DNA from: a virus
Lineage: Duplodnaviria; Heunggongvirae; Uroviricota; Caudoviricetes
IMG/VR virus record: IMGVR_UViG_2563366932_000014
DNA: 42,975 nt
Direction: 5' to 3' (one strand)
In this document: positions 1 to 42,975 of the stretch, piece after piece
Position numbering within the stretch: the first letter of the stretch is position 1
Layout: the number at the start of each line of letters is the position of its first letter
The notes under the pieces: model-generated
What the model saw: only the letters and a program-made list of their open reading frames with translations
The model's database searches: none
Told to the model about the DNA's origin: nothing
Position numbers and translations under genes: made by a program

Positions 1-198
1 ATGGCACTGGACAGTTATGCATCTCCGAATATTATTCCGGAGCTAAGACAACCGAATGCCGCAGCAGGTAAGATCACGCTAGGGGGGCTGGACAGAATGG
101 CTGTTACGCCCAGTGTGAAGAAAAGAAGGCTAAGTATGGTAGAATTTCCATACGCACAGACCTTGTTATCCGACTATACAGCCTGGAAGGCACTATGA
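1..198 (+). CDS. hypothetical small protein (65 aa), first gene of a two-gene operon
   Basis: ORF starts at window position 1; its stop overlaps the next start (ATGA at 195-198), suggesting translational coupling; no recognisable family. Confidence 0.3.
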   Translation: MALDSYASPNIIPELRQPNAAAGKITLGGLDRMAVTPSVKKRRLSMVEFPYAQTLLSDYTAWKAL

Positions 199-983
199 CA
201 AATCTACAACTGGAAGAAAGATTTAGGGCGCTTGAGAAAGATTACGATGCGCTCATTTCCACAAAATATACTGCGCAGAACGTTCTCACTCACACTATGG
301 AAACCTATGTTGATTCTGGTAAATATAAAAACTGGATCGCCAGAGTGAAAAAGTTAATAGAGGACAGCTACGGAAAAGAGTCTGATTATTACAATGACTT
401 CAATACTGTAAACAGCAGGTGGTCTTCTAATTACAATACACTGATCAAAAGTTATAAACCGTTGTTTGATGCGGCGAGAGATGATCTTGCGCACTCTGCT
501 GTCAGTACTAATACTCCTCAAGAAGGTTCGCCGCTGAGCCTCGTACTTAATATTCTTAACAGGTTTCCGACCTTTGTTCGCCAGTTAAAGAGGCGGTACA
601 ACGGCCGTGCGCCGCTTGAAGTTAATGATGAGTATGACGTACAGGATTTGATTTATGCACTGCTGACGCTTCATTTTAATGATATTAGGGCGGAAGAGTA
701 TACCCCCAGCTTTGCGGGCGCGGCCTCAAGACAGGACTTTCTTTTGAAAAAAGAGAAAATTGTGATAGAGGTGAAGAAAACCCGTGAATCTCTGGGAGCG
801 GGTAAAGTTGGTGGAGAGTTGCTTATTGATATGGCGCGCTACCGCGCTCACCAAGACTGCGATACGTTGATCTTGTTTGTATATGACCCGGATTGCTACA
901 TAAATAATCCTTTGGGCGTGAAAACCGATCTGGAATCTAAAGACGCGGAAGGAAAAGTGAAGGTTGTTATTGCGCAGTTCTGA
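195..983 (+). CDS. hypothetical protein (262 aa) with C-terminal PD-(D/E)xK-like nuclease motif
   Basis: long ORF coupled to upstream ORF; C-terminal residues ..EYDVQDLIYALL.. and ..EKIVIEVKK.. fit a D...(D/E)xK pattern by eye; fold not verified. Confidence 0.5.
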   Translation: MTNLQLEERFRALEKDYDALISTKYTAQNVLTHTMETYVDSGKYKNWIARVKKLIEDSYGKESDYYNDFNTVNSRWSSNYNTLIKSYKPLFDAARDDLAHSAVSTNTPQEGSPLSLVLNILNRFPTFVRQLKRRYNGRAPLEVNDEYDVQDLIYALLTLHFNDIRAEEYTPSFAGAASRQDFLLKKEKIVIEVKKTRESLGAGKVGGELLIDMARYRAHQDCDTLILFVYDPDCYINNPLGVKTDLESKDAEGKVKVVIAQF

Positions 984-1016
984 CACGCTTAAGTGTCACC
1001 TTACAGGATTAGGTTT

Positions 1017-1065
1017 GCGGCCGTGCCAGCAGGACGAGCATGAAAAAGGCCGCTGGCACGGCCGG
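1017..1065. terminator. 13/14-bp inverted repeat hairpin between convergent genes (possible terminator)
   Basis: gcggccgtgccagc at 1017-1030 pairs with gctggcacggccgg at 1052-1065; only a weak T-run follows. Confidence 0.35.
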
Positions 1066-1070
1066 ATTTG

Positions 1071-1364
1071 TCATCTTTGCCAGGTCAAATCAAAATCTAC
1101 GTGAAAATCCGCAGGCTTAAGCTCGCAACTGCCACCACGCCCAATTAACGACGTTATGTTTACAACGTTTGAACCTGTTGAGATGGCAAGTTGAGTGTCA
1201 TCTGTAAACGTGATGATTAGCATTTCAGTCTGATGAACCTGTACTCCAGTTTTCTGAAAACCAATCTGGACAGATTTCACCGTTTTCCCAACCATTTCAC
1301 GGGCTTGATTGATAGAGTAATTAGCTTCAACTTGTAGGTCATTCCTGAACTTGGGTAGTGTCAT
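1071..1364 (-). CDS. hypothetical protein (97 aa)
   Basis: ORF with GAGGA-type RBS upstream of ATG; no recognisable family. Confidence 0.45.
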   Translation of the reverse strand: MTLPKFRNDLQVEANYSINQAREMVGKTVKSVQIGFQKTGVQVHQTEMLIITFTDDTQLAISTGSNVVNITSLIGRGGSCELKPADFHVDFDLTWQR

Positions 1365-1494
1365 TTTACATCCTCTTTAGTGAAGTTTTCGCTATTTAAA
1401 TCAGCAGCATTCCTTTTAAATCACTGGCATGTCAGCAGTGGATAGTCTGAGTGTAACGTCCAGTGAGGGGAATAAATATTGGTCAGACTTTGCA

Positions 1495-1520
1495 CAAAAG
1501 AGCCAACTATCGCGGGCTCT
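1495..1520 (-). terminator. putative rho-independent terminator downstream of the GIY-YIG gene
   Basis: stem agagcc/ggctct with 10-nt loop, followed on the minus strand by TTTT. Confidence 0.4.
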
Positions 1521-1577
1521 CTCTCATCATGTGCGAAAATTGACCACAATATGAAATCCAGTTCCATTCCGAAATCA

Positions 1578-2301
<724 letters not shown>

Positions 2302-2715
2302 TAGACTGGCCCCCTGAATCTCCAGACAACCAATATCACTTATTTAAGTGATAGTCTTAATACTAGTTTTTAGACTAGTCATTGGAGAGCAGATGATTGA
2401 TGTCTTAGGACCGGAGAAACGCAGACGGCGTACCACACAGGAAAAGATCGCAATTGTTCAGCAGAGCTTTGAACCAGGGATGACGGTCTCCCTCGTTGCC
2501 CGGCAACACGGTGTGGCAGCCAGCCAGTTATTTCTCTGGCGTAAGCAATACCAGGAAGGAAGTCTTACTGCTGTCGCCGCCGGAGAACAGGTTGTTCCTG
2601 CCTCTGAACTTGCTGCCGCCATGAAGCAGATTAAAGAACTCCAGCGCCTGCTCGGCAAGAAAACGATGGAAAATGAACTCCTCAAAGAAGCCGTTGAATA
2701 TGGACGGGCAAAAAA

Positions 2716-3735
<1,020 letters not shown>

Positions 3736-3833
3736 TCAATTGACAACTTATAATCCCTACTAGTTAGCATTATGATTTCCAGAGTGAGGAATATAAAAAT
3801 CTCTGTTTCTGGCACATAACAGCCCTTAAGATC

Positions 3834-3891
3834 GTAGCTCGCCATCATGGGGTGTCGGGGGGCGGAGGTTCAAATCCTCTCGTGCCGACCA
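3834..3891 (+). other. 3' fragment of a tRNA-Pro(GGG)-like gene (anticodon loop through CCA), probable attachment-site remnant
   Basis: ..tcatggggtgtcgggg..ggaggttcaaatcctctcgtgccgacca: T-arm GGAGG-TTCAAAT-CCTCT, acceptor 3' strand and CCA present; no 5' strand pairs with the acceptor, so not an intact tRNA. Confidence 0.6.
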
Positions 3892-3906
3892 AAAATCCCT
3901 TAAGAA

Positions 3907-3931
3907 CCAGCCTATTATGGCTGGTTTTTTT
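3907..3931 (+). terminator. rho-independent terminator just after the tRNA fragment
   Basis: stem ccagcc/ggctgg, loop tattat, then 7 T. Confidence 0.7.
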
Positions 3932-4099
3932 ATGATTGTTTTTTATGCGGAGAAATACCGGGGAATAATTGGGGTAAAACACCTTTAGGCTATTCACTTA
4001 GCCTACCACCATCAAAATCTTTCCGAATGTATCCATCTCTTTTTTCTTATGCAGCTAAAACGAAGTCTTGATACTGTTTATTTACACAGATAAGAATAA

Positions 4100-4119
4100 T
4101 ACTGTCTACAAACGCAGTA
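4100..4119. promoter_or_regulatory. LexA (SOS) box-like site upstream of the dinI-like remnant
   Basis: tactgtctacaaacgcagta matches the TACTGT-N8-ACAGTA pattern with one mismatch, about 14 bp before the ATG. Confidence 0.5.
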
Positions 4120-4132
4120 CAAAAGAAGTGTT

Positions 4133-4380
4133 ATGCGTATTGAGATCTCCATAGCCAAAGACAAAATGACCAAATGCCAAACGGCGCTGTGGACGCGTTA
4201 AAGGAAGAATTAACCCAACACATTGGCAAGCGTTATGACGATGTGGAGATGATCGTAAAAGCCACCAGCAACGATAGTTTTTCAGTTAGACATACTGCAG
4301 ATAAAGATTGAGCTAAAACTTTCGTTCAGGAAACTCTGAATGATACCTGAGAGTCTACTGAAGAGTTGTTTGTTCACTAG
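4133..4380 (+). pseudogene. dinI-like gene remnant (frameshift plus two in-frame TGA stops)
   Basis: frame A gives [11 protein letters not shown]..; a second frame continues ..[37 protein letters not shown].. then stop; AKTFVQETLNDT stop ESTEELFVH stop; the pieces together resemble DinI (recalled, not searched). Confidence 0.5.
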
Positions 4381-4675
4381 TTAGCACGTAGGAAATCATT
4401 CAATACTCGCACTATCGGAAGTTCACCAGCCAGTCGTAGCACGTCCTTGCAAACGACGTGCCTACGGTTTCAATCACCTCTCACCATCAATTCTATCAAT
4501 AATAATTAAACAGCGCCTAGACAAAATAAATAACAACAAGTCAACAACCTCGACAGGATGCCGATGGGATGATGAAGAGATAAGAAAGAATAACCAGTAA
4601 AGCCCTAAAACGTCAGCGTTCAGACGCGTTTTTTACTTAATCGGTAACAAATACGTTGTATCATAGCAAAATAAA

Positions 4676-6625
4676 ATGATTGTTCTAAATCAGATTAACT
4701 CCTCACTTTTGTACAATGTCGCTTACAGGTATACCATGAAATCCGAGACGCTAACTGTCCAACAACTTTTTCAAGACCGCCGACAATACTGTGTTCCATT
4801 CTATCAACGTGCCTATGTATGGACTCAGCAAGACCAGTGGTCAGCTCTACTGGAGGATATCCTAGAGAAAGTACAATCCCGGCTCTCGGGTACAAAACCA
4901 ACTCCCCATTTCCTTGGTGCGGTTGTACTGGAACCTCAATCAAAAAAAGGATTATTAGGTGTAGATTCCATACATATTATTGATGGTCAGCAACGATTGA
5001 CCACTCTTCAATATGTTCTGGCATCCATCCGATTAGCATTACGTGCTACGGATCTTTCCAGCTTAGAGGCTCTCATTTCGCCTTGCCTGAAAAACTCAAA
5101 CGAAGACACAATGCGAAATAAAGAAGTAGAACGCTTCAAACTGTGGCCAACTTTTCGGGATCAAACTCATTTTATTCAAAGTTTTAATGTTGAAAATATT
5201 GACGATCTCCGGGACGTATTCTCTGATAGTTTCACGCAGCATGGTACGTTGCGTAAGCATTTTAATCACCCGCCATCACTAGAAGCATTATGTTTTTTTA
5301 CTGAAGCCTTTATAAAATGGATTAAAATAGAAAACCACTCACCACAAGAAAATGCTGTAGCTCTAATTGAGGCTGTCTTAACAGATCTGAAACTGGTAAG
5401 CATATTTCTCGAAGCTGAAGATGATGCCCAAATAATTTTTGAAACATTAAATGGGCGAGGGGCGGAACTTCATGCTACGGATCTTATTCGCAACTATATC
5501 TTTATGTGCGCTGAGCATGAAAATATTAATGCTATTGAATTATATGAAAATGAGTGGAAGAGCTTTGAAGATAAATACTGGTCGGAAAAACAACGCCGTG
5601 GACGTATTAATAAACCACGCATGGAGTGGCTAGTACATGCGACATTGCAATCAGAAAGGCAACGTGAAATTGATCTGTCTCGCCTTTACAATGAGTATCG
5701 TGATTATGTAAGTAAGGACTTGTCTTCACAACGAGCAGATCTGCAAGTAAAGCGCCTCAAACAATATGCATCACAATATAAAGAATTGGTTGATGGTTTT
5801 GGCACAACCCCCATCTCACACTTTGGATATCGCATCGCAGACTATGATGTGACGACACTTTATCCGCTTGCTTTGTTCATTTCGATAGCTAACATCGCTG
5901 ATGATGAGAAAGCAGCCATGTATAATGATCTTGTCTCCTACGTAGTACGAAGAGCCGTATGTGGCCTGACGCCAAAGAATTACAACAATGTATTTATGAA
6001 TGTATTGCGGCACTTGGCTAAAACGGAAATTTCCAGTGTTGAGTTACGTAATATCCTCAATAACTTAAATGGCGAAGCCTCACGTTGGCCTGGTGACTCA
6101 GAATTTCTCAACGCTTGCATCAATGCTCCACTTTATCCTGGCAGGCTCGACGCACCGAAAATGCGCTCAATGTTAACGGAACTTGAAAGAGAACTTTGTC
6201 GCCAAGTAAAGACAGAAAAGCCTGATGTTCCAAATCTTTCTAATCTCGATATCGATCATCTTATGCCTCAAAGTTGGTATTCCTGTTGGCCTCTCGAAAA
6301 TGGTCGTATGGTGACAAATTCAGATGCTACGGTATTGAACCAAATTGTTCTGTCTGGAACCGATCTTACCCCTGAACAGCTACTGGTAAGGAAACGGCAA
6401 CAAGCGATATCTACTTTGGGAAATCTAACTTTGCTTAACCTTAGCGTAAACCGTTCTGTTCAGAATGCTGTATTTCTGAAAAAACGTGATGCTCTCATCG
6501 TCCACACCAATCTACGACTGAACATTCCACTTATAGTTAAGGATAAATGGGATGAGGATGAAATCCTGGAGCGGGGTAAAAAGTTGGGGGAAATTGCATT
6601 GAAAGTATGGCCAAAACACGATTAA
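4676..6625 (+). CDS. GmrSD-family (DUF262 N-terminal, DUF1524/HNH-like C-terminal) putative type IV modification-dependent restriction endonuclease
   Basis: 649-aa ORF; N-terminal ..FYQRAYVW.. and DGQQR motif; C-terminal ..DIDHLMPQS.. and ..NLSVNRSVQN.. His-Me finger-like; AT-rich by inspection; start may be the ATG at 4736. Confidence 0.65.
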   Translation: MIVLNQINSSLLYNVAYRYTMKSETLTVQQLFQDRRQYCVPFYQRAYVWTQQDQWSALLEDILEKVQSRLSGTKPTPHFLGAVVLEPQSKKGLLGVDSIHIIDGQQRLTTLQYVLASIRLALRATDLSSLEALISPCLKNSNEDTMRNKEVERFKLWPTFRDQTHFIQSFNVENIDDLRDVFSDSFTQHGTLRKHFNHPPSLEALCFFTEAFIKWIKIENHSPQENAVALIEAVLTDLKLVSIFLEAEDDAQIIFETLNGRGAELHATDLIRNYIFMCAEHENINAIELYENEWKSFEDKYWSEKQRRGRINKPRMEWLVHATLQSERQREIDLSRLYNEYRDYVSKDLSSQRADLQVKRLKQYASQYKELVDGFGTTPISHFGYRIADYDVTTLYPLALFISIANIADDEKAAMYNDLVSYVVRRAVCGLTPKNYNNVFMNVLRHLAKTEISSVELRNILNNLNGEASRWPGDSEFLNACINAPLYPGRLDAPKMRSMLTELERELCRQVKTEKPDVPNLSNLDIDHLMPQSWYSCWPLENGRMVTNSDATVLNQIVLSGTDLTPEQLLVRKRQQAISTLGNLTLLNLSVNRSVQNAVFLKKRDALIVHTNLRLNIPLIVKDKWDEDEILERGKKLGEIALKVWPKHD

Positions 6626-6649
6626 TGCAATTAATAAAATGATTATAGT

Positions 6650-6669
6650 GGCCTTACATTAGTAAGGCC
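6650..6669 (+). terminator. hairpin downstream of the GmrSD-like gene (possible terminator)
   Basis: ggccttac atta gtaaggcc; no clean T-run follows. Confidence 0.3.
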
Positions 6670-6720
6670 GCTACTCACTATTAAATACTTTAATTTGCAT
6701 CAAGAACAGCAGTGTCAGCC

Positions 6721-6849
6721 CTAGGTCTCGGACTTTGTACCGCTTATCTTGTCTTCAAAAATCAGCTCGCATCCTGCACAGTTCAGCGCATTACGTTGTA
6801 GATCTGTGTTCTGGTCATTTGTTGACACACGTACATAGCCAATAAGCAT
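6721..6849 (-). pseudogene. truncated 5' remnant of a Pin/Gin/Cin-type serine DNA invertase gene
   Basis: minus strand encodes MLIGYVRVSTNDQNTDLQRNALNCAGCELIFEDKISGT.., then the match is lost and a stop follows; the remaining ~150 codons of an invertase are absent. Confidence 0.7.
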
Positions 6850-6903
6850 GGTAGATCTCCCTGACAAAAGCAGGAATGATGCCATTTGCTCGTTATTTCT
6901 GCA

Positions 6904-6929
6904 TTTTCATAAACGTTGGTTTGGGAGAA
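6904..6929. repeat. 26-bp hix/gix-like inversion crossover site, promoter-distal
   Basis: ttttcataaacg tt ggtttgggagaa; right half-site is the exact reverse complement of the left half-site of the site at 8831-8856; central dinucleotide TT versus AA. Confidence 0.65.
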
Positions 6930-7370
6930 GCGGCAAAACGGAATGTGGGCAACGGGGAAAACCAAATCCCTGATATGTCTTTCTGGACGGTTACTGGTGG
7001 CAATGGAAATTTTGTGATTCGTCAACCTGACGGGCTAATCATTCAGATGGTTACTGTAAGTATAAGCGGCCCAGTGGCGATGAATGGAATGACTGATAAT
7101 GCTTATGCCATCACAGGTTCTAATAAGTCTTATATTGCCACAGCCACATTGCCCTTTGTATTTCCTAATAAGGTGCTGGGCGTTATCCCTCTGGTATCAA
7201 CAACAGCTTATGGTGGTGTATCCAGTAATATTACAGGTTCATACGCGACGGCGGTTTGTTCTTTTGCCGCTGTCAGGGGGAATAATACGATTGTGTTCAA
7301 AGTCGACAAACCACTGAATGCAGCCTTTCCTTCAGATACCAGCGTCTCAGCGTTAATCATTGGACGGTAA
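6918..7370 (+). CDS. promoterless alternative tail-fibre C-terminal cassette (Sv'-like)
   Basis: frame is open from the crossover site; in-silico inversion would fuse it in frame to the constant N-terminal part (..ALENLGLGE) of the tail-fibre gene. Confidence 0.6.
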   Translation, partial: GLGEAAKRNVGNGENQIPDMSFWTVTGGNGNFVIRQPDGLIIQMVTVSISGPVAMNGMTDNAYAITGSNKSYIATATLPFVFPNKVLGVIPLVSTTAYGGVSSNITGSYATAVCSFAAVRGNNTIVFKVDKPLNAAFPSDTSVSALIIGR

Positions 7371-7372
7371 TA

Positions 7373-7816
7373 ATGAACTCAGTATTCTTTTCACCCGGAA
7401 GTAAAAGTTTTTATCTGCAAGAATTGTTTCCAGAATATGAGGATGCGGGAACGCTTCCTGATGATGTTATTGAAATTACCAGAGAAACATATGAGCAATT
7501 TCTTGGTCTGCATCCAGAAGGGAAAGAAATTGGCGCTGACAGTTCAGGACGGCCAGTATGGATTAATTCCCCACCCCCTTCAAAAGAGGATGAGGTGTTG
7601 ACGGCTGAAATGAAAAAAATATCTTTGGTTTCAGAAGTCAATACCTACATCAATACCCATCAGTGGCCTGGCAAAGCTGCTATTGGTCGTCTGAAAGGCG
7701 AGGAACTGGCGCAATATAATTCGTGGCTGGATTATCTGGACGCACTGGAACTGGTCGATACTTCCTGTGCGCCAGATATTGAATGGCCTACGCCTCCGGC
7801 AGTTCAGGCCAGATGA
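7373..7816 (+). CDS. alternative tail-fibre assembly protein (U'-like)
   Basis: 147-aa ORF right after the Sv' cassette; C-terminal ..WPTPPAVQAR resembles the tail-fibre assembly protein family; its 3' end overlaps the convergent assembly gene. Confidence 0.65.
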   Translation: MNSVFFSPGSKSFYLQELFPEYEDAGTLPDDVIEITRETYEQFLGLHPEGKEIGADSSGRPVWINSPPPSKEDEVLTAEMKKISLVSEVNTYINTHQWPGKAAIGRLKGEELAQYNSWLDYLDALELVDTSCAPDIEWPTPPAVQAR

Positions 7817-8390
7817 CATCCGGCGCTGTGCTGGTATTTGTTGCCGTCACCGCGTCAATGTAATCCAGCACAGCGTTAAGCCGGGTTGTTTCTGCCTGCA
7901 TCAGCTTCCGTCCGGCCTGTAATTTCAGCTGAATCAGACCGATGGAAGCCATTGCAGCATCAATCAGTGACTGACGCTGTGCTTCTGCCGCGTCTACTGC
8001 GGCGCTATGCTGTGCCTCAGTATCGGTCACCCATTTCTCACCATCCCATTTATCGTATGGCGTTAATGGGGCAATAGTGGTTGTATTTTCGGGGTAATCA
8101 CCCGGTGCTGTGATTTGTTTTGATTCTCCCGTTTCGGTGTTATAGACGATTTCACCGCGATGGTCTGGCACATATTCCCATGAATTTAAATTCACAGAAC
8201 GACAGATAGCATAACCCGCCTTATGTATACCTGGTGCATCCAGACAGGAATATGCCGGGATACCAACACCAACGGCAAGATATTCACTTGAAGTGGAAAT
8301 ATATTCCCGAGTTTCACCATCATAGTTATAAACGGTAATATCCCCTGCCTTTGTAGCAACAAGTCCACTATTTAATATTGCTTTATCCAT
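7788..8390 (-). CDS. tail-fibre assembly protein (Tfa/U-like)
   Basis: 200-aa ORF directly downstream of the tail-fibre gene. Confidence 0.7.
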   Translation of the reverse strand: MDKAILNSGLVATKAGDITVYNYDGETREYISTSSEYLAVGVGIPAYSCLDAPGIHKAGYAICRSVNLNSWEYVPDHRGEIVYNTETGESKQITAPGDYPENTTTIAPLTPYDKWDGEKWVTDTEAQHSAAVDAAEAQRQSLIDAAMASIGLIQLKLQAGRKLMQAETTRLNAVLDYIDAVTATNTSTAPDVIWPELPEA

Positions 8391-9133
8391 TATGCTGCTC
8401 TCACGATATAGTTAAATGCAATGTTGCGTGGACGGGTATCGACGGGGTTAACGGCCACTGTACCCGACACGGACTGGTCATTACCGTTGCTAACGGTAAT
8501 GTTACTACTGGTTGATCCAATCCCTACTGAATCGGTAAATTTAGCACCTGAGCCGCTCAAAGTTCCCGAGATGATAGCTAGCTCCACATAAAAAGTACCT
8601 ACAGTTGGCTCTTGTGTTGACAGCACCGCACGCCTTGAATCAACGCCGCGCCCATCATCCCAGCCACGAATAAACTCACCACGTAAATCAGGCAATTTAT
8701 TTGTCGGATAAGCCTTTGCCAGTTCCGGGTATTCTTCAGCAGAAAAAGCCGCACCGTTGCATTTCAGCCAGCCTGTTGGCGGTGTGGCTGAAGGCCATGG
8801 AACAGGCACACCAACAGGTAATGCAGAGCCTTCTCCCAAACCAAGGTTTTCGAGAGCCGTTTTCACCGTGCCGTCCGATTTGATATCGCTAAACGGATTC
8901 TTGCGGCTTAACAGCAGCGCACGAAGCGCGGTAAGCAGCTGGTCGTGCCGCGCCTTCTCCAGACTGGCACCGGATGCCTCCACCACGCTGCAGAGTTCTT
9001 CCTGCAACATGTCAAAGTAGTCATCATCCAGATCGGTGGCAGGCGTGCCTGTCTGGGGGTTACCACGGGTAAAACCGTTCTTACCCGCGCCGAACTTATC
9101 CTTCTGCGCGGTTTTCGTGTCTATACGATGCAT
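8390..9133 (-). CDS. tail-fibre protein (constant N-terminus plus currently expressed variable C-terminus)
   Basis: 247-aa ORF with tail-collar-like segment ..[18 protein letters not shown]..; crossover site lies inside it. Confidence 0.7.
8831..8856. repeat. 26-bp hix/gix-like inversion crossover site inside the tail-fibre gene
   Basis: ttctcccaaacc aa ggttttcgagag, of the form ..AAACC-NN-GGTTT..; encodes ..LENLGLGE.. Confidence 0.65.
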
Positions 9134-9136
9134 GGA

Positions 9137-9721
9137 TTACTCCGGATATTTAAAAATTACGTAGGTATGCGAAGGGCAGAGTTTGTTAAGCACACATTCG
9201 ACGACGGTGTCGCCCCAGATACGCAGCGCGGAATCACAGGGATCGCCACATGTCATCCAGGTGCTGTTGGTGGCGGCTGGCATGTTGACCTGCCAGTAAT
9301 ACCGCCATTCCGGCGCATTCACCGCGTCAGTACAGGCCGATGAGCAGGTGAACGTGCTTTTGTCGTATCGCGTGATGGTGGCGTCTGGTCTGCCCAGGGC
9401 AGCAAGCTGTGCAAGGTAAAAATCCTCATTGATGCCGCCCGCCAGGTTAACCTTCGCATCCAGTCGTTGCTGACGCTGGCGAAGGGTCTGTGTTCCTGCG
9501 GGAATACATTCATCCGGCAGGCCGCACAGACGCTCCCAGCGATTTATCAGTTCGGTGGTGGTGCGCGGATCCAGCTCCCGCATCAGGGCATCCGCACGCT
9601 GATGAACGCGGGTTAATGACTGTGCCGCACCGGCAATCGCCGGATCGCTGGCTGACCACGCCGGACCGGGCGGCAGCAGTGCCGACAACAGACGGATGTA
9701 ATCATCGTTTGTCACGCCCAT
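9137..9721 (-). CDS. tail/baseplate protein (Mu gp48-like)
   Basis: position between baseplate J and tail fibre; family call from recalled similarity. Confidence 0.5.
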
Positions 9722-10770
9722 GAAATCGTCCCCAGAACCGCCAGTTCATTTTTTGCAATGGAGATATTTTCCGCCGGTGCAAGCAATTGATGGCTGTATT
9801 CCCCGTTCGCACCGGAAATCGCTTCACTGATACGCGACACCTTCAGTTCTCCCTGCGGATAACCATCACGCAGCAGGAACGAACGCAACTCCGCGGTGAT
9901 GGCAGCCCGTATTTCCGGTGTATCCGGCGTCACACGGATATGAAAATCCACCGTATGCGCCACCGGCCTGAACACATACAAATCAGAGCCTGCCACCGGG
10001 GCCAGTGGCCCGATATGTTGTCTTGCCGCCGTTTCCGTTGATTCTTCCGGAATGGGATTAATCAGGTCACTGCTGGCAATCATCACACCGACAGTCCCCG
10101 TTCCCATCCAGTGACGGTATGCCCATGCGCGGGTAATGCCGGGCAATTCTTTAGCCCAGACAACATAGTCCCCGTCAGCCCCGCCCTGAGGCGTCCAGTA
10201 ATACCGCTCAATGACGCGGGCGCGCCACGTTTCCAGCTCTTCAGTATCAAATCCACCTGTCAGAGTGTCTGCCACGCCGGAAGACGGCAGACCATTAACC
10301 GGCGTGACCAGGATTAATGACGTACCGTCGTCAGCGTTACCGACCGCGCCTGCACTTGAGCAGGCGATCGGCACGCGCAGGACACCACCGGCGCTGGTTG
10401 CATCGGCAGTTGCCGTGTACTGAATCAGGTCATCGCGCTGAATAACACTCCCGGCGGTCACCTTCAGGCCATCGCTGACGCCTTCCCAGCGCATATACCC
10501 GCTGGCAGTCGTGGCCCCCTTGCGCGGACACCGTTTCATCGCAGCATGTCGCGCCAGCCAGGACTCATCGCACAGGTCAGGCAGCATGTTCATTGCCAGA
10601 TAATCGATGTACCCGTAAACCGTATGCAGCGCCGCCGCATACACCTTTGCCCGCACGTCTTCATCCATGCGCCGGAGCGTGTCGCTGACGTCCAGCCTGG
10701 CGAATAAATCGTTACGGAGCATACTGATATTTTCTGCCAGCGTCGGGCGCTGAAATTCACTGTCCGCCAT
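9712..10770 (-). CDS. baseplate J-like protein (Mu gp47-like)
   Basis: 352-aa ORF in baseplate gene order. Confidence 0.65.
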
Positions 10771-11185
10771 GCGTTATCGCACTCCACAGATCATCTAAAG
10801 AAATCATTACCGGTCCGTCACGACGCCAGAGAGTGATACTGTTACCCAGTTCATTAATCCCGGTGCGGAGGATATCCAGATCAATACGGGACACCACGCC
10901 GTCATCAATCATCCATTGCAGGCATTCGCGGATATACCCCCTTACCGTCTGCACCAGCTGATTGGTCAGTTTGCTGCGCTGAAGCAGCCACAGTCGGGAG
11001 CCGTAACGGTCATTCTGTACCGCAGGCCAGGTATCCCCCCACCATCCCATCGGGACGTCGGCGTTGTCATCAGGCTCCGCCCGCCGCCAGGTAAACAGGG
11101 AAATCACCACGGCGCGGGTCAGCGGATCCAGCGGTGCGCTGGCGCAGGTGCGTTTACCGTTCACCGTCAGCCACAGTTCCATCAT
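10757..11185 (-). CDS. baseplate protein (Mu gp46-like)
   Basis: 142-aa ORF between spike and J-like genes. Confidence 0.5.
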   Translation of the reverse strand: MMELWLTVNGKRTCASAPLDPLTRAVVISLFTWRRAEPDDNADVPMGWWGDTWPAVQNDRYGSRLWLLQRSKLTNQLVQTVRGYIRECLQWMIDDGVVSRIDLDILRTGINELGNSITLWRRDGPVMISLDDLWSAITHGGQ

Positions 11186-11730
11186 GCCTCCATCGCTTTA
11201 TCAGGTTTGTCGGTGTTACTGCCCTGACCGTTCTCTCTGTGACGATGCCCGTTATAGGCAAGCCGCATCGCTGACATGGTGGTGCCGCTGGAGTCGCACA
11301 GGTCTTTCACCTGTCCTGTCACTTCCAGGTCCATTTCAAAACGTGCTTCAGGTGCATTGCGAAACGTGATCGTTTTACCTGCACCGTCCACCACGATCCC
11401 CTCCCGGGTCAGCGTCACAGACTGCCCCTGATCGTCATAGACCGCCACCTCACCCGTCTGCAGCCCTTTCAGGCGGTAGCGCCGGTCCGACACCGTAACA
11501 ACCACCGCATGAGAACGGTCACCATCCGGAAACAACACCACCGCTTCCGCACCGCTGTTTGCCCTTGCGGTAAAACCGTAGGGTTCAAGATGTTCAACCC
11601 CGGCTTTGGGTTCACCGGCAATCAGGGACACATCCACGGTCTGACATTTCGTGGCGGCACTGATGCTTTTCACCACTGCCCGCCCAATCAGGCCGAGGAG
11701 TTGTCGCTGCATGGCTTCAATCGTACTCAT
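11182..11730 (-). CDS. baseplate assembly protein V / spike (Mu gp45-like)
   Basis: 182-aa ORF; position and translation fit gpV-like proteins. Confidence 0.6.
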   Translation of the reverse strand: MSTIEAMQRQLLGLIGRAVVKSISAATKCQTVDVSLIAGEPKAGVEHLEPYGFTARANSGAEAVVLFPDGDRSHAVVVTVSDRRYRLKGLQTGEVAVYDDQGQSVTLTREGIVVDGAGKTITFRNAPEARFEMDLEVTGQVKDLCDSSGTTMSAMRLAYNGHRHRENGQGSNTDKPDKAMEA

Positions 11731-12809
11731 CAGAACGGGTCCTCCTGTACTCTGGCTTTTTTCTTTTTCCGCGCGCCGGGGGCTTCGGGTTCAGGCAGAT
11801 AAGCATCAGGTGGGCCGACACGGATTTCCGTCAGGGTGCCGTTCTGGTCCTGAGTAAACGTGACTTCCGAGACAAGCAGTTCGGTATTGTCGAAACCACA
11901 GACCGGATCGAAGACAATCACCCGCTGGTTGGGCTGCCACAGCGTACCGTTACCCTGTCGCCAGCCCTGCACCACATAGGTGGTTTCATCCGTCCGCGCC
12001 GCCCGTTGTCGGGCTTCAAAGTCAGCACGCGCAATACAGCCTGCCCCCGTAGCCTGCCCTGTCTGCCTGATATACATCGGACGGTAACGGGCAATAAATG
12101 CGTCCTCTGTGCGGGCCCGCAGCGCGCTGGTGGTGGCCTCACCGAAATCATCGTCGTTTCCAGCACGCTGCCCCGCCACCTGGTAAACAGAAAACCGCTC
12201 CCGGATACTCTTCTCCGTATCGCAGGAAAGGATGTTTTCCCCGAGTACCAGCGCAGTATGTGCCCGCGTTGAGCCAATACCGCCAATCACCAGCCTGCCG
12301 TGTGGGTCGTCGTAAGCCAGTGCCTGCTGCTGACCGAGTATTTTGTTGATTACCTCAATCACCGTTTCACCGTGATCGGGCTGGACGTCAGGAATAACAC
12401 CCGACGGCGCACCGTTGTTCACCACCTCAATGCCGAAAGGCGCAGCAAGCGCCTGCGCAATCTGTACCAGCGATCGTCCGTTAAACTGTGTCGGTTCGGC
12501 TGCACAGTCAATCAGGTCAGCGGTCAGACTGCGTCCGGCAATACCGGTGCTGACCGAACGGGCATCGTAACGAACGGGCGTCGCCTCCACCCAGCCGGTG
12601 ATCACCAGCTCATCACCAATCAGCACCTCCACTTTTGAACCGTTTTTAATGCGCGGCTGAAGCGTGGTGATACCCTCATCACCCGGCCACTGGCGGGTGA
12701 TCTCCACACTGAAATCCCGCGCCAGCCGTTCAATACCGGCACCGATGCGCACCGATGTCCAGCCATTCCACTCCCGGCCATTTACCCGTAGCGTGACGTT
12801 ATCGTTCAT
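11730..12809 (-). CDS. tail protein (Mu gpP-like)
   Basis: 359-aa ORF downstream of the DNA circulation-like gene. Confidence 0.55.
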   Translation of the reverse strand: MNDNVTLRVNGREWNGWTSVRIGAGIERLARDFSVEITRQWPGDEGITTLQPRIKNGSKVEVLIGDELVITGWVEATPVRYDARSVSTGIAGRSLTADLIDCAAEPTQFNGRSLVQIAQALAAPFGIEVVNNGAPSGVIPDVQPDHGETVIEVINKILGQQQALAYDDPHGRLVIGGIGSTRAHTALVLGENILSCDTEKSIRERFSVYQVAGQRAGNDDDFGEATTSALRARTEDAFIARYRPMYIRQTGQATGAGCIARADFEARQRAARTDETTYVVQGWRQGNGTLWQPNQRVIVFDPVCGFDNTELLVSEVTFTQDQNGTLTEIRVGPPDAYLPEPEAPGARKKKKARVQEDPF

Positions 12810-14176
12810 TGCACTGGCACCTTCAGAGGGATCACCGGCACAAAGCCGGGATGCGTAATGGCATTACGCCGGATAATGTCCGCGTCACGCGCCGCGTTAT
12901 CAAACCAGGTCGCCGCCAGCACCAGCGCGGGTAAAACCTCATCCGGTGTGCGCTGAATGATCCGTGCAGACTGTTCAAGGCGCGTGTTGATATCCGCATT
13001 CAGATCTGCTTTCACCCGGCGCAGCGCCAGAAACAGCACATCACTGGTTGTACGGGACAACTCCTTATCAATTGCCGTATTCAGTGTGTCGCGAATGTCG
13101 GTCAGTTCTTCCCACGTTGGCAGGTCAACCGTGTTTTTCACCGCCGGTGCATTGTTCAGTGCCGGATGCGTGACAGAAGGCCAGCCGGTGCTCTGCGCGG
13201 GTGTTGTTGACTGCCCCACTGTGGCATTCTGCATCACCGCGGAAGTTGTGGGCGCAGGCAATCGTGTGACGGCATACGCCGCTTCGCTGATTGCGGTCGT
13301 ACGAAGGGTGCTGGCAACCACGTTACGCTGCTGCGTCGCCGTGGCGGTGGTTTTACTGTCCGTTTTCCAGACGCCGCGCGGTTGCAGATCGCTGCCGAGG
13401 CTGACACCGGAAAGCGTTTTGATCATGGTGACCAGGTCGCTGGCGTTACCATAAAGGCGTTTCCCGGTACGCCACATTTTCTGCACCTGCTCAACGAAAT
13501 TTTTGCCTGACGATGGCGGCGGCAGAAGTACCGAGATATCCCCCTGCAACAGCCTGGCGGCATCCGATACGGCAGAATCCACCACTTTCATCGCATCAGA
13601 AACATACCCAAGCATTGTGCTGGCATTACCGACGACGTCGTTCTGCACAAAATCTGCCACGCCATCGATACTGAAACCACTGAAGCTGTCACTGATGCAG
13701 TCATCCAGTGCAGAACAGGATGACATCAGCGTCTGCGCCGTCGCCGCACCTGAAGTGGGGTAAGAGAGTTCTCCCGCTTCGACAAACTTCAGGTCAAAGC
13801 GGACAATACGCCCTTCACTCTTCGATGTGCTGACCCGAACTTCCCCGTCAACACAGACTTTCAGCTCACCGTAAGTCGGATGGACAAGCGTGCCGGGACC
13901 GGGTTTATTCAGCGCGTCAATCAGGCGATCGCGCTGGTCAAAGCAGTCATCTCCCACCACATAAGCTGTGATGGACGGGCGGAAAGTGATTTTCCCCAGG
14001 TCTTCGGTATAGGGTTTGTCGCGGTTCGGGTATTCGTGCGTTTCCACACGACGACCGGTTCCCGCACTTTCTTCTTCAACCTTAAACGGCACACCGCGAA
14101 ATGACGCGTCCTGAAGTCTGTCTTTCCACGTCATATAAACTCCGTACATAAAAAATCCCACCGGAGTGGGACTCAT
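12806..14176 (-). CDS. Mu gpN-like DNA circulation protein
   Basis: N-terminal ..MTWKDRLQDASFRGVPF.. typical of this family (recalled). Confidence 0.6.
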   Translation of the reverse strand: MSPTPVGFFMYGVYMTWKDRLQDASFRGVPFKVEEESAGTGRRVETHEYPNRDKPYTEDLGKITFRPSITAYVVGDDCFDQRDRLIDALNKPGPGTLVHPTYGELKVCVDGEVRVSTSKSEGRIVRFDLKFVEAGELSYPTSGAATAQTLMSSCSALDDCISDSFSGFSIDGVADFVQNDVVGNASTMLGYVSDAMKVVDSAVSDAARLLQGDISVLLPPPSSGKNFVEQVQKMWRTGKRLYGNASDLVTMIKTLSGVSLGSDLQPRGVWKTDSKTTATATQQRNVVASTLRTTAISEAAYAVTRLPAPTTSAVMQNATVGQSTTPAQSTGWPSVTHPALNNAPAVKNTVDLPTWEELTDIRDTLNTAIDKELSRTTSDVLFLALRRVKADLNADINTRLEQSARIIQRTPDEVLPALVLAATWFDNAARDADIIRRNAITHPGFVPVIPLKVPVQ

Positions 14177-14194
14177 TAACAGATTAATTTTTCA

Positions 14195-16030
14195 TTACCT
14201 GCCAAAGCGCGTATAGCCAACATCATGGCTGACATCAAAACCGCTGGATCGCGTTTCCATAACCCGCATACCCGGAGGTGAATTCACAAAAGAGACCTTG
14301 ATCTCACCATCAACTTTTGGCGCAGAAGCTTTGTTAATCATGAAGGGATTCGGGCCTGTGGCACCGGAGGCGTTGTTTGACTGAGCCGGATCCACCGCCT
14401 GATAAGGTGTGTATCCCCGTGCCGGTATTCCCGTCCCATAAGCATCATAAGCACCCGCGCCCCACTGCGCAGAGTTAATGGCATCGACCGTGTCACCGGA
14501 ACTGTCGGTAAACCACTCAATAATTGGCTTCAGCTTGTCCCACATATCCTGAAACCACTTAACAACCGGTCCCCAGTTATTGATTACCATCCCCAGCGGC
14601 GACCAGGCAAAAACCTTCTTCAGAAGTTCCCGGCCAGCCTCAAAATAAGGACCAATGGTTTCCCAGAGCTTCTTGAAATAAGGTCCGACAACATCCCAGT
14701 TAGTGATAATTAATCCCGCAGCCAGGGCTATCGCCGTCGCAATCATGCCAATCGGCGTCATCGACATGATCCTGCTGACAATACTGATGGCACCGCCAAC
14801 GCCCATCAATCCCAGTTTCAGAATCGCAAGACCGGCAGCAAGCCCGACGACGCCGCGAATAACCCGGGGATTTTCATCCGCAAACTTCGTGAATTTCTCC
14901 CCCAACTCCCCCAGCCATTGCGTGATATTTTTAGCGTCACCAGAAAATGCGCCGCCAATAGCCGCAAGGCCGTTAGTTGCGGTCCCTGTCATTGCCTCCC
15001 ACAGGTTGGACAGCGTACCAAGCTGTGCCTGAACACGTTTATTCAGACTGGCCTGTTTATTCATCTTCTGCTGGATCTGGTCGTAGCCATCCTTTCCTTT
15101 ATCGATTAGTGCATTGACCACCTGAAGGGTTTCGGCATCATCACCAAATATTGCCTTAAGTACACCAGTTCGCTTAACGTCGGTCAGTTTTCGCAGCTTT
15201 GCCAGTTGCCTGAACATGTTATCAAGACCGCCAAAACTCCCTTTGCCGTCAGTAAAATCGAGCTGTACCCCGAGTTTCTGGCGGGCCATGACTTTATTGA
15301 CGTCCCTGATTTTCTTAACGCTTAATCCGGACTGGATAACTTTTCGCAGGGCGTTACCTGCCGACTCCCCGTTCATCCCCATCTGATCCATCATGACGCT
15401 GATGGGGGCAAGGCTCTGTGCAGCCTGAAGACCGTCCTTGTTCACCATCTTCAGAACAGAGCTGGTTTTAGTGAAGAAGGACAACATGTTGGTATCGTCA
15501 ACGCCCAGATAAAACGCCTTCTGGATAGTGTCGAACAGCCCCATCATGTCTTCTGACGCCGTTCCGGTAGCATCCTGCATCTTTGCGGCAAACTCGGCAG
15601 CCGCTTCCGGTGTTTTTTTCAGTTGTACCGCAAGATAAGCTGTCGCTTTACCCACACCGCCAAGAATGTTTTCTGCCGGGATCCCCTGACGCACCAGCAT
15701 CTGCATCATGTTCTGGAAATCAGCCGTTGTACCGGGTAGCTGGTTACCCAGACCAATAGCCAGTTTATTGATGTCCTGAAAGCGCTTTCCGACCTCACCG
15801 TTCGCATCCATCATGGCAACTTTCAGCCCGGTGGCGGCGTTTTCCTGATCGGCATAAGATTTCAGGGAAAGCGTCAGACCCGCAGCCAGTCCGCCACCAA
15901 GCGCCAGCCCACCCTGTGACGCTTCTTCCGCCTGGCGTTTAAATCCCCGGATTTTCTTTTGCATTTTCGACAGCGCGGGAGAAAGCCTGTCGACACCGGT
16001 GATCAACGCCTTAAGCTCAAATTCAGCCAT
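14195..16030 (-). CDS. tail tape measure protein
   Basis: 611-aa helical Ala/Gly/Lys-rich protein with hydrophobic segments, downstream of the chaperone pair. Confidence 0.8.
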   Translation of the reverse strand: MAEFELKALITGVDRLSPALSKMQKKIRGFKRQAEEASQGGLALGGGLAAGLTLSLKSYADQENAATGLKVAMMDANGEVGKRFQDINKLAIGLGNQLPGTTADFQNMMQMLVRQGIPAENILGGVGKATAYLAVQLKKTPEAAAEFAAKMQDATGTASEDMMGLFDTIQKAFYLGVDDTNMLSFFTKTSSVLKMVNKDGLQAAQSLAPISVMMDQMGMNGESAGNALRKVIQSGLSVKKIRDVNKVMARQKLGVQLDFTDGKGSFGGLDNMFRQLAKLRKLTDVKRTGVLKAIFGDDAETLQVVNALIDKGKDGYDQIQQKMNKQASLNKRVQAQLGTLSNLWEAMTGTATNGLAAIGGAFSGDAKNITQWLGELGEKFTKFADENPRVIRGVVGLAAGLAILKLGLMGVGGAISIVSRIMSMTPIGMIATAIALAAGLIITNWDVVGPYFKKLWETIGPYFEAGRELLKKVFAWSPLGMVINNWGPVVKWFQDMWDKLKPIIEWFTDSSGDTVDAINSAQWGAGAYDAYGTGIPARGYTPYQAVDPAQSNNASGATGPNPFMINKASAPKVDGEIKVSFVNSPPGMRVMETRSSGFDVSHDVGYTRFGR

Positions 16031-16205
16031 GTGTGCGTTTCTCCTGCTCTATCCTGTTTGCCTGACTGACCAGCAAGGGAATTTCACTGATCGGCATATT
16101 CAGCAATTCGAAGGGATTAATGCGCCAGTAGCTGGCGCAGTCAAAGAAGCGATCAGTGAGGTATTCAGCCGTCAGGCCTGGAGGAAAAAACCAGCCACAA
16201 GCCAC
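16023..16205 (-). CDS. tail assembly chaperone, frameshift-extension ORF
   Basis: overlaps the 3' end of 16172-16441 in another frame, directly upstream of the tape measure gene. Confidence 0.4.
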   Translation of the reverse strand: MACGWFFPPGLTAEYLTDRFFDCASYWRINPFELLNMPISEIPLLVSQANRIEQEKRTHG

Positions 16206-16441
16206 GCCGCAGCATTCAGGTCTGCCGGAGACATCTGGTCGACAGAGTTTTGCGGCACTTTCGCCAGCCGCACAATGTATTTCGATACCACATGCGCCAG
16301 AAGTCTGACGGACTCATCCTGATTCATCTGGTAGGGATACCCCAGCTCGCGGACATCTTTCCCGGTGGGCTCATCAAACTCCAGTACGGAGAGTGTCTCG
16401 CCATGAGCGGTAATCGGTTTCTTTAACTCAAGCTCTTTCAT
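16172..16441 (-). CDS. tail assembly chaperone
   Basis: 89-aa ORF between tube and tape measure genes. Confidence 0.55.
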   Translation of the reverse strand: MKELELKKPITAHGETLSVLEFDEPTGKDVRELGYPYQMNQDESVRLLAHVVSKYIVRLAKVPQNSVDQMSPADLNAAAWLVAGFFLQA

Positions 16442-16797
16442 TACTGGTAATCCCCTTCTTCACCGTGGAACTCAAGATCAACCGTCCCTTCTTCGGCATT
16501 ATGGTTCGCTTCGCCGTGCAGCCAGGCAGACGACAGTACATAGACCTGACCGTTCGCCAGCTCGGCAGTGATGGTCATCTCATCAGACGAGGTGATTTTG
16601 CTCACCGGAAAATTCTTCGGCACCTTGAAGGTCCCTTTAACATAAGGCGCACGGTGAGTTTCCTTGCGGTCCACTGAACCGTCCAGGCCGATGATGTCAT
16701 CATTGACCGTCCTGTTCATGGGCACCTCAATGCCGCCGGTCAGCGATAGCTGCTGACCGTCAATTTTGAAATAACAGGTTCCCCCGATACGGGCCAT
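16441..16797 (-). CDS. tail tube protein (contractile tail)
   Basis: 118-aa ORF directly after the sheath gene. Confidence 0.7.
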   Translation of the reverse strand: MARIGGTCYFKIDGQQLSLTGGIEVPMNRTVNDDIIGLDGSVDRKETHRAPYVKGTFKVPKNFPVSKITSSDEMTITAELANGQVYVLSSAWLHGEANHNAEEGTVDLEFHGEEGDYQ

Positions 16798-18293
16798 TAT
16801 GCGGACTCCTCTGAATACTGAAGACGGAACTGGTTAACCACGGCAAAGACACGCAACTGGTTAACATAGTCAGGCGGGAACAGCGTGTTCAGGCGGTTCG
16901 GATCGCTGGCATCACGCTCCACAACCAGGTACTGCTTAAAAAGTTCGTAGTTTTCCACGATCCCCGCACGCTCAAGCTGACGGTAGGTTGCCAGCAGTTC
17001 CCCTTTGATCACCGCCGGGGTGACAATCGCCTGACCGGGACCAAAGCGGGTACCGTCGCTGGCAAGCTTGTGACGCCCGTACTTACTGGTAATGACGGAT
17101 TTCAGTTTGCGCAGTACATACGCACTGGTATGCAGCGTCTCGCTGTCGAGGTAGCTGTTATCCGCAACCCCGTAAGCGTTTTTCCTGTACGTGGTGACAT
17201 CACGCTGAATGCGCAGTACCCCGCTTTCGACATACGCCGTTGCCACGCCATGAGACAGCAGGGTCTTTTGTTCGGTCATCGTGAACCGTTTCCCCTTCGG
17301 CGCAGGCAGCATACCCACCAGCTCACCGGTCTGCGTGGGACGTGCCGGATCGTTGCGGATAAACACCGCTGCGCGGGCGGTACGGCTTGCCGCCAGCTCG
17401 TCGGCAGGCGTCTGGGTGTCTTTTTCGTACCCCGCCAGGGTAATGTGCTGCTGGTTAAACTGGTCACCTGCGGTCACCAGTTCTGACAGCGTGCCGGTCT
17501 TTGCCGTATACACATGACCATACAGCTGACGCGCATAGCTCCAGCGACCGCTGGTATCGTTCATCTCGGTCACCAGCGTGTTAACGGAGGCCGTGTCGTT
17601 GAACGGCAGGCCGATATAATCAAACGGCTCATCCGCCATTGCAGCCACAGCGCCGGTGAGAACCGGAGCACCCGTTCCGGCGGTACCCGTCACCACGGCA
17701 ATCTGTACGCCCGCTGGCAGCACTTCGCCCCCACCAAAGCCGTAGTAATTGAGGCTGACAGGAATTTCATTCCCGCAAAGCCCCTTATGACGCGCGGTCA
17801 GTGTGACCACGCCTGCCGAAGATGAAGCCGTAAACGGCAGGGTCGGAACGGCATTGATGGCATCCTGGATACTGCTGGCAATCATCGTAACGTTATCGCC
17901 GTTAGTCACCGGTACCTGCACGCGGGTACGTCCCACATACACATTCACCGTGCCGGTTTCGGTTGCCGCCCCGGTCACCGTCAGCGTAACCGTTGCCGCC
18001 GCGCCTGTGGATTCAGGAACGGCAATCACATACAGCTCGCCAAACGGGTCAGTCTGGCGATAAGCCTCGACCATACGCGCCAGCTGACTTCCCGCACCAC
18101 AAATCTGGCGTGCATAGTCTGCCGACGGCATCAGTACCAGACTGTTGGCAACAATCTCTGCACCGTTATTGGCATGACCAATCAGCAGCGATGCTCCGCT
18201 GTCCTGTGCAGTATTCGCAGCCTGGTTATCCATTTCCGCATAAAACAGCGGAACCAGCGTATTCGACGGAATGGTGTTAAAGCTTATCGTCAT
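16797..18293 (-). CDS. tail sheath protein
   Basis: 498-aa ORF with sheath-like translation, start MTISFNTIPSNTLVPLFYAEM. Confidence 0.8.
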   Translation of the reverse strand: MTISFNTIPSNTLVPLFYAEMDNQAANTAQDSGASLLIGHANNGAEIVANSLVLMPSADYARQICGAGSQLARMVEAYRQTDPFGELYVIAVPESTGAAATVTLTVTGAATETGTVNVYVGRTRVQVPVTNGDNVTMIASSIQDAINAVPTLPFTASSSAGVVTLTARHKGLCGNEIPVSLNYYGFGGGEVLPAGVQIAVVTGTAGTGAPVLTGAVAAMADEPFDYIGLPFNDTASVNTLVTEMNDTSGRWSYARQLYGHVYTAKTGTLSELVTAGDQFNQQHITLAGYEKDTQTPADELAASRTARAAVFIRNDPARPTQTGELVGMLPAPKGKRFTMTEQKTLLSHGVATAYVESGVLRIQRDVTTYRKNAYGVADNSYLDSETLHTSAYVLRKLKSVITSKYGRHKLASDGTRFGPGQAIVTPAVIKGELLATYRQLERAGIVENYELFKQYLVVERDASDPNRLNTLFPPDYVNQLRVFAVVNQFRLQYSEESA

Positions 18294-18447
18294 CGGTGTT
18301 CACCTTTTTATTCACGCGCCGGATATCACCCGCTGCTTCACGGCGCAGCCAGTAGTTGTTCTCATCAACATTTCGCCCTTCGGCGGGCAAAAGGTCGCCG
18401 CGGGCAGGGTCAGGCACTGACCGCCCTTTAACAGGTTTCACAAACAT
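18277..18447 (-). CDS. small protein (56 aa) upstream of the sheath gene
   Basis: ORF below the 60-aa track cutoff, found by manual translation (MFVKPVKGRSVPDPARGDLL..); overlaps the sheath start. Confidence 0.4.
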   Translation of the reverse strand: MFVKPVKGRSVPDPARGDLLPAEGRNVDENNYWLRREAAGDIRRVNKKVNTDDDKL

Positions 18448-18455
18448 GATGATCC

Positions 18456-19016
18456 TCAGGAAGGAAGGGGTATTTCGGTGTGATGTTCGATATCGCCGTC
18501 AGACCCGTTACCGGGATCGAGATAATCAACATCAATCGCCAGCGTTCGCAGTTCATCCAGACTGTTCAGGTCATCCTGCTGGCGGGTATCGTCTTCGGTC
18601 AGCTCTCTGATGACCGAAAAATCGAACTGATAAATCAGCTCATGACGATTCAGATCCAGCAGCGTGCCGCCGTCATAGGTAATCGGGTTACCGCACGCTT
18701 CCGGGTTCCAGCCCAGCAGGGCCTTAAAGAGCATCTGCCGGACATCGTCCACCACATCATACGAGGCAAACTGACCGCGCTCATCACGTCCGTTACTCAG
18801 TATGACAACCACGGAGAAGCCCTCTTTCAGCTCCTGCCAGTAGTCGGTCTGGCTTTTGTTTTCTCCCGGAGAGTCATCACCCGGTACCACATATGCCGCC
18901 GGGAGTCTCAGCTTTCCGACCTCCGGCAGATTTTTGAACTGTGCCGCGCCTGCCACCCGGTTTTCAAAATACGGGCAGCGGGCACGCAGCGCAGCAATAA
19001 CAGGCGTCAGTTTCAT
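18456..19016 (-). CDS. tail completion / neck protein (tentative)
   Basis: 186-aa ORF between head-tail joining genes and sheath. Confidence 0.4.
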   Translation of the reverse strand: MKLTPVIAALRARCPYFENRVAGAAQFKNLPEVGKLRLPAAYVVPGDDSPGENKSQTDYWQELKEGFSVVVILSNGRDERGQFASYDVVDDVRQMLFKALLGWNPEACGNPITYDGGTLLDLNRHELIYQFDFSVIRELTEDDTRQQDDLNSLDELRTLAIDVDYLDPGNGSDGDIEHHTEIPLPS

Positions 19017-19519
19017 CTGCGTCGTCGCTCCGGCTTCAGTGATTTACGTAATTCCCGCGCCAGAAAATAGCGTGTCCAGCTGCGGTTCTTTTCAAGCGTT
19101 TCCACCATAAAGTTATTACGTGGAGCCAGTCGCCAGCCGCTGCCACCGGATGCACCACGATGATGGCTGCGACGACGCTTTGCCCCTCGCCTCACGCCAT
19201 AGAACAAAAAAGCCGGATAAAAATCACCGGTGATACGGCGGTTTCCCTCTCCATTACGCTGGTTAGGGGCTATACGTGCCATAAAACCAGGGCGATGTTT
19301 ACTGGCTCTGGGTACCATGTAACCAATCGAACGAGCCAGGCGTCCGGTCTGATAACCGGGGTTTTCACCCGGTGCCGACCGCGCACGGCGCATCACCAGC
19401 CGACGGGCATCACGCATATGACGCTGACCAATCGTGACAAACGCCCGCCGGACACGGGCGCGGTTAAAGCGCATCTCCGCGGGCTGCTGAAAATCAACGT
19501 GCAAAAAGGAAGTCGTCAT
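19013..19519 (-). CDS. head-tail joining protein (HK97 gp10-like, tentative)
   Basis: 168-aa basic protein in connector gene order. Confidence 0.45.
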   Translation of the reverse strand: MTTSFLHVDFQQPAEMRFNRARVRRAFVTIGQRHMRDARRLVMRRARSAPGENPGYQTGRLARSIGYMVPRASKHRPGFMARIAPNQRNGEGNRRITGDFYPAFLFYGVRRGAKRRRSHHRGASGGSGWRLAPRNNFMVETLEKNRSWTRYFLARELRKSLKPERRRR

Positions 19520-19904
19520 TGTTGCCTCCGTGACTCTGCCTACATTCGCCCAGCTCCGTACACTCCAGCAGCAGAAAGCGCCGCGCCCCGTTCAGATCGC
19601 GCTGACGTTTCACCCGGTACACACTGTCACCGCAGACCACCTCATAATCAGCGGTAATCCCCCGGCGGTAACGAATGGTGATGTAATGGGTGATGGCGTC
19701 CCCGGTCTGCGCGGTTTCCTGCCAGGTGGTGGCACTGGTCTGGATAACCTTCGCCCATGTCCGGAACGTAATCAGGTATTGAGGCTCCACGCCAAAGTTA
19801 TCCGCGGGCATATCCACCCGCAGGCGGATCAGGACGCGTTTATTCAGTTCACCGGGGTCCGGCAGAATGTAGGTTGCGCTGGTCTGCGCCTGACGAATTT
19901 TCAT
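19494..19904 (-). CDS. head-tail adaptor / head closure protein
   Basis: 136-aa ORF after the connector gene. Confidence 0.5.
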   Translation of the reverse strand: MKIRQAQTSATYILPDPGELNKRVLIRLRVDMPADNFGVEPQYLITFRTWAKVIQTSATTWQETAQTGDAITHYITIRYRRGITADYEVVCGDSVYRVKRQRDLNGARRFLLLECTELGECRQSHGGNNDDFLFAR

Positions 19905-20224
19905 TGCGGAAAGTACCTGTACGGGCCGACAAGCCAGCCAAAACTCTGCGGCATGTCGAGTTTCTCCACTTCCGTAACCGACGAGCGGTTTTCGTAAAAA
20001 TGGCTGATAAGCATCAGCATCCCCAGACGAATATCATCCGGCAGGTGCAGCCCGTCCGGATCGCTGTCCGGAATGGTTTCATCCGGTGCATAGAGCTTCC
20101 GGTTCAGATACGTTTCCGTCCGCTTTTGTGCCGCACAGGCCAGCAGTTGCAGATGGCGGTCATCAGCATCGAAATCCTCATCCAGCCGGAGTTGGGCTTT
20201 AATCTCTTCCATTGTCAGAAGCAT
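19901..20224 (-). CDS. head-tail connector protein (gp6-like)
   Basis: 107-aa ORF directly after the capsid region. Confidence 0.55.
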   Translation of the reverse strand: MLLTMEEIKAQLRLDEDFDADDRHLQLLACAAQKRTETYLNRKLYAPDETIPDSDPDGLHLPDDIRLGMLMLISHFYENRSSVTEVEKLDMPQSFGWLVGPYRYFPQ

Positions 20225-20226
20225 AC

Positions 20227-20427
20227 TCAGCCCTCTTTACTGGTCGTGGCTTTTTTCTCTTTTGCCGCTTTACTGCTTTTTGCACTGATTCCGCGCTCTG
20301 CTAACCCGGCCTGAAGTGCAATCTCCTGCACCCGGGCAGGAAGCGCCCCATCGTCATACTCACCGGCCCGAATGACCTCAACACGCATACCGTCCGGTGA
20401 CCATTTCAGATCTTGTTTCAGGATCAT
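20227..20427 (-). CDS. hypothetical small protein (66 aa)
   Basis: short ORF between capsid and connector genes. Confidence 0.35.
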   Translation of the reverse strand: MILKQDLKWSPDGMRVEVIRAGEYDDGALPARVQEIALQAGLAERGISAKSSKAAKEKKATTSKEG

Positions 20428-20476
20428 GATTCTTCACCCGTCAGAACAGGGGGCGCGGTTCCGCGCCCCTGAGTGA

Positions 20477-21682
20477 TTACGCCGCTGCAATCTTCAGCAG
20501 TTTGATGGCCTGCGAATCGACCAGCATCCCGCCGGTGCGCTTGGTGGTATAAAAACCGACAAACGGTTTATTGGTGTACGGGTCACGCAGAATGCGGGTG
20601 CCGATACGGTCAACGATGGTGTAACCCCGTTTGAAGTTACCAAATGCAATGGCTTTCGCATCAGCGGCGATATCCGGCATCTGTTCGTTTTCAGCGATAC
20701 CGTAACCCGCCAGAGAGGACGGCTGCCCCAGTTCCAGCTCCGGACGCCACAGATAGTTACCCTCGCTGTCTTTAAGCAGACGGATGGCAAACAGGCTGTT
20801 GTTGTTCATCATGAACTTCGCGCCAGTGCGGTGTGCCTTACGCAGCGTGTAAATCAGTTTGATAATGGCGTCTGCGGTCACCGCCGTCGCTTCGCCGGAT
20901 ACAATATGCTGAAGTTTGCCGAACGCCCGGACCTTATCGGTTTCATCAGTGGATTCATACGCCAGGAACCCTTTCGGCTTCTTGGTACCATCGCCGGTGG
21001 TAAAGGCAATTTCTTCCTGTTCGGCAAATTCGGTTGCCAGCTCGCTGTTGATCCATGCTTCCACGTTGAAAAAGGCATCATCCAGCATTTTCTGGGTGGC
21101 CTGCGGGTTACCGTAGATTTCCCCCATGAAAGGTTCAATCAGGCCCAGTTTTGAGGTGGCAGTCTGGGAGCGCGCGTCAGTCTCGCCAACCCATCCGGAA
21201 GCCGTGCCGCCCAGATTCACCAGTTTTTTGTAGTCGGAACCACCAACGGTGATCACCGTGGCTTCCTGGCGCATCACCACTTCATCTTTCAGCAGGGTGA
21301 GAATGTTGCGATCCAGTGCTTCCGGCACGGCATAGCCGCCGTCTTCATCGGTGCCCACCTGCAATGCCTTGCGCTCCAGATCGCGCAGACCATCTTCACG
21401 GCCTTTACGCAGGAAGCCCACAAACGCTTCTTTATGCTCGGTGGCCAGTTTATTTTGCGCACCACCTGCCGGACGTTTCAGCTCAAGCAGCTCTTTTTCA
21501 AGATCGCTTTTGAGGTTTTCCAGCTCGCTGAGTTTCCCGTTCAGGGTTTCCACCTGCCCGGCAAGTTTGCCTTTTTCCTGCTCAATCGCATCCACGCGCT
21601 TGTCGTTCTTTGCTTTGAAGTCGTCAAACTTCTGCTGCAGCTCCTGCGCGACCTGTTCGACATCTTTAATATCAACCGCCAT
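20477..21682 (-). CDS. major capsid protein (HK97 fold)
   Basis: 401-aa ORF with N-terminal coiled-coil delta-like region and capsid-like body, after the protease gene. Confidence 0.85.
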   Translation of the reverse strand: MAVDIKDVEQVAQELQQKFDDFKAKNDKRVDAIEQEKGKLAGQVETLNGKLSELENLKSDLEKELLELKRPAGGAQNKLATEHKEAFVGFLRKGREDGLRDLERKALQVGTDEDGGYAVPEALDRNILTLLKDEVVMRQEATVITVGGSDYKKLVNLGGTASGWVGETDARSQTATSKLGLIEPFMGEIYGNPQATQKMLDDAFFNVEAWINSELATEFAEQEEIAFTTGDGTKKPKGFLAYESTDETDKVRAFGKLQHIVSGEATAVTADAIIKLIYTLRKAHRTGAKFMMNNNSLFAIRLLKDSEGNYLWRPELELGQPSSLAGYGIAENEQMPDIAADAKAIAFGNFKRGYTIVDRIGTRILRDPYTNKPFVGFYTTKRTGGMLVDSQAIKLLKIAAA

Positions 21683-21696
21683 CGTATTTCTCCTGA

Positions 21697-22383
21697 TTAG
21701 AAGTTCAGATTTTTCAGTGCATTCAGTGCAGAGCCCACATCCTCAGCGTCGCGCAGGGACAGTGCGCCATAGCCCCCGGCCATGAATGCTTTGGCCTGGG
21801 TACGGGAGAGTCCGACATCACGCAGGACTCTTTCGATTTTTTTCTGTTCGGGGATTTCCCCGCGGGCCAGTGCGTTCTTGACGTCGCTGATCCGCGCCTC
21901 GTCGTTAGACGGGAACGTCACCAGGCTGACTTCCCAGAGGTCGATTTCTTTCAGCAGAAAGGCTTCTTTGCTCCGGTCGTATTCCCAGTCTTTCAGGACG
22001 TACCCAATAGAAAGGCCGGTTAACGAACCGGCCTTCATGTGTGCATGTGCGCGTTTTGCGAGGGGATCATCATCAATAAGCAACCGTCCCCTGACGTAAA
22101 GCCCGACATCGTCTTCCTTCATTTCGGTGTAAACACCGATGGGTTCATCCATGCGGTGCTGCCAGAGCAGCGCAGGTAACGCTTTTCTGTCACTCCACGC
22201 CCGCAGGGAAGCAGCAAATGCCCCGGACATCACCACATCATCGTGGCTGTCCTTTACACCAAAGACGGAGCCATACCCTTCAAACTCACCGGAGTCACTG
22301 ACAGATTTCAGACTCAGCGGTACATCAAGACGTTGTTTCGTCTGCATTGGCGTTATCCTTCTGCTTACCGGCTTTACTGCCAT
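21697..22383 (-). CDS. prohead maturation protease (HK97 family)
   Basis: 228-aa ORF between portal and capsid. Confidence 0.8.
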   Translation of the reverse strand: MAVKPVSRRITPMQTKQRLDVPLSLKSVSDSGEFEGYGSVFGVKDSHDDVVMSGAFAASLRAWSDRKALPALLWQHRMDEPIGVYTEMKEDDVGLYVRGRLLIDDDPLAKRAHAHMKAGSLTGLSIGYVLKDWEYDRSKEAFLLKEIDLWEVSLVTFPSNDEARISDVKNALARGEIPEQKKIERVLRDVGLSRTQAKAFMAGGYGALSLRDAEDVGSALNALKNLNF

Positions 22384-23566
22384 CGGAGGGTTTCGTGGTC
22401 ATGTTCATCGGTGTGAGATAGACATCCCCACCGGGACGGGGATTCATATCTTCCAGGTCGCGGCAGTCATTGGGAGAGTAAATTCCCCAGTTAATCCCGG
22501 TGGCGTAGGCTTCAAAACGGGACTTCATATCCCCGCGCAGTAACGCCCCGGCGTTAAATTTGGCGTAATAAACGCCCTGCTTACTTTTTCGAACCAGTCC
22601 GGTGTTGATCCGCTGCTCGATGCGGGTCAGATACGGCACCAGTGAATAGTTGATAAATCCCAGCCCCAGCTCTTCAATATTGTTGAAGGTGGCGCGATCG
22701 GTGTTCTGCACCATGTGCAACGGCACCCGGAACAGACGACAGATTTCTTCAAGCTGAAACTTGCGGGTTTCCAGGAACTGGCTGTCCTCGGCGTTCAGCG
22801 CCATCGACTTCCAGTCCAGCCCCATCTCAAGGATCATCGGGCGGTGAGCATTACCAAGCCCGGTGTGACGCTCCTCAAAATCTTTCTTCAGGCGCTCGTA
22901 AGCCTGATCTGACAGCGTCTGCTCTGTACGCAACACACCCGACGTCACCGCACCATTGCTGAACAGTCTGGCCCCGTGCTCTTCGGTCGCAGCTGCCAGC
23001 GATATTGCCTCGCGGGCATAGGCGATGGGATTCAGCCCCACCAGACCGTCCAGCGTCAGCGTGCGCACATGCCAGATATCTTCCTGGCTCAGCACATCCG
23101 TGGAGCCGTCCGAGAATGTGACCTGATAGACCGGCTCCCAGCTACTGTTAAGCTTCGGTACCACACAGCCAGGATCGACGGGCAGCAGTTCAGCCACTTC
23201 GCCAAATGCTTTCACTTTGTAGGCGTAAAAGTTTCCCCGCAGGCACAGACAGGTGACCACCAGCTCCCAGAACTCCTGCGGCGTCATATAGCCATTGGGA
23301 TGCGTGGAGATCAGCTTATGCAGACGTTCGCCGGTGGCCCTCTGTTTCAGGCTGCCGTTCAGGTGATACAGATTGCAGGGCAACATCCCGACCGACTCTG
23401 CCAGCACCCTGACGCAGGAAAAAACCGCCGTCAGTCGCATGGCCCGCTGGCTGCTGATCTGCTTTCCGGTATAGGTGTCGTATGACAGCCCGATAGCCTC
23501 CGCCAGCTCTGCTGGCGTGGTCACCGGCGCGTCACTTTTTCGTTGAAATAATCCCGAAAAGAACAC
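22325..23566 (-). CDS. portal protein (HK97 family)
   Basis: 413-aa ORF after terminase. Confidence 0.85.
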   Translation of the reverse strand: MFFSGLFQRKSDAPVTTPAELAEAIGLSYDTYTGKQISSQRAMRLTAVFSCVRVLAESVGMLPCNLYHLNGSLKQRATGERLHKLISTHPNGYMTPQEFWELVVTCLCLRGNFYAYKVKAFGEVAELLPVDPGCVVPKLNSSWEPVYQVTFSDGSTDVLSQEDIWHVRTLTLDGLVGLNPIAYAREAISLAAATEEHGARLFSNGAVTSGVLRTEQTLSDQAYERLKKDFEERHTGLGNAHRPMILEMGLDWKSMALNAEDSQFLETRKFQLEEICRLFRVPLHMVQNTDRATFNNIEELGLGFINYSLVPYLTRIEQRINTGLVRKSKQGVYYAKFNAGALLRGDMKSRFEAYATGINWGIYSPNDCRDLEDMNPRPGGDVYLTPMNMTTKPSDGSKAGKQKDNANADETTS

Positions 23567-23748
23567 TATTTACCTCCGCCGACAGACAGCTGTGTACGAT
23601 CGAGATATCGCGCCACCAGCCACGACCAGAACAGGCACAGCGCCCCGGCAACAACAAAACCCGCCGGGGGATAAATCAGCCAGGCACCATATGCCAGCAA
23701 AAGCGCACCCAGCACGCCCACCAGAGGCGCGAGAATCAGCATGATCAT
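23566..23748 (-). CDS. small hydrophobic protein (60 aa)
   Basis: two predicted TM segments; lies between terminase large subunit and portal. Confidence 0.4.
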
Positions 23749-23759
23749 AATTACCTCAG

Positions 23760-25493
23760 TTAAAGCGAGCGGATCCCGTAGGACTCAATGTGGTCAGACA
23801 GCGTGTCTTCTTTCTCGTACAACATGGCTCTGCCAACCGCCATAATCAGCGCAACTGCACCATCGATTTTGTTTTCCGCCTGCTCTTTGACGGGTTTCAC
23901 CACATCATCGTTACCCGGAATGGTTTTGCCGACCACGTTGCCGATACACCAGGTCATGATGGGATTGCCATCATGATGAAAGCGCCCCGATTCAATTGCC
24001 GCTTCCAGCTCTTTCATCGGGTCGGACATGTTGGTGTAGTTCTGAATGATAGTGATGGGGTTCAGGTCTTCATCAGCAAGGTCATGTGACAACCCGGTCG
24101 CCCCGAAGGGGTCGATGGGTGACTCACTGACCGGGCTGATTTTGTTCGCCGCTTTGGCCTCCTCGAGGATGTAGCGATAATCCACCTCCGCACCATCGGT
24201 AACGGTCAGAACGCCCATTTCCACCCATTTCTGAAAGCGTTCGGCTGTCCGTCGATCTTCATTTTTCTCGACGCTGTACACCGTGTCATACGGTACCCAG
24301 AAACGCGGGGCCACACTGTAGTAATGCGTTTTACCGTCAATCTCGCGGGTATAAAGTCGCGCCATGCTGTTCATATCCAGCTTACGCGCCAGGTCAAAGG
24401 CCAGAATGCACGGCTGCCCCTCGAACTGCTCAAGGGTCAGTGATTTATCCTCGCAGCTCTGCCAGCTCACCAGGTTGAAATACGCCGAACGCGCCGACAC
24501 CCAGATATTGAGGTGTTTTGTTTTAAAGACGTTTGCCAGACGGGCGTTATTTTTCGCACGCTGCTGCTGACTTAACAAAAATTCGCGATAAACCGACACG
24601 CCAATATTTGGATTGGCTTTTTCCAGCACCTGCGGGTCGGTCCAGTCGTCACCTTCATCAACGGTATAGATGATCCCGAACAGTTCATCGTTAGGCACCG
24701 AGCCATTGAGCATCTCGATGACTTCCCGCCGCTTGTCGTAGCACGGCCCCTCAATGTTGTACCCGGCGGTGGTGATAGCCCACATCAGTGGCTGACGTCG
24801 CGCCCCCATCCCGGTAAGCATCGTGGTGTAAAGCGCATCGGTGGCGTGCTCGTGATATTCATCCACCACCGCACAGTGGGGTGATGAACCATCACCGGGG
24901 TTACCGATCAGCGGTTCAAACCGCGCGCCATCCTCCGGACGGTTCATGTTTGAGGCGTTAACCTCAATCCCGAACGCTTCCGTCAGCATGGGTGTGCGTT
25001 TACACATCAGTCGAGCCGGGCGAAAGACTTCCCACGCCTGTTTCTCTGTCGTGGCACCGGAATACACTTCCGCGCCAAACTCGTTATCACAGGCAAAACA
25101 ATACAGGGCAACACCGGCAGAGATTGCCGATTTGCCGTTCTTACGGGGGATTTCGGTATACACCTCCCGGAAGCGGCGCAGCCGGGAGCCTTTATTGACC
25201 CAGCCAAACGCGCAGCAGATCACAAAGAGCTGCCACGGCTCCAGCGTGATGGGCATCCTCTTAAATGCCCACTCACCCTTGGTGTGCGGCAACAGCTGAA
25301 TAAATTTGGCGGCCCGTTCAGCCAGGTCCTTGTCGAAGCGGTAACGAAACGACTTACTTTTTTCCGCCATCAGGTCATCAAGATGGCGCTGGCAGGCCTG
25401 AATCACAAACTGGCAGGCCACAATCTTTCCGCGCACGACATCCCGGGCATACTGATTGGCAGCATTTACGTTGGGGTAAGATTTCCGGCTCAT
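23760..25493 (-). CDS. terminase large subunit
   Basis: 577-aa ORF with ATPase and nuclease-like regions. Confidence 0.9.
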
Positions 25494-25993
25494 GATTCGA
25501 TGATTTTCAGAAACGGGTTAGTGGCTTTCTTCTGCCCCGCCAGGCCAATCAGACGCTGACGGCTGCTGGGGTCGAGTCCGAGCATTGCCCCCGTGCTGCT
25601 CATCTCGGACTCCTGTTCTTTTTTGGCTGTCAGCTCCGGATTTTTGACCCTGCCGCCCATTGCGCCGGTGATGGTATTGCCCTGTATGGCAATATTTTTC
25701 ACAGCACGTCGCCAGAACTCATAGGCCACGCACCACCGCTCAAGCACCGCGAGGTCAGTCACGCACAGCAGGCCCTGACCGCAGAGTTCTTTGGTTGTCA
25801 GTTGCCACATGATCGTGGCGAGAGGGAGATCTTCTTCAGCGAACCACTCCGGTGGCTCAACACCTTTGATGGGCGTAAAAACAGGTTCATCTTTGTTCAG
25901 GGCTCGCTTGCCGGGGTTTCCGGCCAGCGCCTTGCGCGCCGTTGGCTTGGGGCGACGCCCGGAACGCCCCGCCGTTCCAGCCATATGCGGCAC
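25490..25993 (-). CDS. terminase small subunit (P27-like)
   Basis: 167-aa ORF overlapping the large-subunit start. Confidence 0.7.
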
Positions 25994-26109
25994 TCCTGGT
26001 TAAATTTCATTTTTCGCGGGTATAAAAAAACGATGGGGCGGGCAGTCCGGAAGACGTCAGGTCACAGGGATTTGACCCGCCCCTCCCCTCAGAAAGTTGA
26101 GAATTATTA

Positions 26110-26460
26110 TCACTTCAGTCGTTCACGGGCCGTCTTCGCCTTATGACACGGCCAGCACAGGCTCTGCAGATTGCAGTCTGCATCAGTGCCGCCATGCGCT
26201 TTAGGGATGATGTGGTCAACGGTTTTCGCCTCACGCACCACACCGACATGCAGGCACAACTGACACAGGCCTTTGTCACGCTTCAGCACGCGCGCGCGGA
26301 TAACATCCCACTTCGAACCGTAGCCGCGCTGGTGACGGGATTGTCCTGGCTTGTATTGTTTCCAGCCTTCGCTTTTGTGGCTTTCACAATAGCCTGACGG
26401 ATCAGTGGTGGTTTGGCGGCAGCCGCGAACGCGGCAGGCTTTTGGGGTTCGTGGGGGCAT
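26110..26460 (-). CDS. HNH endonuclease (packaging-associated)
   Basis: Cys pairs plus ..DHIIPKAHGGTD..N..LC..CH.. HNH motif, upstream of terminase. Confidence 0.8.
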   Translation of the reverse strand: MPPRTPKACRVRGCRQTTTDPSGYCESHKSEGWKQYKPGQSRHQRGYGSKWDVIRARVLKRDKGLCQLCLHVGVVREAKTVDHIIPKAHGGTDADCNLQSLCWPCHKAKTARERLK

Positions 26461-26562
26461 TTAAAGTGGGATCTAACTCTAATAATTTAAAAAATTTAAT
26501 TGGGTCTTGATATTAATCACATAGACTCAATGCTCTTTAGTTCTTACATAGGTGGTTGTATT

Positions 26563-27003
26563 ATGAGTATCCCCAGTTTAGATGTTCATAAAGTTGTTAA
26601 GTGCGCAGAGCATAAAAAGGCTTTAGATGCAATATCTCTCAAACTTAAGAATAACATTATTGACTCAAGCTCTGAATACGATTTTCTTGGCGACACAATA
26701 ATTTTCAATAAAGATAAAAAAAATAGGTTAACCCTCAAACTTTCAACATATGAACTAGAACTTATTTTCAAAGAAACACTGCTAGTCATTGATGAAGCTC
26801 CTGTATTGAAGTTTGCTGCCATTGACCCAACCGATGAAAATAACAACGAGCTGATTGATTTATTTTTATCCAAAGGTGGATTTATTTATATTAGAGAATA
26901 CAAATCCGAGCCACATTATGAGTATGGCGACACTTCTCTATTTTTACATATACTTGACGCTACTCTTAAAGAGCTTAAATCTGCAAACAAAATATCCTAT
27001 TAA
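26563..27003 (+). CDS. hypothetical protein, AT-rich insertion transcribed against the late operon
   Basis: ORF with AGGTGG RBS before the ATG at 26563 (listed ORF starts at 26500); very AT-rich by inspection; no recognisable family. Confidence 0.5.
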   Translation: MSIPSLDVHKVVKCAEHKKALDAISLKLKNNIIDSSSEYDFLGDTIIFNKDKKNRLTLKLSTYELELIFKETLLVIDEAPVLKFAAIDPTDENNNELIDLFLSKGGFIYIREYKSEPHYEYGDTSLFLHILDATLKELKSANKISY

Positions 27004-27109
27004 ATAAATTTTTGCTAACATAGCCCCGCGCCATGACAAGATTTTCTGTTCTAGATGCAAGGGCTATGTGTGAATATCTATAAACAAAAACCCCATCCGG
27101 TGATTTTTG

Positions 27110-27361
27110 TCATTTTTTAGCCATCTCAATTGCGGCATCAAAAAGTCGTTCAAGAATAAAATCAGGGTACTGTAATTTTTCTTGCTCGATATGAAGCTCA
27201 TAAATTTTCCCTTCCCACTCCCATTTAAAATTAAATCCAGAAGCAGAAGGTGCGAAATGTGTTTTAGCTTTAGGGTTAGCGTAACCAGCAACAGTCAACA
27301 CATCAAACTTAAAATCTTGAGGTTTAATACGCATAATCATATCCTTTGCCAAGTTCATCAT
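27110..27361 (-). CDS. hypothetical protein (83 aa)
   Basis: AT-rich ORF between the lysis cassette and packaging genes. Confidence 0.4.
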   Translation of the reverse strand: MMNLAKDMIMRIKPQDFKFDVLTVAGYANPKAKTHFAPSASGFNFKWEWEGKIYELHIEQEKLQYPDFILERLFDAAIEMAKK

Positions 27362-27431
27362 TATTCTTCGCGATTATAAAACAATGAATAAAATCATTAA
27401 AGCATAGACGTTAAATATCCTCAAAATGTGA

Positions 27432-27869
27432 TTAGTTGGGACATTGCGTCCTGATATACTCCTGCAAGTAATTGACCTGTGAGGTTATCTTGTCGATTCC
27501 ACTTCGGAGACGGTAATAATGGAGTTCAGCATCTGCTGTAAGTCTAGGGCTTTCTCCATCGCCCATGCCGCTGGCTCCGGTCGTTGACTTTGTACAGGTG
27601 GCGGCGACTTGCAGGCGCTTATGCCCAGCAGAAACATCAGCACGAAGACTTTCGATAGTCGCATTAGCATCAGCAAGCTCCTTTGTATATCTGGCATCGA
27701 GTTCAGCTACATTACGTTGACGCTTCTGCATATCAGCGATGATGGATGTGGCTTTATCGCGCTGTACTTTGTAGACGATGGCGTCATCACGGTAATTATC
27801 AACAGCCCATGACAAGCAGACGATGATGCAGATAACCAGAGCGGATATAATCACCGTTACTCTGCTCAT
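27432..27869 (-). CDS. Rz: i-spanin Rz
   Basis: [22 protein letters not shown].. and overall translation closely match lambda Rz (recalled). Confidence 0.85.
27485..27670 (-). CDS. Rz1: o-spanin Rz1 (embedded in Rz in the +1 frame)
   Basis: embedded ORF with lipobox-like ..LLGISAC and proline-rich segment. Confidence 0.65.
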
Positions 27870-28342
27870 ACCTGAATCTCTTTGACCGTTCCGCCGGCTT
27901 CTTTGAATTTTTCAATCAGGCTGTCAGCCTTATGCTCAAACTGACCATAACCAGCTCCCGGCAGTGAAGCCCAGATATTGCTGCAACGGTCGATAGCCTG
28001 ACGAATATCACCGCGATCAATCATCGGTAAAGCACCACGCTCTTTAATCTGCTGCAGTGCAACAGCATCCTGGCTTTTTGGAGAGAAGTCTTTCAGTCCA
28101 AGCTGTTTACGGTATGCATCCCACCAGCGGGAAAGAAGCTGGTAGCGCCCGGCAGCCGTTGATTTGAGTTTTGGGTTTAGCGTGACAAGTCTGCGAGGGT
28201 GATCGGAGTAATCAGTGAATATTTCTCCGCCCACAATGACGTCATAACCATGATTACGTGTCGGTTGTAGCCCATTATCCGTTCCTTCTGACCAGGCCAC
28301 CATATCGAGGAAAGCTTTACGCTGAGGATTAAGATTTTGCAT
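27866..28342 (-). CDS. R: endolysin (lambda R-type lytic transglycosylase)
   Basis: ..[39 protein letters not shown].. near-identical to lambda R (recalled). Confidence 0.9.
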
Positions 28343-28733
28343 TTTTCACCCCTGTCAGTCGTTCCCAGAAGTACGTCAGTGCAACCGAACCCATCGCACC
28401 ACTAATCCCCGCAGTTGCGAGAATCATGTAAATACTGAATCCACTTTCGATACTGATTAGGCCACCAATAACACCGGTGAATCCTGATACAACTATCTGA
28501 GCGAGGGTATTTATCCAGCTCCACGTTGCTTTACTCTGCTTCACATCAATCAGGTAACGGACAAGCCCCCCCCAACCTGCGATGATCAGCAAAACAAGCC
28601 AGAACGCTCCGGCAAGATTCTCTTTTTCGTGCATATGAATAGCCGCAGTTTCGCCTCCGACAGAAAATCGGAGCGTGAAATGATATGTTGATTTATTATT
28701 AATTCGAAAATTACATTCTAATTCATCAGGCAT
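28329..28733 (-). CDS. holin (class I-like, three TM segments)
   Basis: three hydrophobic segments and charged C-terminus, overlapping the endolysin start; true start may be the internal Met (..MHEKENLAG..). Confidence 0.6.
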   Translation of the reverse strand: MPDELECNFRINNKSTYHFTLRFSVGGETAAIHMHEKENLAGAFWLVLLIIAGWGGLVRYLIDVKQSKATWSWINTLAQIVVSGFTGVIGGLISIESGFSIYMILATAGISGAMGSVALTYFWERLTGVKNAKS

Positions 28734-28785
28734 TGATGATTTTATAATAATAAAGGCCGTTCGTTACGGCCTTTATTATTGATAT

Positions 28786-29121
28786 TTATTTTACATCCCA
28801 AGGTAGTTCCTCAAGAGAGAAGACTAATTCATTATCAATAATTTCGTATTCTGCATAACCTTCAACCTCTCCTGAGAAGTTATTGTCAACGCATCCTTCA
28901 TAATAGCTATATGGTGCTATAAAGTGAAACCCATATTCATCTATCTCTGTGATTTCAAAATTGTAGTAATCGTAAGAATATCGAATATCATCATCAGAAA
29001 TAGAACTAAGTACATAGTTATTAAATTTATCGGAATGCTTAACGATAAGTTCTGACAACGCGTCAAGATTCTCTGGAGAGATATTTCCTAACGGTAATCT
29101 GTACTCAACGGCATTAATCAT
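28786..29121 (-). CDS. hypothetical acidic, aromatic-rich small protein (111 aa)
   Basis: AGGAGG RBS; AT-rich; lies between the late terminator and holin. Confidence 0.5.
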   Translation of the reverse strand: MINAVEYRLPLGNISPENLDALSELIVKHSDKFNNYVLSSISDDDIRYSYDYYNFEITEIDEYGFHFIAPYSYYEGCVDNNFSGEVEGYAEYEIIDNELVFSLEELPWDVK

Positions 29122-29174
29122 ACAACCTCCTTTTTAACTGATATGAGGTTATATAATGTGTTTCAGTACAAGTA

Positions 29175-29199
29175 AATAAAAACCCGCTCAACAGCGGGT
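29175..29199 (-). terminator. rho-independent terminator downstream of the late promoter (tR'-like)
   Basis: minus strand acccgc tgttga gcgggt followed by TTTTTATTT. Confidence 0.6.
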
Positions 29200-29246
29200 T
29201 CGTGAAAATTATCAACGGCAGACATACAAAGCCCATCGTTGAGAAA

Positions 29247-29275
29247 ATCTTATCCATATTTTTTGAAAAATGCAA
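29247..29275 (-). promoter_or_regulatory. candidate late promoter (pR'-like) downstream of the Q-like gene
   Basis: minus strand TTGCAT - 17 nt - TAAGAT between the Q stop and the terminator; weak -10. Confidence 0.3.
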
Positions 29276-29306
29276 GCTTCATGTCACTATCTTCGGCGAA
29301 AATCAC

Positions 29307-30101
29307 TTATCTCGTCACCTTTCTCAATTGTGTTTCAGCATATGCTTCTTCCTGCCAGCACTTTGTTACTAGTTTATCAATTACGTCTGCATATCCTTTG
29401 TACCACTGATAATCAGTCAGGTCTGGAACCAGCTTCTGGACATGACGTCGTGCCAGTGTAGTCGGTAAACGGCTAAACCGGTTTCCATTGCAACGCCCAC
29501 AAGTCTTATAAACAGGCGTGCCATGAAGCCGGGTTCTTTTTTCATCCAGGACAATACCTTTACCCTTACACCCTCTGCACGCCGTGCTGACTTCTCCCTT
29601 GCCATGACAATGCTGACACAGTTCCTTCACCCACTCTTCTTTGATAACGGATTCCCCGCTTCTGGAATGTTTCACCACTTCGCGCAATACATTATGAAAT
29701 CCAGTACCAGTACAATGCTCACAGCGAGCCTTACTTGCCGCAGACCTGGAATAATCAGCAAAGGCAAAATTCACAAGGTAAGGGATGATCTGTAACCGGG
29801 TTTCTTCACTCAATTTGTTCAATGTCGGGTTATCCAGTGCCATCGCGTAATTGAGCAGGCCTTCAATCGCAAACTGAGGATCCTGAACACCAACTTTTGC
29901 CAGGAATAAGGCAAACCCAAGCGGTGCTTTCGACTGCACCATCCCCTGCGCAGCCATTACATCCGTAATTGTTAAACCACCCGAGCCTGTCGCCGATGCG
30001 TCATCGCTCAATTTTGGAGATTTTGGGGAGTAATATTTCGGTAAGGCTTCAAGGTTCATGCTCGTTCTCCACTTACACCAGTACGCCAATTGCCAGCGCA
30101 C
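29307..30101 (-). CDS. putative late antiterminator (Q-like) with four CxxCxGxG zinc-finger repeats
   Basis: position directly upstream of late promoter/terminator and lysis genes; CEHCTGTG, CQHCHGKG, CRGCKGKG, CGRCNGNR repeats. Confidence 0.5.
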   Translation of the reverse strand: MRWQLAYWCKWRTSMNLEALPKYYSPKSPKLSDDASATGSGGLTITDVMAAQGMVQSKAPLGFALFLAKVGVQDPQFAIEGLLNYAMALDNPTLNKLSEETRLQIIPYLVNFAFADYSRSAASKARCEHCTGTGFHNVLREVVKHSRSGESVIKEEWVKELCQHCHGKGEVSTACRGCKGKGIVLDEKRTRLHGTPVYKTCGRCNGNRFSRLPTTLARRHVQKLVPDLTDYQWYKGYADVIDKLVTKCWQEEAYAETQLRKVTR

Positions 30102-31068
30102 GATCGATAAAACGAAATATCAGCTCCAGCTGGGAGCCATACATCTCTTCAAATGCCACGGTATCCGCATGCAGCTCGTCGTGATGCTTTCTGCACAAAG
30201 GCAACACAAAAAGGTCATGCGCTTTTGTACCCATTCCACCCTGTCCGTGGCCTATCAGGTGGTGGGGATCATCAGCGGGCTTTCCACAACATGCACACGA
30301 CTGTGTCTTAACCCAGCGCGTGTACTTTTCATTAACCCAGCGGCGACGTTTTGGGCGTAACATAAAAGACTCCGGCGACTCCGGATCCACTTTCAGCGCC
30401 AGCACCTTTTTCGCCTTATCCTGGATGATGCTGGTGGCAGGAACCGAAGGCACAAGGTCACTTTCCCGGGTGACAGACGGCACAACAGGCTTCGGTAATC
30501 TCAGTGCCTTACGGGCTGCACTTTCCGGTAAGGCATCCGCCAGATCATTACGAACCAGCCACCAGCACAGTTCCGGCATTGTCACAACGTGACTGTCATC
30601 AAAACCGAGATCCCGACGCACAACAGACAACACCCAGCGGGCACAGTTATCCGTTGCCATTGATTCCAGCCGTTCCGTGAACTGATCGCGAAGCAGGTTA
30701 TCGCAGTGCCAGCACAGACGGATTGCGCCCGGCGCGTGTCGCATTGTGGTCATGTTCTCGCTGTGCCATCCGGAATGAGGCCACTGACAGCCCTTTTCAC
30801 GAAGTAACCAGCTTTCAAGACATTCCACACCCCCCGCACGACGAATAACTGCCTCATTGCGGAACACGGCCCGAATGGCAGGATCATCCGCCAGCGGTTG
30901 TGATGCCGCCGGAACGGCACCACTGGCAAAAGATGAATAACGTTCCGGCTCAGGCTCCAGCAGGACACGCCCCTGCATAAACAGGGGCATCAGCTCTGAA
31001 CCGGGCCTGAACAATACGATCCCCATACGCGGGGCAATTTCAGGGGTCAGTAGTGCTCTCACGGTCAC
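30073..31068 (-). CDS. DUF968-like prophage protein with C-terminal HNH-like Cys/His motif
   Basis: 331-aa ORF; ..CACCGKPADDPHHLIGHG..CRKHHDELH.. Confidence 0.55.
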   Translation of the reverse strand: MTVRALLTPEIAPRMGIVLFRPGSELMPLFMQGRVLLEPEPERYSSFASGAVPAASQPLADDPAIRAVFRNEAVIRRAGGVECLESWLLREKGCQWPHSGWHSENMTTMRHAPGAIRLCWHCDNLLRDQFTERLESMATDNCARWVLSVVRRDLGFDDSHVVTMPELCWWLVRNDLADALPESAARKALRLPKPVVPSVTRESDLVPSVPATSIIQDKAKKVLALKVDPESPESFMLRPKRRRWVNEKYTRWVKTQSCACCGKPADDPHHLIGHGQGGMGTKAHDLFVLPLCRKHHDELHADTVAFEEMYGSQLELIFRFIDRALAIGVLV

Positions 31069-31069
31069 C

Positions 31070-31867
31070 TCAATGAACGGTATCGAGCAGCTTTAACAGC
31101 TCAGGGAATCGGGATTCGAAGAAATGCGGCTGCGTCTCGCGCGGATTTGCAGGACTGGTGATGTTCTTGCCGAACATGCAGCCTTTCGCCGTCAGCGACC
31201 AGAATTTTTTGATGTTGTTAATCGCTGTACGGCTGTATCGTTCGCGCTGTTCGACGATCCCCAGCTTCGCCATCTGGTGATATGCCTGATTAGCCGTAAG
31301 GCGGATACCATACTGTTTCAGCAGTGCACTCAGCGACAGTGTCGGGCGACTTGAGCCATCAGGCGCGTCAGCAGGAGCATCAATGGCATAGCGCGGTGCC
31401 AGATTCGGTAAGCCAACAGCCTCCTGAAGCTTCTGACAGGCTCCAAGCACTGATGAGTTAGACAGGTTTAATTCCCGGCGCATAAAGTCCAGCAGGATCA
31501 CGCCAGCCTGCATCTTGTCAGCAGCCTGCCCGGATAATTTTTCCGGTGTGCTGGTTACCATATCGAAAGTACGGATCACCTTCAGATGGAATGACGGGCT
31601 TATCCACATTGCATAGGCATACACCAGTTCTTTGCAGACATACGTCCCCTGGTTATTTCCGCCACGAATAACGTTAACTGGCTCTATATTGACCGAGTTG
31701 CAAATCTGCAACTCGCTTATTAAACGTTCAGTTTGCTCATTGCGGAGCCAGAATGCAGGCTTATGCTTATCCAGAGAACCGGCAGCCCTGTGCAGATCGT
31801 TCAGGCTGTAACGCCCATAAGCATCACGACGAACTTCAATACCATCAATAACCATCAGATTATTCAT
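31070..31867 (-). CDS. KilA-N domain protein (possible antirepressor)
   Basis: 265-aa ORF with KilA-N-like N-terminal region (recalled). Confidence 0.55.
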   Translation of the reverse strand: MNNLMVIDGIEVRRDAYGRYSLNDLHRAAGSLDKHKPAFWLRNEQTERLISELQICNSVNIEPVNVIRGGNNQGTYVCKELVYAYAMWISPSFHLKVIRTFDMVTSTPEKLSGQAADKMQAGVILLDFMRRELNLSNSSVLGACQKLQEAVGLPNLAPRYAIDAPADAPDGSSRPTLSLSALLKQYGIRLTANQAYHQMAKLGIVEQRERYSRTAINNIKKFWSLTAKGCMFGKNITSPANPRETQPHFFESRFPELLKLLDTVH

Positions 31868-31886
31868 ACTTCGTTTCTCCTCTTAA

Positions 31887-32276
31887 TCAGGCAGCTGCAC
31901 CCGCCGTTTTCTCGTACTTACTGATAGTGATCTCGACCTTCCCTTCCGGGATAACCGGTCCCCACTCCACCAGCATTCTTTTCACCTGACTGTCGTCTTC
32001 CCACACACCCGCGTGGGTCAGGGCGTCAAACAGCGCCTTGTTATAGTTGTCCAGATCGCGGATCCGGTTATCCGGAGGAAACAACACGATCTCCACTGAA
32101 GCAGGTGCCGACGTTGGTTTTGGCAGACGACGTAACTGCTCAACTATTGCTGCACACGCCGCGCTCTGGAATTTGCGCCCCGCCGCGCTTATCAGGCTCT
32201 TACCAGCAAACGCCCCTTTGTTGGGGTGTCGCCAGTACGTGTTCACGCTGGGCGGAAACGGCAGAATCAGCTTCAT
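31887..32276 (-). CDS. rusA: Holliday junction resolvase RusA
   Basis: ..LPFPPSVNTYWRH.. and ..RDLDNYNKALFDALT.. match RusA motifs. Confidence 0.8.
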   Translation of the reverse strand: MKLILPFPPSVNTYWRHPNKGAFAGKSLISAAGRKFQSAACAAIVEQLRRLPKPTSAPASVEIVLFPPDNRIRDLDNYNKALFDALTHAGVWEDDSQVKRMLVEWGPVIPEGKVEITISKYEKTAGAAA

Positions 32277-32599
32277 ACTTTCAGGCCCCTCTCATGTAAC
32301 CAGTGGGCTGCACGCAGCCTGGCGTTTTCCTTACCGGCAAGCAGTGAGCGGATAATCCCGACCGCCTCGCTGTCGTCGTCCTTCACCGCGGTATGAAGAG
32401 TGATACCCCGGGCCACGCCACGCTTTATCGTGATGACGCCTTTTTTCTCCAGTGCTCGAAGATGCTCCACCGCTGCATTCACTGAACGGTATCCCAGCAT
32501 GGTTGCCACCTCCTGATTGGTTGGCGGGAAGCCACGTTCTTTCTGATAAGAAATCAGCATATCCAGCACCTGCTGCTGGCATTGAGTTAACGTCGTCAT
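32273..32599 (-). CDS. LexA N-terminal DNA-binding-domain-like protein lacking a peptidase domain
   Basis: ..QQQVLDMLISYQKERGFPPTNQEVATMLGYRSVNAAVEHLRALEKKGVI.. parallels the LexA winged-helix domain (recalled); only 108 aa, no S24 domain. Confidence 0.6.
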   Translation of the reverse strand: MTTLTQCQQQVLDMLISYQKERGFPPTNQEVATMLGYRSVNAAVEHLRALEKKGVITIKRGVARGITLHTAVKDDDSEAVGIIRSLLAGKENARLRAAHWLHERGLKV

Positions 32600-33249
32600 G
32601 CCGCCATCTCCCTGACCAGTTTTTCCGCCTGCTGGCGAACCTGCGCCAGAAACGCCTCACCACATGCCTCAAGTTCATCGCGCCCGATGTAGCTGATTGC
32701 CGGTCCCTTCCAGGTCTTGTCAAAAACAGCAATAGCACCAGCGAAGAAAGCTCCTGTCGGCACCTGCTTCTCGTCTTTCGGGATAAACCAGACAGGCAGT
32801 TCAAAACCAATACGCCCGCGAATAAAAGCAATATGATCTGCATCTTCCGGCCACCACACTTCGCTGGTGGCAGCTTTGATCAGGAAAACATAGCGCCCGC
32901 CTTTATCACGCATGGCACTGGCATGCTTCATGATGTAACGCATGCCGGTGATGTATTGCCCCTCATGCTGACTGGCGCGGCTGTATGGGGGATTACCAAA
33001 GGCAGCACCTTTAAGCTCCGCAAGACGTTCTGACCAGTCATGCGCCAGCGCATTGTCTTCCGCCGTGTAATACGCGGCACATTTGGCGTTACCACCGTCG
33101 GTGAACAGATCCAGAACAAACGGGCCAAACAGGGTGTTAATTCCCCAGAAAATGTTGTCCGGCGTGCGCCACTGATCGCCCACTTCCTTCAGTTCATGGG
33201 CTGGTTTGTTCCGCAGCTCCACCAGCGCCTGGCAATATTTATTACTCAT
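32596..33249 (-). CDS. phage-type DNA N6-adenine methyltransferase
   Basis: ..FGNPPYSRAS.. motif; start ATG overlaps the upstream stop (TAATG); listed ORF extends to 33282. Confidence 0.75.
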   Translation of the reverse strand: MSNKYCQALVELRNKPAHELKEVGDQWRTPDNIFWGINTLFGPFVLDLFTDGGNAKCAAYYTAEDNALAHDWSERLAELKGAAFGNPPYSRASQHEGQYITGMRYIMKHASAMRDKGGRYVFLIKAATSEVWWPEDADHIAFIRGRIGFELPVWFIPKDEKQVPTGAFFAGAIAVFDKTWKGPAISYIGRDELEACGEAFLAQVRQQAEKLVREMAA

Positions 33250-33743
33250 TAAGCCCCCACGTAATTCCCTGACAGATACCACTCTTCACCCGATGCAGCG
33301 CGCTTGCTGCTTTTCCGTAAGCACCGCTCACGACGCGCCAGAAAATTGTTTCGTTCTGGCTGGGAGTGGCTTTCACGGAATGCCGCCATCCACACGGTTG
33401 CAGCACGACGGTATAAACCCCTGGACTCCAGTTCTTCAGCCTGGCGGGTCAGGCACAAAATCACCCGTGGATCGTTAGTGCCGACATAGAAATTGCGCAC
33501 AGGTCTGGTTTCTCGAACTGGTTGTGGTTCCGGTTCCTGCGCTCTCTCAGTCAGGCGCGGGAAATGTCTGCGTGTATCTCCTTCACAACGGTGAGCCACA
33601 CGCCCACTCTGACGTAACTTGCTTGCTGACTGCAGAACGCGCTGTCGTGAGTAACCTGCAAAAGCATCCGCAATGTCACCGGAAGTACACCCCGGATGGG
33701 CTTCAATGAATTTCTGAACGTCATTTAACAGACTCATGATCAC
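33249..33743 (-). CDS. hypothetical protein (164 aa)
   Basis: ORF coupled between the replication initiator and the methylase; no ATPase motif seen. Confidence 0.4.
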   Translation of the reverse strand: MIMSLLNDVQKFIEAHPGCTSGDIADAFAGYSRQRVLQSASKLRQSGRVAHRCEGDTRRHFPRLTERAQEPEPQPVRETRPVRNFYVGTNDPRVILCLTRQAEELESRGLYRRAATVWMAAFRESHSQPERNNFLARRERCLRKSSKRAASGEEWYLSGNYVGA

Positions 33744-34680
33744 CCCCTGAATCCTGCCGGGATCTGGCTGTAGTCCACGTTGTCGTAACTGGCTTTGAAG
33801 TACGGGTCCTCGCGTTTTTCGGTGTACGTACTTACGGACGGCGATAAGCGCAGGGAAAGCTCATCCCATTTTTCCCGCAGCTTCGACGGGCTGAGCACGT
33901 TACGGCACCAGAACGGATCGCGGCTGACGCGGCTGTACATCTCGCAGATTTGTTTGTGAGTACGACCATCCTGCACACACATCAGGCGAATTTCGTTTGC
34001 CCAGGCTGTCCAGTTCGGTTCTTTGGGACGAACCACCTCGCCGTCACATTCGGCAGCCTGCTCGTACAGGGCGATGATTTTTTCCAGAGCCACTGTGCGC
34101 AGGTCAAATCATCCTGCGTTCCCCACTGGCGCTTTTTAGGGCTGAATACAACAGCATCAGGATGGCGAGTTAAAAACTCCTGTTCAGCCGTCTGCGTGTC
34201 CGGTTGCGAAGCGTCCGGACGAGAAGTTTTTTTATCTGACGGATCATGTTTTGATTTTACTGACGGATCCCCGCCAGATTCTGACGGGTGAAAACCCGCT
34301 TTTTTGCCAGATTTCGACGCATCAAATTTTGACGGGGCAGATTTTGATGCGTCAGATTTTGACGGGTCAGAATCTGACAGTTGAGAAAATGCCGCTGCCT
34401 GAAGCTTCGCAACGTTAAGCTGATAAACATTCGACGCATTGCGGTTACCCTGGCGACGCGCCTTACGCGTTAACCAGCCTTCTGCTTCCAGCCGTGCGAT
34501 AGCCGTTCTGACGGTACTCATCCCCGCGCCAATCTGGCGGGCAATGGTTTCAATTGATGGCCAGCACACACCTTCGTCATTACTGAAATCAGCCAGGCGG
34601 GCCATAATTGCCACGCTGGATAACTTCATGCCTGACGCAGCGCAACCATCCCATACATAGCCGGTTAATTTAGTGCTCAT
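33740..34680 (-). pseudogene. replication initiator (lambda O-like), reading frame split by an apparent 1-nt frameshift near 34106
   Basis: 232-aa N-terminal ORF with winged-helix segment and iteron-encoded linker; the coherent C-terminal frame (..FDLRTVALEKIIALYEQAAECDGEVV..) is open only downstream of the stop at 34109-34111 and overlaps the N-terminal frame. Confidence 0.55.
34232..34380. repeat. iteron array (candidate replication origin) inside the initiator gene
   Basis: about 8 imperfect direct copies of AGATTTTGACGG-like units. Confidence 0.6.
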
Positions 34681-34689
34681 GACCGACCT

Positions 34690-35028
34690 CTATTTCCCTG
34701 AATTTACGACGAAACTGTTCGAGCGGACTGAAGCATTCATGCTCATAGCCTTCGCGGAGGTAGATAACCCGTTGTGTTTCCGGTTCCCAACGAATGACTC
34801 TGACGGGCACTCCGTAGTGATCTTTGAACCAGCGGTTAACTTGTCGCAAAGGACTGTCTCCTTCTGCCGGTTGAAATCACCCACAGCCCACTCAGCAAAG
34901 CTGTGGGTTACAATTTCCCTGTCACCTGGTACATTTACTGCATAGCAATACTCCACCTTCGCTTTTCCACCCGGTACAGGAAGCGCAATCAGTTGCGAGC
35001 GACGGTAGTGTGTTGTTAAACTGTTCAT
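34690..35028 (-). CDS. hypothetical protein, possibly frameshifted
   Basis: listed ORF tail is Ser/Asn-rich; an alternative frame from about 34855 (..[48 protein letters not shown]..) ends at 34670 overlapping the initiator start. Confidence 0.4.
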
Positions 35029-35588
35029 GCGTTAGTTTCTCCACAGTCACGACACGCCACGGCGCCCGGAGCTGCACACTCGCGGGCGTCACTACTTTCT
35101 GAAACGCAAAAGATTTTGTAGACCAGTGCTGCATGCTCCTGCAGCTTCGAAATTGAGAGGTACAGCTCATCGTTAATTGCTGTCTTCTCATGCGGTTCCA
35201 CTACACCGTCTTCAATTGCTGAACGAATCTGTTTTGAATAACTGCCGATCTGTTCAATGACCTCCAGCAGGCGTTGGTTGATATCGGCGTTGTCCACATC
35301 CTCGACGTCAGGAAGAGACACAAAGACGCCATTTGCAGACTGCGCCACAGCATCAGCAATGAAGTGAGTGCCACCAGCACGCTGTAAAACCATTGCCCAT
35401 CCCAGCGGGAAAATCTGATCGCCATCTGCACGAAGGCGGTTGAATAAAGCGTTTTCTGTTACATCGAGCCAGTCAGCCGCTTCAGCGTAACCACCCGGCA
35501 ACGCCGCGATCGTTTTTCTGACAGCTTTCACGTACCACTCAGGCTGTTTTTCTATTTTCCAGTGATGCTTACCCACGATTAGCCTCAT
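35025..35588 (-). CDS. CII-like / YdaT-type regulatory protein (tentative)
   Basis: 187-aa ORF directly downstream of the cro-like gene; family call from position and recalled similarity. Confidence 0.4.
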
Positions 35589-35619
35589 CGTTCTGTGGTT
35601 AAAAATTGAAAGTGTTCTG

Positions 35620-35820
35620 CTAATCTTTCGGATAGATATCCGGTCTTAAGTCAGATTTCGTAATTGCACCTGACGTGCATTGCTCAAGTTTTTTAGCCAG
35701 CACAAAACTGGCTTTTTTATAGCCATTGAAAACCAGCCGTAAGTAGCCAGGTGTTGAGCCAACTTTTCCGGCCAACTCGCCCTGCTGTTCTTTGGTTAAA
35801 GAGTCCCAATACGCTTTCAT
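35620..35820 (-). CDS. Cro-like repressor (YdaS-type HTH)
   Basis: 66-aa product MKAYWDSLTKEQQGELAGKVGSTPGYLRLVFNGYKKAS..; divergent from the cI-like gene; listed ORF has a spurious N-terminal extension. Confidence 0.6.
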   Translation of the reverse strand: MKAYWDSLTKEQQGELAGKVGSTPGYLRLVFNGYKKASFVLAKKLEQCTSGAITKSDLRPDIYPKD

Positions 35821-35826
35821 ACAATG

Positions 35827-35895
35827 TGTACCTCCGGTGTACATATTACATGATTGAAATGAACCTTCAAGATACTTGTACCTTAACGGTACAAG
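35827..35895. promoter_or_regulatory. operator region between cro-like and cI-like genes with two GTAC-containing palindromes
   Basis: tgtac-N7-gtaca at 35827-35843 and the 21-bp near-perfect palindrome cttgtaccttaacggtacaag at 35875-35895. Confidence 0.5.
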
Positions 35896-35910
35896 GGTTT
35901 TAATTTCGTT

Positions 35911-36585
35911 ATGAAAACAATCCATGACATCCGGCGGTCTAACGCCAGAAAACTGAGAGATGGTGTTGGCGGGAATTCTTCCTTTGCCACTATGATTGAT
36001 CGCGAGCCAACCCAGACCAGCAGGTTTATGGGAGATGGTGCTACTAAAAATATCGGTGACAGCATGGCACGACACATCGAAAAATGTTTCGACCTGCCTG
36101 TCGGATGGCTCGATCAAGAACACCAGACAACGAACATCACAAAAAAACCTGATGTTTCAATCACTAATAAACAAATCACATTAGTCCCTGTCATATCATG
36201 GGTACAGGCCGGAGCATGGAAAGAAGTTGGATATTCTGAGGTTGATTTGAGCACAGCAGAAACGTATCCCTGCCCTGTACCCTGTGGGGAAATGACTTAT
36301 ATCTTGCGGGTGATAGGTGATTCAATGATTGATGAGTACCGCCCGGGAGACATGATTTTTGTCGATCCTGAAGTACCTGCCTGCCACGGTGACGACGTTA
36401 TTGCATTGATGCACGATACAGGTGAAACCACCTTCAAAAGGTTGATAGAAGATGGGACACAGCGTTATCTCAAAGCGTTAAACCCAAACTGGCCTGAGCC
36501 TTACATTAAGATCAACGGTAATTGCTCTATAATTGGTACTGTGATTTTCTCAGGAAAACCAAGAAGATACAAAATCAAAGCCTAA
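35911..36585 (+). CDS. cI-like repressor (HTH plus S24 LexA-like autopeptidase domain)
   Basis: N-terminal HTH; ..VQAGAW.. candidate Ala-Gly cleavage site; ..GDSM.. Ser and downstream Lys of S24 peptidases. Confidence 0.8.
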   Translation: MKTIHDIRRSNARKLRDGVGGNSSFATMIDREPTQTSRFMGDGATKNIGDSMARHIEKCFDLPVGWLDQEHQTTNITKKPDVSITNKQITLVPVISWVQAGAWKEVGYSEVDLSTAETYPCPVPCGEMTYILRVIGDSMIDEYRPGDMIFVDPEVPACHGDDVIALMHDTGETTFKRLIEDGTQRYLKALNPNWPEPYIKINGNCSIIGTVIFSGKPRRYKIKA

Positions 36586-36596
36586 TCAATGTTTAT

Positions 36597-36620
36597 GAAC
36601 CTGCTTCGGCAGGTTTTTTT
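36597..36620 (+). terminator. rho-independent terminator of the cI-like gene
   Basis: aacctgc ttcg gcaggtt followed by 7 T. Confidence 0.7.
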
Positions 36621-36624
36621 ATAC

Positions 36625-36662
36625 TTGACAATGTACCTTTGGGATACATAATGTACCCAAGA
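36625..36662 (+). promoter_or_regulatory. candidate pL-like promoter with operator-like GTAC half-sites
   Basis: TTGACA - 16 nt - CATAAT; AATGTACC repeated twice across spacer and -10. Confidence 0.4.
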
Positions 36663-36787
36663 GAAACAACAAACAGGCAGGACGCCCACGAAGTAGCCGC
36701 CTGGGGCATATGAAGTCCAGGATGATTCGTTAGCAACAAAAAAGCGCCCTATAGGACGCTTCGCTCTTTAACAATCTGGATGACTTA

Positions 36788-37300
36788 TTACTCAGATTTG
36801 AACTTTGGTTCTGGCAAAAGAGGAGGAGTTGAGTCCTCGAATCGTAGCCAGTGCTCCCAGATATCGTGGGATTGTAATTCCAGAAGACCAATTTGACGTG
36901 ATGCAACTGCAGTGCCAGCTATAGTTCCTCCTGCATAATCAACCTGGACGGACTTTGACGCTTTCTCAATTAATTCTGTCCAAGCTTCACTTTCCGCGTT
37001 AAAAGAAGCAGTTAATTCCTGCAGACGCTGTGGATCATCCTTGTTGTCTTGTTTCAAACGATTCAGGGCGGCCACCGAATACTTATTCTTAACCCAACTA
37101 ACCTGAGCTAACTGAACTCTCTGACAAGCGTCCATATCAGTAGTTGTTTCCTGAGGCATATCAAAGCAGGAAATAAAAAAAGTCTCAACACCATCATTTA
37201 GACTACTGCTCGGCTGGTTCAAAGCATCAGAAGCATTGGATGCTATCGGTATTATCAGTGCTACCGACAGAATCAAACGTTTAACATAAATCGCTCCCAT
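36788..37300 (-). CDS. secreted DUF1311 (LprI-like lysozyme-inhibitor family) protein
   Basis: N-terminal signal-peptide-like segment (..LILSVALIIPIASNA); family call from recalled similarity; GAGGGG RBS. Confidence 0.55.
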   Translation of the reverse strand: MGAIYVKRLILSVALIIPIASNASDALNQPSSSLNDGVETFFISCFDMPQETTTDMDACQRVQLAQVSWVKNKYSVAALNRLKQDNKDDPQRLQELTASFNAESEAWTELIEKASKSVQVDYAGGTIAGTAVASRQIGLLELQSHDIWEHWLRFEDSTPPLLPEPKFKSE

Positions 37301-37586
37301 TTAATTATCCCCTCTAAGAACAGAGTCATCCAGATTAGCCGAATCCTTGTTGTTGGGGAATAACCAGGCCCACCTCGCCTGATGTGGCTAAAAGCAGGCA
37401 CATAACAGCTAAGTATTTTCAACCAGAGAGAATCCTTAGCGTTGTGGTGAATGCGGCTCAGCGCACGCGGGTTAAGGTTGAGGCTGACAGTCGACCTTCT
37501 GTGGATACCCACCCGCCTGGTGTGCAACCTTCGCCAGGCACCGGGAGGCACCCGGCACCACAACTTTATGCTGTGTGTAGTCCTGG

Positions 37587-37632
37587 CGGTACCAGCTTGT
37601 ACCCTTGCTTCCGGCTGGTACCGCTCTTTTTA
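37587..37632 (+). terminator. strong intrinsic terminator within the early-left leader
   Basis: perfect 11-bp stem gcggtaccagc/gctggtaccgc, 17-nt loop, then TCTTTTT. Confidence 0.55.
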
Positions 37633-37768
37633 CAAAACAGAGAAGAGCATCACCGGACGACGGGCTCATAACCCAATCCACCCGGGCGGCTGCCACCGCA
37701 GGTGTTCTTCTCTGTTTTGTGGAGAAACCAACCGACCTTGCAGGGTCGATATGATGAGGAGCAGCAAA

Positions 37769-38131
37769 ATGGCTAGCGAACGCAGTACCAACGTGCAGGA
37801 ATTTATCGGGGAGCTGGACGGCGGCGTATTTGAAACCAAAATCGGCGCAGTTCTCAGTGAAGTCGCTTCCGGTGTGATGAACACGAAAACCAAAGGTAAG
37901 GTCTCGCTCAACCTGGAAATCGAACCGTTTGATGAGAACCGTGTGAAAATAAAACACAAACTCTCATATGTTCGTCCGACTAACCGCGGGAAAATTTCCG
38001 AAGAAGACACCACCGAAACGCCGATGTATGTCAATCGCGGTGGTCGCCTGACTATTCTGCAGGAAGACCAGGGACAATTACTGACTCTTGCCGGTGAACC
38101 TGACGGAAAACTCCGCGCAGCAGGTCATTAA
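37769..38131 (+). CDS. hypothetical early protein (120 aa)
   Basis: GAGGAG RBS then ATG at 37769; the listed 226-aa ORF's N-terminal part is Arg/Cys-rich translation of the structured leader. Confidence 0.5.
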   Translation: MASERSTNVQEFIGELDGGVFETKIGAVLSEVASGVMNTKTKGKVSLNLEIEPFDENRVKIKHKLSYVRPTNRGKISEEDTTETPMYVNRGGRLTILQEDQGQLLTLAGEPDGKLRAAGH

Positions 38132-38196
38132 TATCGTTCTTAATTAACTGATTATTTATCTCATCACTGAATATCTTTATATAGTGAGGACTTATT

Positions 38197-39021
38197 ATGT
38201 CTCAGAACTTAGACGCAACCGCAATTAATCAAATCCATGCCCTTATTTCTGCTCAGGGTGTTAATGAAATTATCAGTAAGATTGGTGCCGACGCAGTGGC
38301 ATTACCTGAAAATTTCCGCATTCATGATCTGGAAAAATTTAATTTAAATCGCTTCCGTTTCCGTGGTGCGCTTTCCACTGCCAGCATCGATGACTTTACC
38401 CGTTATTCTAAAGATCTTGCGGATGAAGGCACCCGCTGCTTTATCGATGCCGATAATATGCGTGCCGTCAGTGTGCTTAACCTGGGTACTATTGATGAGC
38501 CTGGTCACGCAGATAACACCGCCACTCTCAAACTGAAAAAGACAGCACCGTTCTCTGCTCTGTTGTCTGTTAACGGCGAGCGTAACTCCCAGAAGTCACT
38601 GGCAGAATGGATTGAAGACTGGGCCGACTACCTTGTGGGCTTTGATGCTAATGGTGATGCCATTCAGGCAACAAAAGCGGCTGCGGCAGTCCGTAAAATC
38701 ACGATTGAAGCAAACCAGACCGCTGATTTTGAAGACAATGACTTCAGCGGCAAACGCTCCCTGATGGAGTCTGTCGAAGCGAAGACCAAAGATATTATGC
38801 CAGTGGCATTTGAATTTAAATGCGTTCCGTTTGAAGGCCTGAAAGAACGTCCGTTTAAATTACGCCTCAGCATTATCACTGGCGATCGTCCTGTACTGGT
38901 TCTGCGCATTATTCAGCTGGAAGCAGTGCAGGAAGAAATGGCTAACGAATTTCGTGATCTGCTTGTTGAGAAATTCAAGGACAGCAAAGTAGAAACCTTT
39001 ATTGGTACTTTTACCGCCTGA
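38197..39021 (+). CDS. DUF2303 / YfdQ-like prophage protein (tentative family)
   Basis: 274-aa ORF with GTGAGG RBS; family from recalled similarity. Confidence 0.5.
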
Positions 39022-39148
39022 TTTCATTACTGCAAATGCCCCTGCGGGGGCATTTATGGAAACGTAATTGACTCAATAATCGCCGGATGGTGAGGGCTTT
39101 CTTTTACCAGAATTCAGCGCGGTGCAGCGCATATACGTGGAGAACAAA

Positions 39149-39673
39149 ATGTCATTTATTAAAACTTTTTCCGGGAAGCATTTTTATTATGACAGGATAA
39201 ATAAAGACGACATCGTTATTAACGATATCGCGGTTTCTCTTTCAAATATCTGTCGCTTTGCAGGACATCTTTCACATTTCTACAGCGTCGCCCAACATGC
39301 GGTGCTTTGCAGCCAACTGGTACCGCAGGAATTTGCTTTTGAAGCGTTAATGCATGATGCAACAGAAGCGTATTGCCAGGACATCCCGGCGCCACTGAAA
39401 CGCCTTCTTCCTGACTATAAACGGATGGAAGAAAAAATAGACGCCGTAATCCGTGAGAAATACGGGTTACCCCCGGTTATGAGTACGCCCGTGAAATATG
39501 CCGATCTCATCATGCTGGCAACCGAACGCCGCGATCTCGGGCTTGATGATGGCTCTTTCTGGCCCGTACTGGAAGGTATCCCGGCAACAGAGATGTTCAA
39601 AGTTATTCCACTGTCGCCAGGCCATACCTATGGGATGTTTATGGAACGCTTTAAAGAGTTAACTGAGTCGTAA
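39149..39673 (+). CDS. HD-domain phosphohydrolase
   Basis: H..H and ..LMHDATEAY.. HD motif; GGAG RBS before the ATG at 39149; listed ORF starts at 39122. Confidence 0.6.
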   Translation: MSFIKTFSGKHFYYDRINKDDIVINDIAVSLSNICRFAGHLSHFYSVAQHAVLCSQLVPQEFAFEALMHDATEAYCQDIPAPLKRLLPDYKRMEEKIDAVIREKYGLPPVMSTPVKYADLIMLATERRDLGLDDGSFWPVLEGIPATEMFKVIPLSPGHTYGMFMERFKELTES

Positions 39674-39781
39674 AAATCAGCACGTACGAATTCAAACTCT
39701 GCCATAAAAGAACATATAAGTAATTTATTAACATATAGATATAGGTTATATTACAAATTGAAAAATTATTGGAGAGCAACA

Positions 39782-40648
39782 ATGAATCAAAATCCATTCT
39801 CATTCTATGACTTTCTTGGATATTTAATACCAGGTGGTTTTTTTATCCTATTAATGTATTTCTGTGGTTTGACATTCGATCTAGATATTGTTATTGACTT
39901 AAGTGAATTGCTCAGAGGTCAAAGTCAAATCTTTGGCATTTTGAACTACGCTTCAATAGTTATTATATCTTATATAGCTGGACATTTTATTTCTATCACG
40001 TCAGCATTTTTTATCGAAAAATACATGAATAAAGAATTAGGATATCCTTCCAAATATCTATTTAAAAAATTGATAGATACCTCAGAAAGCATTTGTAGCC
40101 CATCATGCGATGAGAGAAGCGCTGATAAAAAAACAAAAATAAAGAATCGCATAATCAAATGCGTATTATGTCCAATAATACTATGGGATTTTATAACACA
40201 AAAACTATGTTATTCTCAATCTCTACCATTTCATTTAGCTAATACAACATGGTTAATGATCAAAGAAGGTTATGAGAAAAAGTTCATAACAAATCGCCAA
40301 TTATTACAAGATAAAAACGGACTTGATGATGATCTCTTCAGATTGGCATATCATTATGTTTATGAGTTTTCAAAACAACATCAAACAAAAATTCAAAACT
40401 ATGTTGCATTATATGGTTTTTGCAGAAACATATGTTTAATCTTTATAATTTCATTTTGGGTATCAGTTCCAACCTTTATTTATCGATTATGTACTCATAG
40501 TGATTATCTTTATAGTTTACTTTCAATAATGCTTAGCTTTTTCTTCGTCTATGTTTTCTATGTTGGTTTTGTTAAATTTTATAGAAGATATACTTTAGAA
40601 GTATTAATGGCATTTGCTGTACTTCAAAGTAACGACACTATTCGTTAA
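39782..40648 (+). CDS. very AT-rich four-TM membrane protein of unknown function
   Basis: two N-terminal and two C-terminal hydrophobic helices around a ~140-aa soluble region; GGAGAG RBS before the ATG at 39782; listed ORF starts at 39758. Confidence 0.55.
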   Translation: MNQNPFSFYDFLGYLIPGGFFILLMYFCGLTFDLDIVIDLSELLRGQSQIFGILNYASIVIISYIAGHFISITSAFFIEKYMNKELGYPSKYLFKKLIDTSESICSPSCDERSADKKTKIKNRIIKCVLCPIILWDFITQKLCYSQSLPFHLANTTWLMIKEGYEKKFITNRQLLQDKNGLDDDLFRLAYHYVYEFSKQHQTKIQNYVALYGFCRNICLIFIISFWVSVPTFIYRLCTHSDYLYSLLSIMLSFFFVYVFYVGFVKFYRRYTLEVLMAFAVLQSNDTIR

Positions 40649-40650
40649 TA

Positions 40651-40896
40651 ATGTTGCTCCCGTGTGCAGACGGGATAATGGAGAAACGTATGCTGAACCT
40701 CGATTGTGTTCCTATCTCAACTTATTGCAAAGAAACTGGCGAAACTCCTGAAGCAATAAACAAACGTGTACAGCGCGGTGTTTGGCGTGAAGGTGTTCAG
40801 GTTTTAAAGGTTGAAGGCGTTAAGGAGAGGTGGATTGATCTTAGTGAGGTTGCAAAATGGGCCAGACAAAACTGCTCAAACTACCGCGCGGCGTAA
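40651..40896 (+). CDS. excisionase-like protein
   Basis: small basic protein immediately upstream of and overlapping int; true start may be an internal Met. Confidence 0.55.
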   Translation: MLLPCADGIMEKRMLNLDCVPISTYCKETGETPEAINKRVQRGVWREGVQVLKVEGVKERWIDLSEVAKWARQNCSNYRAA

Positions 40897-42029
40897 CAAT
40901 CAGGAAACACCACCAGGGAGAAACGATCAATATAACTTTCACCTACAAAGGAGTTAGATGTCGTGAGCCGCTTTCCAATCTGGAAGTAACACCAAAGAAC
41001 ATTAAATACGCCGAGCGTACACTCGGCGAAATCCATAATAAGATCGAAAGGGGAACATTCATTTATGCAGAATATTTTCCCCGTTCTGCTCGTTTGAAAA
41101 TTTTTGGTAATGCTGCTGCAAGCAAAACGGTAAAGATGTACCTGGACGAATATCTTGAAATCTGCGAAACAAGAAAACTTTCACCCTCTACGATTGGTGG
41201 CTATAAAAAATGCCGTAGTGCGTTAGCCTCACTTCACATTTGCCCTGCAAGTGAATTAACACCAGCAACCCTGAAAGCGTGGATTCAAAGCCAGAAAACA
41301 ACCTTAAAAACCATTCGCAACCAGTTATCTTTCCTACGGTCAGCACTTGATGAAGCCGTGACCGATGGGGTACTTCAAATTAACCCCGTATCGTTAGTAA
41401 CAGCTTCGCGCTACCAAAGTGATAAGTCAGAAGCAGAAAGCAGCTATGTGGTTGATCCGCTATCACCAGCAGAAGTTGATGCATTACTAGCAGCAGCCGG
41501 AAACAAACAATGGGAAAATCTGTTCCGGTTCGCCATACATACAGGCCTGCGTAGTTCTGAATTATGTGCCCTACGATGGCATGATATCGACTTTGTTGGA
41601 AAAACAGCCCATGTTCAGAGCGCAAGTGTTGTCGGAGTTATCAAAGGAACAAAGACAAAAGCCGGTACCCGTAAAGTTGAACTGACTGAAGAAGCAATGT
41701 TGGCGTTGATAAACCAGAAGCCATTTACATTCATGAAGGATGCTACTGTCTTTGAAGATCCAAAGACCAATAAACCCTGGGCAAGTGCTGATGCAATTAG
41801 GAAAAAAGCATGGGTGCCAACATTGCGAAAAGCAGGTATTCGTTACAGAAACCCATATCAAACCAGGCATACATTCGCCACCAGCCATATCAGCCGGGGA
41901 GCAAACCTGTTTTGGCTTGCGGCTCAAATGGGCCATAAAGGGCCTGAAATGTTATTCAGGCACTATGGACAATACTTGAAAGAGTATGATGGGAGGGCAA
42001 GTATCAAGGATAAAAAGGCTTTATTTTAA
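40857..42029 (+). CDS. tyrosine integrase with N-terminal arm-binding domain
   Basis: N-terminal ..LPRGVTIRKHHQGETINITFTYKGVRCRE..; C-terminal R, H-x-x-R and Tyr (..HTFAT..FRHYGQYL..) motifs. Confidence 0.85.
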   Translation: MGQTKLLKLPRGVTIRKHHQGETINITFTYKGVRCREPLSNLEVTPKNIKYAERTLGEIHNKIERGTFIYAEYFPRSARLKIFGNAAASKTVKMYLDEYLEICETRKLSPSTIGGYKKCRSALASLHICPASELTPATLKAWIQSQKTTLKTIRNQLSFLRSALDEAVTDGVLQINPVSLVTASRYQSDKSEAESSYVVDPLSPAEVDALLAAAGNKQWENLFRFAIHTGLRSSELCALRWHDIDFVGKTAHVQSASVVGVIKGTKTKAGTRKVELTEEAMLALINQKPFTFMKDATVFEDPKTNKPWASADAIRKKAWVPTLRKAGIRYRNPYQTRHTFATSHISRGANLFWLAAQMGHKGPEMLFRHYGQYLKEYDGRASIKDKKALF

Positions 42030-42638
42030 GTCATTATGCCAATCGTCTACTGTTTGAAACCAAATTTTTAACCTTTGCATAAAGGTACGATCCTTTTTGG
42101 GAGGGTGGTACCTTTGAAAAGAAGTATGTAACGCTTCGATAACTCCCATACAAGCATCAATTACTTCTTGTGCTTTAACCGGGCGATCGGCATCTGAAAG
42201 CTTGTGAGCGACCTCACAATCCAGAGTTGCTTTCTCTAGTACAGATGAGAACACCTCGTCAGGTATATACAGTCCTCTGCTTTCCAAAATGCAAATCAGT
42301 TTGGAAACTTGTTGAGCTTTAGCCAAGATAGTTAACAAGTATGAAACAGAAGCCTTTGTTCTATCCTTTTGCAACCTTAACAATCGATGCTTTGATGCTC
42401 TAATTTTAGGTTGAGTTGTCTGACTGAGCCAATAGTTAGAAGAAATATCAGAAATTTCAATAACTAACTTTGAAATAGCATCAATAATTGATTTCGATTC
42501 AGAACGTGTCGCCAGTTTTACAGAATTATTGTACGCAACTCGCCATCCAATGAAAACTAAGCAGACGCTAACTACTGTGATACACCACGAATACTGTCCT
42601 ATTTGTGCTACTAATGACATTGGTTCCGTACTGATCAA
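42021..42638 (-). CDS. membrane-anchored hypothetical protein (205 aa)
   Basis: one N-terminal TM helix; AT-rich; convergent with and overlapping the int stop. Confidence 0.45.
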   Translation of the reverse strand: MISTEPMSLVAQIGQYSWCITVVSVCLVFIGWRVAYNNSVKLATRSESKSIIDAISKLVIEISDISSNYWLSQTTQPKIRASKHRLLRLQKDRTKASVSYLLTILAKAQQVSKLICILESRGLYIPDEVFSSVLEKATLDCEVAHKLSDADRPVKAQEVIDACMGVIEALHTSFQRYHPPKKDRTFMQRLKIWFQTVDDWHNDLK

Positions 42639-42648
42639 CTATCGCCTC

Positions 42649-42975
42649 TTATACTCTTTCTGGTTGTGCTAAATCAATAAATTTATCAATCTGTTCTTTG
42701 TAGAACGGAACATCACTTTTTATAATCAAACGTGCTTTAACGTTGGCTTTAGGTATCCCTTCCTTACGGATGAGACCTCCAAACGCCTCTTCTAAGAAAG
42801 AGGAACCAACACCCAGTGCTATACCGCGAAAATCAACCACAATCTCCTGTTCAGTACCCTTCAGCGCAGGCACCAAAAACTCTCTACGAAATCTTTCCGC
42901 ACTGTGTGGGCTATCCGTTGTGTAACGTCCGAAAGGTGTTCTGGAGAACTCCTTCGCTATGACGATATTTCTCAT
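42649..42975 (-). CDS. hypothetical small protein (108 aa), possibly STAS-like
   Basis: ATG is exactly at the window edge; 10-nt gap to the downstream gene; fold suggestion is tentative. Confidence 0.4.
   Translation of the reverse strand: MRNIVIAKEFSRTPFGRYTTDSPHSAERFRREFLVPALKGTEQEIVVDFRGIALGVGSSFLEEAFGGLIRKEGIPKANVKARLIIKSDVPFYKEQIDKFIDLAQPERV

Follow-up and report, generated by a model that had tools for sequence, protein, structure and literature searches.

The gene considered here lies on the minus strand of the window (the whole stretch of DNA analyzed, 42,975 nt), in a prophage with structural genes approximately 97% identical to those of SfII, SfI, SfIV, SfV and vB_EcoM-689R6. Its position is that of a replication gene in an early-right operon: opposite the divergent repressor gene ymfK, and past the cro-like ymfT, the cII-like ymfL, and then ymfM and a DUF4222 gene (Table 1). 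The last two overlap by 160 nt in different frames, the DUF4222 ORF (34670-34849) and a 112-residue YmfM homolog (34690-35028, minus strand) both being supported, and the latter differs by few residues from the K-12 'cell division inhibitor YmfM'. Downstream genes encode a YfdN/PerC homolog, a Dam methylase, a small (108 aa) protein consisting of a LexA DNA-binding domain with no peptidase domain, and RusA (together 31887-33743), followed by KilA-N, DUF968 and antiterminator genes.

Table 1. Features of the initiator locus, in window coordinates
Feature	Position	Strand	Basis or remark
O-like replication initiator gene, frameshifted	33740..34680	-	941 nt; intact homologs 942 nt, 313 aa (WP_000104933.1)
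ORF A, predicted product of the broken allele, 232 aa	33982..34680	-	201 native residues plus 31-residue out-of-frame tail
Out-of-frame tail and stop codon of ORF A	33982-34077	-	
Second open frame (frame of ORF B), native C-terminal 112 codons	33740..34108	-	phrog_391 profile positions 198-298, E 7e-51
Winged-helix domain (Pfam HTH_36), aa 23-70, putatively origin-binding	34471..34614	-	E 2.7e-11
Lambda-O-like C-terminal domain, aa 182-277 of the intact protein	33851..34137	-	BLASTP against lambda O, E 7e-26
Frameshift site, T6 on the plus strand, A6 in coding sense, codons K200 and K201	34078..34083	.	seven in intact homologs
Putative origin iterons, eight TGACGG-type cores that also encode the D-x-S-K-S linker	34231..34387	.	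repeat searches, synonymous conservation, covariation with N-domain
AT-rich segment flanking the iterons on the C-terminal side, proposed unwinding region	34220..34259	.	GC 0.30; T7 run at 34227-34233
yfdN (PerC family), in place of lambda P	33249..33743	-	helicase loader by no search
DUF4222 gene, upstream, sharing 11 nt with the start of the initiator gene	34670..34849	-	Pfam E 8.6e-19; RefSeq annotation of identical locus
ymfL, CII-like (Phage_CP76) early regulator, same operon	35025..35588	-	
ymfT, Cro-like, first gene of the early-right operon	35620..35820	-	
ymfK, CI-like repressor (LexA family), divergent	35911..36585	+	Peptidase_S24 domain recorded on identical loci

Over the gene region the window shares 98-99.9% identity with one 942-nt gene of phages and complete genomes; an intact version of this gene, encoding 313 residues, is carried by some 1,950 complete E. 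coli genomes as well as by the isolated phages SfIV and SfII. Annotation of this gene is divided: it is called replication protein O or primosomal protein in SfIV, SfII, vB_EcoM-689R6 and PhiR49_1, and 'helix-turn-helix domain-containing protein' in E. coli ATCC 11775, UTI89, S88 and many other complete genomes. The original prediction of a replication initiator proved correct, in that the intact homolog aligns from residue 1 to 313 with the entire phrog_391 'replication initiation O-like' profile (1-298 of 298, E 6e-135), the two fragments in the window cover profile positions 1-199 and 198-298, respectively, and the C-terminal domain is homologous to lambda O. SfIV has been isolated as a phage particle, and its orf41-45 have been named a replication module (PMC3851460). 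The counterparts in SfIV (gp41), SfII, vB_EcoM-689R6 and PhiR49_1 share 98% DNA identity over the whole gene, the same repeats and an A-run at the same place that is seven bases long in those phages; they differ in having an intact 942-nt ORF. The first 78 residues are also identical to the YmfN/oweE fragment of the cryptic prophage e14 of K-12, where the ymfK-ymfT-ymfL-ymfM neighborhood is the same; in e14, however, codon 78 has been joined by a deletion to a fragment of terminase, so that repeats and C-terminal domain alike are lost, whereas the window retains the entire gene with its putative origin and lacks just a single base.

The predicted protein is arranged as an N-terminal HTH_36 winged helix, a linker of D-x-S-K-S repeats and a lambda-O-homologous C-terminal domain. 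The winged-helix N-terminus had been foreseen from the sequence, and the HTH_36 match is accompanied by weaker Pfam matches to GntR, MarR, PaaX, DnaD_N and RP-C. Phage_rep_O, the type to which the lambda O N-domain belongs, gave no Pfam match even at E values up to 1, a search in which HTH_36, GntR, MarR and DnaD_N were all listed. The C-terminal domain aligns with lambda O by BLASTP at 30% identity over 216 aa, with aa 182-277 as the conserved block, and with lambda-group phages by tblastn (E 4e-18); N-terminal parts fail to align in the BLASTP comparison with lambda O. When the intact protein was compared with the sequences of solved structures, the only matches were marginal ones to MarR and PaaX winged helices (E 0.07 or worse), with none for the C-terminal domain, and a search of NCBIfam returned no informative family.

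Several searches identified a repeat array where the gene encodes the linker. The 15-nt array found by Tandem Repeats Finder, CAGATTTTGACGGGT in 4.3 copies at 34308-34371, was extended by a further repeat search to six copies at 34272-34387, and two TTT(A/T)(T/A)CTGACGGATC copies occur at 34231-34269. Scanning with a regular expression identified eight TGACGG-like cores (34237, 34261, 34282, 34315, 34330, 34345, 34360 and 34375), five of them in 15-nt phase, in keeping with the roughly eight iteron-like repeats at 34232-34380 that had been noticed beforehand. Each unit reads GTCA-N5-TGAC and is dyad symmetric, which is why many short inverted repeats are listed here. Matches to AGATTTTGACGG with up to 2 mismatches number 8 across the 43 kb of the window, where 4.0 are expected, and 5 of the 8 fall within 90 nt on one strand, mostly in 15-nt phase (Poisson estimate approximately 1e-10). 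The segment 34220-34259 has the lowest GC of any 40 nt in the gene. The 15-nt repeat is also a repeat of five codons, so that some of its regularity lies at the protein level. Within the 33-nt gap of the array, on the plus strand and antisense to the gene, a small GC hairpin precedes a run of T (CGGGTGAAAACCCG CTTTTTT, 34285-34298); this hairpin is unconserved in Klebsiella-type homologs. A promoter and terminator scan around the gene returned nothing beyond chance that is relevant to the finding, and an Rfam scan of the whole window returned no element.

A period of exactly five codons, and a copy number that varies from 4 to 7 units among homologs, are what would be expected if the repeats simply reflected, at the DNA level, a pentapeptide linker of low complexity that had expanded by slippage, with the true origin elsewhere. 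We consider this quite improbable, because synonymous positions in the linker are far more conserved than those in the flanking folded domains. This was assessed by codon comparison with Klebsiella phage Kp4872-1, E. coli phage 716R3, Citrobacter phage phiNP and Phi06_2987, which have 86-91% amino acid identity in the N-domain. In the linker, 79-93% of the conserved residues keep the same codon, whereas the corresponding figures are 41-49% for the N-domain and 42-55% for the C-domain, with Fisher p values between 5e-7 and 2e-4 for these four closer homologs and of 0.02 for the more distant KpnBHU6. Within the repeat units serine is encoded by TCA or TCT and lysine by AAA almost without exception, whereas the rest of the gene uses all serine codons, and AAG as well. 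The dyad symmetry of the units, and a location that is that of the origins of lambda, P22 and L, likewise argue against a mere protein-level repeat.

The identity of the repeat also follows the N-domain, not the C-domain. In KpnBHU6 the N-domain has diverged and the gene carries a different 15-nt repeat, AATCTGRACGTYCRG; in mEp460_4F5 the N-domain is unrelated and the repeats are different and 23 nt long, while the C-domain is near-identical from SRPDASQPD onward (about aa 152); and in phiNP and Phi06 the N-domain and repeats are kept and the C-domain is unrelated. N-domain and repeats therefore appear to travel together as a cassette. Modular shuffling of this kind is seen among Klebsiella, Citrobacter and E. 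coli phages (L014-L019), in which one N-domain/repeat cassette occurs with two unrelated C-domains. Because synonymous sites are frozen and repeats and N-domain vary in concert, the linker repeats are most likely the iterons of an intragenic origin, and the earlier suggestion of such an origin is upheld at the level of sequence. In the literature we found no report of iteron binding or origin activity for an initiator of this kind, the SfV, SfII and SfIV reports offering just the statement that orf41-45 form a replication module.

Comparison with characterized phages places this arrangement close to, and also apart from, the lambda O type. In ori-lambda the repeats occupy the central part of the gene and an AT-rich stretch adjoins them on their C-terminal side (PMC7466680), and the locus described here has the same layout: repeats in the linker-coding part next to an AT-rich region, in the gene of a two-domain initiator with a homologous C-domain, located in the early-right operon past cro-like and cII-like genes, with dyad-symmetric repeats in both. 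The differences are that the prophage N-domain is HTH_36 and not Phage_rep_O; that lambda has four iterons of ~19 bp, whereas the prophage has eight short cores, five of them at 15-nt spacing; that O is followed by P in lambda, whereas yfdN/PerC, Dam and LexA-DBD genes stand there in the prophage; and that the prophage copy is frameshifted. Of the proposed likeness to lambda O-type origins, then, the C-domain and the linker repeats stand, and the N-domain type and the P-like partner do not. No P-, DnaC- or DnaB-type partner gene was found adjacent to the initiator, and without a P-like partner the lambda mechanism cannot be transferred wholesale. A second comparison is with gene 18 of P22 and gene 18 of phage L, which encode lambdoid origin-binding proteins and share this layout; the L gene contains six imprecise 11-bp repeats (PMC8022706). 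In these phages, as here, each type of N-domain has its own repeat set inside the gene. Repeat sequence and period differ, and in P22 and L the neighboring gene 12 encodes a DnaB-type helicase, of which the prophage has none.

In the window the initiator gene is split between a 232-aa ORF (33982-34680) and, in another frame, a 117-aa ORF (33740-34093); no obvious ribosome-binding site precedes the GTG at 34093 in the second frame. A one-nucleotide offset had been predicted near 34106, and the shift itself is present, at a site about 25 nt away from that position. Base-by-base comparison of 33700-34720 with ATCC 11775 reveals one T missing from a T7 run as the sole difference, so that in coding sense A7 becomes A6 at codons K200, K201 and I202 and the T6 at 34078-34083 is the actual site. 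Position 34106 marks only the opening of the second frame, immediately past an in-frame stop (34109-34111) that directly adjoins the upper limit of that frame. The product of the broken allele would consist of 201 native residues followed by SSPCTSRLPNVTARWFVPKNRTGQPGQTKFA, the lambda-O-like domain being cut after its first ~20 residues.

Alignment to intact homologs yielded one ORF in each of ATCC 11775, CEA212U, SfIV and mEp460_4F5, from which it follows that the gene in the window is broken by a 1-nt frameshift; two naturally separate genes were rejected, since every intact relative reads as one ORF. A programmed frameshift or transcriptional slippage was rejected as well, because neither the slippery run nor the two-frame split is conserved in homologs (the run is A5 in those of Klebsiella type). 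A one-base change in run length against an otherwise identical intact allele, truncating a conserved domain, is instead the pattern of a homopolymer-slippage pseudogene, and the locus is in this sense an ordinary prophage pseudogene, the frameshifted allele of which is already in public databases.

Such fragments seem to have entered protein family collections also. The phrog_11896 'primosomal protein' profile aligns with the product of the A6 allele including its out-of-frame tail (aa 1-227 to profile positions 1-222 of 225), so this family was apparently built from frameshifted alleles of the initiator gene, and phrog_2357 (124 aa, function unknown) corresponds to the orphan C-terminal part.

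The prediction had left two alternatives, a replication-defective prophage or a sequencing error. If the missing base were an error of sequencing or assembly at a 7-nt homopolymer, the real gene would be an intact one of 313 aa and the prophage competent for replication. A homopolymer is the classic place for an indel error, and when an 81-nt probe across the frameshift site was searched in complete genomes, the segment was present in 1,957 of them (RefSeq) with the A6 form in at most one record. Several carriers of A6 also come from assemblies with other indels nearby (5-10 gapped positions in L004/L020, and 2-3 in L010, L013, L026 and L028), and a product of an A8 form has been seen, once. 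We regard the A-run as a slippage hot spot, and part of the frequency of A6 in the databases is therefore probably error.

For the window itself, the evidence points the other way. The nearest complete genome, CEA212U, differs from the whole 42,975 nt by six mismatches and a single gap, which is the A6 site, and the 15 other homopolymers of at least 7 nt are unchanged; the assembly is therefore not indel-prone, and a generally error-prone assembly was rejected. ATCC 11775, which has A7, matches window positions 22000-42975 exactly but for that one base. Two assemblies from different projects carry A6 and otherwise show no difference from the window in the regions compared: GCA_000407885.1 (scaffold KE136718.1), 100% identical over 23982-42975 (19 kb), and GCA_903975225.1, 100% identical over 33223-42975 (9.8 kb). 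The exact 232-aa product has been deposited from two isolates, E. coli KTE27 and KTE62 (NCBI ELE31613.1 and EOU75245.1), and was found in 19 contigs (45 blocks) of the collection, compared with at least 1,000 contigs for the intact sequence. Further backgrounds with A6 include a CEA212U-like haplotype (L024, L027), two carriers with 5-7 SNPs (L022, L029), and L023, which has 19 SNPs and a different late region. Because two independent assemblies carry the same allele on a haplotype that, in the compared regions, is identical to that of the window, a genuine mutation is now the likelier alternative: the deletion is probably real for this haplotype, and an error in the window sequence is unlikely.

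A recurring deletion in a run of A's raises the further thought that the site might act as a leaky or reversible switch, through -1 ribosomal slippage on AAAAAA or toggling between A6 and A7, leaving the prophage attenuated and not dead. A -1 slip on A6 (K-K, with the last A re-read as ATC) would give ...WKKIIAL..., which is the intact protein, and the same deletion does recur on several haplotypes. The run is unconserved, however, Klebsiella-type homologs reading GGA AAA ATT at this place; essentially all homologs are single in-frame ORFs with no sign of a programmed event; the window contains no Rfam element; and slippage on A6 that is not stimulated is expected to be rare. We think such a switch very unlikely. 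Equally speculative, and put forward as a long shot, is the broader view that the A7 run, struck repeatedly by mutation, works as a reversible on/off switch by which natural E. coli lineages shut down prophage replication, or the loss of which they tolerate, with the origin and the other phage genes left intact. Were that true, rare -1 slippage on A6 would restore the exact wild-type protein, the lysogens would be attenuated and helper-dependent but not dead, and replication of incoming phages with an origin of that type might be disturbed by the truncated, origin-binding fragment.

Our preferred reading is that the locus is probably the replication module of an SfII/SfIV/SfV/e14-type lambdoid E. 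coli prophage in which the initiator has been broken by A7 to A6 slippage and the putative origin is intact. In the intact form, a single 313-aa protein would fill the role of lambda O. Derepression of ymfK would allow the early-right transcript and hence the initiator to be made, and the winged-helix N-domain would bind, as dimers, the GTCA-N5-TGAC repeats inside its own coding sequence. The AT-rich segment adjoining the iterons would then melt, and the lambda-O-like C-domain would recruit the helicase-loading machinery. In the window allele one A of the A7 run (codons 200-202) has been lost, probably by slippage, so that translation would leave frame past K201 and stop 31 codons on, with almost all of the C-domain gone and the cis-acting origin untouched. 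The prophage is thus predicted to be derepressible but unable to start its own theta replication, intact in cis and complementable in trans. It might escape this defect in one of three ways: by reversion of A6 to A7, by infrequent -1 slippage on the A-run, or with the help of a related prophage that provides the same initiator in trans.

Several consequences follow from this reading. An SfII/SfIV-like prophage is flagged as probably unable to replicate alone upon induction. The frameshift accounts for the 232-aa 'replication protein O' and the orphan C-terminal ORF reported by gene callers, and for at least one PHROG family that was apparently assembled from fragments of this sort. The repeats and AT-rich stretch at 34220-34387 provide a concrete origin candidate for a replication module that is very common in E. 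coli and Shigella prophages, and one that combines a lambda-O-like C-domain with the absence of a P-like partner.

Elsewhere in the window, where the prophage cargo region borders its surroundings, a GIY-YIG (LEM-3-like) gene is interrupted by an IS3-family element (2393-3621); no more than about four complete E. coli genomes share this insertion, which is absent from most relatives, ATCC 11775 among them. Four of the six SNPs relative to CEA212U cluster within ~20 nt of a YfdQ-family gene (38292-38310), where ATCC 11775 has the version found in the window, and the cluster looks like a small recombination patch. Further pseudogenes are annotated at the same positions in relatives: a DinI-like pseudogene with a frameshift and an internal stop (4133-4350) and a partial recombinase beside the tail-fiber genes (6727-6849), both annotated in CEA212U only, and a frameshifted hypothetical gene (37444-37754). 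The last of these is also found in ATCC 11775 and CEA212U, in both of which the initiator is intact, and it therefore predates the A6 event.

Follow-up and report, generated by a model that had tools for sequence, protein, structure and literature searches.

A Probable STnc100-Type Small RNA and a Second Structured RNA in the Early-Left Leader of an Escherichia coli Prophage

Introduction

How are the early-left genes of a prophage reached by transcription if an intrinsic terminator and a long stretch of folded RNA lie between them and their promoter? The question is raised by a viral DNA of 42,975 nucleotides (IMG/VR record IMGVR_UViG_2563366932_000014; this whole stretch is called the window below). 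From its letters alone, a highly structured leader of about 330 nt, beginning at position 37440, had been predicted to precede the first early gene. Expression of the operon was thought to need antitermination or a structural switch, unless the region encoded a small RNA. The analysis described here identifies the segment 37408-37720, 5' of the first early-left gene, as a non-coding RNA made of two modules that meet at the U-run of the terminator. The account that we consider probable is that of an early-left leader carrying two mobile, independently conserved RNA modules, the first of which (module A, about 37408-37631) is a small RNA and a divergent member of the STnc100/EcOnc27/PasD family.

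Results

The early-left leader

The placement of the region before an early-left operon was borne out by its surroundings. Upstream lie a cI-type repressor gene, the terminator of this gene and a pL-like promoter flanked by operators; downstream lies yfdPQR, and all are on the + strand (Table 1). Two further operators of the TGTACC-N5-GGTACA pattern are found between the cI-like and cro-like genes (35827-43 and 35877-93). The pL-like promoter is about 790 nt 5' of module A, and the terminator of module A therefore falls within the early-left leader. This leader is probably transcribed from pL, untranslated and about 1.1 kb long, with the structured region as its 3' part. The predicted structure stands; the length of 330 nt does not. 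The start of the structured region also moves, to about 37408 (the P0 hairpin), and conserved sequence begins earlier still, at 37370, where BLAST homology to SfV, SfII and e14 sets in. A hairpin of different sequence (UAAGAG/CUCUUA) is retained at the P0 position in ST64B. At the other end, relatives have the small GC hairpin (37733-37748 here) swapped for GGCGG-UGGCA-GCCGCC at an unchanged position. The region 37400-37790 folds with an energy of -166.8 kcal/mol (z -6.55), a value that not one of 100 shuffles reached. Sequence matching this stretch, at least partly, is present in 2888 of 5426 complete E. coli genomes.

Table 1. Positions of the leader elements and flanking features in the window.
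Feature	Position	Strand	Description	Basis
cI-like S24 repressor gene	35911-36585	+	own terminator 36597-36616	
pL-like early-left promoter	36625-36652	+	TTGACA-16-CATAAT	promoter scan 11/12
Two repressor operators	36632-36648, 36652-36668	+	overlap the pL-like promoter	TGTACC-N5-GGTACA pattern
Start of conserved block	37370-37400	+	small hairpin CCACC..GTGG, then AAAAGCAGGCA	
P0 hairpin	37408-37440	+	GCUAAG / CUUAGC, 5' of the core in this STnc100 subtype	MFE fold
Module A core	37441-37564	+	pseudoknotted STnc100-type domain	Rfam match, covariation
P1	37441-49 / 37556-64	+	9 bp	
Junction	37450-52	+	AAU	
P2	37453-57 / 37463-68	+	bulged A, loop UCAGC	
PK1	37474-80 with 37525-31	+	AAGGUUG with P4-loop CAACCUU, 7 bp	
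P3b	37501-12	+		
P4	37516-22 / 37532-38	+		
P5	37541-55	+	CCGGG-AGGCA-CCCGG	
Linker	37565-37584	+	UUUAUGCUGUGUGUAGUCCU, single-stranded	unpaired in local MFE core
Intrinsic terminator	37585-37631	+	11-13-bp stem, 17-nt loop, then CUCUUUUU	
Module B	37632-37720	+	three-way-junction RNA	covariation, fold
Module B closing stem	37632-51 / 37701-20	+	20 bp	
Module B arm 1	37653-85	+	GGG-CUCAUAA-CCC at 37662-74	
Module B arm 2	37686-99	+	GCGG-CUGCCA-CCGC	
Conserved segment and GC hairpin	37721-37771	+	GGAGAAAC, then small GC hairpin 37733-37748	
Shine-Dalgarno sequence	37756-61	+	GAGGAG, serves ATG at 37769	
yfdP-family gene	CDS 37769-38131	+	120 aa	annotated yfdP; phrog_204 match

Module A has the core of the STnc100 family

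The small-RNA alternative gained support from an Rfam search, one of the checks originally suggested. STnc100 (RF02076) was the sole significant match within the 43-kb window. It covers 37411-37633 and the model in full (positions 1-206 of 206) with 45.4 bits and an E value of 3.5e-8, a score 1.6 bits short of the family's gathering threshold of 47 bits. The copy in SfV scores 39.5 and that in ST64B 35.1, the latter over the core only. STnc100 is the same RNA as EcOnc27 and sRNA103 and, together with PasD1 and PasD2, makes up a set of Hfq-binding prophage sRNAs of Salmonella, EHEC and EPEC (PMC7873438, PMC8550237). EcOnc27/sRNA103 is supported by Hfq-CRAC and Northern data (PMC7873438; PMC12711010), PasD1/2 are Hfq-dependent on Northern blots and present in RIL-seq data (PMC8550237), and PasD and STnc100 share a common ancestry (bioRxiv 10.64898/2026.05.13.724894).

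Family membership is apparent from the features of the module. Where GC-rich hairpins had been noticed, the segment 37441-37564 folds into several hairpins that make up a closed domain (-56.6 kcal/mol, z -3.09). Both the invariant GGUGAAU (37446-52) and the invariant CACCGGGAGGCACCCGGCACC (37539-59, which includes P5) are present without mismatch. P1 and P2 covary across 34 diverse family members, with compensatory changes at four positions of P1, and P5 covaries in the Flotzy/Kp4866-6 variants (GGUGG-AGGCA-CCACC), its AGGCA loop being kept. The pairing PK1, which joins the segment between P2 and P3b to the P4 loop, newly supplies the family with a covariation-supported pseudoknot: at least five Watson-Crick pairs can form in 72 of 77 distinct family cores, through more than 15 different sequence pairs, as compared to 10-18% in two controls. 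That the pseudoknot covaries argues for a function of the conserved 5' domain in its own right. The family core has about 25 invariant bases; these and the pseudoknot exceed the needs of a base-pairing sRNA, which hints that the core binds a ligand or protein, a role for which the small-RNA account offers no explanation. A second tertiary contact, between the GC of the P2 loop and the CGCG before P4, showed one covariation (GU with AC, in the Stx2-phage copy) and is not established.

Thus, module A shares with STnc100, EcOnc27 and PasD the closing helix, the GGUGAAU junction, P2, P4, the invariant P5 and the pseudoknot, as well as a 3' end made up of a linker and an intrinsic terminator, and a location in a prophage. 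It differs from them in a P2 of the GCGGC rather than the CCCCC type, in the extra 5' hairpin P0, and in its place, which is the pL leader and not the interval between Q and the lysis genes or the region downstream of stx2B. The range of the family is hereby extended from late and virulence regions to an immunity-proximal early-left leader. Whereas AsxR adjoins the STnc100 copy of the Stx2 phage (88 bits), module A has no antisense AsxR/AgvB partner, none being found by the Rfam search on either strand of the window, and is followed by a three-way junction on the sense strand.

The terminator and the 3' ends of the RNA

The perfect 11-bp terminator stem with its T-run was confirmed as an exact inverted repeat (37586-37596 / 37614-37624) followed by T residues at 37627-37631; the coordinates of all originally described elements proved correct to within one base. 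In the fold, the repeat extends to 13 pairs, closed by a 17-nt loop and followed by CTCTTTTT, with an energy of -23.7 kcal/mol (z -5.08, 200 shuffles). A consensus scan missed this terminator because its loop limit was 8 nt. A loop of 17 nt is unusually large for a terminator. Elsewhere in the family, a terminator-like hairpin with a T-run lies 34-139 nt past the core in 83 of 110 distinct copies; the corresponding count for control windows is 66 of 287. Within the linker, the string UGCUGUGUGUAGUC is retained in SfV, e14, ST64B, phiNP, Flotzy and Kp4866-6 despite differing upstream domains and terminators, and may serve as a seed or an Hfq-contact region. No complementarity to the linker of 11 nt or longer was found within the window.

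The short terminated transcript that had been suggested as a check can be looked for in the e14 prophage of K-12, whose copy is 89.5% identical to the module A region. Term-seq data show an RNA 3' end of this homologue that coincides with the final U of its terminator (1201195(-), 34,193 reads; Adams et al. 2021, PMC7815308) and a second one just past the core, 4 nt beyond P1 (PMC7815308). A further strong 3' end in MG1655, at 1201423(-), is supported by 109,099-285,136 reads, scores 1.18 as an intrinsic terminator (PMC7815308), and is the e14 equivalent of the conserved-block start. The e14 ends could derive from read-through of the cI-ymfJ transcript, in which case no dedicated sRNA promoter would be involved. 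A Reg-Seq preprint gives a start of the intE-xisE-ymfH operon, in one gentamicin replicate only. Many family members have a sigma-70 promoter 13-14 nt 5' of GGUGAAU, which this subtype lacks. For the copy in the window, the best candidate promoter of its own, AAAGCA-17-TATTTT, is weak and was missed by the promoter scan; the candidate -35 box reads AAGACA in SfV and e14.

By analogy with the family, module A is probably an Hfq-associated RNA acting in trans. Transcription entering it would mostly halt at the U-run (37631) and set free a stable small RNA, about 190-230 nt in length, that 3' trimming could shorten to a nuclease-resistant core (ending at about 37568). Because the terminator separates pL from yfdP-yfdQ-yfdR (in relatives also from xis-int), module A would also attenuate or insulate the early-left operon, and module B and the genes would be carried by read-through transcripts only. 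Hfq dependence, targets in trans and the size of the read-through fraction are what we infer for module A. That the operon needs antitermination or a structural switch, as originally proposed, is plausible. A comparable arrangement is that of DicF, a 53-nt sRNA with an intrinsic terminator in the dicB operon of the Qin prophage. There, too, a terminator-bearing sRNA sits within an early operon under repressor control in a defective lambdoid prophage, and in both cases this embedding means that the downstream genes need read-through. The two RNAs are otherwise unrelated in sequence and structure: the Rfam DicF model gives 15.9 bits here (threshold 48) over the terminator hairpin only, and DicF is simple whereas module A has a pseudoknotted core of 124 nt. 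A working terminator between pL and the genes leading to xis-int, in phages without N, bears on early-left silencing in the lysogen and expression on induction in SfV-, ST64B- and e14-type prophages.

Module B is a three-way-junction RNA with a tRNA-fMet-like arm

A long-range stem enclosing further hairpins had been predicted just 5' of the ribosome binding site of the first early gene. Its arms (37632-37656 / 37696-37720) are 25 nt long and 84% complementary, they end upstream of the Shine-Dalgarno sequence serving the yfdP-family gene, and the segment folded alone (-43.5 kcal/mol, z -7.06) has the closing stem around two hairpins. The stem does not belong to a single leader structure, however, as had been supposed, but to a separate, independently conserved RNA. 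Among 18 distinct homologues of this RNA, 94.9% of cells are paired and 10 pairs show compensatory changes; these values were reached by none of 500 shuffles, slid controls giving 36-48%. Conservation of pairing, likewise proposed as a check, is seen in homologues of module B as well as in those of the module A core. Judged by its G-U pairs, module B belongs to the + strand.

Module B is found in prophages throughout the Enterobacterales: the sequence GACGGGCUCAUWAYCCAAUCCA is present in at least 120 viral contigs and in 24 species-representative Enterobacterales genomes. In arm 1, CGGGCUCAUAACCC is identical over 14 nt to the anticodon arm of E. coli tRNA-fMet, three G-C pairs and the CAU loop included. 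Module B occurs independently in late leaders of Klebsiella phages after tRNA genes; the Klebsiella/Raoultella versions are situated behind tRNA-Asn and tRNA-Arg genes and have an acceptor-like CAGGCC-ACCA end. Module B is not itself a tRNA. It has no D arm and no T-loop consensus, forms only three of the five anticodon-stem pairs, and here lies within an mRNA leader, where a 20-bp stem closes it. It has no match in Rfam (none to the tRNA model at E values up to 10), and ARAGORN calls no gene in 37300-37900. Nor does ARAGORN call the Klebsiella version, which has an acceptor-like stem ending in ACCA directly behind tRNA genes, while calling the two neighboring tRNAs.

Module B would be a separate RNA on the read-through transcript. 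Lying just 5' of the ribosome binding site, it most likely acts in cis, by affecting how the downstream mRNA is processed, how stable it is or how its translation is initiated, or else serves as a tRNA-like decoy. Such a copy of the initiator-tRNA anticodon arm directly 5' of a ribosome binding site is a candidate for tRNA mimicry, in phage-host conflict or translational control.

For module B taken by itself, we regard as possible, if somewhat doubtful, that its 20-bp closing stem is an RNase III site detaching the leader from the yfdP mRNA, or that it is simply a degenerate tRNA-Met gene devoid of present function. The first option has a precedent in the lambda N leader, where a large hairpin sensitive to RNase III stands between nutL and the first pL gene, close to the latter, and processing detaches the leader from the mRNA. 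Like that hairpin, module B is a long duplex (20-25 bp, near-perfect) immediately 5' of a ribosome binding site in a pL leader, and a boxA-like CGCUCUUUUUACAA is found at its junction with the terminator. The closing stem of the Klebsiella version has only 6 bp, however, and hence the long duplex is not what is conserved in module B. The leaders differ as well: the first gene here is of the YfdP family and not an Arg-rich N, boxB is lacking, and a real terminator precedes the hairpin. The second option draws on the 14 nt shared exactly with tRNA-fMet and on the position and acceptor-like end of the Klebsiella/Raoultella versions. Against it, ARAGORN and the Rfam tRNA model both reject module B, and an invariant arm 1 between stems that vary by compensation indicates ongoing selection and not decay.

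Discussion

The invariant bases of the core and the tRNA-like arm of module B can also be read jointly, and we put this forward tentatively: neither module would be a plain base-pairing sRNA. The compact, doubly constrained core would serve to bind a particular partner, be it a protein, RNA polymerase or a small molecule, and module B would mimic the anticodon stem-loop of initiator tRNA and represent an undescribed class of three-way-junction RNA across Enterobacterales prophages. As such, it could be a decoy for an anticodon-loop nuclease, for instance a VapC-type toxin, or it could offer the 30S P site, IF3 or MetRS a handle by which translation of the first early-left gene is controlled.

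A ligand or protein bound to the core might alternatively set the level of read-through at the terminator 22 nt downstream, in the manner of a riboswitch, so that module A is a cis-acting attenuator gating the early-left operon and the short RNA a by-product. A complex conserved fold followed by a terminator does precede operons (yfdPQR here; elsewhere holin/endolysin genes, nanS-p or an SPFH gene), the number of invariant bases and the pseudoknot are typical of aptamers, and in this subtype the element is part of a leader without a promoter of its own. We nevertheless consider this improbable. No conserved alternative pairing was found between the 3' strand of P1 or P5, or the linker, and the 5' arm of the terminator. 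phiNP and Flotzy retain the linker and terminator where the upstream domain is different or absent, which indicates that the terminator is independent of this core. Furthermore, many family copies have a promoter at the start of P1 and tandem copies occur, as fits gene-like units, and the downstream genes are functionally unrelated. Known riboswitch and ribozyme classes gave chance-level Rfam matches only (Phe_leader, E 0.29, elsewhere; hairpin ribozyme, E 2.8).

Considerably less probable is processive antitermination by the core, which would bind RNA polymerase as nascent RNA, allow read-through of this and later terminators, and so stand in for the missing N protein in the way of putL and putR in HK022. 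The resemblance lies in a structured RNA in the early leader of a lambdoid phage lacking N. No N-like gene follows pL, the element is 5' of terminators in the early-left leader, and in many relatives the core begins at +1 of a strong promoter, as does putL (PMC9378689). On the other hand, the core has five helices and a pseudoknot, whereas put RNAs of the HK022 type have two stem-loops in about 70 nt, and the core has no sequence similarity to putL or putR. With up to three mismatches allowed, the HK022 immunity region does not contain the core motif, and putL and putR share no motif with it; identity with put was therefore rejected. Only one copy exists in the window, with none downstream of pR. 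The terminator directly after the core is used, terminating transcription in the e14 homologue, and the RNAs that build up from relatives are short, about 200 nt. Leaders of the mEp460 and phiNP types have the same terminator without this core, and typical family copies reside in Q-controlled late operons, where there is no need for an antiterminator. A match to the core in HK639 lies in the late leader and not at the put sites of that phage. Antitermination of the N/nut type was also rejected: the boxA-like bases vary in relatives (CGCCCUU, CGACCUU), and neither a boxB nor an N-like ORF is found.

That the ORF at 37451-37768 encodes a YmfH-like protein is hardly credible, in spite of its 106 codons in frame with yfdP and of the 'protein YmfH' label that RefSeq gives the homologous stretch of K-12 e14: it has no match to any Pfam family, the RefSeq entry for 37444-37754 of this genome is a hypothetical pseudogene marked 'frameshifted', single-base indels distinguish close homologues from one another, substitutions follow the RNA pairing through compensatory changes and not the codon structure, and the Arg/Cys-rich composition, which had already been taken as not protein-like, is that expected of GC-rich hairpins. 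The stretch, which is labeled a protein (ymfH) in K-12 and, in the E. coli type strain, a 'frameshifted hypothetical protein', is thus due for re-annotation as RNA.

Genomic setting of the leader

The window is found at 100% identity in the E. coli ATCC 11775 (DSM 30083) chromosome, and the prophage is a lambdoid one of the SfV/SfII/SfIV/ST64B/e14 type. The near-consensus promoter listed in the table was identified as pL because the operators overlapping it share their pattern with two further occurrences between the repressor and cro-like genes. Genes resembling cro and cII are oriented opposite to the pL-side genes, and no N-like gene is present after pL. The minus-strand insert that follows encodes a secreted protein of 170 amino acids with weak similarity to LprI (lysozyme inhibitor) and has its own terminator (36762-36741); it is necessarily crossed antisense by pL transcription. 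This slot, which looks like a moron slot, holds an unrelated plus-strand ORF in SfV and two minus-strand ORFs in mEp460.

Features of the early-left region (window positions)
Feature	Position	Strand	Remarks
cI-type repressor gene	35911-36585	+	S24 peptidase
Repressor-gene terminator	36597-36616	+	
Near-consensus promoter (pL)	36625-36652	+	TTGACA-16-CATAAT
Two operators overlapping the promoter	36632-48 and 36652-68		TGTACC-N5-GGTACA
Insert encoding secreted LprI-like protein	36788-37300	-	between pL and the structured leader
Module B closing stem	37632-51 / 37701-20	+	20 bp
Module B arm 1	37653-85	+	terminal GGG-CUCAUAA-CCC at 37662-74
Module B arm 2	37686-99	+	GCGG-CUGCCA-CCGC
yfdP	37769-38131	+	downstream of structured region
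yfdQ, then yfdR		+	after yfdP; DUF2303 and HD-family 5'-deoxynucleotidase, respectively

Module A is a divergent STnc100-type RNA

The observation that a highly structured leader with an intrinsic terminator precedes yfdP was confirmed. For the segment 37400-37790 the predicted fold has an energy of -166.8 kcal/mol (z -6.55); an exact 11-nt inverted repeat (37586-96 / 37614-24) and the CUCUUUUU behind it make up the terminator (z -5.08); and the long-range stem (37632-56 / 37696-720) encloses an 89-nt element with a z of -7.06. A Rfam search of the whole window gave a single significant match, STnc100 (RF02076), at 37411-37633; it spans the full model (1-206 of 206) and scores 45.4 bits (threshold 47; E 3.5e-8). 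The window copy shows all structural hallmarks of the family yet falls 1.6 bits below the cut-off, and this upstream part (module A) is treated here as a member of a divergent STnc100 subtype. The family is known; the variant and its genomic context are new.

The 21-nt string CACCGGGAGGCACCCGGCACC is unchanged in hundreds of phage records found by BLAST. Rfam places a bona fide STnc100 (207.7 bits) in the Stx2 phage VT2-Sakai between stx2B and the nanS-p esterase gene, adjoining AsxR on the opposite strand, three copies between Q and the holin gene of Fels-1, one in the late leader of HK639, and a match limited to the core in a P1-like phage. Pattern scanning of viral contigs yielded at least 120 loci with 85 distinct cores, and the copies sampled are flanked by Q-like antiterminator genes and holin/endolysin genes. 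The Stx2-phage STnc100, known as EcOnc27 or sRNA103, has been verified as an sRNA by Hfq-CRAC and Northern blotting, and RNAs of this type are found in dyads that separate the late promoter from the lysis genes in at least 8 Sakai prophages (PMC7873438; PMC12711010). PasD1/2, which are Hfq-dependent sRNAs (PMC8550237), were grouped with STnc100 in a 2026 preprint (bioRxiv 10.64898/2026.05.13.724894).

Some late leaders carry two or three copies in tandem: Fels-1 (record L002; 1996-2209, 2410-2532 and 3533-3751) and the comparison records L017, L024 and L068; in L017, each of the three copies has a promoter-like site of its own, always at equal distance. Additional small-RNA modules in phage regulatory leaders are an isrK copy in the early-right region of ST64B (L006 21-97, minus strand; 64.3 bits) and, directly after the HK639 Q gene, an isrJ-like element near threshold (L004 1887-1959; 34.6 versus 37 bits), both detected with Rfam.

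A conserved pseudoknot in the core

Folding an alignment of 34 diverse family members resolved three helices in the core. P1, the closing helix, shows compensatory changes at four positions. P2 comprises 5 bp and a bulged A, in the form CCCCC/GG-A-GGG or, as in the window, GCGGC/GC-A-CGC. P5 is an invariant hairpin, CCGGG-AGGCA-CCCGG, stacked directly on P1. The strand just 3' of P2 can form at least 5 consecutive Watson-Crick pairs with the P4 loop in 72 of 77 distinct cores, as opposed to 10-18% when loops were shuffled or exchanged among members. More than 15 distinct sequence pairs are used, including CUGGUG/CACCGG, AUCAGCA/UGCUGAU, CCAGUC/GACUGG and AGACUGACAAA/UUUGUCAGUCU. This pseudoknot is absent from the Rfam consensus structure. 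In the window it joins AAGGUUG (37474-80) to CAACCUU (37525-31), whereas the minimum free energy fold pairs AAGGU to a closer ACCUU; ST64B keeps the pseudoknot but not that local hairpin.

Early-left leaders in related phages carry structured alternatives in the core slot, with linker, terminator and module B common to all, and none of these variants has a Rfam match. In Flotzy (L133) and Kp4866-6 (L132), P5 reads GGUGG-AGGCA-CCACC with the loop retained, and the Flotzy type has GGUAAU. The mEp460 leader (L008 2350-2490) retains P1, GGUGAAU with its AAU junction, and the placement of the hairpins; complementarity between the P2 loop, GCUGAU, and the final hairpin loop, AUCAGC, suggests a possible kissing contact. 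The phiNP leader (L131) has unrelated sequence in the core slot.

Transcript ends in the e14 homologue

The K-12 copy in prophage e14 is 89.5% identical, is annotated as the CDS ymfH and lies upstream of xisE-intE. Three 3' ends on its strand are listed in the Term-seq data of Adams et al. (2021; PMC7815308). One (1201195; 34,193 reads) falls on the final U in the run of the homologous terminator (CUGGUACCGCCCUUUUU, followed by ACAAAAC), and another (1201257; 29,484 reads) lies 4 nt past P1, at the end of CACCACAACUUUA. These ends supply, in a homologue, evidence of the short terminated transcript that the original prediction had proposed to look for. The third, a strong "orphan" on the minus strand (1201423; 109,099-285,136 reads), follows a small hairpin and is the strongest 3' end of the e14 region; it has no U-run and an intrinsic-terminator score of 1.18, and none of the three ends, where scored, was assigned to a Rho termination region (PMC7815308). 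MG1655 position 1201423 corresponds to window ~37400 (37370-37400), just upstream of module A; the end there may reflect processing, or it may be where an upstream RNA from the repressor-ymfJ side stops.

In the family, a hairpin with a T-run occurs 34-139 nt (mostly 44-88 nt) past the core in 83 of 110 distinct copies, against 66 of 287 control windows. In about one quarter of the copies, the -10 element of a sigma-70 promoter begins 13-14 nt upstream of GGUGAAU, a location that would set the RNA start at P1; no such promoter is present in the window subtype, which has the P0 hairpin instead. The unpaired linker UGCUGUGUGUAGUC between core and terminator is kept even where the upstream domain differs or is absent, as would fit a seed or Hfq-contact region. 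Within the window, no targets complementary to it over at least 11 nt were found.

A riboswitch-like attenuator is an attractive alternative, the core being much more elaborate than a base-pairing sRNA requires; however, no pairing competes with the terminator, which is retained alongside other upstream domains. A put-like antiterminator fails, as neither sequence nor copy number agrees and the terminator adjoining the core is used. For practical purposes, a protein-coding role is excluded: the ORF spanning this stretch, already judged not protein-like, matches no Pfam family and is labeled "frameshifted" by RefSeq in the ATCC 11775 genome; 1-nt indels distinguish close homologues.

Annotations of the RNA modules as protein are probably spurious. 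They include "protein YmfH" in the K-12 RefSeq record (e14, L007 2576-2887), a "frameshifted hypothetical protein" at 37444-37754 in the window's own genome, and "hypothetical protein" CDSs in several phage records.

The sRNA reading of module A can be set out as follows. Polymerases starting at pL after induction, or reading through from the repressor operon in a lysogen, would cross the insert and enter module A; the core would fold and the majority of them halt at 37631, releasing a stable structured RNA, probably partnered by Hfq as in its relatives and presumably acting on targets. The same terminator would hold yfdPQR low (and, in relatives, xis-int), and a fraction reading through would bear module B beside the ribosome-binding site. 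The original interpretation is partly supported: its small RNA stands, while a need for antitermination or a structural switch is no more than plausible.

Module B is a separate conserved RNA with an initiator-tRNA anticodon-arm sequence

BLAST breakpoints at 37584 and 37745 indicate that the terminator and long hairpin move independently of the core. Among 18 distinct homologues, the module B pairing holds in 94.9% of cells, with compensatory changes in 10 pairs; none of 500 column shuffles came up to the observed values, and sliding the partners reduced pairing to 36-48%. Numerous G-U pairs assign the module to the plus strand. The motif GACGGGCUCAUWAYCCAAUCCA is near-invariant while the stems vary. 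It was found in at least 120 viral contigs and in 24 species-representative genomes, where it nearly always lies between a terminator U-run and GGAGAAAC, a small GC hairpin and a Shine-Dalgarno sequence; the genera include Escherichia, Shigella, Citrobacter, Enterobacter, Klebsiella, Raoultella, Kosakonia, Leclercia, Mixta, Pantoea and Erwinia. An exact match in an assembly labeled Chryseobacterium sp. 18061 (L246) sits in a typical enterobacterial prophage leader, and that assembly is probably contaminated or mislabeled.

The 3' flank of the terminator, CGCUCUUUUUACAA (37621-37634), resembles boxA; the boxA-like bases vary among relatives, whereas the UUUUUAC and GGAGAAAC strings are kept. 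The U-run can also pair with the conserved GGAGAA 3' of module B (37721-37728), which would lengthen the closing stem in read-through transcripts.

A 14-base stretch of module B, CGGGCUCAUAACCC, recurs without change in the anticodon arm of the E. coli initiator tRNA (a tRNA sequence checked against the full set of 5426 genomes). ARAGORN and Rfam called neither a tRNA nor any other family on module B. An RNase III site is possible, although arm 1, and not the long duplex, is the conserved feature; so is a decaying tRNA remnant, against which compensatory evolution argues for a present function. The apparent mimicry of initiator tRNA is striking, and module B is the part most deserving of experiment.

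A short-stem module B ending in CAGGCC-ACCA occurs in late leaders of Klebsiella and Raoultella phages, immediately behind tRNA-Asn and tRNA-Arg genes. The 70-nt tRNA-like version in Klebsiella phage GZ7 (L130 1503-1580) and records L144, L157, L159, L215 and L255, where the preceding tRNA-Asn and tRNA-Arg genes are annotated, is itself unannotated in all six. It has a 6-bp acceptor-like stem with an ACCA or GCCA end and a 6-7-bp T-arm-like hairpin, together with a long arm bearing the CUCAUAA loop, but no D arm.

Follow-up and report, generated by a model that had tools for sequence, protein, structure and literature searches.

A solo, prophage-borne four-helix membrane protein of Escherichia coli as a probable distant branch of the Csx27 superfamily, with a possible role in phage exclusion

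The 42,975-nt viral DNA IMGVR_UViG_2563366932_000014 (the window, by which we mean this whole stretch) is an E. coli lambdoid prophage, and the very AT-rich gene that precedes its excisionase gene is an exchangeable accessory cassette at an integrase-proximal cargo slot. The protein of 288 amino acids that it encodes belongs to a large, highly mobile, partner-free and so far unnamed family with four transmembrane (TM) helices, an assignment which is well supported, and profile comparisons give good support to the view that this family is probably a distant branch of the Csx27 superfamily. The single most likely reading of the gene is that of a solo Csx27-superfamily membrane protein which would act in conflicts between mobile elements, by phage exclusion or by abortive infection, and we give this reading somewhat less than an even chance.

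The ORF runs on the + strand from the ATG at position 39,782 to the stop codon at 40,648, and it is a real gene under selection. At the local base composition stop codons would make up about 8% of codons, so that the calculated probability of a 288-codon ORF arising by chance is p ~1e-11, and the comparison with homologues that are 78-85% identical gave dN/dS values of 0.16-0.23, which indicate purifying selection on the 288-aa gene. Its GC content is 28.4% versus 49.7% for the window, with a GC3 of 21%, the lowest GC among the 55 non-overlapping ORFs of at least 80 aa, and the window's lowest-GC stretch of 867 bp overlaps it. DNA at 28% GC is a typical target of H-NS. An earlier, sequence-only reading of the same DNA had proposed a real ORF of ~288 aa, the most AT-rich gene in the window, preceded by a good ribosome-binding site and placed between early genes and xis/int, and each of these points was borne out, the last by yfdR on the left and xis/int on the right (Table 1).

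Table 1. Features of the 288-aa gene, its product and its surroundings, in positions of the window.
Feature	Position	Strand	Evidence or remark
yfdR (HD-domain 5'-deoxynucleotidase)	39149..39673	+	Left flank; closes the conserved early module yfdP-yfdQ-yfdR
AT-rich one-gene cassette (moron)	~39669..40658		~1 kb, sharp junctions
AT-rich upstream spacer, 108 bp	39674..39781	+	Weak promoter-like hexamers only
Weak promoter-like hexamers TTCAAA-18-TATAAG	39691-39720	+	In spacer
Weak promoter-like hexamers TTATTA-16-TATATT	39725-39752	+	In spacer
Ribosome-binding site GGAGAG	39771..39776	+	5 nt before ATG, read from sequence
Gene for 288-aa four-TM inner-membrane protein	39782..40648	+	RefSeq WP_001075212, annotated 'hypothetical protein'; PHROG 12528; dN/dS
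N-terminal family motif NPFSxYDFLGYLIPG, aa 4-18, with invariant D10; runs into TM1	39791..39835	+	Alignments
TM1 (aa 12-31), TM2 (aa 50-78) and, between them, a short outer loop of low conservation	39815..40015	+	Hydropathy, AF2, conservation
Central domain, aa 79-207 (~129 aa), predicted cytoplasmic	40016..40402	+	Positive-inside, AF2
TM3 (aa 208-236), very short outer loop, TM4 (aa 243-265)	40403..40576	+	Hydropathy, AF2, conservation
Conserved cytoplasmic C-terminal helix KFYRRYTLEVLMA	40577..40645	+	Alignments, AF2
xis, excisionase	40690..40896	+	Right flank, co-directional
int, tyrosine integrase	40857..42029	+	Right flank, co-directional; no terminator between the 288-aa gene and xis

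The prophage is present in UTI89, APEC O1, S88, IHE3034, ATCC 11775 and other E. coli strains, with the gene order yfdP - yfdQ (DUF2303) - yfdR - 288-aa gene - excisionase - integrase. At the opposite end of the same prophage window lie restriction genes of GmrSD-like and DpnII-like type. Of 5426 complete E. coli genomes, 3012 have the yfdQ-yfdR module and 209 the gene itself, which is intact and 100% identical across many E. coli lineages; the xis/int pair occurs in 435 genomes. In most of the matches listed, homology to the yfdQ-yfdR query stops at query position 1472, that is at window position 39,668 in the last codons of yfdR; on the other side, in prophages without the gene, xis/int homology begins at query position 260, or window position 40,659, 11 bases past the stop codon of the gene. 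In sister E. coli prophages, where yfdPQR and xis/int flank the slot in the same way and the excisionase protein is identical, its occupants are yfdS (120 aa) and an ORF of 71 aa. These sharp junctions and alternative occupants show that the gene with its spacer constitutes a discrete cassette of ~1 kb. Among the marks by which a moron, as Hendrix and colleagues use the word, is recognized, we found a fixed position with presence/absence or other filling, as well as the deviant base composition given above; as to an own promoter and terminator, there were weak hexamers only and zero terminators.

That the protein matches no family, as had first been thought, holds for Pfam, in which we found none at E <= 0.1 for the target and none for 97 diverse members of the family, one of which has a weak match to SieB (E = 0.0013, 1/97) that the target itself does not share. 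It does, however, belong over its full length to PHROG 12528 (E = 8e-174; profile positions 1-288 aligned to residues 1-288), which is a cluster label with no function attached, and it is a distant relative of Csx27. Other than Csx27, NCBIfam gave scattered chance matches only, and no PADLOC defence model matches the target beyond weak matches to Csx27 and tm_4. A sequence search recovered homologues that are 78-93% identical in Salmonella, E. fergusonii, Citrobacter, Klebsiella oxytoca, Shigella and Hafnia, and relatives of about 50% identity in Enterobacter and Cronobacter. When 1.84 billion cluster representatives were searched with a profile, 952 clusters of relatives (clustered at 50% identity) came up at E <= 1e-3, with 211 of them at E <= 1e-30, and these matches are mostly full-length, with 270-300 aa; in a second profile search the matches listed are all 'hypothetical' and without a Pfam domain, and the relatives listed by the sequence search likewise bear the name 'hypothetical'. 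Longer relatives were inspected for fused soluble domains, a possibility we rejected, the extra parts being additional hydrophobic segments or low-complexity tails only. Among species-representative genomes, the family is found in Gammaproteobacteria, Betaproteobacteria, Bacteroidota (many of them Flavobacteriia), Bacillota, Chloroflexota, Acidobacteriota, Gemmatimonadota and others. Our literature search found neither experiments on any family member nor any mention of 'Csx27-like', 'Csx27 family' or 'Csx27 homolog', and on four-TM anti-phage proteins encoded by prophages next to an integrase gene it brought up nothing beyond one paper on lambda Rex and one general review.

The surroundings of the family members are varied. 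When five genes per side were clustered at 78 loci from different species, no recurrent neighbour appeared, and the 147 immediate neighbours belong to 139 different Pfam families, the commonest of which, phage integrase, occurs 4 times. BLAST clustering, together with Pfam and PADLOC scans of these neighbours, led us to reject a conserved partner gene. In 78 of 79 loci the gene has a higher AT content than its flanks, by a mean of 10 points of GC and by up to 27 in Pseudomonas, and for the genes two to five positions away the mean difference is 0. In IMG/VR prophage contigs, an integrase gene lies within 1.5 kb downstream in 47 of 72 loci. Among IMG/VR contigs that carry homologues of at least 48% identity and extend far enough, decayed remnants being left out, the integrase starts 200-494 bp downstream, at ~200-280 bp in all but one. 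Three different and unrelated integrase types stand beside homologues in enterobacterial lambdoid prophages, and in induced Klebsiella phages, too, the gene occupies this integrase-proximal place. Near the gene in a second lineage of E. coli prophages there is a TA-type module (SocA_Panacea). Many family members are chromosomal and outside any prophage. Some distant members adjoin type I restriction-modification (R-M) or MADS genes as recognized by PADLOC, and one is located in an integrative island together with genes for a restriction endonuclease, a NYN nuclease, a CyanoTRADDas_TM effector-domain protein, Vsr and a methylase. Others are single-gene insertions adjoining urease or fab operons, one lies within a run of small co-directional ORFs resembling a cassette array, and many distant members have ordinary housekeeping surroundings.

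A second E. coli branch, WP_000193205, which is 42% identical to the target and present in 289 E. coli genomes, is encoded between gpA and the portal gene of P2-like phages. This place is the gpA-gpQ hotspot, an experimentally validated reservoir of anti-phage systems (Rousset et al. 2022, PMC9122126). The arrangement with WP_000193205 occurs at least 161 times in Table S5 of that article, and the protein is absent from its table of systems assayed; the validated P2 hotspot is now seen to hold a family member outside the assayed set. Taken together, and assuming no overlap, the 209 lambdoid-type and the 289 P2-type genomes mean that the family is present in ~9% of the 5426 complete E. coli genomes. 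A DUF4760 gene adjoins the family gene only in the near-identical E. coli P2-like group; the idea that this neighbour is Csx28-like was rejected, as it does not resemble real Csx28 sequences.

The region upstream had been described as AT-rich and promoter-like and as belonging to the gene itself: the AT-richness stands, and the promoter is weakly supported, since the hexamers are weak and a sigma-70 scan of the 108-bp spacer gave no 9-of-12 match satisfying the scanner rules. No terminator was found between the gene and yfdR or between the gene and xis, and no Rfam family matches in positions 36,000-42,975. The ~60 bp adjoining the start codon diverge in parallel with the gene in 78-85%-identical homologues which have differing upstream genes. 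Co-directionality with yfdR and xis, this lack of terminators and of a convincing promoter of its own, and an upstream gene on the same strand in 66 of 72 family loci would all suit an early function of the phage lytic cycle, transcribed from the early-left promoter along with yfdPQR and xis/int, by which the protein, once induction or infection has taken place, would for example exclude superinfectors in the course of lytic growth or change the physiology of the host membrane, while the lysogen stays unprotected. Such a function, which we consider unlikely, agrees poorly with the unrelated small genes that sister prophages carry instead, a replacement which shows that the gene is dispensable for the phage, and with the many chromosomal members outside prophages. 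Moreover, a spacer of ~100 bp or more is usually present upstream in the family loci, and in two divergent homologues it contains a perfect TATAAT.

Hydropathy delimits four hydrophobic segments in the protein (aa ~12-31, 50-78, 208-236 and 243-265), and the AlphaFold2 (AF2) model, built on 97 diverse relatives with a mean pLDDT of 90.6 and a pTM of 0.89, predicts very long helices at 8-31, 48-86, 198-237 and 243-287 around a small helical central domain, so that both predictions confirm the pair of TM helices first noticed at each end. In the 97 members the central domain is basic, with a mean of 18 K+R versus 12.5 D+E, and the outer loops of ~18 and ~6 residues are non-basic and poorly conserved. 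By the positive-inside rule, this basic domain places itself and both termini in the cytoplasm. A soluble domain of ~140 aa with clustered cysteines had also been described; the domain exists, at ~129 aa, and so do five cysteines (105, 109, 127, 130 and 143), but the functional hint falls, because these residues are not conserved even in 78%-identical homologues, and a metal or redox site was rejected for this reason. The stretch that contains them is the one where model confidence and conservation are lowest in the central domain (pLDDT 60 at residues 101-110). The only invariant cysteines among close relatives are C214 and C218, in TM3.

Nine positions are invariant among the 97 members (F6, D10, Y14, Y64, G67, S74, E79, R215 and K265), and the nearly invariant ones include P5, S7, Y9, F11-G13, P17, G18, H68, P89, S90, P131, H191, E195, H200, K203, N206-G212, F263, F266, E273 and M276. 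Besides the N-terminal motif of Table 1, the conserved motifs are GHxxSxxSxxxIE, then GYPSxYL, after TM2; the His/Glu-rich DxFRxxYHYxxExxxxHxxKxQNYVALYGFxR running into TM3; and FxKFYRRFTLExLMA after TM4. In the target, TM2 bears Y64, G67, H68 and S74, and the central domain bears E79, GYPSxYL, P131, D136 and D184-FR-x2-YHY-x2-E195-x4-H200-x2-K203-xQNYVALYG; the invariant R215 marks the cytoplasmic start of TM3 and the invariant K265 the cytoplasmic end of TM4. Nearly all these motifs fall close to, or directly at, those helix ends that face the cytoplasm, and that the conserved face of the protein is cytoplasmic is well supported. At the cytoplasmic end, every helix bears a single invariant charged residue (D10, E79, R215 and K265), and these four residues could possibly form an inter-helix lock or gate. 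The absence of a solved structural relative is also well supported: the AF2 model retrieved nothing from BFVD with Foldseek at E <= 0.001, and a profile search of PDB sequences gave nothing at E <= 1. The position of H68, E79, H191, E195, H200 and D10 near the cytoplasmic membrane boundary, as judged from the sequence, would be in line with a small membrane-interface enzyme, a transporter or an orphan protein giving immunity to a toxin that targets membranes, and thus with lysogenic conversion or another benefit to the host that has no relation to phages. A few members in polysaccharide loci, adjoining glycosyltransferases or epimerases, and some in housekeeping contexts point in the same direction; we nonetheless hold this explanation to be quite unlikely.

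The relation to Csx27 comes from two profile collections. The PADLOC Csx27 profile matches the target over residues 6-268 (profile positions 4-188 of 206, E = 1.4e-5) and 75 of the 97 diverse members, the best of them at E = 2.2e-10; further matches pair residues 6-244 with 4-177, 6-258 with 4-190 and 146-279 with 67-189, and the P2-like homologue is matched over 6-244 against 4-179. Those listed with coordinates are collinear and, in all but one of them, residue 6 is anchored to profile position 4. The NCBIfam Csx27 model matches 18 of the 97 members at E <= 0.01 (best E 2e-6). The consistent collinearity and the usual anchor in the N-terminal motif argue for real distant homology and not for hydrophobic noise. 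We rejected the assignment of the target to Csx27 proper: with the NCBIfam equivalog NF040557 it scores 14.9 bits against a cut-off of 65 (E = 0.02), over the N-terminal 39 residues only, it is longer than the Csx27 profile by ~80 residues, and no cas13b gene or CRISPR array lies near the gene, the longest ORF of the window (among those of at least 100 aa) having 649 aa and none being of Cas13b size.

Csx27 itself serves type VI-B1 CRISPR-Cas systems as an accessory membrane protein (Smargon et al. 2017); in E. coli it repressed interference by two different Cas13b proteins. Its action as an ssDNA channel is a prediction, credited to Makarova et al. 2019 by the papers that cite it. By analogy, the protein might be an anti-defence or regulatory factor that damps a membrane-linked immune effector of the host or of a rival. 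Such a role could draw on the distant collinear homology and on the repression of Cas13b; we judge it very unlikely, given the score far under the cut-off for Csx27 membership, a window free of Cas13b or CRISPR context and 78 loci with no recurring defence partner. Csx27 is also said to be one member of a broad group of four-TM proteins that is associated with competence, ubiquitin-like and WYL genes and includes a subfamily tied to DNA modification at the membrane. Genes of natural transformation, of ubiquitin systems and of the WYL-HTH type are absent from the 25 commonest Pfam families among the 147 immediate neighbours of our 78 loci, and models for type I R-M specificity, methyltransferase, MADS mad3 and MADS mad5 each match 2 of these 147 neighbours, a number too small to speak of an association.

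It is the combination of the cargo slot, the P2 hotspot, the defence neighbours of some members, the link to Csx27 and the foreign composition that makes a role in conflict the most likely one. In the scenario we propose, a horizontally acquired moron of ~1 kb between yfdPQR and xis/int would encode one self-sufficient inner-membrane protein, which would help both prophage and host when they are in conflict with other mobile elements. During infection, the protein would sense or engage something at the cytoplasmic face of the membrane, and it would then block productive entry of the genome or perturb the membrane as in abortive infection, no dedicated partner being needed, unlike for lambda RexB or Csx28. 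Contact with incoming phage parts in the periplasm is opposed by outer loops that are too short and too variable, and these tiny loops together with the conserved cytoplasmic face favour sensing or gating from inside over a periplasmic block of the injection apparatus. We therefore favour an action on the inside, which would be either an Abi-like perturbation of the membrane or an interference with DNA emerging into the cytoplasm, and this is the weakest step of the proposal. Several findings count against a role in conflict as a whole: the only tested relative, Csx27, reduces Cas13b immunity and does not provide it; beyond the weak Csx27 and tm_4 matches, no known defence or exclusion model is matched; the gene lies inside a co-directional early-left/xis/int unit with no convincing promoter or separating terminator; and many distant members are in housekeeping surroundings. 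It is hardly probable that the gene is selfish or neutral cargo, coding for a potentially toxic, xenogeneically silenced membrane protein or an addiction-type toxin, since the very low GC, the solo, widely transferred and partnerless state and the SocA_Panacea module of the second prophage lineage are met by strong purifying selection, many residues invariant across phyla and intact 100%-identical copies in many E. coli lineages.

Going further than a role in conflict, one may picture the family as a new single-gene system against phages and other mobile elements, with a new membrane fold, whose conserved cytoplasmic face would detect foreign DNA or protein, whether incoming or replicating, and gate the membrane independently of any partner. 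This is a doubtful extension; if it were true, characterizing the family would also explain the role of Csx27 in type VI-B CRISPR loci. Should the protein restrict phages, it would be the product of a compact membrane defence gene without a partner, one that is common in lineages of pathogenic E. coli such as UTI89, APEC O1 and S88 and spread over many bacterial phyla, and E. coli would offer a tractable model in which to study the Csx27 branch of CRISPR accessory proteins, as yet unexplained. Should it not restrict them, the sharp boundaries would still make a clean case of how lambdoid prophages exchange modular cargo at the slot next to the integrase gene. For structural work, the model offers a confidently predicted fold that appears to be new.

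Among known systems, lambda RexB resembles the target as a prophage inner-membrane protein with four TM helices and termini predicted inside, and the membrane action proposed for the two during infection is the same. RexB is a protein of ~144 aa without a large cytoplasmic domain, it needs RexA, and its gene lies in the immunity operon and not beside xis/int; the target differs in having no Pfam RexB match and in having yfdR and xis as neighbours instead of rexA. P22 SieA and SieB, lambda SieB, HK97 gp15 and T4 Imm are likewise phage-encoded accessory inner-membrane proteins that exclude other phages. SieA/SieB, gp15 and Imm are smaller than the target, which does not match the SieB family PF14163, and since it has no Pfam match whatever, it is matched by neither RexB nor SieB. 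Several exclusion proteins are thought to act at DNA entry, whereas the conserved surface of the target faces the cytoplasm. Csx28, the accessory pore of type VI-B2 systems (VanderWal et al.), is comparable as a small membrane protein associated with phage defence, and it acts by membrane depolarization. Its fold is nevertheless unrelated, with one TM helix and a HEPN-like domain, it depends on Cas13b, and real Csx28 sequences bear no resemblance to the target. With Csx27, finally, the target shares four predicted TM helices and a profile match which is collinear and nearly full-length, and both Csx27 and the target family are tied to conflict between mobile elements; the target, with 288 aa versus the ~206-223 positions of the Csx27 profiles, is the longer of the two because its central cytoplasmic domain is much larger.

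The position between the yfdPQR early genes and xis/int, which in the window holds the gene for the 288-aa four-TM protein, is occupied in two other yfdPQR prophages (L092 and L095) by different unannotated genes encoding proteins of about 270-330 aa. The matches to these genes are faint, in one case to a PADLOC model of 2TM effectors, in the other to a model of type II restriction endonucleases. The presence of different unannotated genes at the same position fits the idea of this integrase-proximal slot as a general cargo hotspot.

The region past the integrase looks like another variable slot. In the window it carries a 205-aa protein, which has a hydrophobic N-terminus, belongs to PHROG 30059 and is without a Pfam family, and a DUF4325 STAS-like protein. 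In the UTI89 genome the gene of a 303-aa hypothetical protein comes next, with glaH after it, and the genes past the integrase are possibly a three-gene system. Sister prophages with the same integrase present other cargo there, either an AAA ATPase and a Dam methylase or ParA and hypothetical proteins. At the other end of the window, a low-GC stretch directly ahead of the tail-fibre and tail-fibre-assembly genes contains two restriction genes and a transposase gene, the GmrSD-family enzyme comprising both GmrSD_N and GmrSD_C. This stretch has the look of a second cargo region, this one clearly of the defence type, inside the same prophage or next to it.

Smaller candidate accessory ORFs are found elsewhere in the window. 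Three AT-rich ORFs of the late region are possibly further morons; a Pfam scan returned no family for any of them, and the first had no match in a PADLOC scan. The 170-aa ORF near the repressor gene, whose translation reads as hydrophobic at the N-terminus, is matched over its full length by PHROG 7681 (function unknown) and weakly, below the cut-off, by an LprI lysozyme inhibitor (E = 0.006); some sister prophages carry this ORF and others lack it.

Coordinates of the features (in the window unless a locus is named)
Feature	Coordinates	Strand	GC	Remark
DpnII/MboI-like restriction endonuclease	195-983	+		
IS3-type transposase	2348-3621	+		
GmrSD-family type IV restriction enzyme	4676-6625	+		
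AT-rich ORF	26500-27003	+	0.325	
AT-rich ORF	27110-27361	-	0.357	
AT-rich ORF	28786-29121	-	0.333	
170-aa ORF	36788-37300	-		between LexA/S24-type repressor (35911-36585) and yfdP, opposite strand
205-aa protein	42021-42638	-		past integrase
DUF4325 STAS-like protein	42649-42975	-		past integrase; runs off window
Unannotated slot gene	L092 7530-8525			
Unannotated slot gene	L095 7283-8098			
Region of 78%-identical copy of cassette gene	L002-L005 8908-10438			
DUF4760 gene and family member	L174 3464-4843			E. coli 4/1-1 P2-like prophage
ORF series with distant family member	L182 5187-12659			

The cassette gene itself recurs, as a 78%-identical copy, in a second E. coli prophage lineage (L002-L005) near lexA-dinF-plsB. 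Downstream of it, a PrtN/pyocin-activator-like small protein replaces the excisionase of the window, and a gene pair with the SocA_Panacea antitoxin domain comes next. The 8 kb downstream contain no called integrase, and this lineage therefore looks like a decayed prophage end still keeping the cassette.

In P2-like phages (L174 and L096), the gene of a DUF4760 protein, composed of a single N-terminal TM helix and a soluble domain, lies 40 bp upstream of the family member on the same strand, a pair seen only in a near-identical E. coli group. The DUF4760 protein showed no match to Csx28. The ORF is left unannotated in phage record ON470623, small opposite-strand ORFs being called in its place. 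Finally, a distant family member (L182) lies within a series of about 15 small co-directional ORFs, separated by regular spacers of roughly 100 bp and encoding, among others, NADAR, RraB, NTP_transf_6 and acetyltransferases; judged by its layout, this series resembles a chromosomal integron cassette array.

Follow-up and report, generated by a model that had tools for sequence, protein, structure and literature searches.

Kinase/STAS switches were tied to bacterial immunity only in 2026, through CapKS and VapKSC (Chambers et al., EMBO J 2026, PMC13373217). VapKSC is a toxin–antitoxin system that acts against phages, made up of the kinase VapK, the STAS antitoxin VapS and the PIN toxin VapC; VapS is phosphorylated on Ser48, and its C-terminal helix, which reaches the active site of the toxin, is needed to inhibit VapC (PMC13373217). 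CapK–CapS pairs a DNA-damage-activated kinase with a STAS-wHTH repressor upstream of CBASS, Bub and Thoeris operons (PMC13373217). Both kinases are triggered by single-stranded DNA (ssDNA) from phage infection or DNA damage, and in each an aromatic residue that binds ssDNA lies at the STAS–GHKL interface, F54 in VapK and W68 in CapK (PMC13373217).

Here we describe a three-gene operon, A-B-C, found at one end of a prophage whose sequence was analysed as a stretch of 42,975 nucleotides (the window, meaning the whole of that stretch). Judged by sequence comparison, the closest known system to A-B-C is VapKSC, from which it departs in its third gene.

Carrier prophage and the slot between int and attR

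The window corresponds to a prophage that occupies ssrA in B2 strains of E. coli; its regulatory genes are lambdoid-type and its tail is contractile. It is 100% identical to UTI89, in which ssrA is located to the left of the window. At the opposite end of the prophage from the operon we observed a type IV restriction enzyme, GmrSD, and a second protein whose restriction-endonuclease domain is of the DpnII/MboI type. Window position 42975 matches position 14376 of the UTI89 locus (NC_007946.1, locus L001), and the features of this region are as follows:

40651..40896, plus strand, 81-aa open-reading frame, probable excisionase, upstream of int and overlapping it
40857..42029, plus strand, tyrosine integrase (int) with Arm-DNA-bind_2 and Phage_integrase domains (Pfam)
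42021..42638, minus strand, gene C, open-reading frame of 205 aa from a TTG start, with an N-terminal transmembrane (TM) helix
42645..42650, minus strand, AAGAGG Shine-Dalgarno sequence of gene C, overlapping the TAA stop of B, 6 nt before the TTG
42649..42975, minus strand, gene B, single-domain STAS-like protein of 108 aa (Pfam DUF4325), WP_001244589.1
42975..42975, minus strand, window edge at the first base of the gene B ATG, the operon running on outside the window
L001 14381-15292, minus strand, gene A, 303 aa, STAS domain plus SpoIIAB/RsbW-type GHKL kinase, WP_000154254.1
L001 (UTI89), between gene A and the attR core, AT-rich leader of 153 bp
L001 15446-15468 (UTI89, NC_007946.1), attR core GGACTCGGGTTCAACTCCCGCCAGC
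L001 16153, host gene glaH, within 2 kb after the operon

The first-pass annotation, made from the window sequence, had read this end as AT-rich, int-proximal cargo cut by the window edge, with two coupled minus-strand genes converging on int and overlapping its stop, and each part of that description is borne out. The GC content of 42021-42975 is 39.8%, vs 49.7% across the window as a whole and 55.8% in the structural module. The TAA stop of int (42027-42029) and that of gene C (42021-42023, minus strand) produce a tail-to-tail overlap of 9 bp. Genes A and B are separated by 4 nt, the B stop codon lies 10 nt upstream of the C start with the Shine-Dalgarno sequence of C overlapping it, and the three genes are translationally coupled. 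The edge falls exactly on the B start codon, and gene A lies beyond it in UTI89. No att site or tRNA was found after int inside the window, as had been remarked; part of the ssrA 3′ end is repeated (attR) ~1.07 kb past the window end in UTI89.

A fragment of the ssrA 3′ end stands after the cargo in each of L001, L003-L006 and L013-L016. In strain 1EC213 the operon stays with the prophage, and a second ssrA island, not glaH, comes next, forming a tandem ssrA array. A composite origin of the trio, from a separate islet plus prophage, was rejected since UTI89 and 1EC213, whose downstream neighbours differ, share an identical trio and an identical phage-side flank of attR. Conservation as core genes in non-lysogenic genomes, which would have counted against cargo, was not found: among 5,426 complete E. 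coli genomes, 131 (2.4%) have the operon, all at 99% identity or above. Carriers include UTI89, S88, APEC O1, IHE3034, the E. coli type strain and NU14, with phylogroup-B2-type strains such as UTI89, S88 and APEC O1 among them. Located between int and attR, kept with the prophage and rare in E. coli, the A-B-C operon is therefore prophage cargo, not host chromosome.

Temperate phages and satellites have int-proximal cargo (moron or defence) hotspots, for example those of P2/P4 and, in Shigella phages, the gtr clusters beside int. The present site is like them in that accessory genes, AT-rich and preceded by a leader of their own, are situated between int and att and swapped among otherwise near-identical prophages, and differs in being the int–attR junction of an ssrA prophage and in the position of its breakpoint. 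Homology to other int-bearing prophages ends at window position 41992, and the C-terminal tails of int vary between cargo variants; the last ~12 int codons (from ~41993) are part of the exchangeable module, with the breakpoint inside them. Prophages whose int is 95-98% identical have unrelated genes in this slot, where at least four other gene sets were seen (in L005, L006 and L007, and a divergent trio in L013-L016), and the slot turns over like defence or moron cargo. On the other side of int, the RefSeq product inside the 81-aa open-reading frame is shorter, at 68 aa, and the homologous stretch of Citrobacter phage phiNP is annotated as an excisionase plus a DUF3596 integrase; the frame is a probable excisionase.

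The trio is collinear in 34 of the 34 related loci with enough upstream DNA, and relatives occur across Enterobacterales and Vibrionaceae. B and C are real genes: homologues with as little as 28-48% identity retain the three-gene order. The trio adjoins at least four integrase families, at other chromosomal sites too, and also occurs at other phage positions; between the lipA and lipB loci it persists in an element that has decayed and whose integrase is truncated. An IS3 element inserted naturally between B and C is tolerated, and in MS20673 the whole operon has been deleted by an IS3 event; such events fit any toxin model and are therefore not diagnostic. Searches of phage and plasmid collections with the operon DNA, distant mode included, gave no match. 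The single locus returned by a scan of one genome per species reflects the narrowness of the pattern method, and a promoter/terminator scan of the operon region found sites no more often than in shuffles.

Genes A, B and C beside VapKSC and related switches

Gene A has an N-terminal STAS domain and a C-terminal GHKL serine kinase domain, the same fusion and order as in VapK and at nearly the same length (303 vs 302 aa). Its ATP-binding motifs are all intact and the GHKL motifs invariant, and its best structural matches were the anti-sigma-factor kinases SpoIIAB/RsbW and STAS domains. In profile alignment (hhalign) A matched VapK across the kinase domain (E 1.6e-4), the similarity being weak, with a probability of ~50% both for A vs VapK and for B vs VapS. 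F48 of A occupies the position equivalent to VapK F54 in a motif comparison, an aromatic residue (F/Y/W/H) being present there in only 30 of 42 homologues. PDB sequence searches with B, C and the A and B profiles yielded a marginal RsbW match for A (E 0.42) and otherwise chance matches, and did not reach the VapS–VapC structure.

Gene B, at first described as possibly STAS-like, matches Pfam DUF4325 well above the gathering cutoff (E 6.2e-14, 51.9 bits, cutoff 23), and Escherichia VapS matches the same family (E 2.7e-17). Its motif G57-S58-S59-F-L-E-E is invariant in 13 homologues, and Ser58 is aligned with VapS Ser48 by both BLASTP and hhalign; it is a candidate phospho-acceptor. By analogy with VapS, we propose that B is a phospho-switch or antitoxin-like partner. 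Both are DUF4325 single-STAS proteins of ~110 aa, and both systems place the kinase first, then the STAS protein, then a third protein, and occur in mobile or defence-type contexts. The sequences are nevertheless remote (B vs VapS ~21% identity); moreover, B lacks the C-terminal inhibitory helix of VapS, ending at the end of the VapS STAS core with no counterpart of VapS ~94-116. Since B matches 341-439 of the 441-aa phrog_5816, it might have been the C-terminal part of a longer fusion; this was rejected because gene A has an in-frame TGA and ends 4 nt upstream of the B ATG, and B has its own ribosome-binding site, AGGAGA, 7 nt before that ATG (both in UTI89).

The third protein sets the two systems apart: C is modelled as a protein that spans the membrane once and carries a four-helix bundle, and is not a PIN nuclease. 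RefSeq starts C at an ATG at 42620, which gives 199 aa (WP_000060412.1). Hydropathy and the structure model agree on the one N-terminal TM helix that the first-pass annotation had proposed for the 205-aa product, placing it at about residues 17-35, after a short N-terminus and before the helical bundle. By the positive-inside rule this bundle is predicted to be cytoplasmic, with ~16 residues outside. The modelled TM helix and four-helix bundle had structural matches only to generic helical bundles; structure comparison revealed no recognisable toxin or enzyme fold, no relation to VapC was detectable, and Pfam, NCBIfam and PADLOC searches with C gave no match. C carries invariant polar motifs, which suggest specific binding, and is the fastest-evolving member of the trio in Enterobacter (52% identity, vs 78% for A and 89% for B). 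As modelled, the operon resembles a VapKSC-like switch in which a membrane-anchored four-helix-bundle protein that lacks known relatives takes the place of the PIN toxin, and from the same analogy we propose C as the effector.

CapK–CapS likewise consists of a STAS and GHKL kinase followed at once by a STAS protein with a conserved phospho-acceptor serine, and A-B-C may share its signalling logic, in which the kinase acts on the STAS protein and a partner is released. Unlike that system, A has no N-terminal HTH domain, B (108 aa, DUF4325 only) has no winged-helix DNA-binding domain, and no immune operon lies downstream, just gene C and then the convergent int. The SpoIIAB–SpoIIAA and RsbW–RsbV switches differ in other respects: a sigma factor and a PP2C phosphatase are absent from the operon and its neighbours at all loci examined, kinase A has an N-terminal STAS domain of its own, and A-B-C travels on phages as a mobile trio. 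PADLOC has no model for A, B or C, a silence that is uninformative since PADLOC v2 (2023) also misses VapK and VapS. UTI89-type loci are not listed in the supplements of the Chambers paper (PMC13373217), and a literature search on the RefSeq accessions and DUF4325 found no functional study of the trio.

Proposed mechanism and alternative readings

Reasoning from VapKSC, we consider it probable that the exchangeable A-B-C cargo operon between int and attR, of which B and C are the last two genes, encodes a VapKSC-like, kinase-gated membrane effector. In the resting lysogen, B would bind C and keep it inactive, as VapS does for VapC. A trigger, perhaps the ssDNA that acts on VapK and CapK, would activate kinase A, which would phosphorylate B at Ser58, whereupon B would release C, and freed C at the inner membrane would cause growth arrest or aborted infection. 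The outcome would be a lysogen population shielded from other phages, or a growth arrest triggered by stress.

When the carrier prophage itself is induced by the SOS response, a trigger of ssDNA or DNA damage would fire as well, which is awkward for pure abortive infection.

The rival that survives best, though we regard it as unlikely, is a non-lethal partner-switching regulator, in which A and B control C as a membrane regulatory or scaffold protein (anti-sigma-like, or a signalling adaptor) and the output is the tuning of host or prophage expression, envelope physiology or the lysis-lysogeny decision, not killing. The structural affinity of A with anti-sigma-factor kinases fits such a role, as do the purely regulatory nature of the sister system CapK–CapS, the modelled fold of C, which is like four-helix-bundle sensor/adaptor domains and not like a toxin, and the binding suggested by its invariant polar motifs. 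However, a DNA-binding domain, a sigma factor and a phosphatase are absent in or beside the operon, and the trio moves as a self-contained unit among unrelated phages and hosts, so that a dedicated host or phage target is less likely; the turnover of the slot, moreover, resembles that of defence or moron cargo.

Superinfection exclusion ranks next and is likewise improbable. Such exclusion is commonly achieved by small membrane proteins that prophages encode, and C, a small inner-membrane protein with one TM pass whose prophage gene stands in a moron position, would on this reading block DNA entry or another early step, with A and B acting only as modulators and no cell death. Its rapid evolution is what would be expected of a part that contacts phage proteins, whereas its topology, with almost the whole protein predicted to be cytoplasmic, counts against this reading, and a passive block needs neither a strictly conserved, ATP-competent kinase nor a STAS partner.

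We give still less weight to an addiction module, a post-segregational killing system that would stabilise the prophage or island with B as labile antitoxin and C as stable toxin, any defence being incidental. The architecture is toxin–antitoxin-like by analogy with VapKSC, the operon occupies the extreme edge of the element, and persistence of the trio in the decayed lipA–lipB element is consistent with this role; yet the kinase, superfluous for simple addiction, is conserved like the other parts, and the IS3 insertion between B and C and the IS3 deletion in MS20673 also count on the opposing side, neither being diagnostic.

The first-pass alternative, flanking host DNA, drew on the missing att site or tRNA within the window, and the proximity of glaH also speaks for such a reading, in which the genes would be core or ancestral to E. 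coli and lie beside the prophage; it is excluded, its probability being negligible, by the attR beyond the operon, which places it inside the island, by its rarity among complete E. coli genomes, by the second ssrA island in place of glaH in 1EC213, by the other genes that fill the slot in related prophages and by homologous trios that adjoin other integrases elsewhere in chromosomes.

Returning to the kinase-gated membrane effector, a more specific version can be put forward tentatively: the trio may be an undescribed prophage-borne immune or abortive-infection family, composed of a nucleic-acid- or infection-activated GHKL kinase, a DUF4325 ‘antitoxin’ and a new family of membrane four-helix-bundle effectors.

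Implications for a possible prophage-borne immune system

Several IMG/VR records stop exactly at the end of this window, and provirus callers split the operon in two, with the consequence that viral catalogues systematically contain truncated versions of such systems. The operon is present in heavily studied pathogens and is spread across prophages of Enterobacterales, and in it the same kinase/STAS switch appears to be joined to a wholly different, membrane-bound third protein without an annotated family. If the proposed reading is true, the trio would form with VapKSC and CapKS a modular class in which a kinase/STAS switch is coupled to an interchangeable output, be it a repressor, a PIN nuclease or a membrane effector, and C would represent a new membrane effector family to characterise. 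The int–attR junction of ssrA prophages would then be a site at which accessory systems are swapped in extraintestinal pathogenic E. coli.

Position of the operon relative to int and attR

The int-proximal end of the prophage carries two minus-strand genes (B and C) which, as the first-pass annotation had described, converge on the tyrosine integrase gene and overlap its stop:

40857..42029, + strand, integrase gene int, convergent with gene C
42021..42638, − strand, gene C, 205 aa from a TTG (RefSeq: 199 aa from the ATG at 42620)
42649..42975, − strand, gene B, 108-aa ORF

Int and gene C run into each other tail to tail, with a 9-bp overlap that takes in both TAA stops. Gene B stops 10 nt short of the TTG of gene C, and an AAGAGG motif overlaps the stop codon of B, so that genes B and C are translationally coupled. 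The operon is AT-rich, as had been noted, with 39.8% GC in 42021-42975 vs. 49.7% in the window and 55.8% in the structural genes.

Positions 40600-42975 share 100% identity with E. coli UTI89 and many other strains, including S88, APEC O1, IHE3034, NU14 and ATCC 11775. In UTI89 the tmRNA gene ssrA lies immediately left of the window start, and the window is a prophage next to it. The window ends exactly at the ATG of gene B, with AGGAGA 7 nt before this ATG and the TGA of a kinase gene (gene A) 4 nt upstream, hence the operon does start outside the window, as predicted. Extending past 42975 in UTI89, the check that had been proposed, gave gene A, then, 153 bp upstream of it, GGACTCGGGTTCAACTCCCGCCAGC, which repeats the 3′ end of ssrA apart from one mismatch and the absent CCA, and then the host gene glaH. 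No tRNA, tmRNA or copy of the ssrA-end repeat was found within the window; the earlier remark that no att site or tRNA is visible after int therefore holds for the window, the attR repeat lying outside it. As the ssrA copy is situated past gene A, the operon is enclosed by the element, with int on one side and attR on the other.

Outside the window in UTI89, attL and attR share a duplication of ~170 bp that follows the ssrA core and contains a terminator hairpin (L002 14045-14200 vs. L001 15470-15625 in our locus set, roughly 93% identity); in the attR copy, 5 nt from the 3′ end of ssrA (TCCAC, belonging to the CCA terminus) are missing. An earlier element of a similar kind at ssrA may have left this duplication as its footprint. 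Several IMG/VR provirus records among L023, L024, L026 and L027 share the exact endpoint of the window, the gene B ATG, and others stop at the start of gene A, which indicates that provirus boundary calling cuts the operon and omits attR.

The int-attR interval and other accessory genes

Strain 1EC213 has the same prophage, int and trio (A-B-C), with a phage-side flank identical to UTI89. Beyond the ssrA fragment that comes next, a second integrase and island stand in place of glaH. The trio is found in 131 of 5,426 complete E. coli genomes, every copy at 99% identity or above; the int/xis segment occurs in 412 genomes, and where the trio is missing homology ends at window position 41992, ~12 codons before the end of int. 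Slot contents were inspected in three genomes with int/xis and without the trio:

SCU-101 (L005), 8444-9632, two hypothetical genes, 127 aa and 271 aa
ST131 strain (L006), 8413-9192, one gene, 259 aa
O103:H2 strain (L007), 8625-10547, ParA-like/AAA_31 ATPase plus genes of 137 aa and 221 aa

PADLOC gave no convincing match to these alternative slot genes, which are candidates for further prophage accessory systems. The ssrA fragment comes after the cargo in SCU-101 and the ST131 strain too. The exchange breakpoint lies inside int (window 41985-42029; L005-L007 and L013), and the last ~10-12 residues of Int vary with the cargo. In loci L013-L016 (6001-7889), which were reached through a protein that NCBI names from Salmonella and include an E. 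coli-type ssrA-glaH site in L016 at least, Int is 98% identical whilst the trio copy is strongly divergent (A 52%, B 70%, C 42% identity); here one system has been exchanged allelically for a distant homologue in the same slot. The int-attR interval acts as an exchangeable accessory slot. Of the two readings offered at first pass, int-proximal cargo is the one that stands, with attR past the trio, the trio kept with the prophage in 1EC213 and other genes in the slot of relatives; flanking host DNA is refuted by the position of the trio between int and attR and by its presence in only 131 of the complete E. coli genomes. One strain (FDAARGOS_1303; L048 2135-3363) carries an IS3-family element between B and C, and in MS20673 (L004) an IS3-associated deletion took int, C, B and most of A, neither of which discriminates between functional models.

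At its attL-proximal end (window 195-6625), opposite to the trio, the prophage holds defence-type cargo, and a further ORF is found directly upstream of xis and int:

195-983, DpnII/MboI-type restriction-endonuclease-domain protein
1575-2219, LEM-3-like GIY-YIG protein
2348-2758 (orfA) and 2716-3621 (orfB), IS3-family element
4676-6625, GmrSD type IV restriction enzyme
39758-40648, + strand, 296-aa ORF, 28.4% GC

The IS3-family element appears to have shortened the GIY-YIG gene relative to UTI89, and its presence would explain most of the ~1.3 kb of extra length in the window. The 296-aa product appears to be a multi-pass membrane protein; it matches phrog_12528 and has only a weak PADLOC hit (E 1.4e-5) to Csx27, an accessory protein of type VI-B CRISPR. 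Its ORF is common to UTI89-type and SCU-101 prophages and is swapped for two small phage genes in the related prophages of the ST131 and O103:H2 strains; it thus resembles a second moron open to exchange.

Conservation of the trio and its proteins

A word search gave 29 clusters of C homologues; these and >160 clusters of A homologues were traced to contigs, and another 25 IMG/VR loci were added. The trio is a conserved unit: the gene order A-B-C was kept in 34/34 loci with sufficient upstream sequence, and conservation ranked B > A > C throughout (89/78/52% in Enterobacter, 48/42/28% in Photobacterium). A convergent tyrosine integrase directly follows C in 30 of 40 loci, drawn from at least four integrase families. 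These comprise Arm-DNA-bind_2 integrases, found at ssrA and one further chromosomal site, a 295-aa integrase beside recE-like and DUF4224 genes, a 370-aa family and, between the lipA and lipB loci, the truncated integrase of a remnant. Elsewhere the trio occurs after the tail genes of a Yersinia prophage, beside a lambda-type terminase, beside an IS3 element and alone in a Photobacterium chromosome.

Protein A (303 aa, WP_000154254.1) has invariant GHKL motifs in an alignment of 42 homologues (N-box E155/N159/H163, G1 D201xGxG205, G2 G243xG245) and a confident AF2 model (pLDDT 86.6, pTM 0.88). Within its own N-terminal STAS domain (gene at L001 14381-15292, beyond the window), residues 42-63 retain a DLSxVxF-A-S/T-AAA motif. 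Position 50, which corresponds to the canonical phospho-acceptor of STAS domains, holds Ser or Thr in 40/42 homologues, raising the possibility of autophosphorylation or pseudo-substrate control. B, suspected to be STAS-like at first pass, falls into Pfam DUF4325 ('STAS-like', E 6e-14) and has an invariant G57-S58-S59-F-L-E-E motif. It also aligns to positions 341-439 of the 441-aa phrog_5816 (E 1.4e-17), thus DUF4325 domains also form the C-terminus of longer phage proteins.

C belongs to phrog_30059 and gave no match in Pfam, NCBIfam or PADLOC. The single N-terminal TM helix ascribed to it corresponds to a hydrophobic helix at residues 17-35, and the model (pLDDT 80) shows a long helix beginning in the membrane, then a helical bundle, which by the positive-inside rule should be cytoplasmic owing to the charges after the TM helix (R33, K41, R45, K49). 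Strictly invariant polar motifs (ATRSESK directly after the membrane, TLDCE and HxP) point to a specific site and not a mere hydrophobic plug. An exhaustive HMM search of 1.84 billion proteins recovered relatives of C in 153 clusters at 50% identity, nearly all of 65-290 aa, with no clear case of domain fusion among them.

Relationship to VapKSC and proposed mechanism

Chambers et al. (EMBO J 2026, PMC13373217) describe two kinase/STAS systems: CapK-CapS, an ssDNA-activated HTH-STAS-GHKL kinase with a STAS-wHTH repressor, and VapKSC, a three-gene operon of VapK (STAS-GHKL, 302 aa), VapS (STAS, 116 aa) and the PIN toxin VapC. VapS binds and inhibits VapC, phosphomimetic S48E abolishes this binding, and the operon gives ~2 logs protection against phage Bas42 (PMC13373217). 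Using VapK and VapS sequences from the AlphaFold files of that study, we found that VapS is also DUF4325 (E 2.7e-17), that its S48 aligns to S58 of B by both BLASTP and hhalign, and that the A profile is collinear with the VapK kinase domain (E 1.6e-4, probability 50%). The architecture, protein sizes, gene order and phospho-site position of the trio thus correspond to VapKSC. However, C is not a PIN protein, B is without the C-terminal inhibitory helix of VapS, and A and B are only remotely related in sequence to VapK and VapS; owing to these three mismatches we do not file the trio as VapKSC.

Beyond the gene organisation, cargo status, domain identities and conserved catalytic and acceptor residues, which the analysis establishes, we propose by analogy that B would sequester C, that activated A would phosphorylate Ser58 of B, and that freed C could then act at the inner membrane, stopping growth or aborting infection. 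Three points weaken this mechanism: C shows none of the known toxin folds, only 30/42 A homologues have an aromatic residue at the position of the ssDNA-contacting F54 of VapK, and triggering by DNA damage would fall together with SOS induction of the prophage that carries the trio, a prophage with LexA-like S24 repressors. Less probable alternatives are that the trio serves as a regulatory switch that does not kill, excludes superinfecting phages at the membrane or works as an addiction module. The feature is a prophage cargo operon, a variant within the CapKS/VapKSC kinase-STAS class that is set apart by a novel, membrane-anchored third protein. Rather than a new principle, it offers a concrete lead that can be tested in pathogenic E. 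coli strains that are already well studied.
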